Shown: one piece after another, positions 1 to 64,000 of the stretch
Numbering within the stretch: position 1 is the first letter of the stretch
Layout of the letters: every line of letters begins with the position of its first letter
From: an uncultured archaeon
GTDB taxonomy: Archaea > Aenigmatarchaeota > Aenigmatarchaeia > QMZP01 > JACQNV01
Assembly: GCA_964410585.1 (NCBI GenBank)
Contig: CAYPFW010000002.1
Coordinates: forward strand, 78,207-142,206
Length of the DNA stretch: 64,000 bases
Reading direction: 5' to 3'
Notes under the pieces: model-generated
The model's input: the letters and a program-made list of their open reading frames with translations, nothing else
What the model was told of the DNA's origin: nothing
Database searches by the model: none
Translations under genes and position numbers: made by a program

Positions 1-672
1 AAAAATCCAAGAAAAACATTACCGAAAGCGCTTGTAATTTCATTAATAATATCAACAATACTTTACATTTTAGTTTCTGTGGCATCTGTAGAAATTTTAG
101 GTGCTGAAAAACTGGCAGCATCAAAGGCTCCTTTGACAGAAGTTGTCACCAAAGCCATACCAAATGCCTCTCTCTTAATGTCTATAATTGCTTTGTTCGC
201 AACTGGAAATACTGTGCTTATTATCCTTATAGTTGTTTCAAGAATTCTATATGGAATGTCAAACCAACATTCCCTTCCAAAATTCTGTTCAGCTGTTGGA
301 AAAAGAGGAACTCCATATGTAGCAATAGCTCTTGTAGGTATAGTTACAGCTTTGTTTGCGGCTTTAGGTAACCTTAAGCTTATAGCATCAGTGACTGATT
401 TAGGTGTGTTTATTGCATACTTTTTTGTAAATTTGGCACTGATAAAATTGAGGTATAAAAAAGGATATATTGGAAGTGGTTTTAGGAGTCCGAGCATTGG
501 AAGGTTTCCTATCCTGGCTCTTTTTGGTTTGATAACATCAGTTATATTGTTTTTCTATTTTGATTTGTATGTTTGGTTTTTGGAACTATTATCAATAGTA
601 TTAGGATTCATAATCTATAGAGCTTTCAAAAGGAATCAGAAATACAAGTTATCTAAAAGATTTAGCACATGA
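1..672 (+). CDS. Amino acid permease (APC family), C-terminal part; the 5' end lies outside the window
   Basis: The open frame runs from position 1 (no stop) to 672. The product is polytopic and hydrophobic with a C-terminal layout typical of an APC permease (e.g. ILIIVVSRILYGMS, FIAYFFVNLALIKLRYKK). Confidence 0.6.
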   Translation, partial: KNPRKTLPKALVISLIISTILYILVSVASVEILGAEKLAASKAPLTEVVTKAIPNASLLMSIIALFATGNTVLIILIVVSRILYGMSNQHSLPKFCSAVGKRGTPYVAIALVGIVTALFAALGNLKLIASVTDLGVFIAYFFVNLALIKLRYKKGYIGSGFRSPSIGRFPILALFGLITSVILFFYFDLYVWFLELLSIVLGFIIYRAFKRNQKYKLSKRFST

Positions 673-1074
673 GCTGCAGCAAAAGGCAAATGTTTTAGAT
701 TTTATTTTTTTTCTATAGCCGCCCTGATAAACCTTGCATGCGCAGTGTGCGCATTCTGTGAGTTTTGGTTCAATTGCAATTTCTATAAGATTGTCAAATT
801 TTGCCAGCAAATTTTTTACAAATGCTCTCCCCTGTGGAGTTAGAGTATATATTTTTTTATCTCTGTTACCTAGATCCTTTGAGAGTATGTATCTTTCGTT
901 TTCAAGCTTTCTCAAAAATGGATAAACGTTTCCGGCACTTATTTTTTTCTTCAACCTGCCTTCAAGGTTTTTGATTATTTCGTATCCATGTTTTGGTTTT
1001 TCGTTCAATAGAAGCAAAGTGTAAAGTTTAGTCAAACTCGTCATGTTTTCTAGAGAATCCTTTGTCCTTACCAT
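649..1074 (-). CDS. PadR-family winged-helix regulator fused to a C-terminal TRASH/YHS-like metal-binding domain
   Basis: The N-terminal region matches the PadR signature (KHGYEI...NVYPFLRKLE). The C-terminus CAHCAC-x19-FCCSSCAKSF matches the TRASH pattern C-x2-C-x19-C-C-x2-C. The gene is divergent from copA. Start chosen at the Met at 1074; alternative starts are 1044 or 1152. Confidence 0.6.
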   Translation of the reverse strand: MVRTKDSLENMTSLTKLYTLLLLNEKPKHGYEIIKNLEGRLKKKISAGNVYPFLRKLENERYILSKDLGNRDKKIYTLTPQGRAFVKNLLAKFDNLIEIAIEPKLTECAHCACKVYQGGYRKKIKSKTFAFCCSSCAKSFR

Positions 1075-1201
1075 AGAATAATATGGGAACCTTTTTATAT
1101 AAGCTTTCAAAATATAATATATCAAAATATGATATATATTAGTGGTTGTCAAGTTGGATGACTCTCTATTGTTGTGTAGAAAATGGTAAAATCATAGTCA
1201 T

Positions 1202-3538
1202 ATGACAACGGAAAAAGTCCAAATCAGGGTAGAGGGCATGCACTGTGCTAGCTGCGCAGCTAAAATAAAATCTGCTTTAAAAAAGGTTGATGGAATAAAA
1301 AATTCAAACGTAAATGCGCTTACTAAAATTGCGCTTGTAGAATTTGAAAGCAAAAAAATTGATTCTCATAAAATTATTAATTTGATAAAAGGTCTTGGTT
1401 ATAAACCTTTTCTAGAATCAGTAGACCAAGGTTCCACTGCCACAGATCCTGTTTGTGGAATGAAGATTGAGAAAAGTAAGTCAATAAAAAAAGAATTTGC
1501 TGGAAGAATATACTACTTTTGCTCTGAGGAATGTGTCAATAAGTTTGAGTCGCCTGAACAGGAATTAAAAAAAATGAAAAGAAGGGTCACAGTAGCCCTT
1601 TCTGGTGTGCTTTTCCTCGGAATAATTCGTGTAATAGCAATGTTCGCTTTGGCTGCAGGTGCCTCAATTGTGACATGGGTTCCAATACCAAGTCTTCCAT
1701 ATTTCACTTGGGGTGTTTGGCTCTTTTTGATAACAACGCCAATCCAGTTTATCGGTGGTTGGGGATTCTATAAAGGCGCATACACAGCTTTGGTGAACAA
1801 AAGAATAAACATGGATATTCTGATAACAATTGGTACTCTAACAGCTTACATATACAGCGTTTTTGTTGTTTTCTTCCCAAACGTTTTGCCTGTAGACGAA
1901 ACTAATGTTTACTTTGAAGTTTCTGCTGTCATAATAGCTTTTGTTCTGCTTGGAAAATTTATGGAAGATTATATGAAAAGAAGGACGTCTGCTGCTGTCA
2001 GAAAATTAATGGATATGCGGCCGCAGACTGCAACAGTGATAAGAAATGGGAAGGAAAAAGAAATTCAGGCTGACCAAATTGTTGTCGGTGATATAATTGT
2101 TGTAAGGCCTGGGGAAAAAATACCAACGGATGGAATTATAGTAAGTGGATACACTTCAATAGATGAGTCAATGGTGACAGGAGAGAGCATACCAGTTGAA
2201 AAAGAAAAAGGCGATGAAGTCATTGGTGCGACTGTGAACAAGCATGGTTTGATAAAATTTGAAGCGACAAAAATTGGTGCAGAAACGACATTGATGCAGA
2301 TTGTGAAAATGGTTGAAGAGGCCCAGGGATCGAGTGCGCCAATACAAAGACTTGCAGACAAAGTTTCCAGCTATTTTGTGCCAGCTGTAATCGGAATTGC
2401 TGTTTTGTCATTTTTAGTTTGGTATTTAGTTTTAGGTAACTTCACTCTTGGTCTTCTATCGTTTATAGCTGTTTTGATAATTTCTTGTCCATGTGCTCTG
2501 GGGATAGCGACACCTGCGGCGCTTATGGTTGGTGTTGGAAAAGGAGCAGAGAGCGGCATTTTGATAAGAGGTGGAGAGTATTTGGAACGGACACAGAAAT
2601 TGAACACGATTATTTTTGACAAAACAGGAACACTAACAAAAGGGCAACCTGTTGTCACTGATATTGTTTCAGAAAGCCCAAAAGACTTGATCAAGTTTGC
2701 TGTAATCGCAGAGAAAGGTTCAGAGCATCCTCTTGCAGATGCAGTAATGGAAAAAGCAGAAGAGATGAAAATAAAAATCCCAGACGCTGATAGGTTTGAG
2801 GCTGTTCCAGGGCATGGTGTGAAAGCTATTTTTGGAAAGAACAAGATATTTGTTGGAAACAGGAAACTGATGGCCAAAAATTCAATAGATATCAAGGCCT
2901 TTGAAAAAAGGATGGAAGGCCTGGAAAGTGAAGGGAAAACTGTGATGTTGGTTTCTTTGGATAAAAAAGTTCTGGGAATTGTTGCAATTGCAGACACTTT
3001 GAAAGAAACGTCGAAGGAAACAGTAAAACAGCTTTCTGATTTGGGTGTTCAAACAATTATGTTGACGGGCGACAATGAGAAAACAGCTAAATCAATTGCA
3101 AAAAGTGTTGGAATAGAAAATGTGATAGCAAATGTTTTGCCTGGAGAAAAAGCTAATGTTGTGAAAAAAATCCAAAAAGAGGGCAAGGTCGTTGCAATGG
3201 TTGGAGATGGGATAAATGATGCGCCTGCTTTAGCCCAAGCAGACATAGGAATAGCAATTGGTTCTGGGAGCGATGTTGCAAAAGAGACAGGTGGAATAAT
3301 CCTTGTAAAAGATAATCTTCTAGATGTTGTAACAGGTATCAAGCTAAGCAAGGCAACAATGAGAAAAATAAAACAAAATCTATTCTGGGCATTTGCCTAC
3401 AATGCAGCTGCAATACCAATCGCAGCTTTTGGAATGCTGAACCCAATAATAGCTGCAGCAGCAATGGCCTTGAGCTCGCTTACAGTTGTTGGAAATTCTG
3501 CGCTTCTGAAGAGGTATAAAATAAGAGTTGAGAATTGA
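1202..3538 (+). CDS. copA: Copper-exporting P1B-type ATPase (CopA-like) with an N-terminal HMA domain and a YHS/TRASH domain
   Basis: HMA motif [15 protein letters not shown]; YHS/TRASH motif DPVCGMKI...[12 protein letters not shown]; membrane CPC motif (SCPCALG); phosphorylation motif DKTGTLT; GDGINDAP hinge. Length 778 aa. Confidence 0.9.
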
Positions 3539-3593
3539 GAAGTTGGATATATAGTATTGTATATCAGAGTCTATCAATAACAATAAACAAGTA

Positions 3594-3715
3594 TACAGCG
3601 TGCACCAACTATAGTATCTAACATATGACTTGGATATTGATTAGTAGTTGAAACCAATACACAGCGTGCATCAATTAACAGCTCACCTATGCCACAACAT
3701 GCGTTAGATACTATA
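3594..3715. promoter_or_regulatory. Repeat-rich intergenic region between the convergent copA and a His-rich protein gene: two direct repeats ACAGCGTGCA(C/T)CAA and an 11-bp inverted repeat TAGTATCTAAC / GTTAGATACTA
   Basis: Direct repeats at 3594-3609 and 3659-3675. Inverted repeat arms at 3612-3622 and 3703-3713. The location is 3' of both genes, so this may be a bidirectional terminator or a small-RNA locus. Confidence 0.3.
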
Positions 3716-3719
3716 TATA

Positions 3720-4313
3720 CTAAGCTGACATAGAGGAATATTCTATTTCTATTTTGTCCTTATCTTTCATGAAATAGTTTTCAAAATCAGTGTTTGGTTT
3801 TCCATTAACAAACATTTTCACGCTGTTTTTGTCGTCGTTGCAGTAGTTAAATATGCAGCTTTTAGTGAATTGTTTTCCCCAGACTTTGAAAAAGAAATCC
3901 AATTTCATGTTTTGTTCTGTTGGATTTTGGTTTTCCAAATGGATAATATTATCTGCTTCATGAGTATGGACAGGCTGGTGAAAAGATGGGCTTAGGCCGA
4001 TATTTGCTGGTATTGTTTGGTCTTGTCCGTTTATTTTTATTGTAAGATGTGGATGCCAATGTATAGGTCCTTTAGGGACATCAGATTCTGATATGACATG
4101 TGTTGTTAAATCACCACTTCCATTGTTTGTAAACGCAAATATGCCAGCTGCAAGCGCAGCTATAACAACTGCAACCATGCCATATTTTAGAAATCCCTTT
4201 CCAGAAATTGAACTAGGTTTTTTAGCTCCTTCAGAATGTTTAGATTGTTTGTGCTGCTCTAAACCTCCCACATGTCCAAACTCCTTATCACATTTATCGC
4301 ATTTGAAACTCAT
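3720..4313 (-). CDS. Hypothetical membrane-anchored protein: N-terminal C2H2-like zinc ribbon, one TM helix, and an extracytoplasmic His-rich domain (possible metal binding)
   Basis: N-terminus CDKCDKEFGH...HKQSKH; one TM segment (MVAVVIAALAAGIFAF); His clusters HWHPH and HQPVHTHE. It sits next to copA. No family assignment from sequence alone. Confidence 0.4.
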   Translation of the reverse strand: MSFKCDKCDKEFGHVGGLEQHKQSKHSEGAKKPSSISGKGFLKYGMVAVVIAALAAGIFAFTNNGSGDLTTHVISESDVPKGPIHWHPHLTIKINGQDQTIPANIGLSPSFHQPVHTHEADNIIHLENQNPTEQNMKLDFFFKVWGKQFTKSCIFNYCNDDKNSVKMFVNGKPNTDFENYFMKDKDKIEIEYSSMSA

Positions 4314-4362
4314 AGGGCATATTGGATTTAGTATTATTTAAAACTTTACAAAACTAGTAAAT

Positions 4363-5118
4363 CTAATTTTTGTTTTCGTATTTCCTGATTTTAGCTCTTG
4401 CTGATCTGACATGTTTCTTGGTTTTTTGGACAGAAGCTGCGAAAGAATCAGCTTTCCTCTCTTCTTCTGTTCTCAAATGATGGAATTTTACAAGAGTTGA
4501 CATTGGGGAAAGGAACCTAAAAAATGTCAAGGATAGTTTTAGGGCAGATGTCTTCTCTTTTATGTGTGCAAGTTCGTGGAGAATAACAGCCTCTAATTCC
4601 TTCCTATTTAATATATCGAAAAGACCAACTGAAAGGAAGATGGCTGATTTGAAATGTCTGAAGGAAAAGGCAAGCGGATTGGCTTTGTCCAATGCGAAAA
4701 CTTTGGGCGGCCTTATATTTAGGTTTTTAGATGATTTTTTGATGAAACTCAATACCCATCCAGATTTTATCTGCCTCTCATTGTTTGTTTTTACATAGTA
4801 TAGTGGGATCACTATAAACCCAACCAAAGTTGATACCAAAAGCGTTGCAGGGAGCGACAGCAGTAGAAGGTTTACAAAATTGTTTGGTCCAGTATAGCAA
4901 CTAGAAACACAGAGCATGCCGCATGTTGTTTGTGTTGTGAAGAGCATGAGTGGATACAAAAGGAAAACAAGATGGGAATACAAAATAACTATTCTAGATT
5001 TGTTGGAAAAGCTAAGCCTTTTCAGCAAAAAAATAAGCGAAACAGCAAATGATATGGATAGAATTGAAAGTACAATTTTCGCCGGGTCTACAACTAGGCC
5101 AAAAAAACACCCTACCAT
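4363..5118 (-). CDS. BlaR1/M56-like membrane zinc metalloprotease (signal-transducer protease domain, no sensor domain)
   Basis: Several TM helices, then the HExxH motif (HELAHIKE) in the M56/M48 context. It lies immediately downstream of a BlaI-family repressor gene. Confidence 0.6.
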   Translation of the reverse strand: MVGCFFGLVVDPAKIVLSILSISFAVSLIFLLKRLSFSNKSRIVILYSHLVFLLYPLMLFTTQTTCGMLCVSSCYTGPNNFVNLLLLSLPATLLVSTLVGFIVIPLYYVKTNNERQIKSGWVLSFIKKSSKNLNIRPPKVFALDKANPLAFSFRHFKSAIFLSVGLFDILNRKELEAVILHELAHIKEKTSALKLSLTFFRFLSPMSTLVKFHHLRTEEERKADSFAASVQKTKKHVRSARAKIRKYENKN

Positions 5119-5148
5119 TTGCTAACCTCTTTATTTTCAATTGTATAT

Positions 5149-5206
5149 CGTTTCTCTTTGGGTACGGTATACTTTCTCTTTTTGAAAGAGAAAGGATAGC
5201 TCTACT
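5149..5206 (+). ncRNA. Copy A of a repeated intergenic element: 5' box TTTCTCTTTGGGTACGGTAT, a 10-bp hairpin CTTTCTCTTT/AAAGAGAAAG, and a 3' box GGATAGCTC
   Basis: Conserved ends shared with copies at 45038, 52489, 57647 and (opposite strand) 16098. The hairpin shows compensatory changes (CTC/GAG) relative to copy B (T/A). It lies between the blaI stop and the blaR1 start. Confidence 0.45.
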
Positions 5207-5576
5207 TTGAAAACTTTTCATTAAAGTAAGCGACAGCAGACTTGCCAAATGTGTCTATCATTTTCTCAACAAACTTGTCCATCATTGAATACTCAAAATC
5301 TTTCTTCGAAAGCACTGGTGAGTAAATGTAGTGATAGCCTCCCCTTCCTGGTAGAGCCTTTCTCTTCACTAACTTTTTTTCAAAAAGCCTATCTAAAATA
5401 ACAGCAACACTAGTCAAAGCAACTTTTTGGTCTTTTTTCACAATAGAATGAAGTTCCCTTACTTTTGCAGACTCCCTTTCCCAAAGTGCGTACAAAACCT
5501 TTGCCTCTAGTGGGCTTAGAAAAGCTTCTGCACCTTCTTTTTCAAATCGAATCTTGTTTATTTCCATACTTTTCAC
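5202..5576 (-). CDS. BlaI/MecI/CopY-family transcriptional repressor
   Basis: 124-aa winged-helix protein with the typical family layout (LSPLEAKVLYALWE...LTSVAVILDRLFEKKLVKR). It is paired with the downstream M56 protease. Confidence 0.65.
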   Translation of the reverse strand: MKSMEINKIRFEKEGAEAFLSPLEAKVLYALWERESAKVRELHSIVKKDQKVALTSVAVILDRLFEKKLVKRKALPGRGGYHYIYSPVLSKKDFEYSMMDKFVEKMIDTFGKSAVAYFNEKFSK

Positions 5577-5711
5577 ATCTGTTTATAATTCGCAGTAAAC
5601 TATTTAAGCTTTACAAATAATGTAAAGTATTTAAACACAAGCACCAAATATTAGATCAATACAAGCTTTACAAATTTTGTAAATATATCCCAAGAAAACT
5701 AATATGCATTT

Positions 5712-6230
5712 ATGAAAAAAGAGACGATAAAGTCAAATGGTCTATTAGACCATACAATAAAGGTGCTAAAAAAGAATTCAAAAACATTTTTAGTAGCCAC
5801 TGTTTTGTTTGGTCTTATATATACATTCATATATGGATTATGGCTTATCCCTGCAATAGGTTTTGGGTTCCATAGAGACTCAGCTGTTACAGTTTTGGAT
5901 TGGGCCTATTTGCCTCTAGTATCGCTGATGTCTGGTTCCTTGGTTACACTAATGAAATATAAATTAAATACAATGAGTACAAGTACAATTGGTGGATTTG
6001 GTGGTGTAGTAGCCGGTTTGGGTGCTGCTTCGTGCCCGGTTTGCCAAGGAGTGACCATAGCAGCTTTCGGTGGAAATATAGCTTTCCTCTCATTCGGCGA
6101 TTTCTCGCCATTTGTTTGGGTCTTCCAAGCAACTGCTGTTTTTATTCTCTGGATATCATTATATTTAACTGCAAATAATCTATATACAAATAATTGCATT
6201 GGGTGCATTTCAGGCAGAAAGCCTAGATAA
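5712..6230 (+). CDS. Hypothetical polytopic membrane protein with a CPVCQG motif
   Basis: About 4-5 predicted TM segments and a Gly-rich stretch GGFGGVVAGLGAASCPVCQG. No confident family. Confidence 0.35.
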   Translation: MKKETIKSNGLLDHTIKVLKKNSKTFLVATVLFGLIYTFIYGLWLIPAIGFGFHRDSAVTVLDWAYLPLVSLMSGSLVTLMKYKLNTMSTSTIGGFGGVVAGLGAASCPVCQGVTIAAFGGNIAFLSFGDFSPFVWVFQATAVFILWISLYLTANNLYTNNCIGCISGRKPR

Positions 6231-6232
6231 GT

Positions 6233-6967
6233 ATGGTAAAAGCAAAAAGCGTCAAAGAAGTAAAGGTCGCGAAGGATACAAAAACTAAAGAAAAAAATCT
6301 TTTGGACAGCAACATATTTTTAGTAGGAATAACAATAGTTGTCGCACTAGTTGTCATGAATCAGGTTTTAATTTCAACAACAGGCTTCGCAGTTGGCAGT
6401 TCAGGTACAATGGGTGAGATAAAGCTTACAGAAGGATTTATGTATGGCTCAAAAACAACATTAAAGCCTATGCCATTGGCGACAGGTGAACAGTCTAGAA
6501 TAGCTGGGTATGGATCAATTGTCAAACCCTTACCCACAATAAGCGATCTTCCAATAAAACCATCAACAGGCGATGTTGTTCAGGATTTGATAAATAATAT
6601 CATACCAACAGGAACACCGTGGTATGGCCAAGAAGCTGGAGTAAGCTTTGATGCTGCTGAACCGGCTGCTCAACTATGGGGAAAAGCAAGGGCCTTGGAA
6701 CTTACAACAGAACAAGAAGCAAGATGGGGTAGGATAGTAAACTCCTTCACCTGTGATTACTGCTGCGGCTCACCTCAAAGCCCAACAATAATAACAAGGT
6801 GTGGATGTGCTCATGCACAGGGAGCTTTGGGTATGGCTAGATGGTTCATAAAATATTATGGTGACAAGTATTCAGACGAAGAGATATATGGTGAAATGGC
6901 TAGATGGTACGCTGCTTGGTATCCGGGTCCAACTATTCAGAGAATAGCGTTGGAGATGTCTCAATAA
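6233..6967 (+). CDS. Hypothetical membrane-anchored protein with a C-terminal Cys cluster
   Basis: One N-terminal TM; a CDYCCGS...CGCAHAQG cysteine cluster; W/Y-rich C-terminus. Confidence 0.35.
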   Translation: MVKAKSVKEVKVAKDTKTKEKNLLDSNIFLVGITIVVALVVMNQVLISTTGFAVGSSGTMGEIKLTEGFMYGSKTTLKPMPLATGEQSRIAGYGSIVKPLPTISDLPIKPSTGDVVQDLINNIIPTGTPWYGQEAGVSFDAAEPAAQLWGKARALELTTEQEARWGRIVNSFTCDYCCGSPQSPTIITRCGCAHAQGALGMARWFIKYYGDKYSDEEIYGEMARWYAAWYPGPTIQRIALEMSQ

Positions 6968-7012
6968 TGAGTAACTAAAATATATATGGAGGGTTAGAGG
7001 AACCGGAAACAA

Positions 7013-7249
7013 TTGAACTGCAGGTTCCCTAAAATTATGGAAAATAAAAGTGTGCTATTGGTTGTTCTGATAGCAGCTTTGTTGGTAACAGTTGCATTGC
7101 AAACTGTCCAGCTCGTAGCATTGAATGCTGGAACATCTGCTGCAGCTATTAGTTTCCCAGCAGCAGGCAAATCAGCAGGAAGCGGTTCTGCTGGTTCATC
7201 TGGTCCAACAAGCTTACAGAACTTGCCAAGTATGGTTGGTGGATGTTAA
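7013..7249 (+). CDS. Small secreted/membrane Ala-Gly-Ser-rich protein
   Basis: 78 aa, N-terminal hydrophobic segment, low-complexity SAG-rich tail. Weak call. Confidence 0.25.
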   Translation: MNCRFPKIMENKSVLLVVLIAALLVTVALQTVQLVALNAGTSAAAISFPAAGKSAGSGSAGSSGPTSLQNLPSMVGGC

Positions 7250-7325
7250 TCTTAGGTAGCTATTAAAATAGAATAGCTCTATGCTTAACAATAGAACTTG
7301 AAGTAGTGTTAGATTATATAGAAAT

Positions 7326-8438
7326 ATGAAACTAAACAACAATTTGATATATGGGGTCTTGGCTCTTATTGTAGTTTTGTCTATAGTTAATGCTTATTTT
7401 GTTTCTGTCAGATCGCAAACTGTTATGGGTGCCATTGATAAAGCAAAAGAAGATGCAAGACCGGCTGACATAGAAGTGATCAAACTCACAGCTGACTGCT
7501 CAGATTGTTTTGATATAGAAAAGGTCTTGTCAGATTTGAAAAGCAAAAATGTAAATGTGAAAAAAGAAGAGAGTGTCAGTTTTTCATCTGACAGAGGGAA
7601 AGAACTAATTTCACAATTTGGTATAACCAAATTGCCTACACTAATTGTTTCTGGCGAGGTCAAAAAGCCAAGTATAGAGTCAATATGGAGTGATTGGGAG
7701 GAAAAAGAAGGAAAGTATGTTTTTAAAAATATCCTTCCACCATACACAAACTTACAAAACGAAGTTGTAGGAAAGGTTTCTGCAACAATTATTTTAGACT
7801 CCTCATGCCAAAAATGCGATGACTTTTCCCAGATTCTAAATGGTCTAAAGCAAACAGGTGTTGTTTTTTCAGAGGAAAAGAAATTGGAATACGCAACACC
7901 AGAAGCAAAAGATCTAATCACAAAACTTGATATTCAAAGAATACCTGCAATTGTTTTGAGTAAAAATATTATCGAGTATGCTGGTATGGAGCAATCCCTT
8001 CAACAAGTTGGTGCTAAAGAAAAAGATGGTTTCTTTGCTCTTCATGCACAGGTTCCTCCATACAGGGATGCGAAAACAAATGAATTGAAAGGTTTGGTAA
8101 AAGTAACTTATCTTTCAGATGCTTCTTGTAAATCGTGTTATGATGTAAACATAAACAAAGAAATACTTGCAAGATTTGGTTTGGCAATCACATTGGAGAA
8201 AAATTTAGATATAAATTCAACAGAGGGAGCTGGATTAGTTAAAACCTATAAAATAGAAAAAGCTCCAATAATTTTGGTTTCTCCTGAAGCTGATGTCTAT
8301 GATGTTTTCAAACAAGCCTGGCCTAGTGTTGGATCTGTTGAAGCAGATGGCTGGTTTGTGATGAGGAACCCAGAAATTTTAGGCGGATACAAAAACCTGA
8401 CATCAGGACAAGAGATTGCAGCCGCTGTCAACCAATGA
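7326..8438 (+). CDS. Membrane-anchored protein with three tandem thioredoxin-like CxxC domains
   Basis: Three repeats of about 110 aa, each with a CxxC motif (CSDC, CQKC, CKSC) followed about 60 aa later by a KLP/RIP/KAP-I(I/L)(V/L) cis-Pro-like motif. N-terminal signal anchor. Confidence 0.55.
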   Translation: MKLNNNLIYGVLALIVVLSIVNAYFVSVRSQTVMGAIDKAKEDARPADIEVIKLTADCSDCFDIEKVLSDLKSKNVNVKKEESVSFSSDRGKELISQFGITKLPTLIVSGEVKKPSIESIWSDWEEKEGKYVFKNILPPYTNLQNEVVGKVSATIILDSSCQKCDDFSQILNGLKQTGVVFSEEKKLEYATPEAKDLITKLDIQRIPAIVLSKNIIEYAGMEQSLQQVGAKEKDGFFALHAQVPPYRDAKTNELKGLVKVTYLSDASCKSCYDVNINKEILARFGLAITLEKNLDINSTEGAGLVKTYKIEKAPIILVSPEADVYDVFKQAWPSVGSVEADGWFVMRNPEILGGYKNLTSGQEIAAAVNQ

Positions 8439-8895
8439 TATGTCAGCAAAAATTTTAGTGATTAGTTCAATTGTTTTCCTTCTACTTATTTCAATAGGAA
8501 TACCTTTACAGCTTCAGCAAACTCAGACACAAAATTTTGAATTTGATAAACCAGTTGATGTTGTCACAAAATATTTTGAATCTTGGGATAAAAAAAATTG
8601 GGTTGAAATGTATTCCACAATTTCAGACGGATTTAAGAAAATAGAACCAACTGCACAAACTTTGGCTGATTTCAGAGAATATTCAGAGTCCCAGGCAATA
8701 GGTGGAGTACGAGTAATTTCGATAAATGAAAAATCAAATGATGGAAAGACAGCCGTTGTTGATTATTCAGTTGAATTCGAAACAAGTAAATGGAATAAAT
8801 TTGAAGGTACATTTACTTTGAAATTTAGACAGGGTGATATAATTCGGGGATGGAAGCTCATACACCCATATGGAAATAACGTTGATACATCATAA
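8416..8895 (+). CDS. Hypothetical membrane-anchored protein (true start may be the Met at 8440)
   Basis: N-terminal TM (ILVISSIVFLLLISIGI) followed by a soluble domain. No motif recognised. Confidence 0.35.
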   Translation: MQPLSTNDMSAKILVISSIVFLLLISIGIPLQLQQTQTQNFEFDKPVDVVTKYFESWDKKNWVEMYSTISDGFKKIEPTAQTLADFREYSESQAIGGVRVISINEKSNDGKTAVVDYSVEFETSKWNKFEGTFTLKFRQGDIIRGWKLIHPYGNNVDTS

Positions 8896-9939
8896 CAGTT
8901 TTTCCATATCCAAAACCAAGCAAGATAGGCTATATTCATCACCGAGGGCTTCTCCAGTTGTTGAGTTGTAGAATTCGAAAAAACCGTTTTTTGTTGATTC
9001 CAAAGATTTTTCATATAAAAGTTCAGCTGCTTCTGTAAGATTGTAGTTTAGTAGGCCTTTGAAAACAAACCAGTTTATTGGTATCCATGTTGCACCTCTC
9101 CAAGGACTTGCTGAATCAAAGCCCTTTTCAGAAAATGAAAGAGATGGAATGGGATATTCTGTCCAAAACTCTTCTTGATTTAAAAGATGTTTGTTGACAA
9201 GGTCTTGAGCTTGGGATTTTGAGAGAATGTTTGCAAAAAGCGGCATAAAGATGGATGGTGTGAGCTTGTCATCTATTTGAGAAAATAGGTTTTTCGTTTT
9301 GTCATAAAGGTGTTGTTTTATTGCCTCTTTTGTGTATTCGTATTTCCTTTTGTAAAATGCCTGCTCAACTCCGATTATTTTTGAAATTTCGATCATGGAT
9401 TTCAAACTCTCTAAATAAACACAGTTAAAAAAAACATCCTTGACATCGAAATATCCTCTTTGTAGAAAAAGGCTATCATTGTAGTCTGTGTTTTTATATG
9501 ATTCTACTATTTCTTTTTGCCTATTTGAGTAGAAAAAAGTCTCATTTGGATGGATTATCGAAAGGATATTTTTTGAATAGGTATCTCTTACAGTTGAAAG
9601 CCATTTGTAATACTTGTCTAATTTTGAATAGATTTTTTGTAGGAAAGTTTCATTTCTTGAAACATTGAATACTTGAAGAGCTGAATATGCAAAAAGAGGG
9701 GGCGCAGTTAGCTTGTTTTCCTGTGTGATTTTTCCTTCTGGGAGCTGGAGATTGAAAATGCTTACTATCTCCTTCTCAGCTGACTTTGGGTCAAAATGCC
9801 TTAGAACAATTGAATTCAAACAAGAAGCGAAAGCTGATTGTTTTTGGTTTTTTGCAGACAGTGTGAATTGTTGACCTGATTCAATTCGTCTGTTTTCGAG
9901 AAATATTTTTTCTATTTCTGAAATAGCTGAAAGCTCCAT
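8890..9939 (-). CDS. Six-hairpin glycoside hydrolase-like protein (GH63/GH37/GDE-like catalytic domain), possibly N-terminally truncated
   Basis: C-terminal region SASPWRGATWIPINWFVFKGL resembles alpha/alpha-barrel glucosidases. At 349 aa it is short for a full enzyme. Its 5' end overlaps the upstream PLD gene by 59 nt. Confidence 0.35.
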   Translation of the reverse strand: MELSAISEIEKIFLENRRIESGQQFTLSAKNQKQSAFASCLNSIVLRHFDPKSAEKEIVSIFNLQLPEGKITQENKLTAPPLFAYSALQVFNVSRNETFLQKIYSKLDKYYKWLSTVRDTYSKNILSIIHPNETFFYSNRQKEIVESYKNTDYNDSLFLQRGYFDVKDVFFNCVYLESLKSMIEISKIIGVEQAFYKRKYEYTKEAIKQHLYDKTKNLFSQIDDKLTPSIFMPLFANILSKSQAQDLVNKHLLNQEEFWTEYPIPSLSFSEKGFDSASPWRGATWIPINWFVFKGLLNYNLTEAAELLYEKSLESTKNGFFEFYNSTTGEALGDEYSLSCLVLDMEKLL

Positions 9940-11092
9940 ATAATATTATTGTCGCTGCAATAATAATAACCAATTCTGTCCCTCTGGATACAATCTTTCC
10001 AGTTAGTTCTTGTTGTGTTGTTTGAATTGGTGAATCACTGAAATCTTTTTTAAACAAACTGGAAAAATAGCCTGCAACTCCACCTTCTATTATAACACCA
10101 GCTTCCCTGTTTCTTTTTGGCGAGTTTTCATTCCAATTTATGCTTGAGATTAAAATTCTCTTGTCATCAACTATGACGCCTTTATTGTGGATTTTATCAA
10201 CTCCAAGCACTTGCAAATTAGCCAACTTAACTTCTAAATCCAATTTTTCTTTTTGTGCTATTTGATTTAGAAAATTGGCTGTGTTCAAGTTGCTGTTTGG
10301 ATCAGATTCTTCAATATTATAATTTGTCGAATCCAAAAGAATTTTCACTTCTATTCCCTGTCTAGCTTTTTCCAAAACTTTTTCTAAGAACAAATTTGGT
10401 TTTGGCTTGTTTTTTGTTCCCCAATTTTTGTAAATATAAAATTGCTCGATGTATATTGATTTGTTAGCTGAATCAAGAAGAGAAATAATGCCTTCAGTCG
10501 CAGTATCTGGAGCGAAAATTGCTTGGATATCTACTTTATATTTTTCGATTTGGGTTTCTGGAAAATTGGTTTTTGTGTTGTCTAAAAAGTAGTCGTCTAA
10601 CTTGCAATTAAATTCTTCTGATTTCTCAAAGTCTTTGTTGAAAACTTTTTTGAACTCTTTTTGGATTTCTTTATCTTCAATAATTGCTCCCCACCCTCTG
10701 TTTTTTGAGAACCCAAGACCCAAATTTTCAGATGAAACCAAAACCTTGTCGCCTACTAAATATTTCGCATGCAGGAATTTTTCAGGCCCATTAAAAAGCC
10801 TCACTTCAGCGCCTTTCTCTTCCAAATTACACAGTATTTTTTCCTCTATTTCCTTCATTCCGCCAACAGGAGACTTTTCAACTAGAACCTTGTCTGCTTT
10901 GGGGGAAACAAAATTTAGTATTTCTGGACTTGTGAATTCGTATACTGAGATATTGAACGAATTTTCGGTATCTGCAAAATAGTAAAGTGCTGACAGGCTA
11001 TTTTCAGGCGAGGAAAAAACAGATACTTCTGCTGCATATGCTGATTGTAAAAACAAAAGTGAAAACAGTAAGGCCGAAAATAAAAATTTCAT
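9881..11092 (-). CDS. Phospholipase D-family protein (two HKD motifs), secreted with a C-terminal TM anchor
   Basis: HKD motifs HAKYLVGDKVLVSSENLG and HNKGVIVDDKRILISSINWNENS; N-terminal signal peptide; C-terminal hydrophobic segment. Confidence 0.75.
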   Translation of the reverse strand: MKFLFSALLFSLLFLQSAYAAEVSVFSSPENSLSALYYFADTENSFNISVYEFTSPEILNFVSPKADKVLVEKSPVGGMKEIEEKILCNLEEKGAEVRLFNGPEKFLHAKYLVGDKVLVSSENLGLGFSKNRGWGAIIEDKEIQKEFKKVFNKDFEKSEEFNCKLDDYFLDNTKTNFPETQIEKYKVDIQAIFAPDTATEGIISLLDSANKSIYIEQFYIYKNWGTKNKPKPNLFLEKVLEKARQGIEVKILLDSTNYNIEESDPNSNLNTANFLNQIAQKEKLDLEVKLANLQVLGVDKIHNKGVIVDDKRILISSINWNENSPKRNREAGVIIEGGVAGYFSSLFKKDFSDSPIQTTQQELTGKIVSRGTELVIIIAATIILYGAFSYFRNRKNISRKQTN

Positions 11093-11120
11093 TTATATAT
11101 TATCAATCTCAATCTTTAAA

Positions 11121-11537
11121 ATGGGGTTAGCTAGATACGAGAGGCGAATTCTAAAACAAAAAATAAAGAATAAAGAGGGAGAAAGGGAGCCAAAAAACCT
11201 AAAAAAGGCAAACTATTTGATAGTTGGTGCGATTGTTTTAATGGTGAGTGTCTTAGGATATACTTTCACTGGATACACTGTTGGGAAAAACAGCTATGAC
11301 AATTTTGCTAAATGCCTTTCTGAAAGCTCCAGGCTTTATGTATCAGCTAATTGTGAAGAGTGCGAAAAACAAAAAGAGTTATTTGGGTCATCTTCTCAGT
11401 ATATTGATTATGCTGAGTGTGTTGAAGGAATGTGCCAAGAGATTGGAGTCTATCCTACTTGGGAAATTAGGGGTAAGCTTTATTCTGGTCTTCAAAGCCT
11501 TGAAAAACTCTCTGAATTATCTGGTTGTAGGCTGTAG
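11121..11537 (+). CDS. Membrane-anchored thioredoxin-like protein of the VKOR-associated type
   Basis: One TM, then CEECEKQKELFG...YAECVEGMCQEIGVYPTWEIRGKLYSG, which matches the CxxC...C...C...GYPTW(I/E)I pattern of VKOR-fused thioredoxin domains. Confidence 0.55.
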   Translation: MGLARYERRILKQKIKNKEGEREPKNLKKANYLIVGAIVLMVSVLGYTFTGYTVGKNSYDNFAKCLSESSRLYVSANCEECEKQKELFGSSSQYIDYAECVEGMCQEIGVYPTWEIRGKLYSGLQSLEKLSELSGCRL

Positions 11538-11592
11538 TACAAATATAAATTTGTGAGATGCTAATATAGACTATTCTTATTTTAGGGGGCAT

Positions 11593-12222
11593 ATGGATCA
11601 CCAGGAAATTCAAAAGTTTTATTCTGAAAGGAAGGAAAATATCCAAAAAAGGCTTGAGGAGTTTTCTCAGATAAAAACAAAAAGTGAAAGGGATATTTTC
11701 GCTGAACTTTGTTTTTGTTTATTGACACCACAATCAAAGGCTAGGAATTGTTGGTCTTCGATTCTTGCTTTGAAGGCATCTGGCGCGCTTTACACTGGAA
11801 GGCCTGAAAACATAAGGCAGGTTTTGCACAAACAGGTTAGGTTCCACAACAACAAGGCAAGGTATATTGTCGAGAGCAGGAAAAAGGTCTTGGAAAATGG
11901 GTTTAATTGGAAGCAGTTTTTTGAAAAACACCCAAAGGAGATGAGAGAGTGGCTTGTTGAAAATGTCAAAGGCATGGGATACAAAGAAGCTTCACACTTT
12001 TTGAGGAACATTGGGTTCAGAGAATTGGCTATTTTGGATAGACATATTTTGAAAAACCTTGTCAAATGCAAAGCAATAGATGGAGTGCCTAAAACCTTAG
12101 GAAAGCCGCAGTATTTAGAGATAGAGGACAAGTTCAAAGATTTTTCGCAAAAAGTTGGGATACATATGGATGAGCTGGATTTGCTTTTTTGGTCGCTTGA
12201 AACAGGGGAGGTTTTCAAGTAA
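11593..12222 (+). CDS. ogg: 8-oxoguanine DNA glycosylase/AP lyase, archaeal Ogg2 type (HhH-GPD)
   Basis: About 209 aa with the same layout as archaeal Ogg; HhH-GPD core (VKGMGYKEASHFLRNIGF...LDRH). Confidence 0.7.
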   Translation: MDHQEIQKFYSERKENIQKRLEEFSQIKTKSERDIFAELCFCLLTPQSKARNCWSSILALKASGALYTGRPENIRQVLHKQVRFHNNKARYIVESRKKVLENGFNWKQFFEKHPKEMREWLVENVKGMGYKEASHFLRNIGFRELAILDRHILKNLVKCKAIDGVPKTLGKPQYLEIEDKFKDFSQKVGIHMDELDLLFWSLETGEVFK

Positions 12223-12251
12223 ATTTATAAACTAGTAGAATAATTTAGTGT

Positions 12252-12491
12252 ATGGCAAAATCTGTTACAGTGTTTTCGACAACAACCTGTCCTTGGTGTG
12301 TAAAAGTCAAAGAGTTTTTGAAACAAAACAATGTCAAATACACTGAAAAGAACGTAGGCGAAGACCAAGAAGCAGCAGACTACATGATTGAAAAAACAGG
12401 CCAAATGGGTGTGCCTGTGACAGAAATTGATGGTAAGTTTATTGTTGGTTTTGATGTTAGCAGCTTGAAGAAAGCTTTGGGGCTTAAATAG
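12252..12491 (+). CDS. Glutaredoxin/NrdH-like small redoxin
   Basis: 79 aa with a TCPWC active site and a thioredoxin fold. Confidence 0.75.
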   Translation: MAKSVTVFSTTTCPWCVKVKEFLKQNNVKYTEKNVGEDQEAADYMIEKTGQMGVPVTEIDGKFIVGFDVSSLKKALGLK

Positions 12492-12594
12492 ACTGTTTCT
12501 AAAACACCGGAAAATTCACAAAACATGCGATAAGTTAATAAAAACAATTGAAATCCAAACAATAAACTAATAAAACTTTGCACCAAATAAAGGG

Positions 12595-12996
12595 ATGGCA
12601 GAAAAGATTAGAAAGCTTTTGATTGTAGAAGACGAACCTGATTTACGTTCTCTGTATTCGATACACTTTAGTAAAAGAGGATATAAAGTAGAGACAGCTG
12701 GTTCTGGTCCAGAAGCAATAGCAAAGATAAGAGGTTATACAGAAACAGATAGACCAGATGGTTTCCTAGTTGATATTTGGTTGCCAGATGAAAGTGGATA
12801 TGGTGTCATTGGGTCAATAAGACAAAACCCAGCAACTAAGCATCAACCTGTGATTGCCATGTCAGCTACTACAGAGGCAAACTTGAAAAAAGCAGTAGAT
12901 GCCGGTGCCAATGCTACTTATAGAAAACCATTTGAATTTAAAGAAGTTGCTGCCCATATTGAAGGGCTTATTTCTGAATTGGATGGAGTAGAGTAG
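12595..12996 (+). CDS. Stand-alone response-regulator receiver (CheY-like) domain
   Basis: Acidic pocket LLIVEDE; phospho-acceptor context FLVDIWLPD; downstream S/T and YRKPF. No output domain. Confidence 0.7.
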   Translation: MAEKIRKLLIVEDEPDLRSLYSIHFSKRGYKVETAGSGPEAIAKIRGYTETDRPDGFLVDIWLPDESGYGVIGSIRQNPATKHQPVIAMSATTEANLKKAVDAGANATYRKPFEFKEVAAHIEGLISELDGVE

Positions 12997-13042
12997 GATA
13001 GAATTTGGCTTTATTTCTTGAAATTGATTTGACATTCTCATA

Positions 13043-13160
13043 TATAACACTGTTATACACCTCTACTTCATGTGGAATTTGGTTCAGTTGGTTTGTTTTT
13101 GCACGTTTTTCCAAAATTTGGTTGATTTTCCCACAAAACTACATATATAACACTGTTATA
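13043..13160. promoter_or_regulatory. Two identical 15-bp palindromes TATAACAcTGTTATA, 103 bp apart, in the long 5' region of the RNR gene
   Basis: Perfect inverted repeats at 13043-13057 and 13146-13160, each embedded in CATATATAACACTGTTATA. The RNR start is at 13394. The RNR product carries an NrdR-like Zn-ribbon plus ATP-cone N-terminus. Confidence 0.4.
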
Positions 13161-13393
13161 TCCTACTTTTCTCCCGAAAAATAGCCCTTTACATACACTG
13201 ATTTCCCCCAGGACCAACAAACAGAAAATCTATACTAAAGTATCTACATATTTATATATAATCAATCACAAAGTTCTAAACACAGTATCTTGTGTTAGCT
13301 CAACTAGCCAACACAATATCTTGTATATTGTCAATTTTAATACTTCTCAGAGGCAAATGCTTCTAAAAGTATATAGAGTGGGGGTAAAAGAAT

Positions 13394-16105
13394 ATGAAAT
13401 GTCCTTTTTGCAGTCATCCAGAAACAAAGGTTATAGATAAAAGAGAGTCTGAAGAAGACTCAAACAGAAGAAGAAGGGAATGCCTTTCATGTGGCAAGCG
13501 CTTCACAACATACGAAAAGCTTGAGTTAAGCTCATCCAAAAAAGTCGACAAATTAGTGAAAAGAGATGGAAGAATAGCTGATTTTGATGCCTCAAGAATA
13601 GAGTCTGCAATTTTCAAGGCAGCAAAGGCAGTTGGTGGTACTGATAGAGAAAGGGCAAAAAAACTAGCAGACGAAGTAATGGAGCAAGTCAACAAAAAGT
13701 TCCTAGGGAAAAAAGACCTCCCAACAGTAGAAGACATCCAAGACATTGTTGAAAAAGTCCTCATCGAAAATGGTCATGCAAAAACAGCAAAGGCCTACAT
13801 CATTTACAGGCAAGAGCGTGCAGAGCTAAGAAATGAAAAAAGAAGAATCTTGGAAAAAGAAGATGTTGACGATGTTGACAAAGTTTTCGACCTAAATGCA
13901 CTTAGAGTTTTGAAATCCAGATATTTGCGAAAAGACGAAAACGGCAAGCTAATCGAAACCCCAAAGCAACTTTTTACTAGGGTAGCAACACATGGAGCGC
14001 TTCCAGATATTTTGTATGACCCTCAATTATACGACATCTCAAAATCTCAGCAACAGCACCCAAAAGAATCTTTCGATCCAAAAACAAACCACGAAAAATA
14101 CAGCATAGGAAAATACAAACTAAACCAATATCACCTGGATGCTTTCAAAAGAATGTATGATAGGTTCAACAAAAATCACCAAATGAAATTCTCATGGTCC
14201 CAGGTTTTGGAAAAGCTTTCAAAAGGTGAACTAAGTTCTTATGAAAAAAATATCACAGAGTTCTATGACATAATGGTCAACAGACAGTTCATGCCAAACA
14301 CACCGGCTATAGCTAATTTTGGAACAGTTCTAGGAATGGGCTCTGCTTGCTTTGTTTTGGGAATAAGAGACTCAATAGACGATATAATGGAAAAATTAAA
14401 ACATGCAGCAGTCATCTTCAAATCAGGCGGCGGAGTCGGCTACAACTTCTCACACCTAAGGCCTGAAGGCGATTTGGTTTCTTCAACATGCGGTCTTGCA
14501 TCTGGTCCCTTGTCTTTCATGTCTATGTTCGACAAAATGACAGAGGTCATCAAACAAGGTGGTATTCGCCGAGGCGCAAACATGGGAATAATGAACTCAG
14601 ATCACCCAGATATTGAAAAATTCATAACAGCAAAAGCAGGCAACAAGGCCTTCAAAAACTTCAACATCTCAGTAAATATCCAACCAGACTTTTGGCAATA
14701 CTATGAAAAAAATGAGCCCTATCCTTTAAGAAATCCAAGAGACGGAACAGTTGTCAAAACAGTTAATTCACGGATGCTTTTTGACAAAATAGTTTACCAG
14801 GCATGGGAATCAGCAGAGCCAGGAGTCATCTTTTCAGACAAAGTAAATGAATACAATCCTTTATACGAATCAATGGGCCCAATTGAAACAACAAATCCTT
14901 GCGGTGAGGTACTCTTGTATCCAAACGAGTCATGCAACCTAGGATCAATAAACGTCTGGGCTTTTGTCAAAGAAGATGTGGATGGAAATGTTTCCTTTGA
15001 TTGGGAAAACTTAGCCCGCGTCTCTCGGTTAGGAGAAAAATTCCTGGACAATGTCATCGAAGTAAACAAGTGGCCTCTACAAGACATAGAAGACATGGCC
15101 TTGAACACAAGAAAAACAGGCCTTGGTGTCATGGGAGTTGGCGACCTTTTGTATGAATTAGGTCTTCCTTATAATACAGATGAAGGCAGAAACTTCATGG
15201 AGAGGCTGATGGAATTTGTCAACTTCTACTCAAAAGTCGAAGGCATCGAACTTGCAAGAACAAGAGGACCTTTCCTATACTACGACAAAAGCTTCTATTC
15301 TGAAGGTAAGCTTCCTTTTGCTGGTTTCTACGACAAAAAATCCTGGAGAATGGACTGGAACCAAATAGTCGACGGCGTCCAAAAACATGGAGTAAGGAAT
15401 GCATTCACAATTGTCGTCGCTCCAACAGGATCAATATCAATGATAGCAGGCTGCTCTTCAGGCATTGAACCTGTCTATTCTTTGGTTTTCGAGAAAAATG
15501 TGAAAGTCGGTTCCTTCTACTATGTGAATCCTATATTCGAAAAATGGATGAGAAGAGAAGGCTTATTCGACGAAAAACTAGTAGAAGATGTAAATGCAAA
15601 CAAAGGAACAGTCAGAAGAGTCGGCTATATTCCAAGAAAATTCAAGGAAATGTTTATCACAGCAATGGACACAACGCCAGAAGACCATATAAGAGCCTTG
15701 GCAGCATTCCAAAAATGGGTTGACTCATCGATCTCAAAAACAAACAACTTCCCGGCAGATGCAACAGTTGAGGATATGAGACAATCTTATCTCCTTGCAT
15801 ACAAGCTAGGATGCAAAGATGTAACTGTGTTTAGAGACACATCAATAAAGGACCAGGTCTTGGTTTCAGGCGTTAAAAAGTCTGAAAAACACGCAGCTGA
15901 CACTGGTTTGAAACCTCAGTTAGGAAAAGAATGGACACCAGAACAACCAATAGCAGTTTCAACAAGTGGTAGTTTCTACCAACAACCAAAAGTAACTACA
16001 AACTTTGGGGAAAAGCCAAAAGTCTGCCCATCTTGTGGATCTGAAACCAAAAGAGAAGAAGGCTGTGTATCTTGCCCTGGCTGCGGTTGGGGCATGTGTA
16101 GCTAG
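13394..16105 (+). CDS. nrdJ: Class II (adenosylcobalamin-dependent) ribonucleotide reductase NrdJ with an N-terminal NrdR-like zinc ribbon plus ATP-cone and a C-terminal zinc ribbon
   Basis: N-terminus MKCPFCSHPETKVIDKRES...RRRECLSCGKRFTTYE matches the NrdR Zn ribbon; ATP-cone (VKRDGRIADFDASRIESAI). Catalytic core hallmarks: NPCGE (nt region 14881-14941), the LGSIN context, and the C-terminal CPSCGS...CVSCPGCG ribbon. Length 903 aa. Confidence 0.85.
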   Translation: MKCPFCSHPETKVIDKRESEEDSNRRRRECLSCGKRFTTYEKLELSSSKKVDKLVKRDGRIADFDASRIESAIFKAAKAVGGTDRERAKKLADEVMEQVNKKFLGKKDLPTVEDIQDIVEKVLIENGHAKTAKAYIIYRQERAELRNEKRRILEKEDVDDVDKVFDLNALRVLKSRYLRKDENGKLIETPKQLFTRVATHGALPDILYDPQLYDISKSQQQHPKESFDPKTNHEKYSIGKYKLNQYHLDAFKRMYDRFNKNHQMKFSWSQVLEKLSKGELSSYEKNITEFYDIMVNRQFMPNTPAIANFGTVLGMGSACFVLGIRDSIDDIMEKLKHAAVIFKSGGGVGYNFSHLRPEGDLVSSTCGLASGPLSFMSMFDKMTEVIKQGGIRRGANMGIMNSDHPDIEKFITAKAGNKAFKNFNISVNIQPDFWQYYEKNEPYPLRNPRDGTVVKTVNSRMLFDKIVYQAWESAEPGVIFSDKVNEYNPLYESMGPIETTNPCGEVLLYPNESCNLGSINVWAFVKEDVDGNVSFDWENLARVSRLGEKFLDNVIEVNKWPLQDIEDMALNTRKTGLGVMGVGDLLYELGLPYNTDEGRNFMERLMEFVNFYSKVEGIELARTRGPFLYYDKSFYSEGKLPFAGFYDKKSWRMDWNQIVDGVQKHGVRNAFTIVVAPTGSISMIAGCSSGIEPVYSLVFEKNVKVGSFYYVNPIFEKWMRREGLFDEKLVEDVNANKGTVRRVGYIPRKFKEMFITAMDTTPEDHIRALAAFQKWVDSSISKTNNFPADATVEDMRQSYLLAYKLGCKDVTVFRDTSIKDQVLVSGVKKSEKHAADTGLKPQLGKEWTPEQPIAVSTSGSFYQQPKVTTNFGEKPKVCPSCGSETKREEGCVSCPGCGWGMCS

Positions 16106-16228
16106 CCTTTTCCGGCAGTCCCCGCTTGCTCAAAAGGCTCGTGTCTCCAACTAGCAGAGTGAACTGTTAATAGTTCACAGACATCTCTGCATCATCTCCC
16201 GAGAGATGCAGATACCGTACCCAAAAAA
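16098..16228 (-). ncRNA. Copy E of the repeated intergenic element (reverse orientation) with a GC-rich insert of about 100 nt between the conserved ends
   Basis: On the minus strand the 5' end reads TTTTTTGGGTACGGTAT (plus 16212-16228) and the 3' end reads GAAAAGGCTAGC (plus 16098-16112, overlapping the RNR stop codon). The interior is GC-rich with hairpins (TCTGCATC...GATGCAGA). Confidence 0.4.
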
Positions 16229-16354
16229 CTACATTACAAAAGTGGAAGGCGTAATTTTTTCGAGCTTGCAAGCGAAGAAAAAATAGCCTCATGTTTTGGT
16301 TAAGCTTTTGGATAAAAGGTTAAGTCTGGGGTTCTCATCCAAAAAGAAAAAGTT

Positions 16355-16618
16355 ATGGGTTTGGAAATCTACATAGGTATTTTTGGAGCTTGCTTAATCC
16401 TGTTTTCATGGATTTTTGAGACAGTAAAATCTTTCCGCGAGCACAAGGCTCTTATTGATTTAAAATTTTCAATAATAAATCTGTTCGCAGTTTCCTCACT
16501 TTCTTTCTACAGTTATTTTGTTAAAGATTCTCTTTTTATTTTCTTGAATTTGGCGATTTTTGCGATTGTTGTTGTGGAAATAATTCTAGCAATTCATCTC
16601 AAAAAACATCGCATATAA
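16355..16618 (+). CDS. Small hydrophobic membrane protein (2-3 TM)
   Basis: 87-aa, entirely hydrophobic ORF. Confidence 0.35.
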   Translation: MGLEIYIGIFGACLILFSWIFETVKSFREHKALIDLKFSIINLFAVSSLSFYSYFVKDSLFIFLNLAIFAIVVVEIILAIHLKKHRI

Positions 16619-16640
16619 ACTGTGTAAAACAAATATTAAC

Positions 16641-17900
16641 ATGAAAAAAATCTTCCTTTCTATTTTTTTGGTTTTGTTTCTTGCAACAACAGTCTCGGCC
16701 TCAAAATATTTTGCACCAACAGACGACTACACAAACCAAACATTCTCAGCCTCCTCGCTTGAAATAGGTGATGTTATTTCAGATGGCCAAGATTTAGGAA
16801 ACACAACATCTGTTCAGTTTTCTACATCAGATGCCCTAAAACTTGCTTTCAAAATCGACAGCACAAAAGACCTCAATTTAAGAGAGCTAAAAATCCAGTT
16901 TTCCCCAGACAAAACAGTGATTGATAAGGGCTCATCAAACATCGATACCTATACTTTGTATGTTCCAAATTCAAACAACGGAAAAGGCATTTTCATCTGT
17001 CCTCAAGCCAAAATTTTGGATGAAGTAAACAAACAGTGTTCGGGAATAAAAAAAATCTTCGAGCCTTTTCCACAAACAGTGCTTTCTGAGACTCCGGTTT
17101 TTGTTGAAATAAATTCAGGCTCCTATTCTGTTTCTGGACTAAAATCAGGTGGCATCGGCCTTCTTTCATCTGAAGACAAACCAGAAAATCAAACAGCTAT
17201 TGCAGGAAATTCGCCGCCTTCGATCCAACTTCTTTCTCCAAAAAACTCAGAAAAAATTTCATCTGATTTTTCCTTTAGGTGCAAAGCAGCAGATGATAAA
17301 GGCTTGCGTCTAATAGAGCTCTATTCAAATGTTAATGGTCCAATGAGCCTTTTGTCCAGAAAGCCAACTGGAAACTTAGAAGATGTTTTAGAATTCCAAC
17401 AACAAAAACCAAAAGCGGGCACATACAGCTGGTATTGCTTGGTTTTAGATGATATAAGCCAGGAAACAAAATCAGAAATCCAATCCTTTGTTGTAGAAGA
17501 TCAGCCATCAATCTGCGCAGAAGATTGGATATGCTCCCCTTTCCAACCTTTGAAATGTGATGTTGGTCACCAAACAAGGACATGCACAGATAAAAATACT
17601 TGTGGTACAGTTCAATTCAAACCAGATGAAGTCAGAGACTGTCAATCAAAGTGTCAGGAAAAATGGTCTTGTACAGATTGGTCTGATCAAAGAGGCTGTG
17701 GAACACGTACATGCAAAGACGAAAACCAGTGCGACAATTCCCAATACCAAACAGAAAAGCCAAAAGAATTTTCAGAGTGCGTAGATCAAGTAGTAGATCA
17801 GCCAACACCAACAAGCCCTCTTATCCTCGGTGTGATAATAGCCGTGATATTGGTTTTATTTTTATTTTTTGTCCTAAAGAGAAAAAAGCAAATTGAATAA
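16641..17900 (+). CDS. Secreted surface protein with a membrane-proximal Cys-rich repeat module and a C-terminal TM anchor
   Basis: Signal peptide. Two copies of the module C-x4-W-x-C-x6-8-C-x3-5-QTR/TRT-C-x4-6-C; C-terminal TM ILGVIIAVILVLFLFFVL plus a KRKK stop-transfer tail. Shares the Cys module with the 1047-aa protein downstream. Confidence 0.5.
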   Translation: MKKIFLSIFLVLFLATTVSASKYFAPTDDYTNQTFSASSLEIGDVISDGQDLGNTTSVQFSTSDALKLAFKIDSTKDLNLRELKIQFSPDKTVIDKGSSNIDTYTLYVPNSNNGKGIFICPQAKILDEVNKQCSGIKKIFEPFPQTVLSETPVFVEINSGSYSVSGLKSGGIGLLSSEDKPENQTAIAGNSPPSIQLLSPKNSEKISSDFSFRCKAADDKGLRLIELYSNVNGPMSLLSRKPTGNLEDVLEFQQQKPKAGTYSWYCLVLDDISQETKSEIQSFVVEDQPSICAEDWICSPFQPLKCDVGHQTRTCTDKNTCGTVQFKPDEVRDCQSKCQEKWSCTDWSDQRGCGTRTCKDENQCDNSQYQTEKPKEFSECVDQVVDQPTPTSPLILGVIIAVILVLFLFFVLKRKKQIE

Positions 17901-17985
17901 TGTGTGATTGGTTAAATTTTCCTATTAAATCAAGTAGTATATAGCCCCCATAATACCTATATATAGGCTCATATAATAATAGTAT

Positions 17986-20900
17986 ATGAGGGGCAAGTTT
18001 CTTTTACCTATATTTCTACTATTCCTAATCCCGGTAGTCCAATCCCAAACATGTGGAAACAATTTGTGCGAATATAATATTTACGAATTTACAAACGGTG
18101 CTCTCAAAACAATCCCAATTTCACCAACGCAGGCAGCAACAGTATCAATGGCCTATAATTCAACAGACAGCATCATACTTAATGTAAATGGTTTTCCTAT
18201 AACTCTTTCAAGGGGCTCGGTTTCATCTGTGCCTAATTCATCTGGCTTGCAGACAATTAACATAAGAGTAGAAGACATAGATGACACAGCCAAAACAGCT
18301 AAATTAGCCTTCGGGGAAAATTCCATATCTTGTAGGTCTGATTGCTTTCTAACGCATAGACTAAGGGTTTCTCAAACCCAACTTCCATCGTACAATTCAA
18401 AAATAGATTGTAGTTCAAATACATGCTTTCTTACATGGCAAGATGGAACAATGATTTATGGGAGTGTTTATGGTAATACACCTAGTCAGCCACAGCAATA
18501 TTTACTCTCAACAAACGTACCAGGTATTAATCTTGAATCAAAAGTAAAAGAGGGTGGAAGTAAGGCACTTATAGTTTGGAGAAATTCCTTTTTTCACCCA
18601 AATCTTCGAAGACCATTCAATGATATTTATGGGGTTCTATTTGACGCCAATGGTCCAATTCAATCAGCACCCATAGCAATCTCTAATAGTACATCGTCAC
18701 CGTTTTTTAAAAGCTTAGGCAGTTTGGCTTTTGACTCAATTTCTAATTACTGGTTAGTTGCTTGGACAGATGCAAGACCCTTAGAGTGGCAATTTTCCAA
18801 TGGAACCAAATCAATAAGATATGATCAGCAGATAATGGGTGCTTTTGTAAACACACAAGGTTCAGTTGGATCAGATGGAAATATTGGAAATCAGGAAACT
18901 GTTCACTCTTTCAATCCAAATTTATTTTTTGATAGGGCATCTGGTCAATACATTCTCTCCTGGTATTCTCCAGGTCAACAAGGCAACGACATAAAAGTTA
19001 CAATATTAAACAAGAATGGAATTGCCCTATTGCAAAATTTTGTTTATCAACAGCAAGCAGACCAAGCAAACCCAGTGGTTAAGAAGGGTAATCCCCATCC
19101 CTTGCTTGTATTCGATGATTTAGTTTCTGCAATCCCTAGTGTGTTTGGACAATTCCTTGGCATAAGATACAATCCAACTGGTCCTCTAGTTCCTGTAAAC
19201 ATTTCATTTTCTAAAGACCAAATAATCAGTGAGCCTGGGTTTGGTCCTGATCTATTTTTCAATTCAAAATCAAATGAATTTGTTCAAGCCTGGTCGCTGA
19301 GCGATAGAATTATACTAAAAAGAATGGATCTAACAGGTGCAGAACTTTCAAGGACAACAATAGAAGGCTATTCCAGACCCTCAATAGGCTATTTAGAATC
19401 AGCAGACAAATATGTGATAGCTGTTGATAGAATAGATAGGCTACCATCTCAAATATATTTGATATTCCTTGACAAAAATTTGAAAGAAGTTTCTATATCA
19501 TCACAGCCAACACCAGCAGTGGGCAGATATACTGCACCAAAAGATGCAGCAACAAAAACATTTTCTGCAACTGATATAGCTGCGAATAGACCTGTAGTAG
19601 ATGGCGAAAATTTAACAACAAACACTGTTTTAGTTTTCAAAAATCCTTCAAATCAACCAAAGCTAAAAGTTGGAATAAAGCCTGCTCAAGGTCCGGTTAA
19701 TTTGTCAAATGTTGTTATAGAATCAAGTGATACAGCAACAGTTGTAAGAGGTTTGTCTGGTTTAGCAAATGTGGAAACAACACACAGTTTGTTTTTACAA
19801 AACGCAAATAATGGTCTAGGCTTGTTTGTATGTCCAACTGCAACAACACTTCCAGAAGTTGTGCAGACTTGCGCAAACAAAGTTGAGTTCACTTCAATAC
19901 CTTCTGTAAATGGTACACTCTCAGTCAATTTCACAGATTCGACAAACTCTACATACCTTGTAGATGGTTTGCAAGGCACAGGAATAGGTTTGATCCAATC
20001 AACACAAAACATAACTTCCCTGAATGTATCAATAGATGGCAGCAAAGTGGTTGGAGAACCTCTTAATTTTAGAGCAAACTATACCAAAAATTCTGTGCCA
20101 ATATCAAATGCTTCTTGTACAATCCTATTTTCAACAGCACCAAATGGCCCTTTCAACATGACAGCCTCTAATAGCACATATGTTTTCAACAGGACTTTTG
20201 CTGATGCAGGAACATACCAAGCAACAGTAGAGTGCTCAAAAGCAAATGAAACAACAAAAAACCAAATTGAATCTTTCACAATTCTAGCCGGTGTTGCAAA
20301 AGCCCCTGTGGTTTTGTTGCAATCCCCTCAAAACAACTTTAATTCACCTAATAATTCAATCACATTCACATGCTTTGCATCTGATACAGAAAACATAAAA
20401 GCAATAGATTTGTTTGCGAACACAGACGGTGCATGGGGATTCAAAAACACACAAACAACACAACCTGTGAAAAACTTCACAGCAACCTTTACCTTAGACA
20501 ATGTACCAAATGGCCAATATCAATGGAATTGTAGGGCAGCAAATGATAAAAATGCTCTGGGTTTTGCCCCAGCAAACTTTACATTTTCAGTCAATGCTCC
20601 AACAATCCCAGATTGTAAAACAACAGACTGGGTATGCAATTCAGAATGGTTCCCAGCAGACGCATCTTGTGAGCCAGGCACAACTCAAACAAGGGCTTGT
20701 CCGCCACCAACAAACTGCAAAAACTCAGATGCAGTAAAACCAACTGACATCGACACAAAAATTTGCTCGAATGTTGCGTGTATAGCCACAGATTATCAAT
20801 GTTTAGCTTGGTCGGAATGTTCTGACAAAGGTCAACAAACAAGATCATGTAGTTTAAAGTCTGGTTTGACATGTTTTGGAAGTCCATCTAAAACAGAAAG

Positions 20901-21129
20901 CCAAACATGCACACCTCCAGGCAATCCTTTCTTGTTGATAGGAATAGTGATAATAATTGTTTTAGGAGTTGTTGGTGCATTCTTCTACTTCCATAGAAAA
21001 GCAAAAACAGCCGATGAAGAAGAAACACTATACCAAGAAGAAAACACAGACGAAAGCGGCGAGCCTTCCTATGACCAAGGCGAATATCCACCAGAAGAAG
21101 GTGGAGACGCTGGAGAAGAAGAGAAATAG
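17986..21129 (+). CDS. Large (1047 aa) surface protein: Thr/Ser/Asn-rich ectodomain, the same Cys-rich stalk module, TM anchor, acidic cytoplasmic tail
   Basis: Signal peptide; ectodomain with many N-x-S/T sequons; C-terminal modules CKTTDWVC...QTRAC and CIATDYQC...QQTRSC; TM LLIGIVIIIVLGVVGAFFYF; D/E-rich tail. Confidence 0.5.
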   Translation: MRGKFLLPIFLLFLIPVVQSQTCGNNLCEYNIYEFTNGALKTIPISPTQAATVSMAYNSTDSIILNVNGFPITLSRGSVSSVPNSSGLQTINIRVEDIDDTAKTAKLAFGENSISCRSDCFLTHRLRVSQTQLPSYNSKIDCSSNTCFLTWQDGTMIYGSVYGNTPSQPQQYLLSTNVPGINLESKVKEGGSKALIVWRNSFFHPNLRRPFNDIYGVLFDANGPIQSAPIAISNSTSSPFFKSLGSLAFDSISNYWLVAWTDARPLEWQFSNGTKSIRYDQQIMGAFVNTQGSVGSDGNIGNQETVHSFNPNLFFDRASGQYILSWYSPGQQGNDIKVTILNKNGIALLQNFVYQQQADQANPVVKKGNPHPLLVFDDLVSAIPSVFGQFLGIRYNPTGPLVPVNISFSKDQIISEPGFGPDLFFNSKSNEFVQAWSLSDRIILKRMDLTGAELSRTTIEGYSRPSIGYLESADKYVIAVDRIDRLPSQIYLIFLDKNLKEVSISSQPTPAVGRYTAPKDAATKTFSATDIAANRPVVDGENLTTNTVLVFKNPSNQPKLKVGIKPAQGPVNLSNVVIESSDTATVVRGLSGLANVETTHSLFLQNANNGLGLFVCPTATTLPEVVQTCANKVEFTSIPSVNGTLSVNFTDSTNSTYLVDGLQGTGIGLIQSTQNITSLNVSIDGSKVVGEPLNFRANYTKNSVPISNASCTILFSTAPNGPFNMTASNSTYVFNRTFADAGTYQATVECSKANETTKNQIESFTILAGVAKAPVVLLQSPQNNFNSPNNSITFTCFASDTENIKAIDLFANTDGAWGFKNTQTTQPVKNFTATFTLDNVPNGQYQWNCRAANDKNALGFAPANFTFSVNAPTIPDCKTTDWVCNSEWFPADASCEPGTTQTRACPPPTNCKNSDAVKPTDIDTKICSNVACIATDYQCLAWSECSDKGQQTRSCSLKSGLTCFGSPSKTESQTCTPPGNPFLLIGIVIIIVLGVVGAFFYFHRKAKTADEEETLYQEENTDESGEPSYDQGEYPPEEGGDAGEEEK

Positions 21130-21148
21130 ATTTCTATCAATTGGGTTT

Positions 21149-21748
21149 TTATTTCTTGAAAAGTTTTTGAATAGATCTGTACATGTCAAGTCTAATTTTA
21201 TAGAAATCAGCAACACTATTATCTATCTTAAAATCTCTGAGCATATCTGCATGTCCGCCTTCATGACTATCTAAAAAAATGTGCCTCTCAAGATAGTATT
21301 TGAACTCGGGAAGACCCTTTGCTTTCCAGATTTTTGCAGTAAGGATTTTAGTGAATATTCCAGGTAATTCATTTTCACGAGAGACAATAGACATAACCCT
21401 GGTTTTGTTAGGCAGAGATGTGACCTTTTTGATGTAATCTTCGCCTGCTTTTTTAATATCTGGAAATTTTTCCATTAGTCCATATTTATCAATAAAATGC
21501 CACAGAAATTGAGAGTGATCCCCTGGTTTACTATGTCCTCCAAAAGATAAGTTATTTGTATTCAATTCTTCATCAGCCATTTTTCTAAGCGAGGAGTTCT
21601 TTGGGTTTAGTTTTACTGTTAGTCTTAAAGAATCTGCAAATTCTAGTGCTGAAAATGCAGAAAGAATCATTAGTTTTTGTAAATCTTCCTCTTCCAAAGA
21701 TTCCCAATTTAAGCTGAGGATTTCTCTAACTATTGATTTATAATCCAT
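21149..21748 (-). CDS. Hypothetical protein, possibly a heme-oxygenase-like/DUF3050-type metal-binding fold
   Basis: Motif HIFLDSHEGGHADML; no further assignment possible. Confidence 0.3.
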   Translation of the reverse strand: MDYKSIVREILSLNWESLEEEDLQKLMILSAFSALEFADSLRLTVKLNPKNSSLRKMADEELNTNNLSFGGHSKPGDHSQFLWHFIDKYGLMEKFPDIKKAGEDYIKKVTSLPNKTRVMSIVSRENELPGIFTKILTAKIWKAKGLPEFKYYLERHIFLDSHEGGHADMLRDFKIDNSVADFYKIRLDMYRSIQKLFKK

Positions 21749-21854
21749 ATGAGAAATAATTACATGTGCCCCTTTTTGAATCTTTTTTAGTTTGGTTGAG
21801 AATAAAAATTAACTAAAACTACAAAATTAAAAAAAATAAAAGAAAAAGAGAATC

Positions 21855-22145
21855 TTATCCAAATAGACTTGCTAATCCTTCAACAGATTCTTCTTTTGGC
21901 TTTTCTTCTTTCTTTTCTTCAGCTTTTGCTGGACCAGCTGCGTGTCCTGATGCTGCAGGTGCTGCTGCTACAACAGCTTGTTTAACTGCTTCTTCTATGT
22001 TTACACCGTTTAATGAAGCAACCAATGCTTTAACCTGTGCAGGGTCTGCTTTTTCTCCAGTAGCTTCAACTACCTTTGAAACATTGTGTTCATTTAGTTC
22101 TTTTCCAGCCGAGTGAAGTAAAAGCACTCCATATACATAGTTCAT
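21855..22145 (-). CDS. rpl12: Ribosomal stalk protein aP1 (L12e)
   Basis: [19 protein letters not shown]...; Ala-rich hinge; acidic C-terminus [12 protein letters not shown]. Confidence 0.9.
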
Positions 22146-22211
22146 ATGTGTCCTCCAAATTTATTGGTTTAATTGGTTCAAACATTTATAAATATTAATA
22201 GGCTTCCAACA

Positions 22212-23045
22212 TTATTTGTTCAGAGCTTTTTCGAGCGCTGTAGCCTCAGCCTGCGCTTTTGCTAATATTGGTCCTACAGTTTCCTTTGTCAAATATCCAA
22301 CTTTAACTGCAAGCGCCTGCGCCTCTGAATATCCTTTTGATAAGAATATTTTAATGTTGTCTTCTGTGTAATAGTTTATTTTCACAGATAAGTTCAAACC
22401 TTCTGTGTATGCAAGTTTCAAATCATCCAAATACTTTTCAGCAGGAACAAAGAGTATGTCTTTGTTGTATATCAATCCTTGATCCCATGCAGCAACAAGA
22501 TCCAAACCAATCTCCATTGGCTGTATCCCAAGCTTTGTCATAACTCCAGCAACTTCTGCTGAGAGCACATCGCCTTTTTTCGCAACAACAGAATCTTTTT
22601 TAACAACAATCTTTCCGTTTTCAACAGCTGCAGTTATCTTTGCTCTTTGAAGCTCTCCAATAGCTGGTCCTGCAGGAAGTGAAGTTGGTCCAGCTGGCAC
22701 AACAATATCCTCAGGTGCTACATCGCCTGCATTTGCAAATGCCTTTGACTTTGATTTTTGCATCACAGCTGCAAGCTCAAATGGGTTTGAATTGCTCAAA
22801 AGCAAAGCAGGTTGTCCTGTCATTAAAGGTATCAATCCTTTCAAATCCTTTTTAGATTTTTCCAATGCAATTTTTATCAATCTTCTTTTAACAACTCTAA
22901 CCTTTGCTTTTCCTTTTAGTTTTTGTTTGATATTCATCAAATCCCTTGCAGGAAGCTTGTAGAGGTTAAGTATACCTACAACTGAGTGTTTCTCAATCTC
23001 TTTTCCAACATCTTCAACTGTTTTTACTTTCAATTCATTGACCAT
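22212..23045 (-). CDS. rpl10: Ribosomal stalk protein aP0 (L10)
   Basis: Gene order L1-P0-P1. 277-aa product with the typical L10/P0 N-terminal region. Confidence 0.85.
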   Translation of the reverse strand: MVNELKVKTVEDVGKEIEKHSVVGILNLYKLPARDLMNIKQKLKGKAKVRVVKRRLIKIALEKSKKDLKGLIPLMTGQPALLLSNSNPFELAAVMQKSKSKAFANAGDVAPEDIVVPAGPTSLPAGPAIGELQRAKITAAVENGKIVVKKDSVVAKKGDVLSAEVAGVMTKLGIQPMEIGLDLVAAWDQGLIYNKDILFVPAEKYLDDLKLAYTEGLNLSVKINYYTEDNIKIFLSKGYSEAQALAVKVGYLTKETVGPILAKAQAEATALEKALNK

Positions 23046-23046
23046 A

Positions 23047-23685
23047 CTACTTCAACTGTGACAAGTCCAGTTTAATCGGTTTTCCCATTGTCAGTTTTAG
23101 ATAAGCATTTTTGATATTTGCTATTCCTTTTGGCATTTTGTCTTTTACAAAATGAAGCACAGCATCTGCGTTTTTTGCTATGTCCTCGTCTTTCATTTCT
23201 TCTGTACCAACCCTAACCTGTATTGTAGGTGTCTCTTTTATTCTGATTTTAATTGTTTTTTTAGCTGCCATGAAAAATGGCTTTAATTCTCCAGCAGGTG
23301 GAACTGGTTTTGGAACCTTATCCCTTGGACCAAGAACAGTACCTAAAGTCTTACCGATAGTAGGCATCAGAGGAGCTTCTCCAAAAAAGAAATCAACTTG
23401 GCTCGCATACTGTTTCAATTTTTTCTTGTCGGATGCAAGGCTACCTAACTCTGCTTTTGTTATAATCAAATCAGCTTTCTCTGCTTTTGCCTTTGCCTCT
23501 AAAACATCAACAAATATACCTATTTTTGGTTCTTTTCCCCTTCCTGCAGGGAGAACAAATTCAGAGCTTATTCTATTTTCTGGTTTCTTCAAATCCAAAG
23601 CTCTCAAATTAATAATTAGATCAAAAGTCTGATTGAACTTCCTTTTCTTAGAATTCTCTCTTGCTTGTTTTATTTGTTCCATCAT
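23047..23685 (-). CDS. rpl1: 50S ribosomal protein L1
   Basis: MEQIKQARENSKKRKFNQTFDLIINL... is typical of L1. The ORF extends to 23706; start chosen at the MME Met. Confidence 0.85.
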   Translation of the reverse strand: MMEQIKQARENSKKRKFNQTFDLIINLRALDLKKPENRISSEFVLPAGRGKEPKIGIFVDVLEAKAKAEKADLIITKAELGSLASDKKKLKQYASQVDFFFGEAPLMPTIGKTLGTVLGPRDKVPKPVPPAGELKPFFMAAKKTIKIRIKETPTIQVRVGTEEMKDEDIAKNADAVLHFVKDKMPKGIANIKNAYLKLTMGKPIKLDLSQLK

Positions 23686-23790
23686 ATAACGTCGCCTCAA
23701 TAGCAACTCCTGCTACTCAGGTAAACCTGTCTCGCAGTAAATCTATAGATTATAGAACCAACGCTTATAAAGCTATGCTGCTTCAAAAAA

Positions 23791-24654
23791 CTATTTTATT
23801 ATGAGTTCAAGTGCTTCGTTTATATTACTTACTTCTACAACATCCAAACCACTTATAGAAGTAGTTTCGCCATCAGGAACATAAAATGTGCTCACACCAT
23901 ATCTTTTAGCTGCTTCTGCTTTTGCAGAAACACCACCAACTTTTCCAATATTTCCACTACCTTCAATAGTTCCGGTCATCATAGAATCTGTGTCCATGTT
24001 TTTGTTTTCAAGAGCAGCATACATTGTGACTGTGACAGCTGCACCAGCAGATGGCCCATCTAAAACAACAAGATCTTTGTCTTCGTTTACAAAGCTGACA
24101 GTTATGTCTTTTTTAGACAAATCAATTCCAGTCAGCTGAGAGGCAACCTCAGAAGCTGTTCTAATAGAAGCTGTTGCGCCGCTCTGCAAATCAACTCCTT
24201 TGATATTCACTGAAAGAATTCCAGTTCCTTTGGAGATCTTAACATTCATTGGAATAACAACACCTGTGCTGTCACTTTTTACACCAACTGCAAAATAGTT
24301 TTTAATTGTTGGGGTAAGGGCCTCTATCTCATTCTTTGCGACCTCTAAATTAAGCTCCGTTTGTCCAAGTTGCCTGCTTAGGTTTGAAATTTGACTTGCC
24401 TTTTTAGCTACATCTGTTTGTAAATCAACAATATTGTTTTCTAGTCCATCAATTTTAACATTCAAGTTGTTTATTGTTGAATTTTGTTCGAATACAATTC
24501 CTCTTAATCCCAAAATTGTTTGAGTTTGGTTATTGATGACATTTGTCTTCTGTACACTGTCTAAATAAAATACAGAAGTAGATAAGCCTAAAGCAATAAT
24601 TACAACAACAAAAATCACACGAACATTATCTATTGGTTGTTTGTTTTTCGCCAT
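23791..24654 (-). CDS. Membrane-anchored S16 (Lon C-terminal proteolytic domain) peptidase
   Basis: N-terminal TM; coiled-coil linker; catalytic motifs GPSAG (Ser) and KVGGVSAKAEAAKRYG (Lys) of the Lon protease domain. It is inserted between rpl11 and rpl1. Confidence 0.65.
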   Translation of the reverse strand: MAKNKQPIDNVRVIFVVVIIALGLSTSVFYLDSVQKTNVINNQTQTILGLRGIVFEQNSTINNLNVKIDGLENNIVDLQTDVAKKASQISNLSRQLGQTELNLEVAKNEIEALTPTIKNYFAVGVKSDSTGVVIPMNVKISKGTGILSVNIKGVDLQSGATASIRTASEVASQLTGIDLSKKDITVSFVNEDKDLVVLDGPSAGAAVTVTMYAALENKNMDTDSMMTGTIEGSGNIGKVGGVSAKAEAAKRYGVSTFYVPDGETTSISGLDVVEVSNINEALELIIK

Positions 24655-24780
24655 GATATCTAATTGATATAAACCATTTATATTTTTTAGCCTTTAGATG
24701 GGCTAGCTTTTATGAAAAAGTAAATACTGAGATAAAAAAATCAATTTGCATTTACCTATTATCCAAACCTTAAGAGACTA

Positions 24781-25344
24781 TCACTTACCTTTCTTTACTT
24801 TCCTTTTCTTTTCCTCTTTTTTAGCTTCAGGAGGAGGCGTTTTTGCAGCTGGTGCTGCAGGTGTCGCAGCTGCTGTTGTAGCAGCAGGTGTTGCAGCTAC
24901 AGCATCTTTCTTTTTCTCGCCTGGTTTGACTATTGGCACATTTTCTTCGCCAACATAAACAGCCATGCTTCTAGCTGTTCCAACAATTTGATTATAAAAA
25001 GAATCTTCATCTGATCCAAATTTAGCCTTTGCTATCTTCCTTGCTTGTTCTGGTTTTAATTTTCCAATCCATCCTTTCCCAGCTTCGCCAGATCCTTTCG
25101 GGACACCAGCTTCTTTTGCAATCAAAGCAGATGCAGGAGGTGTTCCAACATCTATATTGAATGTCTTATCAGAATTAACAGTAACTTTGACAGGGACTTG
25201 CATGCCTTTTAGCTCTGCTGTTTTCTTGTTTATCTCTTCGACAACCTTTCCTATAGGCACACCCAAAGGGCCCAATGCGGGGCCAAGCGGCGGTGCTGCC
25301 GTTGCTTTTCCACCTTCTACAATAACTGAAACAGATTGTCCCAT
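24781..25344 (-). CDS. rpl11: 50S ribosomal protein L11 with an unusual Ala/Thr/Pro/Lys-rich C-terminal extension of about 40 aa
   Basis: Core VKVTVNSDKTFNIDVGTPPASALIAKEAG is typical of L11. Tail AATPAATTAAATPAAPAAKTPPPEAKKEEKKRKVKKGK. Confidence 0.85.
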   Translation of the reverse strand: MGQSVSVIVEGGKATAAPPLGPALGPLGVPIGKVVEEINKKTAELKGMQVPVKVTVNSDKTFNIDVGTPPASALIAKEAGVPKGSGEAGKGWIGKLKPEQARKIAKAKFGSDEDSFYNQIVGTARSMAVYVGEENVPIVKPGEKKKDAVAATPAATTAAATPAAPAAKTPPPEAKKEEKKRKVKKGK

Positions 25345-25458
25345 AATCTAAATAGCCTTTAATCACTATTGTATACCTTTACTATTTATAAGTTTGTTTT
25401 AGAGCAATTCTTTTAGAAATAGAATAAAACTAAAAATAGGAAGAAAAATAAACTTCCT

Positions 25459-25857
25459 TTAAGCTTGTTTTTCAGGTTGTTTGTCTCCAAGTCTTTCTCT
25501 TGTATATCTGCCTAGGTTTGTTACAGCTCTAGTTATTTTTGGATCTTTTAAGCTTGCAGCTATAAGTCTTAGGAGCTCATCTTGTCTATAAGCAACATCT
25601 CTTAGAGCAGCAGTTTCTGCAGATAGGTCTTTATCAGCACTACCTAAATCTCTTATTTGATCATCATAAGCACCTTGATTAACTTTTCCTCTCAAAGCAG
25701 CGTCTGTTCTGCTTTCAAGTTCTCTGAAAGCACCATCTGCTTGACCTGCTAAAGACTCTAGTGCAGGATAAACACCTTTACCCTTATCTAATTTTACATA
25801 TGTCCTTGGCTGTGTGCCTTGAGGAACTTCAGATTGTTTTCTTGCCATAAACATCAC
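25459..25857 (-). CDS. Hypothetical protein (Arg/Ala/Asp/Leu-rich), first in transcription order... last of a compositionally atypical three-gene operon
   Basis: Composition differs from the K/N/I-rich proteome around it; predicted helical; no motif recognised. Confidence 0.4.
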   Translation of the reverse strand: MMFMARKQSEVPQGTQPRTYVKLDKGKGVYPALESLAGQADGAFRELESRTDAALRGKVNQGAYDDQIRDLGSADKDLSAETAALRDVAYRQDELLRLIAASLKDPKITRAVTNLGRYTRERLGDKQPEKQA

Positions 25858-25931
25858 CTTAAACTACTCTTTAATATACCACTAAGATATATAAGCTTAT
25901 TTGTTACTATCCTATAGTTTTAAAAACCTTT

Positions 25932-26849
25932 CTACTTAATGTACCTTCTTCTTGCTTCCTTTACTTTTTGTTGAAGAGCCTCATCACCTAGAGATCTGGC
26001 AAACGATTCGAATAGATCAAGCATATCTCCCCTGAAATCTGAAGCTTCCACAACTGGCTGAGATGGAGTTGCTGGCTCCTGCTTTGCAGCTTCCAATTTT
26101 TCAAGTGCTTCTGCAACTTCTCCAGCCTTTCTTTCAGCTTTTTCCAAACCTTCATTTACTGTTCTCAATCTTAATTCATATCCTTCAATGGCGCCTCTGA
26201 CTCCTGGTTGTGTCTCTGTTCCCTGAAGCTCTAAATCAATTTCTGCAATAGAAGCTCGTGCGTCTTGGAGTTCTTTTCTTAGTCCAGAATTTCCATCTTC
26301 GCCATACAATTCTAATCTCAATCTCTTGACTTCTTCTGGAACTCCAGTATACCTTCTTAATTCTTCTAAATATCCCCGGACTCTTACAAGCAATCCTGGA
26401 TTTTGCTCGTCTCCGCGAATTATTTTTAGCAGTTCAGTTGCATCTGCATTTAGGCTTTGTAAAGTTTGTGTTTCTGGTTCTACTGCTCCTAAATCAACCA
26501 AAGGCGCCTCTTTATTTCCCTCTGCTGTCTGTTCTAATTTTTCCAGCCTTTTTTTCAAATCTTCCAAAGCTTCTGGCAAACTTTCATATCCAGCTGAAAA
26601 ATCTGCTGGTTTCAATTCTTCTATTTTTGCATCTTCAGGTATTCCAAGAAGCCTGCGAAAAAAACCAATTGGAGCAAGATAGTCTTTAACAGCATTTGTT
26701 GCATATTCTCTAACTTTACCAGGGAAAATTTGCATCACATCTTTTAAGTATTGGAAAGAAACAAAGTTTGCATTTACGAAATCCTTCACTTGACTTCCAG
26801 TGACATATTTTGGTTTAGGTTGTTCTTCTGTCATTTTACCCACCTTCAA
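25932..26849 (-). CDS. Hypothetical coiled-coil protein (Glu/Leu/Arg/Ala-rich), middle gene of the atypical operon
   Basis: 305 aa, long heptad-like E/L/R/K stretches. 14-nt overlap with the upstream gene suggests translational coupling. Confidence 0.4.
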   Translation of the reverse strand: MKVGKMTEEQPKPKYVTGSQVKDFVNANFVSFQYLKDVMQIFPGKVREYATNAVKDYLAPIGFFRRLLGIPEDAKIEELKPADFSAGYESLPEALEDLKKRLEKLEQTAEGNKEAPLVDLGAVEPETQTLQSLNADATELLKIIRGDEQNPGLLVRVRGYLEELRRYTGVPEEVKRLRLELYGEDGNSGLRKELQDARASIAEIDLELQGTETQPGVRGAIEGYELRLRTVNEGLEKAERKAGEVAEALEKLEAAKQEPATPSQPVVEASDFRGDMLDLFESFARSLGDEALQQKVKEARRRYIK

Positions 26850-28473
26850 AAAGATCGTCTACGAATTTCTTTGGATCAACAGGTCCACCTTCAACGCTAA
26901 GATCATCGTCTGCTGGTGCTGGTTTTGGAGCTGGCTTAGGTGCTGCCGGAGCTTTTGGTTTTGGTGAAGGTTTTGAAGCACCTCCTGTTCTTGGTGGAGC
27001 TTCAGCTTCACGTCTTCGAGGTGGCGCTCCTCTTTCAGGTTCTTGTGCTCTGTATCCAGTCAAAGCTGAGATTACTGAGCCACCAAGTTCTTGTAATCTA
27101 GTAGCATATCTTCCAAGTTCTTCTCTAATTCCGCCAAAAGCGCTTGACACAGCAGTATCTACAGACCTTTGGTCAACTGGTATTGTTCTTCCTTTCAAAG
27201 AATTATCAACAGCTTTTCTAACAGAATCTTCATCAACAAGAACTGTCCTTCCTCTAAGCGCAGCATCAACGGCTCTGTTAACTGATTCTGGATCAACTGG
27301 TACAGATCTTCTTTCCATCTCTGCATCAATTGCTGCTTTCACAGCTGCTGCAATTGGTTGAATATTAACATCTACTGTTCTTCCTTCCATTGCTTTTTCA
27401 ACAGCGCTTTTCACAGCGTCATCTAATCCTCTTAGGTCAATAGGAACTCTTCTATCCCCAAAAGCAGCATCTACAGCAGCCGCCACATAAGAATTTATTT
27501 TTTCCTGATCAACACCAAGTGTCCTCCCATCAAATGCTTTGTCTACAGATGTTTTCACAGAATTTGGATCAATTGATATTTGTCTATCTCTGAAATAATT
27601 TCCAAGAGCTTCTGAAACAGCAGAAGTAAGCGCTGTTCTATCTGTTGGTTCTTTTCCTTTCAGTGCTTCTTCAACAGCTTTTTTCAGTGCTTCTGAATCT
27701 ACAGAAAATGTTTTCCCCTGAAGAGCAGCATCAACTGCAGTTTTAATATCTGCATACAATTCATTTCGATCAACTTTAGCAGTGACTCCCCTTGCTGCTT
27801 CTGAAAATATTTGTGAAAGTCTATTATAATCAATTTGTTGTCCTTGTGCTGTTGCTAGCTTTCTTATTTCCACTAAATCTGTTTCTGAAAGTCCATATCT
27901 TTTTTCTAAAAGTTGGTTTGCCAAACCGCCAACTTGATCCAACTTTCCTATTGCCTCACCAAGTTTTTGTACAAGTGCGTCAACGTCTTGTGTTTTTGTG
28001 TGACTTGGTTCTGTGGCTTCTGTCGCAGGTTTTGATTGAGCTTCTTTTATTTGATCAAGACAATTTCTAACTTCCTCAAAAATTGCAACCATGAAAATGT
28101 CGCTTGCTCCTGTTGCTATTTTTTCTATTTGTTCTGTTTTTCCCCAGAAAGCATCCGCCAAAATTTGATATCCTTTTTCTATTTGATTTGCCCAAGATTC
28201 CATTCCCTTAACTGCTCTAGCTAATTGAGTCTCATATGGTTTGTCTTGTGCTGCAAGTATTTTTGCAATTTCTAAGTCAGATAAATAACCATTAATTCGA
28301 TCAAGAACTCTTGGAACCCTTTCATCTCCTCTTTCCATTGCCCTTCTAAACCTGGGGTGTTGTGTTGTTAATTTATATAATCTCCTATACACACCTTCTA
28401 GTCTTTCAATTGGTCCTGTGCCTTCTATTCCTGCTTCTTCGAATAAGAACTGGTATAAAGTCCTTTCTGCCAT
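26836..28473 (-). CDS. Hypothetical 545-aa protein with about ten tandem 19-22-aa repeats [V/I]D-x2-SV-x2-AVD-x-AL-x-GRT and a Pro/Ala/Lys-rich C-terminal tail
   Basis: Repeat region spans roughly aa 205-440 (nt about 27150-27860). Tail APKPAPKPAPADDD. Local GC about 42% against about 32% in the flanks. Confidence 0.45.
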   Translation of the reverse strand: MAERTLYQFLFEEAGIEGTGPIERLEGVYRRLYKLTTQHPRFRRAMERGDERVPRVLDRINGYLSDLEIAKILAAQDKPYETQLARAVKGMESWANQIEKGYQILADAFWGKTEQIEKIATGASDIFMVAIFEEVRNCLDQIKEAQSKPATEATEPSHTKTQDVDALVQKLGEAIGKLDQVGGLANQLLEKRYGLSETDLVEIRKLATAQGQQIDYNRLSQIFSEAARGVTAKVDRNELYADIKTAVDAALQGKTFSVDSEALKKAVEEALKGKEPTDRTALTSAVSEALGNYFRDRQISIDPNSVKTSVDKAFDGRTLGVDQEKINSYVAAAVDAAFGDRRVPIDLRGLDDAVKSAVEKAMEGRTVDVNIQPIAAAVKAAIDAEMERRSVPVDPESVNRAVDAALRGRTVLVDEDSVRKAVDNSLKGRTIPVDQRSVDTAVSSAFGGIREELGRYATRLQELGGSVISALTGYRAQEPERGAPPRRREAEAPPRTGGASKPSPKPKAPAAPKPAPKPAPADDDLSVEGGPVDPKKFVDDLFEGG

Positions 28474-28559
28474 AATTACCCATCAGTGGTATTTAACTTA
28501 ATTTATCGCAGTAAGTCTTTTAAAGGGAAAGCTAAAAAACCGTAAAACTTAAATAGGGT

Positions 28560-29435
28560 ATGATAGACGTTCACTGTCATTTGGAGCAAAAACAATATGA
28601 TTTGGATAGAGACAAAGTTATAGAAGCCTGCAAAAAAAGCCTGAAAGTAGTTGTTTCATCTTGTGCAAATCCAAAAGACCTGGATCTTTCTTTGGAAATG
28701 GTTGAAAGGCACAAGGGTTTTGTCTTCCTAGCAACTGGTTTGCATCCTGAGTATATCAAAGAAATTTCTGAAAAAGAAAAAGACGAATATTTGGAAAAAA
28801 TAAAAGAAAATAAAAATAAAATTGTGGCTGTCGGCGAAATTGGTTTAGATTATTTTTGGATTTCAGATACTGTTTTGCAGAAAAAGCAGCAAGAACAATT
28901 TAGAGAACTTATCAGATTTTCAAAAGAAATCAAAAAACCTCTTGTCATACACTCCAGAAATTCAAATGAGGATTTAGTGAAAATTTTAGAGGCCGAAGAT
29001 GCGAAGAAAGTCATCCTCCATATGTTCAATGGAAAAGATTTATTGAATAAAGTTGTTGAAAACAACTGGCTTATTTCAATCAGCTACCTAATCAAACGAA
29101 GCAAAGACTATAGAAAAATCGCAAAACTGCTTCCTCTGGAAAATATTGTTTTGGAAACAGATGCGCCGTGGAACGGAATTCAACTACCTGAAAAAGACTT
29201 TTCAGAAATTTTTTTGAAAGAAAACTTAAGTGTTCTAGGGAATTTACCAACTAACCAATTGAAAGAACCACTATCCATGAAAATAAAAGATGGCTGGATC
29301 ACCTTGCGAAATACACCTTTGGCAATCAGACCAGCAGCAGAAAAAATCGCAGAAGAGAAAGGCCTTCCTTTCGAAGAGGTCTGGAAAAAGTGCGGCGAAA
29401 ACGCAGAGAAGTTTTTTGGTCTGTCTAAAGGCTGA
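28560..29435 (+). CDS. TatD-family metal-dependent hydrolase/DNase
   Basis: N-terminus MIDVHCHL; GEIGLDY motif; later His/Asp positions fit the TatD fold. Confidence 0.75.
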   Translation: MIDVHCHLEQKQYDLDRDKVIEACKKSLKVVVSSCANPKDLDLSLEMVERHKGFVFLATGLHPEYIKEISEKEKDEYLEKIKENKNKIVAVGEIGLDYFWISDTVLQKKQQEQFRELIRFSKEIKKPLVIHSRNSNEDLVKILEAEDAKKVILHMFNGKDLLNKVVENNWLISISYLIKRSKDYRKIAKLLPLENIVLETDAPWNGIQLPEKDFSEIFLKENLSVLGNLPTNQLKEPLSMKIKDGWITLRNTPLAIRPAAEKIAEEKGLPFEEVWKKCGENAEKFFGLSKG

Positions 29436-29829
29436 CACTGCTTCTTGCCCCACAAACTTCACATTTCAAAAATAAAAATCTGTCTTCTTTTTCTAATTTT
29501 GAGTCAGGCTTTCCGCACTCAGGGCAATAAACATATTTTTTCAAGTAGAGTTCAATTTTTTTATCAACCGCCTGTTTGAAAAATTTCCCAATTACAACAA
29601 GTCTTTTCCCTTCCAATTCACCAGAAGTCGCCAGTTCTTTAACTAAAAATTTCATCAAGTGGTTTGGATCCCTTCGCATTGCTTGTGCGATGTCAACAAA
29701 ATTAACAATTGTTGTTTTCAAGCCAGTTGGCTGAATTTGAACTTCAGGTAAAACAAATCTGCTTGCTTCTTCTGTTCTTTTAGGAAGCTTCTCGTATGCT
29801 GCTTTCAGCATTTCTTCATAATTAGACAT
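29425..29829 (-). CDS. eif2b: Translation initiation factor aIF2 beta subunit
   Basis: C-terminal zinc ribbon YVYCPECGKPDS...FLKCEVCGA and a conserved N-domain. Confidence 0.8.
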   Translation of the reverse strand: MSNYEEMLKAAYEKLPKRTEEASRFVLPEVQIQPTGLKTTIVNFVDIAQAMRRDPNHLMKFLVKELATSGELEGKRLVVIGKFFKQAVDKKIELYLKKYVYCPECGKPDSKLEKEDRFLFLKCEVCGARSSVSL

Positions 29830-30134
29830 AAGTGTAATTGAATATGGTGTTATAAAAAGATACTTTCCAAAAAAATTCAGAAAAAACAGTAGTCTTTATA
29901 TATCTTATTTCCAAGTATAACACAGTTAATTTGGAAGTAGTGAATTACTTTCAGGAATTTTCAATAGCCGGATTGGTTTAGTTGCTGGGGAGCAGCTAAG
30001 CTAAGAAACAACCAATAGAAAATAAGTTTCAAATGCAATTGGGGAATTGCTTTTGAGATTTCGGGGAATTAAGATCGTGCTAATTTTTGTTAAAACTAAT
30101 TATAAAACTTAGGAGTATATTTAAAAAGGATTTC

Positions 30135-30199
30135 TATACTGCAGTATATACTTTCCAGTATAGGCGTTCTTTTCGAGTTGGCGATTATAACATAATCGC
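30135..30199. promoter_or_regulatory. Palindromes in the ftsZ 5' region: TATACTGCAGTATA (30135-30148) and GCGATTATaacATAATCGC (30181-30199, overlapping a TTATAA TATA-like box)
   Basis: Perfect inverted repeats 26-90 bp upstream of the ftsZ ATG at 30225; strong SD-like GAGGGGGG at 30211. Confidence 0.35.
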
Positions 30200-30224
30200 T
30201 TTTCACTCATGAGGGGGGTAAAAA

Positions 30225-31355
30225 ATGAATTCGCTTATACAATCGGCCTTTGAAAGGGTCGCAGCTGGAACATCTTCAGGTCCTGTTAAATCAGAGCCTG
30301 TTGTAACACCTGAACAATTGAAAGCATTAGCTCAAGAGTTTGGGATAGAAGCAAAGGATGCAAAAATAGTTGTAGTTGGTGCAGGCGGAGGCGGTAACAA
30401 CACAGTGACAAGGCTCGCTAACATGGGAGTCACGGGGGCAAAAACAATAGCAATGAACACAGACATGAAACACTTAGCTGTCTCAAAAGCAGATCAAAGG
30501 CTTCTCATAGGAAAAGAATTGACAAGAGGCCTTGGTGCAGGCGGTTATCCAGACATAGGCAGACGCGCAGCAGAAGAAAGTGAAAGAGAAATCAAACAGG
30601 CAATACAAGGTGCTGATATGCTTTATGTTGTTGGTGGTCTTGGTGGTGGAACAGGAACAGGCTCCCTTCCAGTAATTGCAAAATATGGAAAAGAAATGGG
30701 TGCTATTGTAATAGGCACAGTCACAATGCCTTTCAAAATCGAAGGAACAAGAATGAGAAAAGCAGAAGAAGGCTTGCAACTATTAAGACAAGTCTCTGAC
30801 ACATCAATTGTGATACAGAATGACAAGCTTCTAAGGTTCGCAGGCGATCTTCCAATTGAACAGGCTTTTCAGTTGGCCGACAATCTAATTGCAACAATGT
30901 TGAAAGGCGTCACAGAAACAATTGCAACACCTTCTCTTGTCAACCTAGATTATGCAGATGTTCGAGCTATAATGCATTCTGGTGGTGTCGCAGCAGTTGG
31001 TTTTGGAGAATCAAATACAAAAAACAGAGCAGAAGATGCAGCAATAAAGGCATTGACAAACCCGCTTTTGGAAGTAGACTACGCAGGCGGTTCAGGCGCG
31101 CTCTTGCACATCACAGGTGGCAAGGATCTAAAACTTGATGAAGTCAATTTAGTTGGTGAATATGTTTCAAGCCAATTAGACGACGATGCACAAGTCATTT
31201 GGGGAACAAGGATAGATCCAGCAATGACAGGAAAAATAAGGGTGATCACAATAATCACAGGCGTCAAATCACCATACATCTTAGCTCCTGTTGAAAAGCA
31301 AAGAGAAGTCCAAAGAAATTTCCAACAAGAACTGGGGATTGATTTGCTTGCCTAG
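30225..31355 (+). CDS. ftsZ: Cell division GTPase FtsZ
   Basis: Tubulin signature GGGTGTG; N-terminal [10 protein letters not shown]; 376 aa. Confidence 0.9.
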
Positions 31356-31391
31356 TTGTAGATTTTATTTTTATCTACAATTCTTAGAAAG

Positions 31392-32087
31392 CTATTCTGA
31401 TCTCAGAATAGCGTTCCTTATTTTTTCATAAACTAACTCATTGTACAAAATTCCAGCATGTCCTATTCCTTCAAGCTCTAAACTGTCAGGTGCATCTGTG
31501 CTTCCAGAACTTTTTGCAGGTACAATCCAATCACCTTCTCCATACAAATTAATTTTTCTTGTGCCATTAAGTGATTGCCGAGATTTCAAATCCCTCAAAA
31601 ATTTGCTTCCAGGCAAAAGCTGCCTGCCAGATGGAGTCATTATACCTAACCATGCTACATAGGTCCCATCATATGGACAAGAAAGATAAATTGCAGTTCT
31701 AACCCTCTCTCCAATTCCAGGAAGTTTAGTCAAACCATCCACTATAAGGGCGCCCATACTGTGACCCAAAAGATCAAGTTCGCCTTCTGGTTGTTTTGCT
31801 TTTATTTGTTCAGCTACTTCATGAGTTGATTCTTCTATGTCTCTCAAAAAATTATAGCTTATAGGGTCTAGTCTTATTCTATCTCTTTGAAGTCTGTCCC
31901 TAAGCGGTCTAAATGGTCCTATTCCCCACTGTGCATACCCATGGACAGCATAAATAGTTCCCCTAGAACTATAGCGAGGATCAGATCCTTGATCAATAAC
32001 ACTTGCAGCGTGATCTACAGCATTTCTTAAAATAGCTTGAGGTTCGGTTAATCCACTGCTTATTGGATCTCTTTCCAATCCCTTCAT
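31392..32087 (-). CDS. Alpha/beta-hydrolase fold lipase/esterase-like protein
   Basis: GxSxG nucleophile elbow (LLGHSMGAL); 231 aa. Confidence 0.55.
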   Translation of the reverse strand: MKGLERDPISSGLTEPQAILRNAVDHAASVIDQGSDPRYSSRGTIYAVHGYAQWGIGPFRPLRDRLQRDRIRLDPISYNFLRDIEESTHEVAEQIKAKQPEGELDLLGHSMGALIVDGLTKLPGIGERVRTAIYLSCPYDGTYVAWLGIMTPSGRQLLPGSKFLRDLKSRQSLNGTRKINLYGEGDWIVPAKSSGSTDAPDSLELEGIGHAGILYNELVYEKIRNAILRSE

Positions 32088-32173
32088 CTTAATTTTTGTG
32101 TCAGCAAAAATAAATACCTTATCGAAACCGAGTTATTCAATATTTATATATAAGGAAAACATACCTTGTAGAT

Positions 32174-32629
32174 ATGGCGCGAATGTACTCTCGTAAAAAA
32201 GGAAAATCAGGTTCAAAAAAACCAATGGAAAAAATAGCTCCATGGGTTTCATATTCACCAAAAGAAATAGAGGAAGTCATAGTCAAACACGCAAACCAAG
32301 GCATGCAGTCTGCGAAAATTGGTTTGGTTTTGAGGGATAAATACGGCATTCCGTCTGCTCGTTTACAAACAGGCAAAAAAGTCTCAAAAACTTTGAAAGA
32401 AAGAAACGTCTACCCAAAACTTCCAGAAGATCTTTTAAATTTGCTGAAAAGATCTGTGAATCTTTATGATCATCTAAAAAACAACAAAAAAGACTACACT
32501 TCTAAGAGAGGTTTGGAAATAACAGAATCAAAAATCAGGAAGCTTTCCAACTATTACAAGGAAACAAAAGTCCTTCCACCAAGCTGGAAATACAATGCAG
32601 ACGAGGCAAGATTGCTCGTGAAAGGATAA
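32174..32629 (+). CDS. rps15: 30S ribosomal protein S15 (uS15; S13e type)
   Basis: MARMYSRKKGKSGSKKP...YSPKEIEEVIVK... has the typical archaeal S15 N- and C-terminal domains. Confidence 0.85.
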   Translation: MARMYSRKKGKSGSKKPMEKIAPWVSYSPKEIEEVIVKHANQGMQSAKIGLVLRDKYGIPSARLQTGKKVSKTLKERNVYPKLPEDLLNLLKRSVNLYDHLKNNKKDYTSKRGLEITESKIRKLSNYYKETKVLPPSWKYNADEARLLVKG

Positions 32630-32652
32630 GAAGCCTTTTCTTAATAATCAAT

Positions 32653-33357
32653 ATGACAAAAGATAGACAAAGGCATCTAGTTTTATTCGACATAGGTGCA
32701 GTCCTTTTACATTTAGATTTTGAGAGATTCTACAAAGCAGCCTCTTCTTTGTCTTCTAGATACAGAACACAAGAAGGTTTCAAAGAAGCTTATGCATCTA
32801 GCAAACTAGAGTCTGATTTTATGAAAGGCCTATTAAACTCAGACGATTTTTTGGACAAACTAAGAGGTCTAATTGATCCAAACAGAGAAGTTTCTTCTGA
32901 AGAACTAAAAGAAATTTTCAGCTATCGTTTAGGGAAGCCAGTCGATGATGTTGTCAAGTTAAAAAAGAGGCTTCGGCTTGCTGGATATTCCGTAGGCATA
33001 TTCTCAAACACAACTGTTCTTGATTTTGCAGTATTCCAAAGATATCCGGATATGCTCGAAGCAACTGGTCCCTCTATATACTCATTCCAAAATCAATCCC
33101 TGAAGCCAGAGCCAAAAATGTATGGACTGATAAAAGGCTTTGATTCTGTCACATTTATCGACGACAAGGAAAGCTATCTAAGAACAGGAGTAGAGCAATT
33201 TGGTTGGAACGGTATACTTTTCACGCCGTTTATAGATAGGTCGGAGGCAATTAGGGCTGTTCACACAGATACTTCTAAACCGCAAGAAAGGTTTAGAATT
33301 GCAAATTCTGTAGGAGAATTAGAGGATTCCTTGAGACATTTTGGAATACAAATCTGA
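32653..33357 (+). CDS. HAD-superfamily hydrolase-like protein
   Basis: Motif I-like LVLFDIGAVL and a C-terminal FIDDK motif. Confidence 0.4.
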   Translation: MTKDRQRHLVLFDIGAVLLHLDFERFYKAASSLSSRYRTQEGFKEAYASSKLESDFMKGLLNSDDFLDKLRGLIDPNREVSSEELKEIFSYRLGKPVDDVVKLKKRLRLAGYSVGIFSNTTVLDFAVFQRYPDMLEATGPSIYSFQNQSLKPEPKMYGLIKGFDSVTFIDDKESYLRTGVEQFGWNGILFTPFIDRSEAIRAVHTDTSKPQERFRIANSVGELEDSLRHFGIQI

Positions 33358-33390
33358 AACTACTTATTTACTTCTCTCTAATCTTATTCT

Positions 33391-35328
33391 ATGGACAAAT
33401 CTGGAATCTCTTCCCTAGACTTGAAGTTTTTGAAAAAAGAACTCCTCAAAAACCTAGCTGGAGGCATCTTCAAAAAAGTTTACCAGTACCAAGGAATAGA
33501 CGGTTACCAATTTATTTTTGAAATATACTCTCCAATATCAAAAGAAGAAAAAAACCTTTTTTTGTATGTAGACAAATCAAAAATCTACTTGACAAAGTCA
33601 AAACAAGATGCCCCAACTGAGCCGCCATCTTTTTGCATGTTCCTTCGAAAAAATCTTTCAGGACAAAAAATCAGGGACATTTGCCAATATAAATTTGATA
33701 GAATTCTTGAAATACATACAGATGAAAACATTTTGATATTCGAGTTTTTTTCAAGGGGTAATGTCATACTCTGCGATTCATTTAAAAAAATAATCATGCC
33801 TTTGGATTTGCAGTCTTGGAAAGATAGGCAAATAAAACCAAAACTCCCTTACAAATACCCGCCAACATCTTCAGATCCTTTTGAATTGGATTTGCAAGAG
33901 CTGATAAGCTTAGCTTCAAAAACAGAAAAAAATCTAGCGAGTTTTTTAGCTGTGAGTTTAGGTCTTGGTGGCGATTATGCAAATGAAGTCTGCAAGCTTG
34001 CTAATCTTGATCCACAGAAACCAGCAAATAGAGCCTCTTTGGAAGACCTTGCAATCCTACACAAAACAATTGAGAACCTAGGAAAAAGAGAGCCAAGCCC
34101 AGCAATTTATGAAAACTTCATCTCGCCTTTTCCCTTAGAAATTTTCAAAGACAAAAAACCAAAATCTGGGCCATCGTTTTCAGAAGCACTTGAAGAATTT
34201 TTCTCGGGAAAAGAAGAGGGAAAAATAAAGTCAATTCAAGAAAAAGAAGAAAGGAGTCAGGAAGAAAAAGTCCAAAGGATTTTAGAATCAAGAAAGCAAG
34301 CAGTTGAAAAACACGAAAAAGCAGAGCAGGAGCTAAAACAAATAGCAGACGATATTTACAACAACTACCAGTTTGTTGATTCTATCCTTCTCCAAATAAA
34401 AAAAGCAATTTTCTCAGGAAAAACTTGGCCCGAAATAAAACAAGAAATGCAAAAACTTCCAGAATCAAAATCAATAAAGGAGATAAGAGAAAAAGAAGGC
34501 ATTGTTGTAGTTGTTTTGTCTGGAAAACCAATTAACCTAGACTTCAGAAAATCAGTCGAAGAAAATGCAGCTAGATTTTACGAAAACGTAAAACATGAGA
34601 GGTCGAAGAAAGAGGGGGCTATTTTGTCTTTGGAAAAAACTGTTCAAGAGGAGAAAAAACCGGAGACAAAAATCCCAGTGAAAAGGCCGAGGAAAAAATG
34701 GTATGAAAAGTTTAGATGGTTTTTCTCTTCATCTGGTTTTTTGGTTGTTGCAGGTAGGGATGCAAAAGACAATGAAAACATAGTCAAAAAGCATGCAGAG
34801 TCTCAAGATCTTTTATTCCATGCAGACATCCATGGGGCTGCTTTTGTTCTAATAAAGTCCCAAAACAAGCCAATAGATGAAATAACAATAAAAGAAGCTT
34901 CTGAATTTTCAGCTGCTAATTCCAAGGCATGGGCAAAAAATATCGGCTCAGTTGATGTGTTTTCGTTTAAACCAGAGCAAGCAACAAAACCTGTACACCT
35001 CCCTAAAGGTTCTTTTGTAATAGAAGGCCCAAGGCAATGGTTTAAGGATTTGGAACTAAAACTATCTATAGGTGTGAAAATAGATAGGGAAAAAAACACA
35101 GCCTCTGTTGTCTCGGGCCCAGTCATGTCTGCGAGAAAATATTCCACGTATTTTTTGACAATAAAACCAGGATACAAAGAATCCTTAGACCTTTCAAGGG
35201 ATATAAAAAACAAACTTCTACTAAAATCAAAACCAGAGGACAAGTTTTTGATAGATAAAATACCTTTGGAAGACATACAGAGATGCATACCCTCTGGAAA
35301 AGGAGATATCGAAGAAGGCGGATTATGA
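33391..35328 (+). CDS. NFACT-family protein (Rqc2/NEMF/FbpA homolog; ribosome quality control)
   Basis: NFACT-N (MDKSGISSLDLKFLKKEL...), central coiled coil, and an NFACT-R-like region (LLFHADIHGAAFVLIK). Confidence 0.7.
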   Translation: MDKSGISSLDLKFLKKELLKNLAGGIFKKVYQYQGIDGYQFIFEIYSPISKEEKNLFLYVDKSKIYLTKSKQDAPTEPPSFCMFLRKNLSGQKIRDICQYKFDRILEIHTDENILIFEFFSRGNVILCDSFKKIIMPLDLQSWKDRQIKPKLPYKYPPTSSDPFELDLQELISLASKTEKNLASFLAVSLGLGGDYANEVCKLANLDPQKPANRASLEDLAILHKTIENLGKREPSPAIYENFISPFPLEIFKDKKPKSGPSFSEALEEFFSGKEEGKIKSIQEKEERSQEEKVQRILESRKQAVEKHEKAEQELKQIADDIYNNYQFVDSILLQIKKAIFSGKTWPEIKQEMQKLPESKSIKEIREKEGIVVVVLSGKPINLDFRKSVEENAARFYENVKHERSKKEGAILSLEKTVQEEKKPETKIPVKRPRKKWYEKFRWFFSSSGFLVVAGRDAKDNENIVKKHAESQDLLFHADIHGAAFVLIKSQNKPIDEITIKEASEFSAANSKAWAKNIGSVDVFSFKPEQATKPVHLPKGSFVIEGPRQWFKDLELKLSIGVKIDREKNTASVVSGPVMSARKYSTYFLTIKPGYKESLDLSRDIKNKLLLKSKPEDKFLIDKIPLEDIQRCIPSGKGDIEEGGL

Positions 35329-35840
35329 TAGACGAAGAGGAATATGTTGACATAGTTGATGAAAACGATATAGTTATTGGGAAAGAAACAAAAGAAAACA
35401 AAATAAAGAAAAATCTGATAAGCAGAAATGTTATAATATTCGTTGTGGATAAAAACAAAAACCTATTTATCACAAAAAGGTCGCCCCATAAAAGAACGTG
35501 CCCAAATATGTATGATGTATCTGCTGTTGGTAATATAAAATCTGGTGAGAGTCCAGAGAAAGCCGCTGAAAGAGAATTGAAAGAGGAGCTTAATATAAAA
35601 TGTGACTTGAAATTTTTTGGTAAGCTTCTTAACGAGTTTTATGATGGTGATTTGTTTTTAAGATATTATAGCTATGTTTTTCTAGGAACACATCATGGAG
35701 ATATAAAGTTGGGTACTGAATTAACAGAACTGAAAAAAGTTGCATGGAAAGATGTGAAAAGCTTGGTTAGTAGTAACAAAGATCAATTTACCCCTGGTTT
35801 TTTAAAAGATTTTGAGCTTGTTAAGGAGCATTTAAAATGA
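35325..35840 (+). CDS. NUDIX-fold protein, possibly a type-1 isopentenyl-diphosphate isomerase
   Basis: Nudix box GNIKSGESPEKAAERELKEELNI; the preceding KRSPHKRTCPNMYD resembles the IDI-1 Cys region. Adjacent to the DGGGP synthase gene. Confidence 0.5.
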   Translation: MIDEEEYVDIVDENDIVIGKETKENKIKKNLISRNVIIFVVDKNKNLFITKRSPHKRTCPNMYDVSAVGNIKSGESPEKAAERELKEELNIKCDLKFFGKLLNEFYDGDLFLRYYSYVFLGTHHGDIKLGTELTELKKVAWKDVKSLVSSNKDQFTPGFLKDFELVKEHLK

Positions 35841-36658
35841 ACGCATACTTAGAAATTTTGAGGCCAACAGTTTGTTTGATGACTGTGTTAGCTCTGGTAG
35901 TTGGTGGAATAGTCTCACAATCGCTTGTTTTTCCTCAATTGATTTTTGCAATCCTCGCAGGCTTCCTGATAACAGGCGGCGGTAACATAATCAACGACTA
36001 TTTTGATGTTGAAACAGATCGGATAAACTCACCAAACAGGCCTATACCTTCTGGGAGATTTCCGAAAAAATTTGCCTTGCCATATTTTGCAATTGTAAAT
36101 ATTTTGGGTCTTGTGTTTGCTTATTTAATAAACACAAATTTCTTGCTGATAGCTGTTGTGAATTTTGTAGTTTCAACAATCTATTCATGGAAACTCAAAA
36201 CAACACCTTTAGTTGGGAATATAGCAGTGAGCTATTTGGGTGCTGTCTCTTTTTTCGCAGCTGGTTTAATTTCAATGAGCTTTTCCCAAACTTTGGCTCA
36301 TCCTGTTTTCATCCTTGCTGTCATTGGTTTTTTTGGCACTTTGGCTCGGGAAATTTTGAAAGACATCCGCGATGTTAGAGGCGACAAAGCAATTGGCGCA
36401 AAAACTTTACCAATCATAACCTCAGAAAAAATAGCGAGTATAGTTGCAAATGTTTCTTTGGTTGTTGGAATCCTGCTCCTGTTCATACCTTTTATTTTTG
36501 GAATGTTCAAAATCGTTTATTTGGCTTCTCTTATTCCAGCTGTTTTAGTTTGCTTGTATACATTTTTGAAGCCTCCAGAAAAAGCAGAGAAATTTGTCAA
36601 GCTCGCGATCTTCCTTGTTTTCTTGGCGTTTATTTTGGGAAGTTTGGTTCAATCCTAA
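35837..36658 (+). CDS. UbiA-family prenyltransferase, probable digeranylgeranylglyceryl phosphate (DGGGP) synthase
   Basis: Asp-rich motif NDYFDVETDRINSPNRP; 8-9 TM helices. Confidence 0.75.
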   Translation: MNAYLEILRPTVCLMTVLALVVGGIVSQSLVFPQLIFAILAGFLITGGGNIINDYFDVETDRINSPNRPIPSGRFPKKFALPYFAIVNILGLVFAYLINTNFLLIAVVNFVVSTIYSWKLKTTPLVGNIAVSYLGAVSFFAAGLISMSFSQTLAHPVFILAVIGFFGTLAREILKDIRDVRGDKAIGAKTLPIITSEKIASIVANVSLVVGILLLFIPFIFGMFKIVYLASLIPAVLVCLYTFLKPPEKAEKFVKLAIFLVFLAFILGSLVQS

Positions 36659-36688
36659 GAATAAAAAGCTTATTTTTCAACAACTAGA

Positions 36689-37417
36689 ATGAGATTTCCA
36701 ATAGTTGTCAAAAGAGGATTTGGCGAGCATATCGAATACTCAAATTTATCAGCCGGCCTTCAAGAATCATTGAGAGATTTGGGTGTTTTAGATCCAAAAA
36801 CAAATCAACCTCGGCAAAATTATTTTGATCTTGAAATAGCTGAAACTCCTTTGGTTGTGTGTTTGAATGAATTTTTTGACCTAACTCCACAATTTCACAT
36901 TGGTTGTTCACTTGATGAAAGGCCTCCGAGTTTTAGTTTTTTAGCCTCTTCAGGATCATATGAAACAAGAGAAGGCAAATTTCATTTATCTTATACAAGA
37001 CACCTAAAATGGGATGTTTTTGCATGCGGTGATTTTTTGAGAAATGATCAAGGTCATAGGGATCTACATGCCACTGCATCTGCTTTCAACGACAGAAAAA
37101 ATTATGTAGAAGGTATATCAGTTGGTTGGCACGGTTGGTCTGGTGAAATGATTGGGGATAGGAAATCTGGATTCTATGGCGATAGAGTTTATTTGGAAAT
37201 GGATGCACAGAGACCAGAAAGATCAAAGCTTGTTTATCAGGAAAAATTAGAGCCTAAATTGAGGGCTCTTATAGAAGGCAATTTACCACAAGGTCAGGAT
37301 TATCCTGTTTCCGATGCTATTTTTTCATTGATGAAAATGGCAAGCAGAGTTTTCGCAACAAAATTAGATGTTGATTCTAACAGACAGAAAATAGAAAAAG
37401 CATGCGAGGGACTTTAG
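36689..37417 (+). CDS. Hypothetical protein in the lipid cluster
   Basis: 242 aa, no motif recognised. Confidence 0.3.
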   Translation: MRFPIVVKRGFGEHIEYSNLSAGLQESLRDLGVLDPKTNQPRQNYFDLEIAETPLVVCLNEFFDLTPQFHIGCSLDERPPSFSFLASSGSYETREGKFHLSYTRHLKWDVFACGDFLRNDQGHRDLHATASAFNDRKNYVEGISVGWHGWSGEMIGDRKSGFYGDRVYLEMDAQRPERSKLVYQEKLEPKLRALIEGNLPQGQDYPVSDAIFSLMKMASRVFATKLDVDSNRQKIEKACEGL

Positions 37418-38286
37418 AACTCATATATTTCCGGACCAATCTGCCCAAACATGACGATCCTTTTCTTTGGTTTTGTTGCAAACTTTTTGTAGACCATTGA
37501 AAGCTCGTCTTCTCTCTTCTTTCTTATCCAATCTGTCTCACCTTGTTTGTAGCTTTTTCCATATTGCTGTCCCCTATGCAAAAGCATGCTCCTGAAGGAT
37601 GCAGCAATCAAAAAAATCAATTCTTTATCGCTCCAAGTCGAGCTCATTGATCCATTCTGCGCATACAAAAAGCTGTTCCCTTCTAATTTTCCAGGCAACC
37701 AAAGACCTTCGTTCACTTGACCCTTTGTGTGTTTTACAATCACATTTGCATTTGGCAATTTTTCAAACTCTGAATTGTGTGTTGCCCATTCAGAAGAATA
37801 ATCAATCAAAACAAAAAGCTCAAATTTGTTTTTTGATGTCTCTTTTTCCAGGCTTTCCAAGGCCTTCCTGAAAATATCAGCGTGTGGATACTTCATGTTT
37901 TCCAAATCGCCGACAAACCTGAGCCTAATATTGTTTTCTTCTGCAAATTTTTTGTAGACACCAACCTCTTGAACAAGTGCATCAATAATTTCTTTGTAAT
38001 TGTCCCTGACTCTGTGCTTTTGTCCAGTTGTCAAAACATAGAACCTTTTTGCTCCAAGAAGATTCAATAAATGAACAAGCCTCAAAATAAACAGTCCACC
38101 ATCAAAATAAGCTTCCCAGCCTTTCAAGTCTGTTGAAGTCCTTGTTCCGTCTGTGAGTTCATACATTACAAGGTCTTCTATCTCTTTTTTCCTGTCTTTT
38201 ATCTCCAATTTCTCGAGCCACTCATCGAAAATTTTTTGGGCTTCTTCCTTTGATATAAATTTGGGTAGTTTTGCCTCCATATCCAA
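37414..38286 (-). CDS. cis-Prenyltransferase (UPP synthase family)-like protein, N-terminal motif degenerate
   Basis: NIRLRFVGDLENMKYPHADIFRKALES...LFVLIDYSSEW resembles the UPPS central region. The canonical DGNRRWA motif is not clearly present. Confidence 0.45.
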   Translation of the reverse strand: MDMEAKLPKFISKEEAQKIFDEWLEKLEIKDRKKEIEDLVMYELTDGTRTSTDLKGWEAYFDGGLFILRLVHLLNLLGAKRFYVLTTGQKHRVRDNYKEIIDALVQEVGVYKKFAEENNIRLRFVGDLENMKYPHADIFRKALESLEKETSKNKFELFVLIDYSSEWATHNSEFEKLPNANVIVKHTKGQVNEGLWLPGKLEGNSFLYAQNGSMSSTWSDKELIFLIAASFRSMLLHRGQQYGKSYKQGETDWIRKKREDELSMVYKKFATKPKKRIVMFGQIGPEIYEF

Positions 38287-38304
38287 ATGTATTAAAATTG
38301 GGGT

Positions 38305-39363
38305 TTATATAATTCCCGTTTTCCTGCAAATCTCTAGAACAAGTTTTTCATCCAAAGGTTTTTCATCTAAAATCGTGTACCTCTTCCTCGTGTTTTTTGC
38401 TTCCAAAAAAGCTTTTACCAAAACGTCTTGGGGAATTTTTAAATCAGCTGCTTTTGTCGGCGCGCCGAGATCTGAAAGCAGATTTTTTATTTTTTGCCAG
38501 TTGGCTAGTTGTTTCAATTGTTGTCCTGAAAAGCTCTGGTTATTCTCTGGTTTTTGTGACTCTAAAAAACTACCTTGTAAATAGGAAAAAAATATCGTCC
38601 CAATTCCAACCTGTTCACCGTGCAAACCAAATGGGCCAAGCCTGTCCAAAGCATGTGAAAACATATGTTCAGCACCAGAAGCAGGCCTTGAAGAACCGTG
38701 CAATGTCATAGCCATGCCAGAGAAAATCAAAGACCAAACTAGGTTCTTCATTCCTTTTTCTGTTTTATTTTTTATCTCTTCAACAGAAGAAGAAACCAAA
38801 TCAGCGCACATCAAAGAAAGGTTGGCTATTGGTTCAGAATACTCTTCACCTTTTTTTGCACCAAGCCTCCAGTCAAAAATTGAAGTATATTTGGAAATTA
38901 TGTCAGCAGCCCCAGAAGCAGTTGTCCTGTATGGTGATTTTGAAAGTATATCCAAATCAGCGACAACGCCAAAGGGCGTAGTTGCCTGAATAGAAGAATA
39001 TTTTCCATCAACTGTCAAAGAAACATTTTCTGAGACAATCCCATCATGTGCGCAGGCAGTTGGTACAGAAATAAATGGGATAGCTTTCCTGTGTGCTGCT
39101 AATTTTCCAACATCAATTACCTTTCCCCCACCAACAGAAATTATGCAATCTGCTTCTTCTTTCTCAACCTTTTCAACCTCTTCCATTGTAGAGTCTTTTA
39201 CAACTATAATTTTGCCTTTGAGAAGCTCTCTTATCCTTTCTCCTGCAATTTCTTTCGTTATAGAATCAGCAACTACGAGCGGTTTCTTTCCTTCTACAAC
39301 TTCGCCTATTTTTTCTATTGCCCCGCCTTCAACAAGAACTTTTCTCGGTAGCCTAGACATCAT
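38305..39363 (-). CDS. egsA: Glycerol-1-phosphate dehydrogenase [NAD(P)+] (archaeal ether-lipid backbone)
   Basis: Fe-ADH/DHQS-like fold with GGGKVIDVGK and DGIVSENVSLTVDGK.. has typical G1PDH signatures; 352 aa. Confidence 0.8.
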   Translation of the reverse strand: MMSRLPRKVLVEGGAIEKIGEVVEGKKPLVVADSITKEIAGERIRELLKGKIIVVKDSTMEEVEKVEKEEADCIISVGGGKVIDVGKLAAHRKAIPFISVPTACAHDGIVSENVSLTVDGKYSSIQATTPFGVVADLDILSKSPYRTTASGAADIISKYTSIFDWRLGAKKGEEYSEPIANLSLMCADLVSSSVEEIKNKTEKGMKNLVWSLIFSGMAMTLHGSSRPASGAEHMFSHALDRLGPFGLHGEQVGIGTIFFSYLQGSFLESQKPENNQSFSGQQLKQLANWQKIKNLLSDLGAPTKAADLKIPQDVLVKAFLEAKNTRKRYTILDEKPLDEKLVLEICRKTGII

Positions 39364-39638
39364 ACGATTTCCACTCTTCCCAAAATCATCTGCCGCAAAG
39401 GACAGCTATTCATAATACTAAACCAATTCCTTAAATACGTTTACTGCACTTTAGTCCTTGTTTAGGGACAAATCAAAACCAGCAAAAGGCGAAACATTTA
39501 TAAATCAAAACAGCATATAGTAAATAGTTATTTGCAAACATCTGCACAATGTGTTTTTGTTTTGCAGTTGGATCTTTTGGTCCAACAAAGTTTAAAACCG
39601 AAATTAAGCTCAATTAAGGTTTTAAAGGGGGAAATTAT

Positions 39639-39944
39639 ATGGCGAAAAAATCAAAAAGAGCAGCTAAAAAATATTATTCCCTACACAAGGGAAGCAAAGA
39701 AGTTGCTGTTTTCACAGGAAGACAGCCTAGACAAGCAGCTTTAAAAGCAGCAAGCAGGGGCCACACAGACATAAGATTGAGAGAAAGAGGCCGAAGAAAC
39801 AGGGACGGTACATACACTGTCCACAAATTCAAAGGAAGCAGAAAACAAGTTGCTTCACCAGCTGACAGACCAGATTGGTTACCAGCAAAGGTTTGGAAAG
39901 CCAATGTAAAAAAGCTTGGTGTCGACAGAGTTAAAAAATTATAA
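39639..39944 (+). CDS. Chromosomal protein MC1
   Basis: VFTGRQPRQAALKAASRG...IRLRERG...VHKFKG...PDWLPAKV aligns with Methanosarcina MC1. Confidence 0.8.
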   Translation: MAKKSKRAAKKYYSLHKGSKEVAVFTGRQPRQAALKAASRGHTDIRLRERGRRNRDGTYTVHKFKGSRKQVASPADRPDWLPAKVWKANVKKLGVDRVKKL

Positions 39945-39995
39945 GTTTATAAAATTTGAGGACGTTATGTCCTCAGATTTATTTTTCTATTTCTA

Positions 39996-40427
39996 ATGAA
40001 AACTTTTAAAAAACCTTCTGCTGCAGCTACAGTTGCTGTTTTTGCAAAAGACACAAATTCTTTCCTATTGATCCGAAGACAAAAAAATCCATTCAAAGGA
40101 AAATATGCCTTTCCAGGCGGCTTCTTAGATACTGACAAAGAAGACCTCTACCAAACAGCTGTTAGAGAATTAAAAGAAGAGACAGGTGTAAAAATAGGCA
40201 GAAACAACCTCAGACTTATTGATGTTAGGTCTGGGCCAAAACGCGATCCAAGAGGACACGTCGTTGATGTCGGCTTCATTTGTATTCTAGAAAAAGCACC
40301 AAAATTAAAAAGAGGAGATGAAATCCCAGTTTGGGTTCATGTGAATAAAATTGATAGGTTAGATTTTGCTTTTGACCACAAATTGTTTTGGAAAAATCTA
40401 AAAGCTTACCTAAACAACCAAAAATAG
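39996..40427 (+). CDS. NUDIX hydrolase
   Basis: Nudix box GKYAFPGGFLDTDKEDLYQTAVRELKEETGV. Confidence 0.8.
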   Translation: MKTFKKPSAAATVAVFAKDTNSFLLIRRQKNPFKGKYAFPGGFLDTDKEDLYQTAVRELKEETGVKIGRNNLRLIDVRSGPKRDPRGHVVDVGFICILEKAPKLKRGDEIPVWVHVNKIDRLDFAFDHKLFWKNLKAYLNNQK

Positions 40428-41261
40428 CAAACCCCCATACAGAGCAGTCGCCAAAACAGCAAGTATGAAAACAGGTGCAAACCTTATTCCTTCTTTGATG
40501 TAAACAAATCTTTTTGTCTTTTTTAGTTTTGCCAGTTCTTTTTTAGTCAGTCCTCTCCACTTGTCCTGAACCAAAACATCGCCTTCTCTTAGATCTTTTG
40601 TCGAAATTTTTTTCACAAAGACCTTGCTTTCAATTACCTTTGTATATTGGACAAAGAAAAATAGGGCATAGAGGATGCCAACAGCTGAATAAAAGTGGAA
40701 AAGGAAGGCAGAAGTCAAACCAAAATAAAAAGTGAAAACAATTAAGACAGCAAAAAACAAACCTGTGACCCCGTATATACTTTTCCTATTTTTTCTAAGT
40801 GAAGAAGAAAATTCCTTCCCGACTTTTTTATTTTTTGCCCCCAAAACAATTGTATAGGCAAGTATGTAGAAAAGGGATATTAGAAACAAATTGAAAATCA
40901 AAGCCAAATAAAATGGGATATTTGATGAAAAACCGCCAAGGAAAAGCATGCTCTCTTTGTCTGGAAAAAGAAAACCCATTGCCCCAAGTAGCCAAGCATC
41001 ACCATCTCCCCACTGCTTTGTGAAATACAAACCCATGCCAAGAGCCAAAAACAAAAGTCCAAATAAAACAGAATTTGTAATTATCAGCAAATTTCCTGTA
41101 TATGCTGCAAAAATTCCTCTGATGGCCAACGCAGAAATAATCATGCCATATGGAAGCCAATCTGCAAATTCAGTGTACCTCAAATCAAAATAAGCAGCTG
41201 CACCAAATCCAAGTATACCAATTGCAAACAAAATAATCTCGATCATGCTATATATATTCAT
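40410..41261 (-). CDS. A24-family prepilin peptidase-like membrane protein (PibD/FlaK-like)
   Basis: Polytopic, with candidate catalytic Asp contexts AAYFDLRYTEFAD and WGDGDAWLLG. Confidence 0.45.
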   Translation of the reverse strand: MNIYSMIEIILFAIGILGFGAAAYFDLRYTEFADWLPYGMIISALAIRGIFAAYTGNLLIITNSVLFGLLFLALGMGLYFTKQWGDGDAWLLGAMGFLFPDKESMLFLGGFSSNIPFYLALIFNLFLISLFYILAYTIVLGAKNKKVGKEFSSSLRKNRKSIYGVTGLFFAVLIVFTFYFGLTSAFLFHFYSAVGILYALFFFVQYTKVIESKVFVKKISTKDLREGDVLVQDKWRGLTKKELAKLKKTKRFVYIKEGIRFAPVFILAVLATALYGGLLFLVV

Positions 41262-41278
41262 CTGATCGAATAAATAAT

Positions 41279-41968
41279 ATGGATGTAGTCAAACCAATTG
41301 GTGATTCATGGAGATTTTGCAAATCACATAGATCAATTTTCTATCCAGGCATTGTTTCTGCTTTGATGACTTTGATTATCTTAGCATCTTATGGATTTCC
41401 AGTTACTAATTTTAATCCTCAAAACATCAACACATTTCTCATCATTGCTGTGACAATTATAAGCTTGGTTGTTTCCAGTTTCACTGCTCTTTGGACAGTT
41501 TCAATTGTAAATTCTGGGGGGAAAAAATCAGCATCTCAAGCAGCAAGTGAGGCCCTATCTAGGTTGCCATCTGCTATAGGGGGTAGTATTCTGCTATCGC
41601 TTATCCTGGTTGCGGGTTTTGTTGCACTAATTATACCTGGAATATATCTCATGGTTAGATTGATCTTTTTCTATCAATCCATAATAATTGATAAGAATGG
41701 TGCTATTCCATCCCTTAAACAGAGTTGGAATTTAATAAAAGGAAAATGGTGGGATACTTTCGGCTTTTTGATACTCTTGACTCTAGCATCTTTTGTGTTT
41801 TTGATTCCATACTATGGACTTTTCTTTATGTCGCTGATTAGCGCCTCTTTTATCTTCGGAATACTCTCATTCATCTACATGGCAGCAATTTCAATCTTCC
41901 TAACACCATTCATATACGGAGCGTTTACGTTCTATTATTTGGAAATAAGAAAGGAGCGCAAAAAGTAA
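41279..41968 (+). CDS. Hypothetical polytopic membrane protein
   Basis: 6 predicted TM segments; no motif. Confidence 0.35.
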   Translation: MDVVKPIGDSWRFCKSHRSIFYPGIVSALMTLIILASYGFPVTNFNPQNINTFLIIAVTIISLVVSSFTALWTVSIVNSGGKKSASQAASEALSRLPSAIGGSILLSLILVAGFVALIIPGIYLMVRLIFFYQSIIIDKNGAIPSLKQSWNLIKGKWWDTFGFLILLTLASFVFLIPYYGLFFMSLISASFIFGILSFIYMAAISIFLTPFIYGAFTFYYLEIRKERKK

Positions 41969-41997
41969 CTTTATATAAAACAAAAAGAATAAAGAGT

Positions 41998-43356
41998 ATG
42001 AGGCAACTGTATTTGATTCTGGTCTTGCTTTTGATACCTTCGCTTGTTTTAGCAGAACCTGTCGAAATATCTATCAATCCTCAAAGTGCAACAATTGAAT
42101 ATAGGAGAGAGTCTAATTTCACTCTCGAAGTCACAAACAACCAAAACTTCACAGACACCTTTACCTTTAAACACATTGGAGCATATTCTCAGTGGGTTTC
42201 CTATTACAATACAACGGTAACTGTCAAAAATAACTCAAAGGAAAACATTACCTTTGTAATCTTCCCTACAAACGATATAGGAAAATATGTTTATCAGCTA
42301 ACAACTCAATCCAAAAAAAATTCATCTGTGAATGATACACAGGATTTGGCTTTCACAGTTTTCCATCCAGAAGGCGTGCTTTTGAAAGAGTATTATCCTA
42401 GATGGCAAGGAAAAATCTTCCCAAACTTCTTTGTTAAAACAGTTGAAAAAAGGCTAGTCACAGTTTTAATGGAAATAATAGACCAAAATGGAAAAATTGT
42501 TGAGAAAACAAGCGCCTCAAAAGAGATAGATGGCGAGGGCAATGTATTTGAGTTTGTTGAGATAGGAAGCTTGGATCCAGGAAAGTATACTCTAAAATCC
42601 CAAATAGAAGGCACATCAGTTGTAAAAGAGCAGGAAATAGAAATAGAATCAAATGAAAGTGTAAAGATTGATAGAAAAGTTGATTCTAACCCACTTTTCC
42701 AAGAAGTGAAAATCTCAATCACCAATTTAGGGAACACACCTCAAAAAAATTACCAAGTCTTTGAAACTTTGGGTGTAGGAACACCAGTTAACTTTATTAC
42801 AAAATTCTCAGGTTTGGAAAAACTTGATGATCAAATAAAATATGAATTTAAAGTAGCAGAACTAAAACCAGGTGACACAGTTGAAATTGTTTATAGGATA
42901 GAATATTGGCAGGGAATGTTAATAACCCTGATATTAATAATAATTGCATTAGGTGTTATGATTTGGTACGTGAACAGGCTGAGAAATCCAAGGATAAGGA
43001 AGAAGTATTTGAAAAAGAAAACTGGGTTTACTGTTGTCCTAGAAATAAGAGGATCAATGTTCAACGACTTGAAGAACGTAACTATCAGAGATTGGGTAAG
43101 CCCGCTTGCTAAGGTTAAGCAAAATTTTGAGACCTTAAAACCAGTTGTTAGAGGCTCTGATGTTGGCACAGAGCTGATATGGAAGCTCGGTGATTTGGCT
43201 AAAGGCGAGGACAGAGTCATCCACTACGATATAGAGCCTGTTCAATTGAGTACGATAAAATTAGACAAAGCCTGGATGCGATACTCTAAGACAGAAGATA
43301 AACAATACAAGAAGTTTTCTAATGTAATTGTGGTGGACGCATCTAACAGTGCCTAA
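41998..43356 (+). CDS. Secreted protein with signal peptide, beta-rich ectodomain and C-terminal TM anchor
   Basis: N-terminal signal; TM LITLILIIIALGVMIWYV near the C-terminus. Confidence 0.4.
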   Translation: MRQLYLILVLLLIPSLVLAEPVEISINPQSATIEYRRESNFTLEVTNNQNFTDTFTFKHIGAYSQWVSYYNTTVTVKNNSKENITFVIFPTNDIGKYVYQLTTQSKKNSSVNDTQDLAFTVFHPEGVLLKEYYPRWQGKIFPNFFVKTVEKRLVTVLMEIIDQNGKIVEKTSASKEIDGEGNVFEFVEIGSLDPGKYTLKSQIEGTSVVKEQEIEIESNESVKIDRKVDSNPLFQEVKISITNLGNTPQKNYQVFETLGVGTPVNFITKFSGLEKLDDQIKYEFKVAELKPGDTVEIVYRIEYWQGMLITLILIIIALGVMIWYVNRLRNPRIRKKYLKKKTGFTVVLEIRGSMFNDLKNVTIRDWVSPLAKVKQNFETLKPVVRGSDVGTELIWKLGDLAKGEDRVIHYDIEPVQLSTIKLDKAWMRYSKTEDKQYKKFSNVIVVDASNSA

Positions 43357-43368
43357 TTTTCGATTTCT

Positions 43369-44028
43369 ATGAATACAAATAGTGAAGCAAAAAGAATTCT
43401 GTGTTTTGGTGATTCGAATACATGGGGCCATGTGCCAATGGGAATGGCGAAGAAAAGATATTCAATCAAAGAGCGCTGGCCTGGAATTCTACAAAAGAAG
43501 TTGGGTAAAAGCTACGAGGTAATAGAAGAAGGTTTAGGTGGAAGGCTTACAGCTTTTGATGACCCAAGGCCAGAATTCCCTGAAAGAAATGGGTTGAAAA
43601 GCCTTCCTGCTATTTTAGAAACACATCTACCTTTAGATCTTGTGATAATCATGCTAGGGACGCCAGATACAAAAGAAATGCTTGGTTTTGATGTGAACAA
43701 AATAAAAGAGGGGATGAAGAAATTGATTTTGACAGTCAAGGATTTTAAAACACTGGATGGAACCTCACCCCCGAAAATTTTGATCGTTGTTCCGCCAATA
43801 GTCGATGACCAAGCTGGCTTCGCATCAAAACTGTTCAAAGGCGGCACTGCAAAATCAAAACAACTTGTAGACTCTTATAAAAAACTGGCAGAGGAAGAAA
43901 ACATCTTTTACCTAAATCCAACAGACCAAATAAAAGTTGACAAAGAAGACGGTGTACATATCGATTCTGGGGGACATAGGAAATTGTCTGAGTTGGTTTA
44001 CAGGAAAGTTTTGGAGATAGGTCTATGA
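43369..44028 (+). CDS. SGNH/GDSL-family hydrolase
   Basis: Block I LCFGDSNTWG; 219 aa. Confidence 0.75.
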   Translation: MNTNSEAKRILCFGDSNTWGHVPMGMAKKRYSIKERWPGILQKKLGKSYEVIEEGLGGRLTAFDDPRPEFPERNGLKSLPAILETHLPLDLVIIMLGTPDTKEMLGFDVNKIKEGMKKLILTVKDFKTLDGTSPPKILIVVPPIVDDQAGFASKLFKGGTAKSKQLVDSYKKLAEEENIFYLNPTDQIKVDKEDGVHIDSGGHRKLSELVYRKVLEIGL

Positions 44029-44107
44029 AAAAGAAATGCATTCTTTGTGGTTGTCCAGATCATTGTCTAGTTGGTTGTATAAAACACAAGAGGGGAAAAC
44101 ATAAACA

Positions 44108-44413
44108 CTAAGACACAAAAACATTTCTAAGTTTCTCAGTGAAAATGCTTCTTGGATACACTTTGCATCCCACTTCTTTTGCTTTTCTTATCAGCTCTGC
44201 ATTTTTATGTGAGCAAAATCCCAAAACCTTTTCTGGGAACCTTTTGGCAATATCAAAGCTTCCCTCTTCTTCCAAATCTAAAATTAGGTGGTCAAATTCG
44301 CCAACTAAACCATCGGGCGAATTAACAAACTCAAAATCTGCACCAAGCCTTTTCAACTCAGCCTCAATTTTCGCCCTGAAAAAGAGATCTTTGACAAAAA
44401 CTAGAATTTTCAT
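44108..44413 (-). CDS. Hypothetical small protein (possibly a receiver-like fold)
   Basis: 101 aa, MKILVFVKD... alternating beta/alpha pattern; weak. Confidence 0.3.
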   Translation of the reverse strand: MKILVFVKDLFFRAKIEAELKRLGADFEFVNSPDGLVGEFDHLILDLEEEGSFDIAKRFPEKVLGFCSHKNAELIRKAKEVGCKVYPRSIFTEKLRNVFVS

Positions 44414-44433
44414 AAAAACCTCATGATAGAAAA

Positions 44434-44688
44434 TCAGTAAACAGTGCTTCTATGATCTATTTTAACAATTCCAAGAAGATTGTTGCCCTTATCAACCTCA
44501 TATAAAATCCTATAATCACCAACTCTGACTCTGTAAATATTTTCAGTATATCCTTCAATTTTCTTCACTTCTTGTGGAAATGGGTTGCTTCTAAGTTCCT
44601 CTATCTTGTTGAGAATTCTCTCAGCTAATTTTTTATCTATTCTTTTGAAGAACTTTAGTGCTTGACTAGAATATCGTACTGTGAACAT
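44434..44688 (-). CDS. RelE/ParE-family type II toxin
   Basis: 84 aa, ...YRVRVGDYRILYEVDKGNNLLGIVKIDHR matches the RelE/ParE C-terminal signature. Confidence 0.65.
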   Translation of the reverse strand: MFTVRYSSQALKFFKRIDKKLAERILNKIEELRSNPFPQEVKKIEGYTENIYRVRVGDYRILYEVDKGNNLLGIVKIDHRSTVY

Positions 44689-44882
44689 TACAATCCTAAT
44701 TCTTTTTTTAGTTGCTCGTGAGAAATGAGTTTGCCTGAAGATTTCTCTTTCCTGTAAGCTAATAGTGACTCATAGTCGTCTTCAGTCATTATACTATCTA
44801 TATCTACCATATGATCTTTTATTTCGTGTATTTCTTTCTCTATTTTGTTCAATTTTTCCAAAACCATTTGTTGGGTGTCCAT
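44688..44882 (-). CDS. Putative antitoxin partner of the RelE/ParE toxin
   Basis: 64-aa acidic helical protein; its stop overlaps the toxin start (ATGA junction at 44688). Confidence 0.5.
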   Translation of the reverse strand: MDTQQMVLEKLNKIEKEIHEIKDHMVDIDSIMTEDDYESLLAYRKEKSSGKLISHEQLKKELGL

Positions 44883-45037
44883 ATGGTTAATAATTGTTCA
44901 GTGTATATAAATAATTTCTGATGATCATTCGACTAAAAAATAAAAAATCCCGGGAGTGAGACACTCGAAAAGTTGGTAAACCAACAATTTATCGAATTCG
45001 TGGCTCAGTTCTTTGAACAGACCGCTTATGTATAATA

Positions 45038-45090
45038 GTTTTCTTTGGGTACGGTAGACTTTCTTTTTCTAAAAGAAAGGCTAGCACTCA
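45038..45090 (+). ncRNA. Copy B of the repeated intergenic element: 5' box TTTTCTTTGGGTACGGTAGA, 9-bp hairpin CTTTCTTTT/AAAAGAAAG (loop TCT), 3' box GCTAGCACTC; followed by a 110-nt GC-rich stretch (45091-45200)
   Basis: Near-identical ends to copies A, D and E. The adjacent GC-rich segment contains long-range complementary blocks (TATCGG/CCGATCG). Confidence 0.45.
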
Positions 45091-45272
45091 CGACCTATCG
45101 GTGTCTGAACGATTGCGTTTGGCAAATGCTAAACTGCACGCGCCTACAGCCGATCGCTCTAAGCCACTGGGCTACCCCGGGATTGTATTATTTGCAACGA
45201 GTGATTTATATTAGTTTTTGGATGAGCAACTCAATCAACGCTTTTAATCCAATATATTCAACTAATTATATG

Positions 45273-46439
45273 AAATTTGTGATATTCCACGGGTCTTTTG
45301 GGAGTCCTGAAGGCAATTGGTTTCCAGAGCTGAAAGAAAAACTGGAGCATTTTGGTCAAGTTGTCCTTATTCCAAAATTCCCTGTAGACAGTTGGAATGA
45401 GCTGACAAATAACCCAAAAAAACAATTGAATCAAAGCCTTGAAAGCTGGCTCAAAGAGTTTGAAAGAATCCAAAAAACTTTCAAAAAAGACGAAAAACTC
45501 TGCCTTGTTGGTCACTCTCTTGGTTGTCTTTTCATCCTCCATGTTGTATCAAAATACAATATCAGCCTTGACAGTGCAATTTTTGTCTCACCCTTTCTGG
45601 AAAAACTAAACAAACAGTGGCAAATAGATTTAGTGAATAAAACATTTTACAAAACAGACTTTGATTTCAAAAAACTGAAAGCCTCAATCCCAGTTTCCTA
45701 TGTTTTGTATTCAGACAATGATCCATATGTTGACAAAAAATATGCTTTGGATTTTGCTGAAAAAACAGGAAGCTCGGTGATTTTTGTGAAAAGTGCGGGA
45801 CACATGAATGCTGAAGTCAACCTAAATGAGTTTCCTCTTGTCTACGAGCTTTGCAAAACAAGGCTCGATCTTTCCCTATACCAAAGCTACCTTGCACATA
45901 GAAGGGAGCTGTTCTCAGTCGACTACACAAAGGGAAAAACAGAAGAGATAGTTTTCATCGATCCAAAAGAAATAATTGACGAGGGTGTCTTCCATTTCAG
46001 GAATCTCAAAAAATCAGGCTTCTGCACATTCTACACTGCACTGGATTTCTCAGACCCAGAATCAATATACATGAAAGAAGCAAGAAAGGCGGCAAAAAGA
46101 ATCAAAGATCTGACTCGAGTTTTCATAGTAAACGATCTCGCGGACTTGGAAAAAGAAAATATTAGGAAACAAATCAAACTTGACATAGAATCGGGCATCC
46201 GCGTATATTTCTGCATGTTTGGTTCAGTAAAAGATTTGTCAGAACCTGATTTTGGTATTTGGGACGAAGACTATTTGTGCATTGTTAACTTTGACAAAAA
46301 CAAAGTGACAGGTGTCAAATTGACAAGCCGGGAAAAAGATATATCAGAAGCATTGAAGTGGAAGGAAAAAATTCTGAGCAAAGCAACAAAAATAAATTCA
46401 GAAAAAGATATAGAAGATTTTAGGAGAAAACATGAGTGA
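45273..46439 (+). CDS. Serine hydrolase (RBBP9/YdeN-like alpha/beta fold) fused to a C-terminal domain of unknown function
   Basis: MKFVIFHGSFGSPEGNW..., nucleophile elbow VGHSLGC, C-terminal GHMNAE. The listed ORF start at 45045 is rejected because that region is the GC-rich non-coding segment. Confidence 0.6.
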   Translation, partial: KFVIFHGSFGSPEGNWFPELKEKLEHFGQVVLIPKFPVDSWNELTNNPKKQLNQSLESWLKEFERIQKTFKKDEKLCLVGHSLGCLFILHVVSKYNISLDSAIFVSPFLEKLNKQWQIDLVNKTFYKTDFDFKKLKASIPVSYVLYSDNDPYVDKKYALDFAEKTGSSVIFVKSAGHMNAEVNLNEFPLVYELCKTRLDLSLYQSYLAHRRELFSVDYTKGKTEEIVFIDPKEIIDEGVFHFRNLKKSGFCTFYTALDFSDPESIYMKEARKAAKRIKDLTRVFIVNDLADLEKENIRKQIKLDIESGIRVYFCMFGSVKDLSEPDFGIWDEDYLCIVNFDKNKVTGVKLTSREKDISEALKWKEKILSKATKINSEKDIEDFRRKHE

Positions 46440-46746
46440 ATTCATCATCATCTTAACAACAACAGACTCTGAAGAAAAAGCAGACAAAATAGCCTCTCAT
46501 CTTCTAGAAAAAAGGCTTGCGGCTTGCGTGCAAATTTTTCCGATAAAAAGCTATTATAGATGGAAGGGAAAAATAGAAAATTCGAGTGAATTCGCCCTTT
46601 TCATCAAAACTAAAAAGCCAAAATACAAAGACGTTGAAAAAGAAATAAAATCAGTCCACTCATACGAGACTCCAGAAATAATTTCTATACCAATTTTAGA
46701 CGGAAGTAAGGACTACCTAAGTTGGTTATCAAAAGAAGTAGGGTAG
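46432..46746 (+). CDS. cutA: CutA1 divalent-cation tolerance protein
   Basis: 104 aa; ...KRLAACVQIFPIKSYYRWKGKIE... has the typical CutA layout. Confidence 0.75.
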   Translation: MSEFIIILTTTDSEEKADKIASHLLEKRLAACVQIFPIKSYYRWKGKIENSSEFALFIKTKKPKYKDVEKEIKSVHSYETPEIISIPILDGSKDYLSWLSKEVG

Positions 46747-46748
46747 CT

Positions 46749-47078
46749 ATGAGAATATGGGATATAAATCCAGAAAAACTTTGTCGAAACCATCTTCTAG
46801 GTGAACATAGGGAATTACACGCTATTTGGTCCATACTCACCAAAAGCAAACGCGGATATTCAAAACACCCTGAAACCTTAAGGTGGAAAGGCAAACTAAA
46901 AGCCCTTTACATAAGGCACGAAAAACTTTCCAGAGAAATTAAAAAAAGAGGCTATACTCACAAATCTTCTCTAGACAAAAAATTGGCTTCTGGATCAGGA
47001 GTACAAAAAGAATTTTTACAATCCTGCTCTAAACAAAAACTAATATTAAAAAGGAAAGGATGCGATTGTAAAGTTTGA
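46749..47078 (+). CDS. Pyrimidine-dimer DNA glycosylase (endonuclease V/DenV-like) family protein
   Basis: WDINPEKLCRNHLLGEHRELHAI...HPETLRW resembles the T4 endoV-family motif QHLMAEYREL. Confidence 0.45.
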   Translation: MRIWDINPEKLCRNHLLGEHRELHAIWSILTKSKRGYSKHPETLRWKGKLKALYIRHEKLSREIKKRGYTHKSSLDKKLASGSGVQKEFLQSCSKQKLILKRKGCDCKV

Positions 47079-47082
47079 GAAA

Positions 47083-47778
47083 CTATTTCTCCAAAACCTT
47101 CTTGGCCTTGTTCAACCTCTCATGTGTGTCTGTTGTTAGCCATGTAGTTTGAAACTTAAATCCATATAGCCTTCCCACTCCAGCGATTTTGGGGAAAACA
47201 TCCTTTTCAATAGAAGACTTTCCTTCTGGAAGCAAATCCAAAGCTTCTTTCTCAAGTATATACAGGCCAGCATTTGCAAAGTTTGAAGGCGCGTCTTCTG
47301 GTTTTGGCTTCTCAACAAACCTCAGTATTTTCTCACCTTCCAATTCAACAACACCAAACTGTGACGTGTCCTCGACTTCAACAAGAGCCAATGTAGCCAA
47401 TGCCTTGTTCTTCTTGTGATGTTCAAGCATTTTTGTTATGTCAACATCCTTTATTTCGTCTCCGTTGCACATAACAAATGTCGAGTCAAAATTTCTAGAA
47501 GCTAGTTTCAAAGCCCCTCCTGTCCCAAGCTCCTCTTGTTCTTGAGAATAAATAATTTCCGAACCTTTCCAATTAGATTCAAAGTGTTTCTTGATTTGCT
47601 CTGACAAATATCCAACACCAAGAACAATTGTTTTCACTCCATGCTTTTTCATCAATTCGATATTATATTCTAAAATAGGCCTTCCGTTCACAGGCACCAT
47701 AACCTTCTGTGTATCATATGTAAGCGGCCTTAACCTTGTTCCCTTTCCCCCACAAAGAATGAAAGCTTTTGTTAGCAT
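47083..47778 (-). CDS. Sugar-phosphate nucleotidyltransferase (NDP-sugar pyrophosphorylase)
   Basis: N-terminus AFILCGGKGTRLRPLT signature. Confidence 0.8.
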   Translation of the reverse strand: MLTKAFILCGGKGTRLRPLTYDTQKVMVPVNGRPILEYNIELMKKHGVKTIVLGVGYLSEQIKKHFESNWKGSEIIYSQEQEELGTGGALKLASRNFDSTFVMCNGDEIKDVDITKMLEHHKKNKALATLALVEVEDTSQFGVVELEGEKILRFVEKPKPEDAPSNFANAGLYILEKEALDLLPEGKSSIEKDVFPKIAGVGRLYGFKFQTTWLTTDTHERLNKAKKVLEK

Positions 47779-47807
47779 AGGTGATATTGAAGAACGAAGT
47801 ATATAAA

Positions 47808-48065
47808 TTATTTACTAAAAAACTTGACCAGCAAACACGACAATAGGTACGCATAAATAAGATGGGAAATGAAAAGGACAAAGAGACCAAATCCATCCAT
47901 TGTGTAGTTCCAGTAAAAATAGAAAATTGGGAAGTTGATTATTGTGCCGAAAAAAGTGATGTAGTTGCTGAAGTATAGACCAACGCCAACAGCAAGCTTC
48001 CATTTATTTGGAACAAAAAACTTAATCCAAGGATTCCTTTTCCACAATGGTTTTTTCTCTTTCAT
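47808..48065 (-). CDS. Small membrane protein
   Basis: 85 aa, two hydrophobic helices. Confidence 0.3.
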   Translation of the reverse strand: MKEKKPLWKRNPWIKFFVPNKWKLAVGVGLYFSNYITFFGTIINFPIFYFYWNYTMDGFGLFVLFISHLIYAYLLSCLLVKFFSK

Positions 48066-48092
48066 ATAATATATGTCCTAGGCAAATAAAAA

Positions 48093-49358
48093 TTAAACTT
48101 CCTTTTCCCACTTCTCCCCCCTATTTGAAGAAAACAACTCATAGAATGCTGAATAAACATATATGCCTAGTATAGCTATCGTATACGGAAAGAAAAACGC
48201 GAGCGCGAAAATGACTTCTATTGTTATTTTTTTGGAAAATTTAATTAAAGACAGGATGGCAAAGGCATAGCTCATAGAGAAAACAATTATCACAAGCACG
48301 TTCAATGTGTTAGTTAGATAGATTCCTGCTCCTATTTTGTATATGAAATCTACCATTCCATATGGTGTCAGCCACTTGAAAAAATAAACAAAAACATCAT
48401 ATGAAATAAAGTCGCCTTTTGAAAAAAAGTATTCAATATAGCCGCCAAAAATCTGGTACAAGACAATGGGCAAATACAAAAACGCGTGTATGAACCAATA
48501 CAATTGTGTTGGTATAGAATAGAAGCCAACAGCAGATTTCTTGAACAAAATGTCGCTGTGTTTTCTAATAACTTGAAGGGTCCCTCTATTCCATCTTGTT
48601 CTTTGTTTAATCAAACCAGAAAATTTTTGCGGTACCCTTGTATATGCAATAGAATTTGGAACCATTTTTATTTTGTGCCCAGCCTTTCTCAAATACATGC
48701 ATATATCATAATCTTCAACTGCGCTATCGCCTCTAAAACCGCCAACAGAAAGGAAAGCCGACTTCCTAAAAGCACTGAACCCCGGGACTATACAAGAGCC
48801 ATTTACTTTGTCAACAACATATCTCCAAGAAGATGATATAGCATATTCAAATTGTTGGATCCAGTTTAGGACGCTGGTTCTCCTTTTTACCCTAAGCGTT
48901 GTCGAAACAGCTCCAACATTCTCATCTAAAAATGGCTGGGTCAAATTCTCCAGGGAGCCCCTTTCTATTTCTGTGTCTGCATCAAGAACAGCTACTAAGC
49001 TATATTTACAATGCTTAATCCCAAGGTTGACTGCCAAACCCTTGCCTTTGTGTTCGCCTTCTATTAGTTTTACGTTTTTGTTTTTAGCTGAAATTCCCTT
49101 TACAATTTCAGCTGTCCTATCTGTTGATCCATCATTCACAACAATTATTTCTATATCCTCTGAATATCCAGAATTTAGGATGCTTCTTATCGCAGATTCT
49201 ATATTCTCCTCCTCGTTGTGTGCTGGGATAACTATAGAAATTGGTTGTTTGTTTTCTTTATTTTTTCTCGAAGATGGAACCAAAAACAAGATTAACCAAG
49301 ACGCATATAGAACCGTCAATATAACCATTATCGGTATCAAAAGAAAATCAACTGACAT
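48093..49358 (-). CDS. Family 2 glycosyltransferase (processive, membrane-integrated)
   Basis: ISIVIPAHNEE, DADTE, QRTRWNRG (Q-x2-RW) plus N- and C-terminal TM helices. Confidence 0.8.
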   Translation of the reverse strand: MSVDFLLIPIMVILTVLYASWLILFLVPSSRKNKENKQPISIVIPAHNEEENIESAIRSILNSGYSEDIEIIVVNDGSTDRTAEIVKGISAKNKNVKLIEGEHKGKGLAVNLGIKHCKYSLVAVLDADTEIERGSLENLTQPFLDENVGAVSTTLRVKRRTSVLNWIQQFEYAISSSWRYVVDKVNGSCIVPGFSAFRKSAFLSVGGFRGDSAVEDYDICMYLRKAGHKIKMVPNSIAYTRVPQKFSGLIKQRTRWNRGTLQVIRKHSDILFKKSAVGFYSIPTQLYWFIHAFLYLPIVLYQIFGGYIEYFFSKGDFISYDVFVYFFKWLTPYGMVDFIYKIGAGIYLTNTLNVLVIIVFSMSYAFAILSLIKFSKKITIEVIFALAFFFPYTIAILGIYVYSAFYELFSSNRGEKWEKEV

Positions 49359-49388
49359 AAGTGTAATCGTGTATCCAGATTAAAATAT

Positions 49389-50705
49389 CTACTCTGAAGT
49401 CTTTTTCCTGCTAAACAATTTTTTAAAGAACTCAGCTATCGATATGCTTCCCATTTTTGGTGTCCTTATCCATCCTCCTTTAAAGCCGAAGACAGCTTTG
49501 AAGAAAGCTATCATGTTTGTGAATGAGAGGATTATACCAATAATCATCGAAGAAATGAAAAGTTTTACAAAATCAGCGCCTTTGCTTGTTTTCCAAATGA
49601 CCTCTGCCTCATCTGATCTATATAATCCAATGGCTATCAAAAACACAAAGCCAGATGTATATCCTATTGTGATAAGGAATTTTATTAAGTCTGAAAGCGC
49701 TAGAGGTGTTGGCGGAGTTAGAACCCAACCCAGTTGTCCTGTGAGAGCAACAAGAAAAACAATTGGAGCTGTTATGTATGATGAAGTGATATATGTGAGC
49801 ATACCTCTTTGACCCATACTGAAGTTTTTGCTGAAAAATATCTGTCTCCACCTATCCATGAAGACTCTTGTGATCCCATATGCCCACCTCATTTGCTGCT
49901 TCAAAAAGCTTCGAAGGCTGAAAGGCACTTCACCTGGAACAACGAGATTGTGTAGGTAAAGGCTCCTGTATCCTTTTTCAAGCAAAACAACAGAAAGGTC
50001 TGCGTCCTCTGTTATGCTTTTTTGGTTCCATCCACCTGCTTCCAAAAGGACAGATTTTTTAATTGCCCCACCTGTACCGCAAAAGAAAGCAGCATTCATC
50101 TTATAGCTTATTGGCATTATGCAGTTGTGGTATATCATCAAAAGTATTGCAGCAAATTTCGAAACAATATTTGTATTGTAATTGACAAATCCCATCCTTG
50201 ATTGAACAATTGCTGTTTTAGAATCATTCGCAAAAGGTGTCACAAGTTTCCTTAGAAAATTCCTGTTTGGAACAAAATCAGAATCAAAAATGCAGATTAT
50301 ATCTCCTTTTGTGTGCGGCAGAACAGCGTTTAGGGCTCCTGGTTTAAATCCCTCCCTTGTTGCCCTTCTTATCAATTTAACTTGGTTTTTTCCCTTGACA
50401 TATTTGTCGAGGATTTTTTTTGTCAGAGGATCTGTGCTGTCATCTGCAACTATAATATCAAACTTGTTTTTTGGATAGTTGAATTTCAGACATTTTTTGA
50501 CACATCTTATTGCAACAGGATCGTTGTATACAGGTATTTGTATGGTGACTTTAGGAAGATCTATGTCTCTTATTTTGTTGAACGTGTATCTAGGAAGCTT
50601 TGCAGCTATCGCAGTGAAGCCGAGAACATAGTAGAGTATAGAGAAAAATATGATTGGGATTAGTAATGCTTGGTAAATCAAAAGGTTAATTATGTATATT
50701 TCCAT
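49389..50705 (-). CDS. Family 2 glycosyltransferase (processive, membrane-integrated), second paralog
   Basis: VTIQIPVYNDP, DSD, QQMRWAYG. The ORF extends to 50726; the Met at 50705 is preferred. Confidence 0.75.
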   Translation of the reverse strand: MEIYIINLLIYQALLIPIIFFSILYYVLGFTAIAAKLPRYTFNKIRDIDLPKVTIQIPVYNDPVAIRCVKKCLKFNYPKNKFDIIVADDSTDPLTKKILDKYVKGKNQVKLIRRATREGFKPGALNAVLPHTKGDIICIFDSDFVPNRNFLRKLVTPFANDSKTAIVQSRMGFVNYNTNIVSKFAAILLMIYHNCIMPISYKMNAAFFCGTGGAIKKSVLLEAGGWNQKSITEDADLSVVLLEKGYRSLYLHNLVVPGEVPFSLRSFLKQQMRWAYGITRVFMDRWRQIFFSKNFSMGQRGMLTYITSSYITAPIVFLVALTGQLGWVLTPPTPLALSDLIKFLITIGYTSGFVFLIAIGLYRSDEAEVIWKTSKGADFVKLFISSMIIGIILSFTNMIAFFKAVFGFKGGWIRTPKMGSISIAEFFKKLFSRKKTSE

Positions 50706-50737
50706 AATATAGTTAGGTCGACCCAATATATGTCTTT

Positions 50738-51481
50738 CTATTCGCCACTTAGTGTAGAATTAGTTGTTTTATTTGTTGTATCATTCGATATGTTAGTTAC
50801 ATTAATGGAAGATTTGATGCTGGTCTGATTTTCTGGGCACGATATATTCAGGTTTTGGCACACAATTCCCTCTAATTTAGTTTCGTTTGTGAGGCTTCTG
50901 TATACATCGCTTCCTATAACAAGAGAAGGCGCGCTTTCAATTTGGTGGCTTTTTACAAGTGTCTGCACAAGGTTGTTTTTTACATCCTTATCAACTGCAT
51001 ATGTGAATATTTTTTCCCTGTCTATTGATTTTATGCTTTCTAAAACAGCTTCCTGTGTCCTGCAATCTGTGCATGGGAATGAGTAGTAGTAAAGTATGGA
51101 CAGGGAAGGGCTTTCGCAATTCTCTTTTATTGATGATTTCAATAGCCAAGCTCGAATAGAAAGTGTGCTGTATAGTTCTTTCAATTCATTGAATTTTGAG
51201 TCTGTGCTTTCTGCACGTATATCGTTTGATATTGATTCCAACTTAGATGCAATTGTTGAGGAGAGAGATTGTAGAACAGCGCAGCTAGACTCCCCACTCA
51301 AGCTTAAAAGTATAAGCTCTTGCTGCTGGTTTTCAATGTCTGCTTTAATAGAAGCCAAATCCCTTTCCAAAGATTGTGAGAGATTTTGTTGTATGTTCAC
51401 GCCTGTGAAAATTCCAGCGACATAAAGTACAACAGAAAGAAATGCTGTGAATACGTATACTGCTTTCATTCCCATATACAA
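50738..51481 (-). CDS. Hypothetical membrane-anchored protein with a CxxC (thioredoxin-like) motif
   Basis: N-terminal TM, coiled-coil region, YYYSFPCTDCRTQ. Confidence 0.35.
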   Translation of the reverse strand: MYMGMKAVYVFTAFLSVVLYVAGIFTGVNIQQNLSQSLERDLASIKADIENQQQELILLSLSGESSCAVLQSLSSTIASKLESISNDIRAESTDSKFNELKELYSTLSIRAWLLKSSIKENCESPSLSILYYYSFPCTDCRTQEAVLESIKSIDREKIFTYAVDKDVKNNLVQTLVKSHQIESAPSLVIGSDVYRSLTNETKLEGIVCQNLNISCPENQTSIKSSINVTNISNDTTNKTTNSTLSGE

Positions 51482-51485
51482 TATA

Positions 51486-52478
51486 TTAGAATAGGCTTTT
51501 TATAATAAGCGTGCCATAGCTGCCCTTTGGAAGCTCGAAGGAAATACTAAGCTTCTTATTTTTGTTTATTTCGTCTTCTCCTATTTTCCAGGAAACTCTT
51601 TTAGGGAAAACCAAAAAATCCCTTTCATCTCCCGGAAAGCTTATTTCTTTGAAAATATTTTTGAAGTCCTCGAGTTTAATGCCTTCTTTTTTTAGTAGCT
51701 TTTGGATATTTTTCTTTATTTTTGGATAGCTCTCCAATCTTGTTGCAAATCCAACAACCGGAATTTTAAAGTTAGATGTTTTTTCAGACGCCGATTCCAT
51801 AACATAAGATCTTGCCAGTGTATTCCACAAATAGGACTGGTAAGAGTTCACAAAAAGCATCTTCAAGTTTTTAGGCAAGCACTCTAAAGCGCCTTGAAAA
51901 TCATTTGGGTTTTTGCCCAAATATTCTAATACTTTATTCTCCCATTGACCTTTGTTTTTCACAAACAGGTTAACAGCGGCCTCGAAATCTTTTTTAACCA
52001 AGTATTTGCCAATTAAATGGTTCTTTTTGGTCAGTCCAAATCTCTGCTCATCAAAAAGGTTTACAACACCCCTTTTTAGTTTTTCTATTCTTTTATCCAA
52101 TCCTCTAATGTCCTTTTTGAACAAATCTCTTACAACTATTTCAAACCTATTTCCCTTCAAATCCTTTGTTTCAATCCTTCTGTTGTTTTTGTCAAGGTTA
52201 GAGAGCTCAACATCTTTTATTTGTATTTTTTTCAAAACTTCTTCAGAAACTCTCCAAGCTGAAACTGTTTGGTAGGTAACAGCATTTTTGTCTTTCAATC
52301 CAACATATGAAAACCGATTTGTAGAGACGCCGCATTTTTTAGCCAATAGATCCAAAACCTTGAACAGTTCCCAATTTTTTTTCTTCAAAGTAAACCAAGT
52401 ATACTCGCCCTCGCCAATTGGTTTTTTAGAAACAATTTCTTTGACAATGAAATCTTCTGGGAGTTGTTTGATTTTCAT
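51486..52478 (-). CDS. truD: tRNA pseudouridine(13) synthase TruD/Pus7-like
   Basis: N-terminus LPEDFIVKEI; catalytic Asp context VGLKDKNAVT. Confidence 0.7.
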   Translation of the reverse strand: MKIKQLPEDFIVKEIVSKKPIGEGEYTWFTLKKKNWELFKVLDLLAKKCGVSTNRFSYVGLKDKNAVTYQTVSAWRVSEEVLKKIQIKDVELSNLDKNNRRIETKDLKGNRFEIVVRDLFKKDIRGLDKRIEKLKRGVVNLFDEQRFGLTKKNHLIGKYLVKKDFEAAVNLFVKNKGQWENKVLEYLGKNPNDFQGALECLPKNLKMLFVNSYQSYLWNTLARSYVMESASEKTSNFKIPVVGFATRLESYPKIKKNIQKLLKKEGIKLEDFKNIFKEISFPGDERDFLVFPKRVSWKIGEDEINKNKKLSISFELPKGSYGTLIIKSLF

Positions 52479-52488
52479 ATTTGAATAT

Positions 52489-52533
52489 TATTTTTCTTTA
52501 TGTACGGCTCTCTTTCTTTTTCTAAAAGAAATA
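52489..52533 (+). ncRNA. Copy C of the repeated intergenic element (degenerate: TTTTTCTTTATGTACGGCTC plus 8-bp hairpin TTTCTTTT/AAAAGAAA)
   Basis: Matches copy B over CTTTCTTTTTCTAAAAGAAA; the 3' box is lost. It sits 11-55 bp upstream of the truD start. Confidence 0.35.
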
Positions 52534-52537
52534 ATAA

Positions 52538-53191
52538 TTACACAAATCCTAAAATATCTGATATCCTCTCCAACTCGGGTCCAGATGTTTGGAAACCAAC
52601 TAATAAACCGGATGAATTTGTAATGACCCCAGATTTTACGTAAGAATATCCGAAATTCACAGTTGCTGGTCCTGATTTAACTTTCAAAACATCTTCCAAA
52701 ACTCTTTGCTCATGTTCAGTGATGTTCTTTGCAGTTAAGCATCCTTTATTATTGGCCGCTCCATATGTTCCAACTAAGTCTATTCCAAAAATTGTTGATA
52801 TTTCTGTCTTCACACCAAGGAAATCCTGTATCTTATTTTTTTGATAAGCCAATTTTTCTGATATCAGGCACCCTTTATCATTTGCCAAAACAAGGTTACC
52901 CAAGGCTGTATGCCTTCCCTCCAAAACAAGCACATTTGCCTGCTTTTTCAAGCTTTCCAATTCCCTGTTTCTTATGATTTCAGGGACAAGTATACCATTT
53001 GAATTTCCAGCGCAAAATATTCCTGGAAGGTCTGTACCAGAGATTTTGTTTTGGATAATTTTTACATTTAGTGCTTCGTGTAATTTGTCTGCCTCTTTCT
53101 TCATTACTTCGCCAACTAAACAATATCCATCAGTAGCAAAGGCATAGAGTCCTATGTTCGGATCATTGCTAAAGGCCAATTTATCGATCAT
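52538..53191 (-). CDS. eif6: Translation initiation factor 6 (aIF6)
   Basis: Pentein-fold repeats with ALGN and repeated G-[ST]-x-N motifs; 217 aa. Confidence 0.75.
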   Translation of the reverse strand: MIDKLAFSNDPNIGLYAFATDGYCLVGEVMKKEADKLHEALNVKIIQNKISGTDLPGIFCAGNSNGILVPEIIRNRELESLKKQANVLVLEGRHTALGNLVLANDKGCLISEKLAYQKNKIQDFLGVKTEISTIFGIDLVGTYGAANNKGCLTAKNITEHEQRVLEDVLKVKSGPATVNFGYSYVKSGVITNSSGLLVGFQTSGPELERISDILGFV

Positions 53192-53221
53192 ATCGGTTCT
53201 TTTAATTTATTAGTTTAAATA

Positions 53222-53905
53222 TTGAGCATGAGAGCTACATACAACCATTTGGCAGAGAATTATGATTTGAGGCAGGATAATCCAGCAACAAGACTACTCA
53301 GGAAAAAAGAAGAAGCTTTGATAAGAAGGTTTTCTAAAGGAATGGTTTTGGACCTTGGTTGTGGTACAGGAGCTCATTTGACTCTTGTTGAAAATTCAAT
53401 TGGTTTGGACATTTCAGAAAAAATGCTCAAAAAAGCAAAATCAAAAAGCAAGCCTCTGACCCAAGGAAACATTGAAAGTCTTCCAATAAAACCAAATTCC
53501 TTTGATTCTGTTTTCTGTTTTTATTCTACATTAAACATGGTAGATTTAGAAAAATCCTCTGAACAAATATCTAGAACATTAAAAACAAATGGGAAGATAA
53601 TAATTTCAGTAGTTAGCGTAAATGATATTGATGATTATAGATCATCTCCAGAAAACAAAATAAAAAAATTTAGGTTGGAGGGAAAACCAGTAAACATGAG
53701 GCTCTTCGAGAAGGAGGAAGTTGCTGAGGCTTTTCAAAAATTGGGACTAAAGCTTGTATATTTCAATTCAATCTTTAGGACACAGACTCCTAGATGGGGA
53801 AACTTCCAAAAATATTCTTTTTTTGAAAAATTAAAACTAAAAACAGAATGCGTTTTTCCAAAGAAATGGGGAAGGATCTACTTGATGGTTTTCAGTAAAA
53901 TCTAG
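53222..53905 (+). CDS. Class I SAM-dependent methyltransferase
   Basis: Motif I VLDLGCGTGAH. Confidence 0.75.
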   Translation: MSMRATYNHLAENYDLRQDNPATRLLRKKEEALIRRFSKGMVLDLGCGTGAHLTLVENSIGLDISEKMLKKAKSKSKPLTQGNIESLPIKPNSFDSVFCFYSTLNMVDLEKSSEQISRTLKTNGKIIISVVSVNDIDDYRSSPENKIKKFRLEGKPVNMRLFEKEEVAEAFQKLGLKLVYFNSIFRTQTPRWGNFQKYSFFEKLKLKTECVFPKKWGRIYLMVFSKI

Positions 53906-54870
53906 TCCTTCAACATTTTCTTAAAATTTTCTATTAAAGGCACAGGTGTTGGGTCTGTTTTATATTCCAAAGCCAGGAAATAGCTGATCCAATCTCCAAG
54001 ATAAATGGTTGTTATTAACTTCTCCAGAAAATTGTCTCCAGAAACATCTATGTATATTGATTCTATTTTGTTTTCAAGAGCTAGTTTTTTAACAACAACC
54101 ATTCTTTTTCTGACCATTTTATAGTCTTCTTCATCTTTCAAAAAAACAAAAGCAAAGTTCCCTTTTGGATTTATAATACCATTTATCTCATTGTGGTTGT
54201 GCTCAGGAAACACATTACAGAAGGCCATTGTTTTTGCGTTTTCGTTGATGTTTATTTTCCATTTGTATGCTGCAGCTTTCAGCCTTTCTGAAGAATAAAT
54301 TATTGGAACTTTATTTACCAAACTTTTGGAGATGCTTCTTGCTTTTTCTTCTAAATTCAAACTTCTCATTTTGGTTTCTAATTTTTCAATAATTTCCTTC
54401 TGGTTTTCCACAAGCCCGGAGTTTTCCAATACACCAAGCATGGAGAAAAACTGGTAGCAGTAAGACATCCTCGGTTGGATAGTTTCAGGTATTTTTATAA
54501 TGGGGCTTTTTCCTGTAGCTAATTTTTCGAGCTGTCCTCCATATGTTAAAACAACACAATTTAATTTTCTTTCAAGAGCTTGATTGTATGCTTCTAGTGT
54601 TTCTTCTGTGTTCCCAGAATAGCTTACAATAAAAAGAAGCGTTTTGTTGTCCAAAAAATTAGGGAGTTGATAATCCTTTAAAGTGAAAATTGGGATTTTA
54701 GATGAAGATAGGTAAGATTTCAAAATCTCTCCACCAAGGCCGCTTCCACCCATGCCTGCAATAGCAATCTTATCAACACCATTTATTTTTACACCTTTAG
54801 CAAGTTTATAGCCTTCTATAACCTGTTTATGTATCTCTTTTAGTGCAGAATACATGTTTAGACTGTCAAT
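53902..54870 (-). CDS. SIS-domain bifunctional phosphoglucose/phosphomannose isomerase
   Basis: DKIAIAGMGGSGLGGEIL SIS motif plus a second SIS half. The ORF extends to 54942, overlapping the upstream gene, so an internal Met start is preferred. Confidence 0.65.
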   Translation of the reverse strand: MDSLNMYSALKEIHKQVIEGYKLAKGVKINGVDKIAIAGMGGSGLGGEILKSYLSSSKIPIFTLKDYQLPNFLDNKTLLFIVSYSGNTEETLEAYNQALERKLNCVVLTYGGQLEKLATGKSPIIKIPETIQPRMSYCYQFFSMLGVLENSGLVENQKEIIEKLETKMRSLNLEEKARSISKSLVNKVPIIYSSERLKAAAYKWKININENAKTMAFCNVFPEHNHNEINGIINPKGNFAFVFLKDEEDYKMVRKRMVVVKKLALENKIESIYIDVSGDNFLEKLITTIYLGDWISYFLALEYKTDPTPVPLIENFKKMLKD

Positions 54871-54892
54871 CATAGAAAGAGTTAGCAAATGA

Positions 54893-55735
54893 CTATTTAA
54901 CCAATTTCCTAAATTCTGCTTCCACAACAACATGATAAACATTCGGCGCGTAATCTTTCACAATTTTCTTCTCCAAAACTTTGTCCAGTCTGAACCCATT
55001 TTCTTTTGCTGATTTTTCCAAATTTTTCAGAGGTTTGTCCCAAAGTTCTTTTTTTGAAAAAATATTGTGATAGACAATGATTCCTCTATCTTTCAAAAAT
55101 CCAAAAGCTGATGGAAGGAATTTGTCTGTCCCTGGAAAATATCCCATTAAAACTCTATCTGCCTTATGTGGGATTTTGGTTTTCCTGCAGTCCCCGTATA
55201 TCGGTTCTATATTTTTTATTTTGTTTAACCTAACATTTTCAACAAGATAGTCAAAGGCTGTTTTGTTCTTCTCAATTGAGTAAATTTTCTCAGTGTTTGT
55301 GTATTTGGCCAAATTTAGGGAAAAGTATCCGATCCCGGCAAACATATCAACAATAATTTCGCCTGGTTTTATTTTTTCCAAGAGCCTTTTCCTCTCTAAA
55401 AGGTTTCCTTTTGAAAACATTATTTTAGAAACATCAATTTTGTAAAAAATTCCGTTTTCCTTGTGTATGGTTTCTGTTGTTTTACCAAGCAAAATTTTCA
55501 ATTTAGGCTTCCTGAATTCTCCAGAAACTTGTTTTATTTCGCAAACAGTTTTTATGTATGGAAGAAGCTTCTGCGAAGCCGCTGCTATCTGTTTTTTCTG
55601 TTTCAATATTTTGATTTTGGAGAGCTTTAGAAGAAGTATATCTCCAATAATTTGATAAGAAGATGGTAGAAGTTTAGAATCAATTTTTGTAAGCTCGGAA
55701 AGTTTTTCCTTAAAGGACATAATATAGCTTGACAC
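54893..55735 (-). CDS. Trm5/Taw2-family (Met-10+ like) tRNA methyltransferase
   Basis: IVDMFAGIGYFSLNLAK motif I; about 280 aa. Confidence 0.7.
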   Translation of the reverse strand: MSSYIMSFKEKLSELTKIDSKLLPSSYQIIGDILLLKLSKIKILKQKKQIAAASQKLLPYIKTVCEIKQVSGEFRKPKLKILLGKTTETIHKENGIFYKIDVSKIMFSKGNLLERKRLLEKIKPGEIIVDMFAGIGYFSLNLAKYTNTEKIYSIEKNKTAFDYLVENVRLNKIKNIEPIYGDCRKTKIPHKADRVLMGYFPGTDKFLPSAFGFLKDRGIIVYHNIFSKKELWDKPLKNLEKSAKENGFRLDKVLEKKIVKDYAPNVYHVVVEAEFRKLVK

Positions 55736-55776
55736 ATCTTTTCGATCTTAATACTAAAGATATGTCCAATTGTTAA

Positions 55777-56268
55777 TTATTTTTTCTCTTCTGTTTTTGG
55801 CTTAGCAGCCTGTTTTGCTTCTGGTTTTGGTTGAATCTTATGTTCTTCTTTCTTTTCTTGTGTTGGTTTTGCCGAAGCCTCAGAACCATCCTCTTTTTTC
55901 TTTTTGAATTCCTCGAGTTCTTTCTTTTCTTCTGATGTAAGAGGAGCTTGTTCACCTTTCTTTCCAAGAAGCTTTTCCTTCAAAGTCTTTTTAACTTCTT
56001 TTGGTTTCATTTTTTCATCTGGTAGAAGAACATTGACAACAGGTCCGTCCTTTATTGCTTTTACTTGTATTTTTCCAGGAACCCACTTTGAGCCACTCTG
56101 GTGAAGGAATTGGTTTATTCCACTGGATATTTTGACATCCTCTGCTTTCATGTGCCTGTAGAAATATGCTCTTATAGCATTTGCTGCAGCTGTGTGCCTT
56201 TTTAATTTGGGCCTGTCTATCCAACTCTTCTTCAATGGAACTGTCAATAATTTCTCTTCAATAGCCAT
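55777..56268 (-). CDS. rpl31e: 50S ribosomal protein L31e with a Lys-rich C-terminal extension
   Basis: MAIEEKLLTVPLKK...RAYFYRHMK...; K/E-rich tail. Confidence 0.8.
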   Translation of the reverse strand: MAIEEKLLTVPLKKSWIDRPKLKRHTAAANAIRAYFYRHMKAEDVKISSGINQFLHQSGSKWVPGKIQVKAIKDGPVVNVLLPDEKMKPKEVKKTLKEKLLGKKGEQAPLTSEEKKELEEFKKKKEDGSEASAKPTQEKKEEHKIQPKPEAKQAAKPKTEEKK

Positions 56269-56269
56269 A

Positions 56270-56440
56270 CTAAACCTTTAGTTTGCTCTTCCTCCAATGT
56301 TTTACTTCGTTGACTCTTATTCTTCTTGATCGTGCCCTTTTAAGGCTGAACTTTTTGATGTCTGCCCATCTTGGAGCTGACCTAGATTTGCCTAATTTAA
56401 TTAGTTTCTTCTTTTTTCCAGATGTCTTATTTCTTCCCAT
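56270..56440 (-). CDS. rpl39e: 50S ribosomal protein L39e
   Basis: Manual translation of the minus strand gives MGRNKTSGKKKKLIKLGKSRSAPRWADIKKFSLKRARSRRIRVNEVKHWRKSKLKV (56 aa); it is not in the supplied ORF track. Confidence 0.75.
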   Translation of the reverse strand: MGRNKTSGKKKKLIKLGKSRSAPRWADIKKFSLKRARSRRIRVNEVKHWRKSKLKV

Positions 56441-56534
56441 AACCTCTTATCCTAAAAGGTTAATCAAAACAGGAGGCTAAAATTTTCCTCAGTTAGCTTC
56501 GGAAAATTTTTAAACGCCTTCCACGACTAACCCT

Positions 56535-56804
56535 TCAGCGAAATTTAATATTAAAGTCTTTTTTTCCAGCTTGGAGCATTTGTAAAACCTGTTTCATTTG
56601 CTCATCTGTTATTTGTGACTGGATTTTGCCTGATTGAACAAGTTGAATCAAATATAACTCAACTTGGCCTGCTAATTGAGGGTTTACGAGCTTTACTCTG
56701 TTTATCCTCTCAAATGCTTCCTTATCTAATATGGAAGTCAAAACTTTTTTTTTCATTTCCTCCAGTTGCTTCATTTGTTCTGGAGTTATCTGATCTTCTC
56801 CCAT
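56535..56804 (-). CDS. PDCD5/TFAR19-like DNA-binding protein
   Basis: 89 aa, ...LVNPQLAGQVELYLIQLVQSGK... has the typical layout. Confidence 0.65.
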   Translation of the reverse strand: MGEDQITPEQMKQLEEMKKKVLTSILDKEAFERINRVKLVNPQLAGQVELYLIQLVQSGKIQSQITDEQMKQVLQMLQAGKKDFNIKFR

Positions 56805-56805
56805 A

Positions 56806-57237
56806 TTAAGATGAAAGTGTTTTTGCTGTTTCGTTTAAAAGTGATATTCCTTTCTTGTTTAATTTTCTTCCAAGCACTTTTCCCTTTTCATTTTTCTGTA
56901 AATCTAAATATCCTGCTTTTTGCATCTGACCCATTATTGTCCTTATTACCTTTCCAGACCCTGGGAATTTGTGCTCTGGTTTATGTCCTCTATTTTTCCT
57001 TCCACCATAAACTTTCCTAAGCCTGTTCACACCAATTCCTGGCTCCAAATAAAGTTTTCTAAATAAGCTTGCAGCTCTCAAATACCACCAATTGCTTTGT
57101 GTAGGCGGCCTTTGCTTGCTTGTGCCTGTTTTGACATAGCTAGCCCATTCTGGTTTTTTGAATTCCTGCATTTTTTCCAGCTTTTCAGCTAAGCTGTTTA
57201 TCAAATTTTGCGTGTCAACGTCTTTCACAGATACCAT
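56806..57237 (-). CDS. rps19e: 30S ribosomal protein S19e
   Basis: 143 aa; ...YLRAASLFRKLYL...GGRKNRG.... Confidence 0.8.
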   Translation of the reverse strand: MVSVKDVDTQNLINSLAEKLEKMQEFKKPEWASYVKTGTSKQRPPTQSNWWYLRAASLFRKLYLEPGIGVNRLRKVYGGRKNRGHKPEHKFPGSGKVIRTIMGQMQKAGYLDLQKNEKGKVLGRKLNKKGISLLNETAKTLSS

Positions 57238-57252
57238 ATATCTCCATTATAT

Positions 57253-57609
57253 TCAATTTGCTCTTTTTAAATGTTTTTTGGCTGCTTTTTCCCTCCTATA
57301 AGGAAATCTTATCTTTTTTCCGCATTCTTTGCACAAAACTTCAACTGCTTTCTGTTTAGTGTTTGCCCTGTGCACAGAGTTTACCCCAGGGACAAGATAG
57401 GATTTGCAGTGTTTGCAAAATTTTCTTTTGAGTTCTTTTTGAATCTTGACATTGTATCTCATGCCAATTTTTCTGGCCAATTCAACATACCTGTTTGCAT
57501 ATTTTTTGTTTTCCTTGAATTCTTTTTCAGCTAAATCGAAAAGGATTGCTATTCTTTCTTTTGCTATGTCTGTTTGCCATTTTGGCTTATCTCTATTTCT
57601 GCGATCCAT
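57253..57609 (-). CDS. rnp4: RNase P protein subunit Rpp21 (Rpr2/RNP4)
   Basis: Zinc ribbon CKHCKSY...CKECGKK and a basic N-terminal helix. Confidence 0.7.
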   Translation of the reverse strand: MDRRNRDKPKWQTDIAKERIAILFDLAEKEFKENKKYANRYVELARKIGMRYNVKIQKELKRKFCKHCKSYLVPGVNSVHRANTKQKAVEVLCKECGKKIRFPYRREKAAKKHLKRAN

Positions 57610-57646
57610 AGGTAAATAGAATTAGTTGCTTATGATTTGTATCCTA

Positions 57647-57930
57647 GTTTTCTTTGGGGTACCTTACCACTTTCTTTTTCGTGTCTCCTCTTTGCAAAGT
57701 TGACACGAGATCAGTGTCTCAGCAATGCAATGGACACTGAGACATCTCATCATCCAATATACTCTGTGAGATGCTGATTGAGTGAGCAACAGCGAACTCC
57801 TGATACAGAAACTGATCCGCAGATCAGTTTCCAGCTACGACTGTGCTCACTGCTCATGTGCTGTTGCACATGACATCTCGTCATCTCTTACACCGGCGAG
57901 ATGCCGATCTAAAAGAAAGGGGTTAGACTC
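57647..57930 (+). ncRNA. Copy D of the repeated element: conserved ends (TTTTCTTTGGGGTACCTTACCACTTTCTTTTTC ... TCTAAAAGAAAGGGGTTAGACTC) enclosing a 227-nt GC-rich structured insert (57681-57907)
   Basis: The two hairpin arms of the short copies are here separated by an insert rich in inverted repeats (GTGTCTCAGCAATGCAATGGACACTGAGAC) and two GACATCTC(A/G)TCATC motifs. The supplied ORF 57782-58024 lies inside and is considered spurious. Confidence 0.45.
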
Positions 57931-58360
57931 TTTTCAAAATAATACCGCCAGCTCCGCGTGCTGCGAAATTGTGCATAATATCTGCAATAGAATTCACAAT
58001 GCCATCTGCTTCCCACGCTTTTAGTTTTATTTCTTCAGGCTCCAAGACTTCAACACTAGAAGGGCCATAGTTCATTGCAACAAAAACAAGCCTTTCATAG
58101 CCTTCAGTCAACACCTCTAATTCAACTACATATGAATAGGCTTCTGGAACATTTGGAAATGGCTTTTCCACTTTTCTTGATTCTTTCCAGTCTATTTTAG
58201 AAAGCAAAACGCCTTTTTCATTCTCGAGTTTCTGGACGTGTTTTTGCAAAGCATCCTTGGCAGCTTCTTCGTTTATCGCCATGACCTCGATAAACATCTG
58301 TGACCTTATCCATCCATCCTTCATTTTTTGCTTTACGATGTCTTTGATGTCTTTGCTCAT
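57923..58360 (-). CDS. Hypothetical protein
   Basis: 145 aa, no motif recognised; its stop overlaps the 3' box of element D. Confidence 0.35.
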   Translation of the reverse strand: MSKDIKDIVKQKMKDGWIRSQMFIEVMAINEEAAKDALQKHVQKLENEKGVLLSKIDWKESRKVEKPFPNVPEAYSYVVELEVLTEGYERLVFVAMNYGPSSVEVLEPEEIKLKAWEADGIVNSIADIMHNFAARGAGGIILKRV

Positions 58361-58381
58361 ATGCCAAGTATTAATTTCAAA

Positions 58382-58456
58382 TTATATAAATGGGGTTACC
58401 CGGATTTGAACCGGGGTCGGACGCTCCCAAGGCGCCAATCCTAAGCCAAGCTAGAC
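58382..58456 (-). tRNA. tRNA-Pro (anticodon UGG)
   Basis: Cloverleaf: acceptor GGGGTTA/TAACCCC, anticodon stem GGCGC/GCGTC with loop CTTGGGA, T-loop TTCAAAT, discriminator A; 75 nt, no encoded CCA. Confidence 0.85.
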
Positions 58457-58664
58457 GATAACCCCATATATCTAAAGGATTTATTCTTATTGTTTTAAAT
58501 AGTAATATATGAATATGGATCAGATGATTTCTACCTTAGAAACCGCTCTTATAGAATGTGGATACTGTGGAGCAAAAAATTTTAAAAGTACATGCGCAGA
58601 AATGTCTTACAAAACTTGTTCTAGGTGTTTGGGATCTTTGAAAATTTAAGCTTTTTTATTAAAA

Positions 58665-59762
58665 ATGTGTATGTACCTTGAATATGTAAGAACTTACCTT
58701 TCAGCAGATGAAAGGTTGACAGAAAAACAAAGAGACAGGCTAGCTCAAAGAATCATTAGATGGGCAGAAGATAATGATGTAAGAGACATAAGTAGATTGC
58801 ATGACAAGCTTGTTGATTGGATCGATCAGCCTTCGATTCAAGAGGAGAAATTTGAAAATGTTGAACATCCATTGGATAATGATGGCGATGTCAACCTTTT
58901 AGAAGACCCAAAATCACAAACACCTGTTGATTTGTTTGTTATAGGAGAACGAGAGATACTAACTGGAGACCAACTGAGGGGAATGATACTTGAGGAAAGT
59001 CCAGAATTGTCTGGTATTGCCTCTGTCATATTGCCTGAGAGCAGAGTTGTTGGCGACAATGTAGATTTAGATGGAATTGAAAACAGACTTAGAGGTATTG
59101 TTCCAAGAATCAAATGTGGTAAACTTCTTATCCCACAAAAACAAGTTCTGTGTATACGTTTTGATGAAAGTGGAAATTTGCAGATAGCCTACAAAAGAGG
59201 CTATCAGGATGACAGAGTCAATGAGGCTCTGAGGCTTTATTCTGAATTATTGACAGTCCAGGAAATAGGCCCTAGAATAGGTGTGAGCCCATCAACAGTT
59301 TGCACTTGGCTGTACAAGGATATGGGCCTGATGCCGGCACGCGACCTAAAAGTTGCAAGACAAATACAAACAGCAGTGAAACTTTTTGATGAAGGCAAGG
59401 AAGTACAGGAAATTATGGATATAATGAAATCGACACAGACAACTGTCTGGAGATGGTTGAATAGAGCTGGTGTTGAGTTCAACTCAAGGGGACCAGAACC
59501 TTGGGTATATGAGACTAAAGTCAGACTCAGTTTGTCGGATTTAGATGAAATATATTCCCAAATAAATCCAACTTTTAGACAAAGAAACAACTACAGGGAA
59601 ATTTTCAAATACATAAAAAATTTTGAGAAAGAAAACAAAAGAGGTCCAAGCAGAGATGAAATTTCAGATGCTCTTGGTGTTGATCCTTGGAAGACGCTTC
59701 AAGTTTTTGTTGAATATGGGATCTTAGAAAAAAGAAGGCTCCCAAGACGATTTTATGTCTAA
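58665..59762 (+). CDS. Hypothetical protein with multiple helix-turn-helix-like segments
   Basis: Three HTH-like stretches (GVSPSTVCTWLYKD, TTVWRWLNRAGVEF, ISDALGVDPWKTLQVFVEYGIL). It is flanked by tRNA-Pro and tRNA-Thr. Confidence 0.35.
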   Translation: MCMYLEYVRTYLSADERLTEKQRDRLAQRIIRWAEDNDVRDISRLHDKLVDWIDQPSIQEEKFENVEHPLDNDGDVNLLEDPKSQTPVDLFVIGEREILTGDQLRGMILEESPELSGIASVILPESRVVGDNVDLDGIENRLRGIVPRIKCGKLLIPQKQVLCIRFDESGNLQIAYKRGYQDDRVNEALRLYSELLTVQEIGPRIGVSPSTVCTWLYKDMGLMPARDLKVARQIQTAVKLFDEGKEVQEIMDIMKSTQTTVWRWLNRAGVEFNSRGPEPWVYETKVRLSLSDLDEIYSQINPTFRQRNNYREIFKYIKNFEKENKRGPSRDEISDALGVDPWKTLQVFVEYGILEKRRLPRRFYV

Positions 59763-59763
59763 A

Positions 59764-59850
59764 AGCCCCAAGGGAGAATTGAACTCCCAACCTACAGTTT
59801 ACGAAAATCGACATACAAATTCTGTCGCTCTACCATTGAGCTACTGAGGC
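59764..59850 (-). tRNA. tRNA-Thr (anticodon CGU) interrupted by a 15-nt intron at the non-canonical position 30/31
   Basis: Exon 1 = 59822-59850, intron = 59807-59821 (AATTTGTATGTCGAT), exon 2 = 59764-59806. The spliced product has anticodon stem ACAGT/ACTGT, loop TTCGTAA, T-loop TTCAATT, discriminator U. The splice sites sit in 3-nt bulges (AG^A and AT^T) flanking a perfect 4-bp helix CGAC/GTCG (relaxed BHB). Confidence 0.7.
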
Positions 59851-59898
59851 ACATATAATTATCAGATAATCGCATTTTATAAATACCGAAAACTAATT

Positions 59899-60411
59899 TT
59901 GTTTATGTCAGCTGAGTGTCTTTTTTGCAAAATAGTGAAAGGGGAAGTACCATCTTTCAAGGTTTATGAGGATTCCAAAACATTGGCTTTTTTTGATATA
60001 AATCCAAGAAACCCAGGACATACTTTGGTCATACCAAAGTCGCATCATGAAGTGCTTTTGACTGTGGGGGAAGAAGAAGGTTCTGCGCTTTTTTCTGCAG
60101 TGAAAAAGGTTTCGATTGCCTTGAAAAACAGCTTGAAGGCAGATGGTTTGTCTATTCTACAAAACAATGGTGAGGCAGCTGGCCAAGTTGTAGGTCATGT
60201 TCACTTTCATGTCATCCCTCGCTTCAATTCAGAAAGGCCAGTTGCATTGGAGGCTCTTTTGCCTGTCAAGAAACCAGCATCACAGGAAGCAATGCAGCAG
60301 CTAGTTAGCACAGTAAAAGCAGGCTTTGGTGGACCTGTTGAAAAGCCAAAAGAAGAAAAACCAGCTGAAAAAAAACCAGAAAAAAAGAAAGATATGTTTG
60401 ATTTTAAATGA
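59899..60411 (+). CDS. HIT-family (histidine triad) nucleotide hydrolase with a Lys/Glu-rich C-terminal tail
   Basis: HVHFHVIPR triad motif; 170 aa. Confidence 0.8.
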   Translation: MFMSAECLFCKIVKGEVPSFKVYEDSKTLAFFDINPRNPGHTLVIPKSHHEVLLTVGEEEGSALFSAVKKVSIALKNSLKADGLSILQNNGEAAGQVVGHVHFHVIPRFNSERPVALEALLPVKKPASQEAMQQLVSTVKAGFGGPVEKPKEEKPAEKKPEKKKDMFDFK

Positions 60412-60413
60412 GA

Positions 60414-60544
60414 TGCGCTAGCCGAGATTCGAACTCGGGTCACAGCCTTGGCAAGGTTATACACTTCTTGAATTTTTCTTAAAGTTCTGTATTCTACCAA
60501 GGTACAAACCTTTTTACAGAAAAGGCTTACTATACTACTAGCGC
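60414..60544 (-). tRNA. tRNA-like locus with intact acceptor/T-arm ends but about 55 extra internal nucleotides (multi-intron tRNA, isotype unresolved, or a pseudo-tRNA)
   Basis: 5' end GCGCTAG-TA-GTAT; 3' end CCGAG-TTCGAAT-CTCGG-CTAGCGC-A with perfect 7-bp acceptor complementarity. A candidate D-loop intron (minus-strand nt 16-45 of the locus) gives D-arm GTAT-AGTGGTAGA-ATAC and a BHB-like helix GTAT/GTAC followed by a 9-bp intron hairpin. The anticodon region could not be resolved with a single further intron. Confidence 0.4.
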
Positions 60545-60611
60545 TTTAATTCAAAGTATTATTATTCAGACTATTTAAAAACCTACACTAGAAAACTCAA
60601 TAATCTACTGA

Positions 60612-60917
60612 TTAAGAAAGCAACATCCACTCCAAATACTCTTTTGTCCTGCGGCATTTGTCTTCCTGTGCCCTGCATTCATCTCTTATTTGAATAAGCC
60701 TTCCCAGTCTTTGATTTTCTTCATTGAATAAAATAGAAAATTCTCTCTGACCTTCTAATATCCTATTTTGGTATTCCTGTAAATGCCTAAAAGATTCCTG
60801 CGCCATATCATCTACCATTGCTGCTTTTGAGGCCCAAGAAGCTCCTTGTTTTCCGTAAAGTTTTATTCCATCCTCTACAGAAGTTTGTCTACTTTGATAA
60901 ACATCAAGAACTGTCAT
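60612..60917 (-). CDS. Hypothetical small protein in the iron-permease operon
   Basis: 101 aa, C-terminal CRAQEDKC. Confidence 0.3.
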   Translation of the reverse strand: MTVLDVYQSRQTSVEDGIKLYGKQGASWASKAAMVDDMAQESFRHLQEYQNRILEGQREFSILFNEENQRLGRLIQIRDECRAQEDKCRRTKEYLEWMLLS

Positions 60918-60918
60918 T

Positions 60919-61788
60919 TTATTCTCCTTTAATTTTTGTCCTTACAATTTCCCTAAAAGAAATCTGTTTGTATATTCTTACAAAAAATCCACCAACAATA
61001 ATCCAATATAGAAGATATCCAGCAACTCTCAGATTTTCAGGATCTCCATCATATCCAACAAGCGCCTTTGCAATTGATCCCAATGTGCCTTTTTCATGCA
61101 ATATGTCTGTCTTTTCCAATGGATTTATATTGTATGCTTTTTCTCCCCAAAAACCAAAATCGTATCCTAAGCCTTCGCCAGCCTCTATCAATTCATGTAT
61201 TCCGTAACCAAACAACCCAGCTGCAAAAACTATCAGAAGAACTCCAGTGTATTTGAAAAATTCTTTCAAAGGAAGTCTTACTGTTCCCTTTAGCAAAACA
61301 AAGGCAAGCAGGAAAACAACAACAGCTCCAAGTGCTGTTCCCCAAATTGTGCCAGATGCATCTGCTGTGTATGTTGCAGTTAGGAAAAGAACAGTTTCAA
61401 TACCTTCCCTAAATATGACAATGAAAGACAAAATAGCTACACCAAGCAAATATTTTGCTGACACAAAATTATCTATCTTTTTCTGCAGGTTTTCCCTTAT
61501 ATTTTTTGCATTTTTGGCCATCCAAAATATCATTGTTGTTAAAACAATTGTTGCAAACAAGCTTGCCACACCCTCAAACAATTGGGCTGAAACACCTTCC
61601 AAGGTTCCGTATGTAACAATCAATCCATAACCTATAGCTAAGCTCAAGAAGATCGCAACAGTAGAACCAATCCACACATACTTTTTCACTTCCGGCCTTC
61701 CAATTTTTATGAGATATGCAACAATAATTGCTATGATTAGAGCAGCTTCCAAACCTTCTCTAAACATTATAAGGAAAGGTGCTAACAT
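60919..61788 (-). CDS. FTR1/EfeU-family high-affinity iron permease
   Basis: Two RExxE motifs (FREGLEA, FREGIET) in a 7-TM protein. Confidence 0.75.
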   Translation of the reverse strand: MLAPFLIMFREGLEAALIIAIIVAYLIKIGRPEVKKYVWIGSTVAIFLSLAIGYGLIVTYGTLEGVSAQLFEGVASLFATIVLTTMIFWMAKNAKNIRENLQKKIDNFVSAKYLLGVAILSFIVIFREGIETVLFLTATYTADASGTIWGTALGAVVVFLLAFVLLKGTVRLPLKEFFKYTGVLLIVFAAGLFGYGIHELIEAGEGLGYDFGFWGEKAYNINPLEKTDILHEKGTLGSIAKALVGYDGDPENLRVAGYLLYWIIVGGFFVRIYKQISFREIVRTKIKGE

Positions 61789-62567
61789 TATGATCTCCTC
61801 GATAGCTGATGACTAATTTCATGCTTTTGAAGTCTGTCAAACTCTTTTCTAGAAAGAGATTGCCTAGCCTTTGGAATAAGAACATTTTCTTCTTTGTCTA
61901 TGTGTGGCTGTATAACGCGTATTATTTCATTTGAAATTTTCTTTAAGTGATCAGGACTTTTTTCATATGAGTCTACTGCAAGTTTTAGTTCTAAGAATTT
62001 TTTCCTCATAAAATTGTGTTCAGAGATAAGCTCTTCAACAATTTTCTTTTCTTTGGTAGCCATAGCCTTAAACAGTGTTTGTTCCTCTTCTTTGAAATGC
62101 TGTGTAAGGGTTTTGTTAAAAAAATCAGAAGCCTCAATAAGCTGTTTTTTAGACTTAAGTTTTGCTGAACTGTATTTGTTTAGAACCTTTATTTTTTCAA
62201 TTATAACTTCTGTTTCGTGTTCAATTGCATTAACTGAAGGCATTGCTGACCACTCATTAATTTTATGTTGGCATGCAAAGCCGCAGAACTTTGATACATG
62301 GGACCTCATTATATCGAGTAGTGGTCTCATTGTTTCCTTGTTTACGCTATACATCCTGCTCTTTCCGTCTATCGAGAAATCAACGAATCCGTGATCTTTC
62401 AGAAGTTTTAGGTGATGTGAAACTAGGCTCTGTTCAAGATTAAGTTTTCTAGAAATTTCATTAACAGTTAAATCTTTGTCTAAAATTAGATTCAGGATAG
62501 AAAGTCTATTCCTATCTGCAAGCACTGCAAAAAACTCTTCGCATATGTTTGAGTTCATATGAACCAA
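61788..62567 (-). CDS. ArsR/SmtB-family HTH regulator fused to a hemerythrin-like (HHE) cation-binding domain
   Basis: N-terminal wHTH (RLSILNLIL...LTVNEISRKLNLEQSLVSHHLKLLKDHGFV); C-terminal His/Glu motifs (TQHFKEEEQ, ISEHNFMRKKFLE, IQPHIDKEEN) typical of hemerythrin-like domains. Confidence 0.55.
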   Translation of the reverse strand: MVHMNSNICEEFFAVLADRNRLSILNLILDKDLTVNEISRKLNLEQSLVSHHLKLLKDHGFVDFSIDGKSRMYSVNKETMRPLLDIMRSHVSKFCGFACQHKINEWSAMPSVNAIEHETEVIIEKIKVLNKYSSAKLKSKKQLIEASDFFNKTLTQHFKEEEQTLFKAMATKEKKIVEELISEHNFMRKKFLELKLAVDSYEKSPDHLKKISNEIIRVIQPHIDKEENVLIPKARQSLSRKEFDRLQKHEISHQLSRRS

Positions 62568-62788
62568 TATTCATATGAAGGATATATAAAGTTATCTGTC
62601 TTCTAAAAAGAAATGGGAAAGGATCAGTTGTTCCTTTCCAGTTCCTTGATCCTTTCGGCAACTCCTTGTGCCTCTTTTTCGAGGTTTTCTTTGTATTCTT
62701 TTAAGATTTCTATCTTTTCATCCTTTGTAAGGAATCCCCTAGACCCGCAAAAACTTGTGTCACAATACATACGTCCTCCTTCCGAAAA

Positions 62789-62853
62789 CATCGGATATAC
62801 GATATTATTAGGCGAAGGTACTTATAAACATATCGTATATACGATATTCGACA
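62789..62853. promoter_or_regulatory. Candidate operator: perfect 20-bp palindrome AATATCGTATATACGATATT (62832-62851) plus a half-site copy GGATATACGATATT (62794-62807), in the divergent promoter region between the ArsR-hemerythrin operon and a PadR-like gene
   Basis: Direct reading of the sequence; located 30-90 bp upstream of the PadR-like start at 62882. Confidence 0.4.
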
Positions 62854-62881
62854 ATTTAAATATCGCCTACCCAATATATGT

Positions 62882-63175
62882 ATGAAAAAAGAAGAAGCAT
62901 GTGATATGAGAGGATTTTTATCATTTTTGATTCTGCTTCTACTATCAAAAAAATCAATGAGCGGGAAGGAAATAACAAAGGAGATAGAGAAAAGAAAGGG
63001 TTGTAAACCCAGTCCAGGAACAATTTATCCCGCACTAAAATCTCTAAAATCTTGCGGTTTTTTAAAAGAGAGGAAAAGCGGAAAGGAAATTAGTTACACT
63101 TTAACAGATGATGGTAGAAGAGCTCTAAAAATAGCAAAGGAGCAGTTCTGTAAAACCTTCATGGAATTTTTCTAA
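62882..63175 (+). CDS. PadR-family transcriptional regulator (short type)
   Basis: 97 aa; LSFLILLLLSKKSMSGKEI...GTIYPALKSLKSCGFLK winged-helix signature. Confidence 0.6.
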   Translation: MKKEEACDMRGFLSFLILLLLSKKSMSGKEITKEIEKRKGCKPSPGTIYPALKSLKSCGFLKERKSGKEISYTLTDDGRRALKIAKEQFCKTFMEFF

Positions 63176-63177
63176 TT

Positions 63178-63657
63178 CTACATGTTCAGAATCCACATAA
63201 AGTAATTAAGAATAATTGCAAAGCTAACCCATGCTATGTATGGTATAAGGAGGTAAGCTGAATTTTTACTTATTTTCCAAAATTGTCTTATTGTTAAGAA
63301 AATGAAACCCCACAAAACGAATATCTCTATAAAAGAAATGAATGGGTTCCTCAAACCAAAGAACAGGAAAGACCATGTTATATTTAGCAGAAGTTGGACA
63401 GAAAAAAGGGATATTCCGGTTTTAACCTTTGGACTCTTGTAACCATCTTTAATAGTCAAATAGAGAGAAATTCCCATTAGAAGAAAAAGTGAGGTCCATA
63501 CCAAAGGGAAGACTGCGTTTGGTGGAATAAATGATGGCTTGGAAAGAGTAAGATACCACTCCCTCAATCCAGTGTATGTGAAAACAGCTCCCACAACACC
63601 TGCTAACTGACAGATAATAAGCGAAAGTATTAATTTGATGATGTTCTCAAGCTTCAT
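63178..63657 (-). CDS. tspO: TspO/MBR-family tryptophan-rich membrane protein
   Basis: Five TM helices; W-rich motifs (PLVWTSLFLLMG, WSFLFFG), the typical TspO pattern. Confidence 0.7.
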   Translation of the reverse strand: MKLENIIKLILSLIICQLAGVVGAVFTYTGLREWYLTLSKPSFIPPNAVFPLVWTSLFLLMGISLYLTIKDGYKSPKVKTGISLFSVQLLLNITWSFLFFGLRNPFISFIEIFVLWGFIFLTIRQFWKISKNSAYLLIPYIAWVSFAIILNYFMWILNM

Positions 63658-63765
63658 ACAATATTTATTTTGATCTGTTATAAATCACTGCTATTAATTA
63701 GGATAGCGGAAAATTGGAAAGCTGCTCTAGTTAATTGTATAAATACGCAATACAATACCCTTTCA

Positions 63766-64000
63766 TGACTGTTTATTCTCATTCTAGACTGTCGACATTT
63801 GAACATTGTCAGTACAAGTTTAAACTAAAATATTTGGATAAAGTGGAGACAGAAGTTGAAAAGACAGTAGAGGCTTTTCTAGGAACACTTGTCCATGAAA
63901 CTTTAGAAAAGCTCTATAAGGATTTGAAATTTGAAAAATTAAATAGTTTAGATGAGCTTTTAGATTGGTTTAATTCTGAATGGGCAAAAAGGTGGAACAG
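63766..64000 (+). CDS. PD-(D/E)XK nuclease-superfamily protein (RecB/Cas4-like N-terminal region), 3' end outside the window
   Basis: N-terminus YSHSRLSTFEHCQYKFKLKYLDKVE...GTLVHETLEKLY is typical of PD-(D/E)XK/AddB-type nucleases; truncated by the window end. Confidence 0.5.

Follow-up and report, generated by a model that had tools for sequence, protein, structure and literature searches.

We found that three consecutive open reading frames (ORFs) on the minus strand of a small, AT-rich archaeal genome, located directly upstream of rpl11 (ribosomal protein L11), form a module that is native to its host, is not a recent import, and is conserved in position in a second species. The three genes are real and under purifying selection, and their products are evolving fast. 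We see about an even chance that they represent a native, lineage-restricted helical module, organized as its own transcription unit, whose products would be abundant and would form a cytoplasmic structural or tethering complex. Throughout, "the window" denotes the whole 64-kb stretch of DNA that was analyzed.

A Positionally Conserved Three-Gene Locus

The original prediction had three overlapping genes of 132, 305, and 545 aa at this site. The three ORFs upstream of rpl11 stand, but with ATG start codons that both the orthologue and gene callers favor, their lengths become 129, 300, and 545 aa (Table 1), and the overlap disappears: the gene 2 ATG lies 1 nt past the gene 1 stop (26834 vs. 26836), while gene 3 starts 83 nt after gene 2. 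The neighbors of the module are TatD, aIF2beta, FtsZ, and L11, with TatD on the plus strand and divergent from gene 1.

Table 1. Positions of the genes, protein regions, and candidate regulatory elements in the window
Feature	Position	Strand	Description
TatD/gene 1 divergent intergenic region	28474..28559	.	75/86 positions identical to the L003 spacer
Gene 1	26836..28473	-	545 aa, acidic (pI 5.3), soluble, all-helical modular protein (predicted)
Gene 1, N-terminal conserved helical domain	27784..28473	-	~aa 1-230; three-way alignment with P0002 and P0010
Gene 1, repeat array	27124..27774	-	aa 234-450; ten helix-turn units, each 20 or 24 aa long
Gene 1, basic Pro/Lys/Arg/Ala-rich low-complexity linker	26899..27048	-	~aa 476-525; includes PKPKAPAAPKPAPKPAPA
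Gene 1, C-terminal peptide	26839..26883	-	PVDPKKFVDDLFEGG; core F-[VL]-D-D-[LI]-F in 3/3 homologues (alignment)
Gene 2	25932..26834	-	300 aa, acidic (pI 4.9), helical protein (predicted)
Spacer ahead of gene 3	25849..25931	-	83 nt; 72/83 positions identical to L003
Gene 3	25459..25848	-	129 aa, basic (pI 9.2), helical protein (predicted)
Terminator-like hairpin and T-rich run	25423..25458	-	AGGAAG...CTTCCT; directly 3' of the gene 3 stop
L11 promoter-like region	25381..25410	-	AAACTTATAAATAG; block near-identical in L003

In the corresponding locus of a related species (L003), the gene order is aIF2beta-(HicAB insert)-TatD-594-310-130-L11, the numbers giving the lengths in residues of the orthologues of gene 1 (P0002; 56% identical, dN/dS ~0.45), gene 2 (P0004; 61% identical, dN/dS 0.40), and gene 3 (58% identical, dN/dS 0.42). 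The flanking TatD and L11 are 82–88% identical between the window and L003, with dN/dS of 0.07 and 0.19, respectively, and pS in the three module genes is ~0.46–0.49. All three genes lack an annotation or a Pfam domain, as would be the case for spurious ORFs or a misassembled region. However, ORFs of this length occur here in a 37% GC genome, the identical sequence was recovered on contigs of two independent sequencing runs, the orthologues keep their reading frames with dN/dS <0.5, and the start contexts and Shine–Dalgarno sequences are conserved in L003. On these comparative data, we regard artifact as already refuted, with practically no probability left to it.

Host-Like Codon Usage in a Block of Unusual Composition

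As the original prediction had stated, Arg, Ala, Glu, and Leu are overrepresented in the three proteins, at the expense of Lys, Asn, and Ile: the R+A+E+L fraction is 0.36–0.42, and K+N+I amounts to 0.11–0.14 vs. ~0.22 in typical ORFs of the window. The three are not alone in being Arg-rich, since R/(R+K) is 0.52–0.68 in five further ORFs (at 31392, 32653, 36689, 58665, and 60612). The GC content of the window is 36.6%, above the ~33% that had been assumed. A local rise to ~42% does exist in the form of a 500-nt peak of 42.8%, but the three genes are 39–40% GC overall, and L11 (44%), FtsZ (43%), and other regions are equally high. GC at codon position 1 is 0.58 in the three genes vs. ~0.44, and their GC3 is 0.14–0.23, under the ~0.30 of other ORFs; the GC rise is confined to codon positions 1 and 2 and is driven by amino acid content.

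To quantify synonymous usage, the fit of each ORF to the synonymous codon preferences of the window was ranked, and the three genes came 1st, 2nd, and 7th among 70 ORFs. The amino acid-controlled synonymous codon z-scores of the three genes, +4.84, +2.58, and +1.43, are stronger than expected and comparable to those of L12 (+2.33) and L10 (+1.99). This bias suggests that the products are abundant, as far as codon bias can serve as a proxy when a genome is AT-rich.

The block had been called compositionally foreign, with recent horizontal acquisition as one explanation; the donor could have been a phage, a plasmid, or a GC-richer genome. The odd amino acid makeup and locally raised GC speak for such an origin, as do the likewise Arg/Ala/Glu/Gly-rich composition of a distant homologue (P0010) and the break in the usual ftsZ-secE-nusG-L11 synteny at this locus. 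In contrast, the synonymous codon usage of the module is the most host-like of the window, and its GC3 is below average. The cluster also occupies the same position in L003, between well-conserved flanking genes; neither integrase, tRNA, nor flanking repeat adjoins it, the sole tRNA genes of the window being 30 kb away; and no phage, plasmid, or viral relatives were found by tblastn against INPHARED phages and PLSDB plasmids or in scans of JGI metagenome contigs and IMG/VR. Recent horizontal acquisition is thus largely refuted, and we consider it very improbable.

A Putative Transcription Unit in the secE-nusG Slot

The earlier statement that secE and nusG normally precede rpl11 was borne out: of 29 archaeal loci that could be evaluated, 19 have the pair immediately before L11; in about one-third of the sampled archaeal L11 loci, the slot lacks secE-nusG and holds unrelated genes. 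SecE is a protein of ~60 aa with one transmembrane helix, and Spt5 consists of NGN and KOW domains. Using hidden Markov models built from 12 SecE and 13 Spt5 sequences of archaeal L11 loci, we obtained no significant match to either in the six-frame translation of the window (best E 0.19 and 1.5), and neither is therefore encoded within these 64 kb. Nor do the module proteins qualify as SecE or NusG, since Pfam finds neither in them and they have no hydrophobic segment (maximum KD19 0.88).

We then considered the regulatory DNA. A TATA-like element, CTTTAAAAG (~28517–28525), precedes the ATG of gene 1 by ~45 nt. The last codons of gene 1 (GAAGGTGGG) double as the Shine–Dalgarno sequence of gene 2, the two genes overlap as ATGA in L003, and gene 2 is, to judge from this sequence arrangement, translationally coupled to gene 1. 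The 83-nt spacer carries a TATA-like box (TTATATAT, 25887–25894) and a strong Shine–Dalgarno sequence (AAGGTGAT, 25853–25860) ahead of gene 3; an RNA element in this spacer was considered and rejected, with no Rfam match and no significant fold (z 0.1 and −0.75). Between the window and L003, the spacers that bear the promoters agree at 87% of positions, and ~46–59% of synonymous sites differ in the genes next to the TatD/gene 1 spacer. In place of the hairpin that follows gene 3, L003 has a different one (GAAAGAC...GTCTTTC), also with a T-run, although the fold statistics of the hairpins are weak (z −1.0 and −2.2). Upstream of the L11 promoter-like block, the sequence is variable between the species and contains an indel. 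Together, these putative promoters and the terminator-like element suggest that the module is its own transcription unit, apart from the L11-L1-L10-L12 unit. The slot position says little about function, both because unrelated genes fill it in about one-third of loci and because the module appears to have its own promoters and terminator-like element.

Restricted Distribution and Family Searches

None of the three proteins matched a family in Pfam, NCBIfam, PHROG, or PADLOC above sub-threshold noise (ATP-cone, LXG). Coiled-coil noise was likewise all that the PADLOC defense models returned (ZorA, E 0.0018, 14.8 bits; LmuB, E 0.02), and Pfam/NCBIfam matches to ESCRT-III/PspA/Vipp1, SMC-like, DivIVA, and similar families were all far under gathering scores. 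Neither gene 1 nor gene 2 matched any PDB sequence profile; weak matches of gene 3 to designed armadillo proteins and DJ-1 were judged compositional. AlphaFold2 models from two-sequence alignments were of low confidence, consisting of helices only for gene 1 (pLDDT 49) and being all-helical for gene 2 (pLDDT 50). The structure prediction proposed as a check thus delivered helical models, but no fold match with E <0.01: Foldseek searches of PDB and BFVD with these low-confidence models gave generic helical matches only.

An exhaustive HMMER search of 1.84 billion protein representatives yielded just two other members of the gene 1 family (three in total), with P0010 as a distant homologue (E 1e-32). 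A gene 3 profile search recovered only itself and its L003 orthologue, and paralogy among the three proteins was rejected (hhalign probabilities <2%). Apart from P0010 and the L003 orthologues, the protein searches returned only two matches, both confined to repeats, one of which (P0011) was discarded as a eukaryote-like junk repeat. The full module was found in two genomes only. This distribution agrees with the other explanation originally offered, an uncharacterized lineage-specific system, and the module is new only insofar as it matches nothing described so far, be it a family or a system.

Modular Architecture of the Gene 1 Protein

The N-terminal domain of gene 1 contains the near-invariant motif G-x-G-(P-I)-ERLEG[VI]YR-x-LY-x-LT-x-x-HP-x-F. 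Behind it, the repeats follow the consensus [VIL]-P-[VI]-D-x-x-S-V-x-x-A-V-[DE]-x-A-L-x-G-R-T, with autocorrelation peaks at lags of 20 and 24; the ten or so tandem units foreseen were confirmed, with lengths of 20 or 24 aa where 19–22 aa had been given. A unit HMM counted 10 repeats in gene 1, 11 in P0002, and 2 in P0010, and no tandem repeat was detected at the DNA level in the gene 1 array. A further helix comes after the repeats and before the linker, which has a net charge of +6, a pLDDT of 26–39, and no predicted secondary structure, and which differs in length and sequence among the homologues. The PAPKPAPKPA stretch reported earlier as the tail does exist, but it is part of this linker and precedes a conserved acidic-aromatic C-terminal peptide, which reads KKFVDDLF in the window protein, GSFVDDIF in P0002, and QKFLDDIF in P0010. 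This tail shows partial likeness to several motif classes. The gene 1 protein is hydrophilic overall (GRAVY −0.5), with no hydrophobic segment and neither a signal peptide nor any further signal for export.

Segmented rods of helical repeats include T4 fibritin and the exchangeable apolipoproteins with their proline-punctuated 22-mers. Gene 1 shares with them many short helices broken by Gly/Pro, and its copy number varies between orthologues; P0010 has a weak Apolipoprotein match (E 0.05). Gene 1 differs in giving no significant match to them by sequence or by fold and in having a hydrophobic face made of small Ala/Val residues.

Another likeness connects the repeats to phage proteins. In hhalign, they matched the metagenomic phage protein P0012 with a probability of 93% (E 3.4e-7, 33% identity over 49 columns); P0012 has a phage-family N terminus (phrog_19695), and repeats of its type recur in the EPS-depolymerase/tail-spike of Pantoea phage LIET2 and the lipase of mycobacteriophage Kersh. 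As in the N-terminal repeats of phage tail-spike, tail-fiber, and minor tail proteins, the units are tandem, ~18–24 aa long, and built of one short amphipathic helix each, with hydrophobics at i, i+3/4, and i+7/8 and a Pro/Gly turn closing the unit, and both conform to D-x-x-x-[IV]-x-x-A-[IV]-x-x-[YA]-[LF]-x-x-x-P (e.g., Pantoea phage vB_PagM_LIET2 gp084). The module might therefore be an anciently domesticated viral fiber-like element, its rod derived from phage spacer repeats and now serving cellular attachment or tethering, and the fast evolution of its proteins would suit such a past. However, the likeness extends no further than a short periodic motif that convergence could have produced, and the turn is G-R-T-[VI]-P in gene 1 and N-P in phage. 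The N-terminal domain, linker, and tail of gene 1, as well as genes 2 and 3, have no phage counterpart; gene 1 lacks a receptor-binding or depolymerase domain, any export signal, and a virion context; the neighborhood is one of housekeeping genes, in which no virion, integrase, or lysis genes were found; and codon usage is native. We consider domestication unlikely, although it is the least improbable of the alternatives weighed here.

Candidate Partners of the C-Terminal Peptide

A short conserved peptide at the end of a linker raises the question of its partner. In the archaeal stalk protein aP1, factor binding requires L103, L106, and F107 (PMC4267659), an LF motif with a hydrophobic residue three positions before its L. 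All three gene 1 homologues have [VL]-D-D-[LI]-F in this role of an LF-like motif, and their F-[VL]-D-D-[LI]-F-G/E shares the arrangement hydrophobic(−4)-x-x-hydrophobic(−1)-F with aP1 GL[SGA][AS]LFG. Gene 1 might on this basis encode a translation-linked factor whose tail imitates that of the P-stalk and binds the translational GTPases aEF1A, aEF2, and aIF5B. As in the C-terminal domain of aP1/P0, the short LF peptide ends a flexible linker, and the gene adjoins those of the stalk operon L11-L1-L10-L12; its codon bias, moreover, resembles that of ribosomal-protein genes. Conversely, position −7, the equivalent of L100, is Lys; because 2–8 extra residues follow the Phe, there is no terminal Gly carboxylate of the kind that salt-bridges aEF1A; the linker is basic and Pro/Lys-rich where aP1 has an acidic EEKKEE hinge; and the N-terminal Ribosomal_60s domain is missing. 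The module, in addition, appears to be a separate transcription unit in a slot that holds unrelated genes in other lineages. We judge a translation factor quite improbable. The host's own L12 ends in a canonical stalk tail, and a tail-less P0 was dropped as a special feature of this host, being common in DPANN loci. In a still more speculative version, a long shot in our estimation, gene 1 would be a fibrous scaffold that was recruited with its module beside the stalk genes and whose P-stalk-mimic tail gathers or sequesters translational GTPases off the ribosome. If true, such a scaffold would give a reduced archaeon with a tail-less P0 an off-ribosome factor pool or a brake on translation.

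The PIP box of PCNA-binding proteins, Q-x-x-[LIVM]-x-x-[FYW]-[FYWL], likewise sits in a disordered terminus. The end of P0010, Q-K-F-L-D-D-I-F, comes near this pattern, and the Lys/Pro-rich linker resembles histone H1 tails, so that gene 1 could be a DNA-associated scaffold whose PKPK linker binds nucleic acid and whose tail is a degenerate PCNA-interacting, PIP-like motif. However, the Gln is missing in both full-module proteins, position 7 is aliphatic instead of aromatic, and no replication/repair genes were found in the neighborhood. This scaffold seems to us a shade less probable even than the translation factor.

A folded domain, a disordered linker, and a conserved C-terminal docking peptide also characterize FtsZ and bacterial SSB. 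Gene 1 has the same succession of structured body, variable low-complexity linker, and short conserved end peptide, and the DDDIPF tip of SSB resembles its acidic-aromatic tip. In contrast to these proteins, gene 1 has no tubulin or OB fold, and its peptide is unlike the C terminus of the host's FtsZ, ELGIDLLA.

Discussion

The reading that we prefer is that of a native structural or tethering module of a small archaeon, probably of DPANN type; from the observations above, we infer that its genes are highly expressed, that their products form a complex, and that the gene 1 protein is a rod whose tail docks a partner. In this scheme, one conserved promoter region would serve the coupled pair of genes 1 and 2, a second TATA-like box and strong ribosome-binding site would serve gene 3, and the hairpin with its T-run would end the module ahead of L11's own promoter. 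The three predicted soluble, alpha-helical products may then come together in the cytoplasm as a complex with a structural or tethering role. Within it, the gene 1 protein would be a rod built of modules, its head a conserved helical domain, and the copy number of the 20/24-residue unit, which changes between species, would set the length of the rod. A flexible, basic, proline-rich tether would come after the rod, and the F-[VL]-D-D-[LI]-F peptide at its end may dock a candidate partner.

The locus illustrates that an Arg/Ala/Glu-rich block of higher GC can be fully native in an AT-rich genome and that nativeness is to be judged by GC3 and synonymous codon choice, not by total GC. At present, it stands as a well-characterized orphan module with no demonstrated new mechanism, and its conserved terminal peptide offers a direct experimental handle on the partner. 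For a reduced and probably symbiotic archaeon, a kind of organism whose cell-biological machinery is still almost wholly uncharted, the products would, if they are indeed abundant structural proteins, amount to a cytoskeletal or tethering system specific to the lineage.

Three Adjacent Genes Directly Upstream of L11

Reading of the ORFs bore out the original prediction of three consecutive genes directly upstream of L11, and placed them on the minus strand. The predicted length of 545 aa for the gene 1 protein held, but those of 305 aa (gene 2) and 132 aa (gene 3) relied on an upstream TTG start and a GTG start, respectively, whereas the ATG starts give 300 and 129 aa. Gene predictions made independently on two Logan contigs of identical sequence also chose these ATG codons, and the orthologue alignments for genes 2 and 3 start at the same residues as the ATG-initiated proteins; the GTG of the longer gene 3 version falls within the Shine-Dalgarno sequence. 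The genes are adjacent as described but do not overlap, the gene 2 ATG lying 1 nt past the gene 1 stop and an 83-nt spacer preceding gene 3. The flagged observation is largely real, and an artefact is effectively excluded as its explanation.

Features of the three-gene module, its spacers, and the gene 1 protein (nucleotide positions in the window; aa, residues of the protein)
Feature	Position	Strand	Description
Gene 1	26836-28473	-	ORF, 545 aa
Gene 2	25932-26834	-	ORF, 300 aa from ATG
Gene 3	25459-25848	-	ORF, 129 aa from ATG
L11	24781-25344	-	Directly downstream of the module
TATA-like box	~28517-28525		TatD/gene 1 spacer
Second TATA-like box TTATATAT	25887-25894		Gene 2/gene 3 spacer
Strong Shine-Dalgarno AAGGTGAT			Ahead of gene 3, in gene 2/gene 3 spacer
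Gene 1 part i	aa ~1-230		Conserved helical N-terminal domain, near-invariant ERLEG[VI]YR-x-LY-x-LT-x-x-HP motif
Gene 1 part ii	aa 234-450		Ten tandem units, 20 or 24 residues
Gene 1 part iii			Additional helix C-terminal to repeats
Gene 1 part iv			Basic Pro/Lys/Arg/Ala-rich linker, length variable
Gene 1 part v			C-terminal peptide, core F-[VL]-D-D-[LI]-F kept in 3/3 homologues

Downstream of the module, the same strand carries L11, a Lon_C-like protein, L1, L10, and L12, while TatD (+), aIF2beta (-), and FtsZ (+) lie upstream. As the prediction had assumed, secE-nusG is the usual occupant of this slot, being found directly upstream of L11 in 19 of 29 evaluable archaeal loci (15 of the 19 with ftsZ too); the remaining 10 have unrelated genes there. 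The ftsZ-secE-spt5 and L11-L1-L10-L12 segments are often, not always, joined (PMC10833476). Here, FtsZ (30225-31355) is 1.7 kb from the module on the opposite strand from L11, and aIF2beta and TatD separate the two. A scan of the 64-kb window for SecE and Spt5/NusG found neither encoded there; thus, the usual ftsZ-secE-nusG-L11 block has been split by rearrangement. Nothing about function follows from the location upstream of L11.

The Lon_C-like protein between L11 and L1 (287 aa; 23791-24654, -) combines a hydrophobic segment at its N-terminus with a coiled-coil region and the C-terminal (S16) domain of Lon protease but has no ATPase domain; among 32 other archaeal L11 loci, relatives occur in only one (L015), away from the L11-L1 junction. 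Stalk protein P0 (L10; 22212-23045, -) is only 277 aa long and lacks the acidic LF tail, a feature that looks lineage-wide since it is common to many Micrarchaeota and Aenigmatarchaeota loci, and L12 retains its canonical tail (11 residues).

Codon Usage Is Host-Like

The local rise to ~42% GC was confirmed (the highest 500-nt stretch reaches 42.8%), but the background is 36.6% in the window rather than ~33%, with genes 1-3 at 39-40%. Codon position 1 carries the excess (0.58 vs. ~0.44) because the proteins are rich in Ala/Glu/Asp/Val/Gly/Arg. GC3 is 0.14-0.23, lower than the ~0.30 of other ORFs, and the main codons are AGA for Arg (55/78), GCA and GCT for Ala, and GAA for Glu. Scored per codon for likelihood given the synonymous preferences of the window itself, the three genes take 1st, 2nd, and 7th place among 70 ORFs. 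When synonymous codons were resampled with each protein sequence held fixed, gene 1 gave the window maximum (z = +4.84), followed by gene 3 (+2.58) and gene 2 (+1.43), similar to L12 (+2.33) and L10 (+1.99), while the most atypical ORFs were 45045-46439 and 62613-62885 (z about -4.5). Since synonymous codon choice fits the window and the atypical ORFs lie elsewhere, the DNA of genes 1-3 is not foreign, contrary to its description as compositionally foreign. The three are probably strongly host-adapted coding sequences, with a codon bias that points to high expression.

The Arg/Ala/Glu/Leu-rich make-up of the proteins is indeed an outlier, but it is not exclusive to them, as five other ORFs have R/(R+K) ≥ 0.52. 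The Arg-rich 242-aa product of ORF 36689-37417 (+), without a Pfam match and with host-biased codons (z = +3.1), may be another lineage-specific, well-expressed protein. A foreign origin is more plausible for ORF 45045-46439 (+; serine hydrolase/alpha-beta hydrolase, z = -4.6) and ORF 62613-62885 (+; z = -4.4) than for the flagged genes. At 58391-59850, tRNA genes (58391-58465 and 59764-59850) flank an Arg-rich 365-aa protein with HTH_23 and HTH_7 (resolvase-type) helix-turn-helix domains, which may be a mobile-element remnant. Elsewhere, 13394-16105 (+) encodes a 903-aa ribonucleotide reductase with an NrdR-like zinc ribbon fused N-terminal to the ATP-cone domain, and 16641-21129 (+) holds two large ORFs (419 and 1047 aa; no precomputed Pfam match for either) whose signal-like N-termini, Cys-rich C-terminal modules, and C-terminal hydrophobic anchors are consistent with secreted or surface proteins.

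A Native Orphan at a Conserved Position

The three proteins had no match above noise in Pfam, NCBIfam, PHROGs, or PADLOC; against PDB sequence profiles, genes 1 and 2 had no match and gene 3 only weak ones, judged compositional. In word-indexed searches of 5.8 billion clusters, each protein matched only itself and a single orthologue: P0002 (594 aa), P0004 (310 aa), and P0013 (130 aa) for genes 1, 2, and 3. When 1.84 billion representatives were searched exhaustively by HMMER with a profile of gene 1, the only additions were a distant homologue, P0010 (461 aa, E = 1e-32), on a 1.5-kb contig without gene context, and two matches to the repeats only. The module was not found in JGI metagenome contigs, IMG/VR, INPHARED phages, or PLSDB plasmids. 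Paralogy among the three proteins was rejected.

The orthologues share one contig of a related species, L003, in the order aIF2beta-(HicAB insertion)-TatD(-)-594-310-130-L11, an arrangement that matches the window; the extra genes (358-1070 of L003) are a HicA/HicB toxin-antitoxin pair and a 59-aa ORF. Protein identity between the two is 88% for TatD (dN/dS 0.07), 82% for L11 (0.19), and 56-61% for genes 1-3 (0.40-0.45). The module is real, shared vertically between at least two species, and subject to purifying selection, yet it evolves several times faster than its neighbors. Of the two origins originally offered, an uncharacterized lineage-specific system agrees with this near-absence of relatives, while recent horizontal transfer is effectively excluded by the host-like codons, the same site being occupied in L003, and the lack of matches in the phage, plasmid, and viral collections searched. 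We are confident that the module is a native, narrowly distributed orphan.

Constrained Spacers and a Probably Separate Transcription Unit

The TatD/gene 1 and gene 2/gene 3 spacers match L003 at 75/86 and 72/83 positions, respectively, while synonymous sites in genes 1-3 differ by ~46-49%, so both spacers, each with a predicted promoter (~28520 and ~25890), are strongly constrained. The 83-nt gene 2/gene 3 spacer had no Rfam match and no significant RNA fold. The final codons of gene 1 contain the gene 2 Shine-Dalgarno AAGGTGGG; in L003, the two orthologues overlap as ATGA, with GAAGGT upstream. Translational coupling is thus conserved, by a 1-nt gap here and an overlap there, suggesting that the two proteins are made in matching amounts. 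In both species, the stop codon of gene 3 is directly followed by a hairpin, with differing stem sequences, and a T-run (predicted terminator, 25423-25458 in the window); a near-identical promoter-like block comes next, ahead of L11, and the module is therefore most likely a transcription unit distinct from that of the ribosomal-protein genes.

Architecture of the Proteins and Possible Function

The gene 1 repeats (consensus [VIL]-P-[VI]-D-x-x-S-V-x-x-A-V-[DE]-x-A-L-x-G-R-T) number 10, in line with the original description of about ten, though in units of 20 or 24 rather than 19-22 aa, compared with 11 in P0002 and ~2 in P0010. They are not detectable at the DNA level, and the array is therefore old and preserved by its protein sequence. 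Over 49 columns, they align with repeats of 20 residues in P0012, a metagenomic phage protein (hhalign probability 93%, E = 3.4e-7, 33% identity), and repeats of this type also occupy the N-terminus of the tail-spike/EPS depolymerase of Pantoea phage LIET2. Ancient domestication of a viral module would account for this likeness, but we consider it improbable: the shared element is a short periodic motif, compatible with common descent or convergence, and the rest of the module has no phage likeness.

The proline-rich stretch described as a tail is instead a linker, the conserved F-[VL]-D-D-[LI]-F peptide being the C-terminus. L11 (187 aa) carries a ~55-aa Ala/Pro/Thr/Lys-rich low-complexity C-terminal extension (…AATPAATTAAATPAAPAAKTPPPEAKKEEKKRKVKKGK; DNA 24781-24950, -) similar to this linker. 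The terminal peptide shares a hydrophobic(-4)-x-x-hydrophobic(-1)-F pattern with the archaeal stalk tail GL[SGA][AS]LFG, of which L103, L106, and F107 are essential for aEF1A and aEF2 binding (PMC4267659); as it has no counterpart of L100, no Gly carboxylate at its end, and no acidic hinge, mimicry of the stalk tail is unlikely. A PIP-like DNA scaffold, as the QKFLDDIF of P0010 might suggest, likewise has a low probability; the Gln of this peptide is not conserved among gene 1 homologues. Judged by the full set of defining features, the gene 1 protein belongs with neither the phage repeat proteins nor the stalk tails, and its likeness to PIP boxes is partial.

AlphaFold2 modeled gene 1 at low confidence (pLDDT 49) as helices separated by 6-10-residue loops and gene 2 as all-helical (pLDDT 50), and fold searches with the predicted structures gave no significant match. 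All three proteins lack hydrophobic segments and signal-like N-termini. Our tentative proposal, possible rather than probable, is that they would form an abundant cytoplasmic scaffold or tether, whose large subunit would be a helical rod of length variable by repeat number, completed by a flexible linker and a docking peptide.

Follow-up and report, generated by a model that had tools for sequence, protein, structure and literature searches.

Positions 45181-44948 of the minus strand probably encode a functional tRNA-Tyr(GUA), in a gene that carries three protein-spliced introns of the BHB type. The host is an AT-rich, DPANN-like archaeon, and the gene inventory given here covers a 64-kb window of its genome (the whole stretch of DNA that was analysed, 64,000 nt). 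The parts of the gene, in the order of transcription, are as follows.

45204-45213, minus strand: predicted TATA box TAATATAAAT, ending 22 nt upstream of C1.
44948-45181, minus strand: tRNA-Tyr(GUA) gene, a 234-nt precursor region with four exons and three introns in the model (Rfam alignment, ARAGORN on the spliced product, and orthologs).
45144-45181, minus strand: exon 1, comprising the 5′ strand of the acceptor stem CCCGGGG (C1), the D-arm GCCC-AGTGGCTTA-GAGC, the 5′ strand of the anticodon stem ATCGG, and the loop nucleotides CU-GUA-G37 (65.8% GC).
45103-45143, minus strand: intron 1, 41 nt, at the canonical position 37/38, with an imperfect BHB in which the outer helix is the anticodon stem (5 bp) and the central helix has 3/4 pairs.
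45087-45102, minus strand: exon 2, comprising A38, the 3′ strand of the anticodon stem CCGAT, the variable loop AGGTC, and the 5′ strand of the T-stem GTGAG (same as in the orthologs L009 and L135).
44997-45086, minus strand: intron 2, 90 nt, at position 53/54, with a relaxed BHB (HBh′ type) and holding element copy B (hand analysis, checked computationally).
44991-44996, minus strand: exon 3, a micro-exon of 6 nt, TTCGAT, covering T-loop positions 54-59; two bulges, the 3′ one of intron 2 and the 5′ one of intron 3, each predict it independently.
44962-44990, minus strand: intron 3, 29 nt, at position 59/60, with a full hBHBh′ motif in the fold of the intermediate from which intron 2 has been spliced.
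44948-44961, minus strand: exon 4, comprising U60, the 3′ strand of the T-stem CTCAC, the 3′ strand of the acceptor stem TCCCGGG, and the discriminator A73; it pairs with exon 1 (C1-G72 to G7.U66).
44935-44947, minus strand: oligo-T tract TTTTTTATTTTTT, the likely terminator, with the same tract found 3′ of the L009 and L135 orthologs.

Positions 1 to about 53 of the Rfam tRNA model align to 45181-45087, unspliced and with a 44-nt insertion in the anticodon loop, and the matching parts (the 3′ strands of the T-stem and acceptor stem, A73, and the oligo-T) lie 126 nt downstream of the aligned region. ARAGORN identified the in silico spliced 74-mer as a canonical tRNA-Tyr(gta) with a perfect cloverleaf (74 nt plus CCA); the CCA is not encoded at the 3′ end. 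The C at 45181 pairs with the G at 44949 (C1-G72), and A73 is at 44948. Together with G34, these form the archaeal tyrosine identity set recognised by TyrRS, of which C1-G72/A73 is also eukaryotic. Removal of the introns restores all of the canonical tRNA elements, including a 5-bp T-stem, a 7-bp acceptor stem and the T-loop UUCGAUU. The exons have a GC content of 60.8%, compared to 40.6% for the introns. Neither ARAGORN (intron mode on and off) nor Rfam at its gathering threshold gave any match at this locus, because the gene appears to be interrupted by three introns, one of them holding the repeat element, which hide it from standard tRNA finders.

The geometry of the TATA box is that of the window's other tRNA genes and of its leaderless protein genes. 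The longest T run within the precursor is 4, so read-through in cis is feasible; runs of T5 or longer occur in 46% of 126-nt windows of the host genome.

Orthologs of the gene are found in the same gene neighbourhood in two related lineages (L009 and L130, which belong to one lineage, and L135). All three have an uninterrupted T-arm, GTGAG-TTCGACT-CTCAC, and are without introns 2 and 3. The spliced product differs from the L009 tRNA only at G7/A7, U59/C59 and C67/U67 and by two D-loop nucleotides (three substitutions and a 2-nt indel), with all stems paired. Across the two lineages the differences are confined to variable or compensated positions, and the spliced loop TTCGATT corresponds to TTCGACT in the orthologs. 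A wider background was obtained with a degenerate tRNA-Tyr pattern search of genome contigs, giving at least 120 loci from many archaeal classes. Among the matches listed, 110/120 loci have the 37/38 intron and 110/120 of these other archaeal tRNA-Tyr genes have an intact 7-nt T-loop, and none of the matches listed is from the clade of the window. A clade-specific pattern search of metagenome contigs returned L130 as its sole match. The uninterrupted T-arms of close relatives suggest that the two T-loop introns were gained very recently, and as neither related lineage shares them, the new intron helices are without covariation support. Relative to L009, a ParE toxin-antitoxin pair has also been acquired at this locus.

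Each of the three introns is flanked by a BHB or a relaxed version of it, with the predicted cuts in 3-nt bulges that are separated by 4 bp. In intron 1, the central helix contains one U.U mismatch, and the MFE fold takes another register; conservation of the intron's core, TAGCATTTGCCAAACGCAATCGTT, extends to L009 and L135. The motif of intron 2 consists of H = C48G49U50G51/CACG (4/4 pairs), bulges AG|U and AA|U, and h′ = GCU/AGC (3 bp), and in the unconstrained fold the intron is closed by UCGUG/CACGA. This BHB is without an outer exon-exon helix and must close around a structured insert of 76 nt. Intron 3 has h = T-stem (5 bp), H = UUCG/CGAG, bulges AU|A and UG|U, and h′ = AA/UU plus a GUUGG/CCAAC hairpin. 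Unconstrained folding of the intermediate lacking intron 2 recovered the T-stem, the 3-nt UGU bulge and the UUCG/CGAG helix (z = -2.7). The global MFE fold uses a 9-bp match between the D-arm GUGGCUUAG and the intronic CUGAGCCAC. A functional role was considered for this match, but by a rough estimate chance alone would produce about one of its kind.

The path using 53/54 plus 59/60 is the sole solution in the real sequence in which both central helices have 4/4 pairs and a TTCRANN loop is produced, and an equally good path was found in 191 of 200,000 dinucleotide shuffles of the 126-nt insert (~0.1%, p about 0.001). A generic strict BHB scan of the precursor returned many false sites of equal score and did not distinguish the true ones. 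BHB geometry alone is weak evidence, and its significance comes from the combination with T-loop restoration. The 6-nt exon is very short, and this was counted against the splice model. A single large T-loop intron, leaving TTCGAGTGT, was considered, but it would give a 9-nt T-loop and a junction without a central helix, and the two-intron path is preferred. A chimeric assembly at the repeated hairpin was also considered and rejected, because the sequences on either side are parts of a single tRNA, the locus is syntenic with L009, and the arrangement recurs in two independent Logan contigs that overlap in the hairpin.

Two other tRNA genes of the window also carry non-canonical introns. The tRNA-Gly(GCC) gene (60544-60414) is likewise hidden, with introns at 15/16 and 29/30, each of 30 nt and again of the H-plus-h′ type. 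The tRNA-Thr(CGU) gene (59850-59764) has a 15-nt intron at 30/31 and was mis-called as Lys. For this gene, the top-scoring solution under the same bulge geometry was one with a perfect anticodon stem, and this validates the bulge convention used here. Non-canonical splicing is thereby needed by 3/4 of the tRNA genes in 64 kb; the organism appears to splice such introns routinely, implying a broad-specificity splicing endonuclease in this lineage.

A T-arm interruption that is absent from both related lineages, and from 110/120 of the tRNA-Tyr genes among the matches listed, must be recent, and could also reflect inactivation of the gene: the repeat element and adjoining DNA would have inserted into the T-loop, the splice motifs would be fortuitous, and a functional tRNA-Tyr would be encoded elsewhere. 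The insert does carry a multi-copy repeat, the BHB of intron 2 is relaxed, and the locus is the one that gained the ParE pair. The tRNA genes were surveyed within the 64-kb window, so that a second, intact tRNA-Tyr gene could lie elsewhere in the genome, but small archaeal genomes usually have one. A disrupted gene is nevertheless unlikely. Only ~0.1% of random inserts are expected to offer a path that restores a canonical T-loop and has every position of the two central helices paired, and the T-arm that the path yields here is that of the ortholog except at the variable position 59. The acceptor and T stems remain perfectly complementary across the insert, pairs 6-67 and 7-66 showing a compensated change, and the gene retains an intact terminator. 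Moreover, the tRNA-Gly and tRNA-Thr genes described above can work only via non-canonical splicing.

For the intron-containing, functional gene, the most likely route is a single cis transcript, from which the archaeal splicing endonuclease and a ligase would make the tRNA. Transcription would start about 22 nt downstream of the TATA box (45213-45204), run through the full 234-nt gene, which is without a T run of 5 or more, and end at T6AT6 (44947-44935). EndA, the archaeal splicing endonuclease, would cut in the 3-nt bulges, and an RtcB-type ligase would join the exons. The 41-nt intron at 37/38 is probably the ancestral canonical intron. The 90-nt intron at 53/54 would be recognised via its relaxed helix-bulge-helix, in which exon nucleotides C48-G51 pair with the intronic CACG, and GCU with AGC. 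Its removal would join G53 to the micro-exon UUCGAU and allow the T-stem to form, and this stem would in turn complete the full BHB needed for removal of the 29-nt intron at 59/60. The predicted end product is a canonical 74-nt tRNA with the T-loop UUCGAUU.

Intron 2 contains one copy of a repeat, the layout of which is given here.

45029-45085, minus strand: element copy B inside intron 2, comprising GCTAGCC (45085-45079), a 9-bp hairpin (45079-45059), the box ACCGTACCCAAAGAAAAC (45055-45038) and the TATA-like TATTATACA (45037-45029), identified from the repeat family and its profile.

Copies of the 50-nt repeat family occur at 5142-5191, 45029-45078 and 52482-52531, with 80-82% identity, and share the 17-mer GGGTACGGTAGACTTTC (3 matches, compared to 0.03 expected). 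Further copies lie at 16215 (inverted) and 57656, and an nhmmer profile of the element found exactly five copies in the 64 kb and no other significant match, so that copy B, as the first-pass annotation had proposed, is a real member of a repeat family with a 9-bp hairpin. That annotation read it on the plus strand. All five copies are oriented along the transcription of their flanking genes, and for this reason copy B is best read on the minus strand. The MFE fold pairs its flanking boxes, GUGCUAG and CUACCGUAC, around the hairpin. The element is probably a lineage-specific intergenic repeat, consisting of an extended hairpin and then a promoter-like, A/T-rich box, and copy B is probably a passenger within the 53/54 intron. 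Among 132 loci, the element box is confined to the window's own species, and the tRNA-Tyr genes of L009 and L135 do not contain the element. It thus resembles a mobile element or MITE in being multi-copy and in differing in presence between relatives. No transposition machinery was identified for this repeat of ~57 nt, and no clear terminal repeats or target duplication were seen at its junctions; the internal boxes do pair around the hairpin. Permissive Rfam scans of structured-looking regions beside copies D and E gave zero matches. A clean terminator-plus-promoter cassette was rejected as a description of the element: T tracts do not follow its hairpins, and the next ATG lies too near copy C.

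The promoter-like box raises a further alternative, in which AAAGAAAAC-TATTATACA (BRE/TATA-like) fires within the 53/54 intron. The 3′ quarter of the tRNA would then come, either additionally or exclusively, from a transcript of its own, in which the leader AGCCACGAA is followed by exon 3, intron 3 and exon 4. This piece would pair with the 5′ transcript via CACG/CGUG and AGC/GCU, and EndA and ligase would join the two in trans at the same junctions, making the locus an incipient split tRNA gene with its pieces still adjacent. The TATA-like box ends 41 nt before exon 3, and the 22-27 nt spacing from TATA to start seen in tRNA and leaderless protein genes predicts a start at ~45007-45001, just upstream of the AGC-CACG segment of the splice helix (45003-44999). 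The box also resembles the tRNA-Tyr gene's own promoter region (CCAAAAACTAATATAAAT), all copies of the element point along transcription, and copies A and D lie at a distance from the next start codon that would suit a promoter. Copy C, however, is too close to the start codon of TruD to serve as its promoter, which makes it uncertain that the element is a promoter. In known split tRNAs, 12-14 GC-rich bp hold the pieces together, whereas the pairing here amounts to only 7 bp (H plus h′), and the locus has neither a long GC-rich trailer and leader nor termination after the 5′ piece. With no T run of 5 or more at that point, the upstream transcript should read through and give the cis precursor anyway. 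The pieces are not separate genes at separate loci, being 90 nt apart on the same strand. Trans-spliced split tRNAs do exist in Nanoarchaeum and Caldivirga (PMC4033280), but trans-splicing of the 3′ quarter at this locus is distinctly improbable. It is equally doubtful that the locus is an intermediate between an intron-containing and a split tRNA gene, with a promoter-carrying repeat in the T-loop intron and its 3′ quarter trans-spliced at 53/54. If true, it would be a natural snapshot of the origin of a split tRNA gene ('introns first, splitting later'), with a break point in the T-arm that has not previously been described for split tRNAs.

The region 45091-45200 is, as reported in the first-pass annotation, GC-rich, and is among the few GC islands outside coding sequence. 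Its internal complementarity and its lack of protein-coding function were also correctly noted, but it is not an anonymous structured segment adjoining copy B: it contains exons 1-2 of the tRNA-Tyr gene and the canonical intron, and copy B sits within the T-loop intron of the same gene. The TATCGG...CCGATCG complementarity is the anticodon stem (ATCGG/CCGAT). The string CCCGGGGTAGCCCAGTGG is present on the minus strand (45181-45164), where it forms the acceptor stem plus D-arm and not a degenerate, reversed copy of the element. That the block is an anonymous non-coding segment with a second degenerate element sharing the GCTAGC palindrome, is suggested by the true absence of protein coding and by CCCGGGGTAGCCCAGTGG, which weakly resembles the box of copy D, GGGGTACC. 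It is refuted by the Rfam alignment and spliced cloverleaf that include this string, by the orthologs of the tRNA, and by the element profile, which has no significant match there in either orientation (the sole plus-strand match nearby, 45053-45086, is the palindromic hairpin itself, E = 0.46).

The tRNA-Tyr gene is antisense to the start of an over-extended protein ORF.

45045-45272, plus strand: spurious 5′ extension of the hydrolase ORF, antisense to tRNA-Tyr exons and intron and to the tRNA promoter region, found in no homolog.
45273-46439, plus strand: serine hydrolase CDS, 388 aa, with its true start at MKFVIFHGSFG (Pfam Ser_hydrolase; homologs start there).

The mechanical ORF runs from TTG at 45045 to 46439 (464 aa), and the gene caller of one public assembly (L001) extended the hydrolase likewise, in agreement with the over-extension noted earlier. 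All aligned homologs begin at MKFV(I/M)FHGSFG or inside this motif, and their match lengths cluster at ~385-400 aa; one public call (P0001) is listed as 389 aa. Judged by these homologs, the 76-codon N-terminal extension is spurious, and the earlier placement of the start at 45273, with 45045-45272 non-coding, holds. The loci of two homologs (P0002 and P0005) are not syntenic and are without a tRNA.

Hence ARAGORN, and Rfam at standard thresholds, miss an essential tRNA-Tyr and at least one more tRNA of the window, a third tRNA receives the wrong isotype, and the antisense of tRNA-Tyr inflates a neighbouring protein ORF. Hidden, disrupted tRNA genes have already been suspected in DPANN archaea (PMC5829648), and they mean that 'missing tRNA' calls, and inferences of completeness or auxotrophy, can be artefacts for such small archaeal genomes. 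The locus also offers a concrete, testable case for tRNA intron gain, since the T-loop introns appear to be recent and a multi-copy intergenic repeat lies in one of them, and possibly for tRNA gene splitting.

Compared to a canonical archaeal tRNA-Tyr(GUA), with which it shares C1-G72, A73, the GUA anticodon and an intron after G37, the gene has two additional introns in the T-loop. It belongs with the known multi-intron archaeal tRNAs. In other archaea, non-canonical BHB and HBh′ introns have been described in D- and T-loops, with up to three per tRNA (PMC3241643, PMC4033280), and tRNA gene disruption is increased in DPANN (PMC5829648). The multiple-intron tRNA genes of Thermoproteales (Sugahara et al. 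2008), so far as they are presented in reviews (PMC4033280, PMC4090602), similarly have up to three protein-spliced introns with BHB or relaxed HBh′/BHL motifs, the removal of which restores the cloverleaf, as predicted here. The present gene reaches this known maximum of three introns, with a micro-exon of only 6 nt, outside the Thermoproteales, in an AT-rich, DPANN-like host and not a crenarchaeon. It differs further in that its 90-nt intron contains a multi-copy intergenic repeat with a promoter-like box, and in that the nearest relatives found lack its T-arm introns. With the split and tri-split tRNAs of Nanoarchaeum equitans and Caldivirga maquilingensis (PMC4033280) it shares pieces joined at a BHB by EndA and ligase, as proposed here, and a promoter-like sequence before each piece, the closest parallel being the adjacent 5′ and 3′ tRNA-Asp halves of A. 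pernix and T. aggregans (PMC4033280). In contrast to split tRNAs, the pieces are contiguous on one strand without a terminator between them, the leader/trailer complementarity is only 7 bp, and the break is at 53/54 in the T-arm instead of 37/38, 29/30 or 25/26. The tRNA-Thr of Caldiarchaeum subterraneum (PMC3293823) is comparable in showing population or lineage heterogeneity, with intron gain or splitting tied to repeated DNA; its insert is a 1.8-kb recombinase-encoding element, whereas that of tRNA-Tyr is a non-coding repeat of ~57 nt.

The GC-rich block beside repeat copy B reads as part of a tRNA-Tyr(GUA) gene on the minus strand. At a GC content of about 36%, the window is AT-rich, and the GC island at 45128-45188 is among the few found outside coding sequence. 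The gene content of the window includes the archaeal markers eIF-6 and TruD, and an adjacent ParE toxin module and serine hydrolase. The predicted parts of the tRNA gene are as follows (carets mark proposed cuts).

45181 downward, minus strand: 5′ part of tRNA-Tyr, CCCGGGG-TA-GCCC-AGTGGCTTA-GAGC-G-ATCGG-CTGTAG, 41 nt, A-CCGAT-AGGTC-GTGAG
45086-44997, minus strand: intron at 53/54, 90 nt; central helix C48-G51/CACG with GCU/AGC adjacent; bulges AG^U and AA^U
44996-44991, minus strand: micro-exon UUCGAU, 6 nt; the T-stem forms once it is joined to G53
44990-44962, minus strand: intron at 59/60, 29 nt; central helix UUCG/CGAG; bulges AU^A and UG^U
44960-44948, minus strand: 3′ end of tRNA-Tyr, CTCAC-TCCCGGG-A, then TTTTTTATTTTTT; 126 nt beyond the 5′ part

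The 5′ part supplies the acceptor 5′ strand, D-arm, anticodon arm (anticodon GUA, split after G37), variable loop and 5′ strand of the T-stem. In permissive mode, the Rfam tRNA model aligned positions 1 to about 53 with a 44-nt insertion in the anticodon loop, after which the match ends; the unspliced locus was called neither by ARAGORN nor by Rfam at standard thresholds. The 3′ end is perfectly paired with the 5′ parts (C1-G72 through G7.U66), and the gene has the archaeal identity set for tyrosine (C1-G72, A73 and G34). The D-stem (45157-45172, minus strand) has a C12.A23 mismatch (GCCC/GAGC) that is also present in the ortholog on contig L009 of a relative, and so seems characteristic of the lineage and not a sign of decay.

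Copy B, the GC-rich block and the over-extended ORF described in the first-pass annotation were all located in the sequence, and its interpretation stands for copy B and the spurious ORF extension. The reported TATCGG...CCGATCG complementarity is real, but represents the tRNA-Tyr anticodon stem and not an anonymous structure. The string CCCGGGGTAGCCCAGTGG, proposed to be a second, degenerate element in inverted orientation, is acceptor stem plus D-arm; the Rfam alignment, and the five-copy profile with no significant hit there, refute that proposal. A mechanical ORF beginning at TTG 45045 runs into the hydrolase. All homologs of this protein start at MKFV(I/M)FHGSFG, without the extension, and their lengths cluster at 385-400 aa; the public call for the same protein has this start too. 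The 76 extra codons are the antisense of the tRNA-Tyr gene and its predicted promoter. Concern over the extension was justified, as the gene caller extended the hydrolase through the tRNA gene in one public assembly of this species (L001 10038-11421, a 460-aa fragment). An assembly break combined with ORF over-extension at this locus is a practical route to mis-annotation.

The splice junctions were predicted from a bulge-helix-bulge (BHB) geometry in which a 4-bp helix separates two 3-nt bulges, one on each strand, and cleavage falls between nucleotides 2 and 3 of each bulge. This convention derives from the canonical 37/38 case. A single T-arm intron, with TTCGAGTGT directly before CTCAC, was rejected: it gives a 9-nt loop and has no splice helix. 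In the real sequence, no path other than that through 53/54 and 59/60, in which the 3′ cut of the first intron exposes UUCGAU, pairs both central helices completely and also yields a TTCRANN loop. When the insert was shuffled with its dinucleotides preserved, comparable paths arose in 191 of 200,000 cases; this significance comes from geometry combined with T-loop restoration, as geometry alone does not supply it. A blind BHB scan of the precursor was noisy. Unconstrained folding of the intermediate recovered the T-stem, the 3-nt UGU bulge and the UUCG/CGAG helix (z = -2.7), and in the folded cis precursor the 90-nt intron is closed by UCGUG/CACGA. Splicing in silico yields a canonical cloverleaf of 74 nt that has UUCGAUU as its T-loop and is called tRNA-Tyr(gta) by ARAGORN. 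The changes relative to the L009 ortholog are confined to G7/A7, two nucleotides of the D-loop, U59/C59 and C67/U67, and all stems stay paired despite them. The GC content is 60.8% in exons and 40.6% in introns.

The gene is probably transcribed in cis, with three introns spliced by the EndA endonuclease and a ligase. A single transcript would start downstream of the TATA box at 45213-45204, read through the whole precursor and end at T6AT6. The precursor has no T run of 5 or more, while 46% of comparable genome windows contain one. The 53/54 intron would leave before that at 59/60. Junctions, splicing order and promoter use are all predictions from sequence.

Three contigs from relatives carry orthologous tRNA-Tyr genes: L009, reached via hydrolase homologs, L130 of the same lineage, and L135 of a third lineage, reached via homologs of the small downstream gene. 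L009 is syntenic, with a hydrolase 81% identical and tRNA-Tyr lying between it and the same small gene. In each of the three the 37/38 intron is long (156 nt in L009) and shares the core TAGCATTTG(C/T)CAAACGCAATCGTT with the 41-nt intron of the window. The relatives' intron (L009 about 1112-1267, minus strand; L135 1-137) keeps this core with extra inserts, among them a CAGCTAGAA/TTCTAGCTG helix and, accompanied by UGAUGA/CUGA-like boxes, an inverted repeat (GAAGCTGAA...TTCAGCTTC); it may also hold nested introns. Their T-arms are uninterrupted (GTGAG-TTCGACT-CTCAC-TTCCGGG-A, then oligo-T). Of the 120 archaeal tRNA-Tyr matches listed from reference genomes, 110 combine a 37/38 intron with an uninterrupted 7-nt T-loop, and none of the 120 resembles the interrupted gene. 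The intact T-arms and T-loops suggest that the window's lineage acquired the 126-nt segment separating GTGAG from CTCAC recently. An assembly artefact was rejected, as two independent Logan contigs (one sample) match each side exactly; they overlap in the 23-nt hairpin of copy B, and assemblies break at the repeat. Short-read assemblies of the species (L001; L131 1-215) end exactly within the repeat's 20-23-nt hairpin.

An antitoxin-like ORF (64 aa) and a ParE-family toxin (84 aa) lie at 44434-44882 on the minus strand, between the tRNA-Tyr 3′ end and a small conserved gene (44108-44413). The pair is absent from the orthologous place in L009 and L135, suggesting that the locus also acquired a toxin-antitoxin module.

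Two further tRNA genes in the window also appear to need unusual splicing.

60544-60414, minus strand: tRNA-Gly(GCC)
60529-60500, minus strand: tRNA-Gly intron 15/16 (D-loop), 30 nt; central helix GUAU/GUAC, 9-bp inner helix
60486-60457, minus strand: tRNA-Gly intron 29/30 (anticodon stem), 30 nt; central helix AUAC/GUAU, 5-bp inner helix

The tRNA-Gly gene was found by scanning for GC islands and T-arm motifs, its unspliced form being missed by ARAGORN and Rfam. To locate its introns, deletions were enumerated and the results taken through BHB analysis; the spliced form, a 71-mer, is accepted by ARAGORN, with a slightly irregular D-stem/position-26 register. The gene at 59764-59850 (minus strand) is called tRNA-Lys(UUU) by ARAGORN in default mode and tRNA-Thr(CGU) in intron mode, the latter being more likely by the BHB model. 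In the top-scoring BHB solution a 15-nt intron lies at 30/31 (anticodon stem), and its removal leaves all 5 bp of the anticodon stem perfectly paired, which checks the convention internally. By the Tyr, Gly and Thr intron models, three of the four tRNA genes in the window would thus need non-canonical splicing, of the relaxed central-plus-inner-helix type seen at the second Tyr intron.

A pseudogene, inactivated by the insert, is unlikely. The T-arm was interrupted recently, by DNA that includes a repeat, and the tRNA genes inspected are those of the 64-kb window only, but a splice path this good is found in only about 0.1% of shuffles, the spliced T-arm is ortholog-like, stems and terminator are preserved, and other tRNA genes of the window are also predicted to be spliced.

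Copy B, a passenger of the 53/54 intron, belongs to a family of five copies.

45029-45078: copy B, repeat of roughly 50 nt
5134-5206, minus strand: element copy containing repeat 5142-5191
52474-52547, minus strand: element copy containing repeat 52482-52531
16177-16246, plus strand: element copy, inverted copy at 16215
57630-57699, minus strand: element copy, copy at 57656

The first three repeats are 80-82% identical, and the core 17-mer occurs 3 times (0.03 expected). A profile from the five copies found no further significant copy within the window, and the element box is restricted to the window's own species among 132 loci. All copies are oriented with flanking co-directional genes, in the order upstream stop (tRNA exon 2 for copy B), (A)GCTAKCC, hairpin, (T)ACCGTACCCAAAGAAAAC, TATA-like TA..ATAC box and next gene. 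The hairpin persists across the copies: copy A has one more base pair, a compensated one, and copy E builds the stem from an unrelated sequence. The boxes on either side of the copy B hairpin also pair with each other. The downstream half is archaeal BRE/TATA-like and similar to the promoter region of tRNA-Tyr itself. The spacing to the next start codon would suit a promoter in copies A and D but not in copy C, and no T tracts follow the hairpins. For these two reasons the element is treated cautiously as an intergenic repeat specific to the lineage, one half of which resembles a promoter; candidates are a promoter cassette, an RNA element or a MITE-like repeat. A partial box lies upstream of the ORF starting at 5712 (CCCAAGAAAACTAATATGCATTT-ATG). 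Hairpin-rich stretches with no long ORF lie directly upstream of copies D and E (57690-57900, minus strand, preceding a small ORF beginning MDRRNRDKPKW; and 16100-16210, plus strand); nothing in Rfam matches them at E ≤ 1, and they are candidates for unannotated ncRNAs.

Also unlikely is a semi-split gene, whose 3′ quarter would additionally come from a transcript of its own and be joined in trans: with the spacing of other promoters in the window, transcription from the element's TATA-like box would begin around 45007-45001, just upstream of the AGC-CACG segment that forms the 53/54 splice helix, but exon 2 is followed by no terminator, the pieces pair over only 7 bp and the promoter reading of the element is insecure.

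The predicted non-canonical splicing of three tRNA genes in the window fits what is known of archaeal tRNAs. Introns with relaxed BHB motifs are known from D- and T-loops as well as from stems, and are removed by EndA alone (PMC3241643), Thermoproteales carry up to three introns per tRNA (PMC4033280), and DPANN lineages with loop-bearing EndA have more tRNA gene disruption, with hidden disrupted genes suspected there (PMC5829648). The locus would represent a known type, the multi-intron archaeal tRNA gene, and is unusual for its number of introns (three), for a micro-exon of 6 nt, and for a 90-nt intron in the T-loop that carries a multi-copy promoter-like repeat. Unlike the multi-intron tRNA genes of Thermoproteales, it belongs to a host from a lineage outside that order.

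Follow-up and report, generated by a model that had tools for sequence, protein, structure and literature searches.

The insert that splits a hairpin upstream of an archaeal rpp21 gene is very probably a composite copy of a dispersed, modular hairpin family

In the 64,000-nt stretch of archaeal DNA analyzed here (the window), the hairpin lying between rpp21 and its upstream neighbor is split by 227 nt of GC-rich, structured sequence (copy D; Table 1). We are close to certain that this insert is a composite copy of a family of hairpin-forming elements found across metagenome contigs, and we think it probable that it was inserted into the loop of a pre-existing hairpin rather than being an RNA designed around that stem. 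As to the nature of the family, the chances seem about even that the insert is a dispersed palindromic repeat, resembling bacterial REP/BIME or BOX elements, that sits in a hairpin loop. We arrive at this dispersed-repeat reading because of indifference to orientation, a mosaic make-up, the presence of both empty and filled sites and the similar behavior of the two strands; because of strong conservation, invariant junction bases and the lack of a transposase or a clear target duplication, we also entertain, tentatively, a role as functional RNA or as protein-binding sites. The family is uncatalogued and absent from Rfam 15.

The geometry of the split hairpin is as the earlier note described it. 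The left part, ACTTTCTTTTTC, ends at 57680 and the right part, TCTAAAAGAAAGGGGTTAGACTC, starts at 57908, leaving 227 nt (57681-57907) between them; the arms CCACTTTCTTTT and AAAAGAAAGGGG form 12 pairs, with one A.G mismatch. The insert has a GC content of 48.0% against a window mean of 36.6% (the comparison had originally been drawn with the genome), which ranks it in the top 0.55% of 227-nt windows. Its structured character was likewise borne out, with a fold z-score near -7 on either strand: for the 296-nt copy D region the + strand has a minimum free energy of -110.7 kcal/mol, with z -7.1, and the - strand one of -111.7 kcal/mol, with z -6.5, a stability matched by none of 200 shuffles. There are exactly two occurrences of the motif GACATCTC(A/G)TCATC (57741 and 57872) where 0 are expected, and both lie in the insert as claimed. 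Its reported recurrence in copy E holds in a looser form: the motif is present there only with two mismatches (GACATCTCTGCATC at 16180), and the whole unit CATCTC...GAGATG recurs with it. What had been called a 3' box belongs in part to the neighboring gene, since GGGGTTAGACTC is complementary to the final codons and TAA stop of the MJ0538-family gene (AGA GTC TAA).

Table 1 Features of the copy D locus and the related unit in copy E, by position in the window
Feature	Position	Strand	Remarks
Related short unit in copy E, between hairpin and ACCGTACCC, outside the hairpin loop	16139..16213	+	Covariance model 39.2 bits
rpp21 (Rpr2/Rpp21)	57253..57609	-	Pfam Rpr2 E=1e-17
Rest of host element, TGGTAAGGTACCCC AAAGAAAAC TAGGATACAA	57637..57666	-	Common to copies A, B, C, E and metagenome loci
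Host hairpin left arm CCACTTTCTTTT, T-tract on + strand	57667..57678	.	Identical to arm of unsplit copies B and C
Unit A (H1): hairpin TCGTGTC / GACACGA, 16-nt loop containing CTTTGCAAAG	57679..57708	+	Opens most family members
First two-hairpin unit (X1+Y1): GTCTCAG/CTGAGAC, then GACATCTCATCATC...TGAGATGCTGAT	57711..57778	+	Covariance model R1 52.9 bits, E=3e-10
B domain	57779..57853	+	Long-range helix AGTGAGC (57781-57787) / GCTCACT (57845-57851)
B domain inner hairpin GAAACTGATC-CGCA-GATCAGTTTC	57808-57831	+	Enclosed by long-range helix; compensatory A-U to G-C in L027
Second two-hairpin unit (X2+Y2): TCATGTGC-TGTT-GCACATGA, then GACATCTCGTCATC...CGAGATGCCGAT	57854..57908	+	R1 42.7 bits, E=7e-8
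Host hairpin right arm AAAAGAAAGGGG	57911..57922	.	Partner of 57667-57678
MJ0538-family gene, 145 aa, PF27325; stop codon abuts right arm	57923..58360	-	25 homologues

The assignment of the insert to a family rests on a scan with the pattern GACATCTCNNCATC-N(3-30)-GAGATGCNGAT, built from three terminal hairpins, which detected 64 loci in a metagenome collection and none in viral contigs. About 61 of these loci look genuine, the other three being false positives in coding sequence; together with the window they hold 86 matches, with up to three copies per 3-15 kb locus. One locus, L027, matches nearly the whole copy D insert (nhmmer E=2.4e-35) and contains one extra internal unit, and eighteen further loci match parts of it. 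With a two-hairpin covariance model, precisely three matches are obtained in the window, each of them on the + strand: X1-Y1, X2-Y2 and the unit of copy E. Rfam has no family that matches any of 32 element-bearing loci, and in literature searches the motif strings returned unrelated primers only, while queries on DPANN repeats and archaeal MITEs gave nothing specific. The nearest named relatives of the window by protein similarity are Aenigmatarchaeota and Nanoarchaeota MAGs; the hosts of the family would be DPANN-like archaea.

Because the search pattern fixed most stem bases, covariation in the collected loci can be read at few positions only, yet where it can be read it supports the hairpins. 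A common feature for which the pattern did not select is a hairpin abutting GACATCTC, either UCGUGUC-loop-GACACGA (H1) or CNUGUGC-loop-GCACAN'G (X), and position N of the X hairpin covaries through all four Watson-Crick pairs. Position 3 of the unit A (H1) stem covaries as well (GC 21, AU 2, UA 2, CG 1). In a B-X-Y alignment of seven homologues (A2), compensatory changes maintain three helices: in the B helix (G[A/U]GUGAGC / GCUCAC[U/A]) an A-U to U-A swap sets three sequences against three, the X stem varies between AU (3), GC (3) and UA (1), and the Y stem between GC (3), UA (2) and AU (1). A further long-range helix in the minimum free energy fold, AUCAGUGUCUCA/UGAGAUGCUGAU, is broken in L027, and we therefore prefer the local hairpins; L027 does not keep the UNCG tetraloop (UGCG on the - strand) either, which was therefore dropped as an argument about strand. 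Around these helices the junction nucleotides CGAGAC, GCnGAU, GAUUGAGUGAGC and UUCCARYUACGACUGUGCUCAC are invariant across many loci.

In the Y hairpin, n1, the free base that follows CATCTC, complements the free N in GAGATGC-N-GAT in all 53 genuine cases, and in 46 of the 53 it also complements the base preceding GAGATG. From these two complementarities we therefore derive two mutually exclusive registers of the Y hairpin, each supported by covariation; a simple repeat model does not explain them. Two known motifs were considered for this region and set aside. A K-turn (GA / CnGAU around the Y hairpin) needs a 2-nt rather than a 3-nt bulge and would leave the n1-N covariation unexplained, and a hammerhead-like CUGAUUGAG...CGAAC has an extra base in its core and no Rfam match.

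The family is modular. The shortest elements have 48 nt (H1+Y) and the longest about 260 nt, with hairpins numbering from two to at least six, and in the paralogues L019 and L036 a 75-nt interior is identical save for one base while the terminal hairpins differ. Copy D is most probably a long composite (units A, X1-Y1, B and X2-Y2) of a dispersed hairpin-forming repeat whose short palindromic units, joined by a conserved GAGAU/GAU junction, vary in number and order. This multi-copy, modular make-up, together with the position of the copy E unit outside the hairpin, speaks against the suggestion in the earlier note of a dedicated single RNA closed by the conserved hairpin. Nor is the closing helix itself a conserved property, as complementary flanks were found in only 25 of 54 family members.

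That the insert entered an existing hairpin is made probable by a comparison with the related hairpins of the window. Unsplit hairpins with the left block (TGTATAnTAG TTTTCTTTGGGTACGGTAnAC) are present at 5142-5191, 45029-45078 and 52482-52531, and the stem of copy A shows compensatory changes (CTTTCTCTTT/AAAGAGAAAG). The sequence of the unsplit copies B and C is CTTTCTTTT-TCT-AAAAGAAAG, and that of copy D is CTTTCTTTT-TC[227 nt]TCT-AAAAGAAAG; copy D is therefore the empty site plus an insert, with a 2-nt (TC) ambiguity. This agrees with an insertion into the element loop, one of the two options raised from the sequence at the outset, and the same arrangement, with the unit in the hairpin loop, is seen in L045, L048 and L072. 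Elsewhere the unit lies next to the hairpin: in nine loci it is placed, as in copy E, between the hairpin and CCCAAAGAAA, and in L066 beside an intact hairpin. Copy E (16100-16240) is on the + strand, after a 903-aa ORF, and carries TCGTGTCTCC...GACATCTCTGCATCATCTCCCGAGAGATGCAGAT, the same beginning and end as the copy D insert; relative to the host element, its unit is inverted compared with that of copy D. Empty and filled sites among dispersed copies are thus represented by the hairpins of the window, and also by a pair of tRNA introns described below.

The ends of the insert bear on how such an insertion may have occurred. The termini TCGTGTCTC and GAGATGCnGAT show inverted similarity along some 9 nt (TCGYRTCTC), yet they also serve as internal hairpin arms, and the terminal inverted similarity (TCGYRTCTC / GAGAYRCnGA) is short. 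TC is found on both sides of the element at copy D, L045, L048 and L072 (TTTT TC[...]GA TC T AAAA), where it overlaps the conserved element ends; no target duplication was found at the other loci. Within 2.5 kb of the elements there is no recurrent protein family or transposase, and a 365-aa HTH protein encoded nearby resembles HTH domains only below the threshold and lacks homologues in the loci that bear elements. A model of the IS200/IS605 type was rejected for want of a conserved left-flank target, and integron attC sites and origin-recognition boxes were set aside for a poor fit of the consensus and an unsuitable context.

The same family-wide data bear on whether the elements are instead genes for small structured non-coding RNAs, which would act in trans, probably as ribonucleoproteins, and be trimmed from longer transcripts with the flanking arms as a terminal stem. 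We consider this possible, though on the doubtful side. It would account for the conserved and covarying stems, the junction nucleotides that are invariant over many loci and the fold z-score near -7, and it would give a function to the flanks, which enclose 25 of 54 distinct elements with at least six contiguous complementary bases against about four expected. These enclosing flanks are usually T-tract/A-tract palindromes, and the other half of the elements is unenclosed. The strands, however, are hard to tell apart: the fold is more stable on one strand in 34 elements and on the other in 19 (p=0.08, not significant), G.U pairs number 115 against 106 and are thus slightly commoner on the motif strand, a small point in favor of RNA genes, and no promoter is conserved on the motif strand. 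At copy D, moreover, T-tracts precede the insert on both sides for incoming polymerases, and the number and order of units vary more widely than is usual for an RNA with one function.

Genomic context gives a similar picture of indifference to strand. The elements are intergenic, and by a crude ORF call their orientation to neighboring genes looks random (13 divergent, 7 convergent and 26 tandem). Among copies that share a contig, those of L040, L050, L060 and L034 depart from co-orientation. Primary sequence is strongly conserved across contigs of widely different flanking GC. Where orthologous loci were compared, the element has diverged less than its flanks, which is also what RNA genes would show: in L021/L070 it is 95% identical against 75% and 62% for the flanks, and in L053/L065 86% against 56% and 59%. 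Such conservation between orthologues accords no less well with purifying selection, on an RNA or on protein binding, than with selfish spread; gene conversion among copies is the alternative.

In four loci (L036, L048, L017 and L075), a tRNA gene is interrupted by the palindrome and the element where the T-loop meets the 3' strand of the T-stem. Its junctions with the intron follow the scheme T-stem-UUCA-AAU...UGAA-AAU-T-stem, which provides an outer helix, a 4-bp helix and two 3-nt bulges; given this bulge-helix-bulge layout, we therefore place the intron at position 59/60, a known non-canonical position of tRNA introns (PMC4090602). After in-silico splicing, ARAGORN called tRNAs in L036 and L017, and clean bulge-helix-bulge motifs were obtained in L036 and L048 with the scan that was also applied to copy D. 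The L048 intron has as its interior the host element of the window (GCUAGCC, hairpin, CUACCGUACCC, AAGAAAAC, UAAAAUACA). A T-loop intron of the same kind in L077 contains the palindrome alone, and is thus an empty counterpart to the filled intron of L017. Copies in such introns would be released as RNA, in keeping with small RNA genes, but in three of the four introns the motif strand runs antisense to the tRNA, and in one it is sense. Circularization is plausible for these tRNA-intron relatives.

At copy D itself, an intron is a different matter. The spacer or the insert might be a bulge-helix-bulge intron, excised and circularized so as to restore a tight gene junction, and both the occurrence of the hairpin-plus-element cassette in the bulge-helix-bulge introns of L036, L048, L017 and L075 and a relative in which the two genes are 4 nt apart (L009) are consistent with this. 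We regard it as very improbable, as a scan across the copy D boundaries gave three weak AT-rich candidates against 2.0 expected from shuffles, with no credible outer helix; the circularization proposed for this locus is thus not supported by any bulge-helix-bulge motif above chance. ARAGORN with intron options returned only low-quality artefacts in four element regions.

Of the genes next to copy D, rpp21 was correctly recognized from the outset, while the upstream gene, taken to be hypothetical, belongs to the conserved MJ0538 family, PF27325, and its C-terminus (...GGIILKRV) is kept in the closest homologues. By Pfam, a cluster rpp21-S19e-dsDNA-binding protein-L31e, with rpp21 first, follows downstream of copy D, and all genes adjoining it are on the - strand. 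In L009, whose MJ0538 and Rpp21 proteins are 60% and 62% identical and whose gene order is the same, only 4 nt lie between the two genes. L013 (66% identical) has no copy D-like sequence after the stop codon, L001 and L002 have other genes upstream of rpp21 and lack the element there, and the two-hairpin covariance model finds no copy in seven loci of relatives. A scan of the genome collection with S19e yielded distant relatives only (at most 53% identity). The adjacency of the element to an RNase P protein gene appears coincidental.

With the position between the MJ0538-family stop codon and the rpp21 start goes the idea of a cis-acting RNA of the MJ0538-rpp21 transcript, either a 3' stabilizer or terminator, or else a leader or regulatory element to which a protein encoded in the downstream ribosomal/RNase P operon would bind. 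The insert lies on a likely read-through path, the - strand T-tract being only T3CT4, and strong REP-type hairpins protect 3' ends in bacteria. The element is missing, however, from the nearest syntenic relatives, the family has neither an orientation bias nor a recurrent neighboring gene, and copy D is antisense to its neighbors where copy E is sense; we therefore judge a cis-acting RNA to be unlikely.

Reading the insert as a very divergent RNase P RNA, SRP RNA or other housekeeping RNA is effectively refuted, and we give it next to no probability. Its appeal lies only in the adjacency to rpp21, the size (about 250 nt with the closing stem) and the high degree of structure. With Rfam 15, the whole window contains only two tRNAs at the gathering score, and at E<=10 the region 57500-58050 has chance-level C/D matches only (E 3.2 and 7.4) and none to RNase P (archaeal types A, M and T), SRP or H/ACA families, so that the Rfam comparison identified no family for the insert. 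The same motif occurs three times in the window and in variable modular forms elsewhere, and no such RNA is present at this position in the rpp21-bearing relatives L001, L002 and L009. Of the universal RNase P motifs, for which the earlier note gave no convincing match to CR-I or CR-IV, there is little to be seen: the sequence ACAGAAAC at 57805-57812 merely resembles CR-V, and a P4 partner and CR-I are absent.

A small protein encoded by the ORF at 57782-58024 (80 aa) is equally hard to credit, and we put its probability close to nil. The frame is open, but Pfam offers no match to its product, a search of 5.8 billion proteins gave no homologue, the ORF overlaps on the other strand the conserved C-terminus of the MJ0538-family protein, and homologous elements differ by loop indels of arbitrary length. 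A conserved homologue of this ORF had been named as the finding that would count against a non-coding element; since none was found, a non-coding element is favored.

The host element of copies A to E can be described in its own right. Read on the strand of the neighboring gene, it consists of the gene end, the T-tract/A-tract hairpin, T(C/A)TACCGTACCC and then AAAGAAAAC followed by a TATA-like box. At copy D, the part beyond the hairpin is promoter-like (an A-rich stretch, then the TATA-like box) and lies about 30 nt ahead of the rpp21 start. We infer that the host element is a terminator-like palindrome followed by a promoter-like block, and that the copy D palindrome, between the MJ0538-family stop and the rpp21 start, would be a bidirectional terminator-like hairpin. 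The distance from the promoter-like block to the next start codon is not constant, so that this block is no more than a candidate promoter.

We therefore favor, at the even odds given above, a repeat that would occupy harmless non-coding sites such as hairpin loops and introns, in either orientation, and that may be kept uniform by selection or gene conversion. It would have reached the copy D palindrome by insertion or recombination, and if the spacer is read through, the host arms would become the closing stem of a multi-hairpin RNA. We infer from the sequence comparisons that the element may be mobile as DNA, that the palindrome may act as a terminator and that rpp21 expression may be affected. 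A bolder version, in which archaeal tRNA introns are transposed by the hairpin-plus-module cassette as mobile agent, or carry it along as cargo, seems to us rather unlikely. Similar introns in unrelated tRNAs imply that intron transposition occurs, by a mechanism that is unknown but probably operates at the DNA level (PMC4090602). In this bolder version, a structure-targeting element would enter the loops of DNA or RNA hairpins, such as tRNA T-loops and terminator palindromes; we propose that insertion into a tRNA would be tolerated because the cassette brings or creates a bulge-helix-bulge motif, so that the splicing endonuclease would cut it out as an RNA that is probably circular. A conformational switch or end recognition might then account for both registers of the terminal hairpin.

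The comparison with known systems is closest for bacterial repeats. REP elements have been surveyed (PMC12306157). As in REP/BIME elements, the units of the present family are short imperfect palindromes with a conserved flanking motif, occur in many copies between genes and often at gene ends, form variable mosaics in either orientation and are more conserved than the surrounding spacer. They differ in being archaeal (DPANN-like), with other sequences, long variable loops and a larger B domain, and in that no RAYT-type transposase was seen among the recurrent neighbors within 2.5 kb. REPs are usually species-specific, whereas the core of the present family is conserved across contigs of very different composition. 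The BOX elements of Streptococcus pneumoniae have the layout boxA-boxB(n)-boxC and are structured and non-coding. With them and with MITE-like modular repeats, our elements share a fixed first and last unit, variable internal units, strong predicted secondary structure and a lack of coding capacity; there is no sequence relation, the domain of life is another, and mobility is here putative.

Two archaeal systems share the tRNA setting. With the transposed tRNA introns of Thermoproteales and with non-canonical (59/60) bulge-helix-bulge introns, the copies in T-loops share the 59/60 position and the layout of helix, 4-bp helix and 3-nt bulges, but copy D lies outside any tRNA and has no bulge-helix-bulge motif, the present introns are much longer (110-210 nt) and contain T-runs, and the cassette is also found between protein genes. 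Archaeal C/D box sRNA genes, one of them in a tRNA-Trp intron, are also small, structured and found in arbitrary contexts, sometimes in tRNA introns; the present elements differ from them in lacking C, D, C' and D' boxes and in their inconsistent orientation within introns.

If the family is real, as sixty-odd loci indicate, compact genomes of DPANN type would carry an uncatalogued, sequence-conserved modular hairpin element that occupies both terminator-like palindromes and tRNA T-loop introns. For annotation, such an element would yield spurious ORFs, hide interrupted tRNA genes from tRNA finders and break assemblies. For the spread of tRNA introns, it would offer empty and filled hairpins that can be compared here both between protein genes and inside tRNAs.

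The tRNA-Tyr(GTA) gene is interrupted between the halves of its T-stem, which (45091-45087 and 44960-44956) lie ~125 nt apart, with copy C of the host element (a repeated T-tract/A-tract palindromic hairpin with a promoter-like block) between them. The gene in its present form was missed by ARAGORN and by Rfam, and when the ~125-nt stretch was removed in silico a tRNA-Tyr was called by ARAGORN. T-loop bases are missing at the 5' junction of the interruption, and a search for a clean bulge-helix-bulge motif found none; the gene may be a pseudogene, may be split, or may have a relaxed intron.

Five metagenome loci carry tRNA T-loop (59/60) introns, their lengths given as 110-210 nt, with boundaries of the form T-stem-UUCA-AAU...UGAA-AAU-T-stem. 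All hold a T/A-tract palindrome, and the hairpin element (the modular hairpin family that includes the copy D insert) lies within or adjoins it, except in L077, where the palindrome stands alone. A second intron of the L017 tRNA is likewise a T/A palindrome, and runs of 5-7 T occur inside some of the 59/60 introns.

The host element comprises the hairpin, TACCGTACCC, AAAGAAAAC and a TATA-like box. All four non-D copies share the orientation of their neighbouring genes, and copy A shows compensatory stem changes. Related blocks, with GGGTACGGTA adjoining T/A hairpins, are found in metagenome loci L043, L048 and L066.

Features in the window and in metagenome loci (L)
Feature	Location	Strand	Details
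HTH protein	window 58665-59762	+	365 aa, tandem helix-turn-helix domains
tRNA-Lys(UUU)	window 59764-59850	-	87 nt
tRNA-Tyr(GTA)	window 44948-45181	-	C1-G72; 41-nt canonical intron
Host-element copies	window 5142-5215	-	
	window 45029-45095	-	
	window 52482-52531	-	
	window 16097-16240	+	
59/60 introns	L036 3243-3469	+	
	L048 4118-4328	-	
	L017 1254-1380	-	
	L075 3496-3681	-	
	L077 369-415	+	
Y hairpins (examples)	window 57741-57778, 57872-57908, 16180-16213		

At copy D, L008 and L014, two short-read contigs of the same population, break off at 57665 and 57842, at the host-hairpin edge and in the insert interior, as would be expected of a repeat or polymorphic site. The neighbouring HTH protein resembles, only weakly and below threshold, the HTH of IS630 transposases and the CRISPR-repeat-binding protein Cbp1; no homologue was found in the element-bearing loci. 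The tRNA-Lys(UUU) exceeds standard tRNA length and may therefore contain a short intron; the syntenic relative L009 lacks both genes.

The 5' arm of the Y hairpins, the terminal CATCTC...GAGATG hairpins of the hairpin element, contains the direct repeat CATCTC nn CATC, and two pairing registers are therefore open to GAGATG. In essentially all family members, the base preceding GAGATG and the N of GC-N-GAT are each complementary to the free base 3' of CATCTC.
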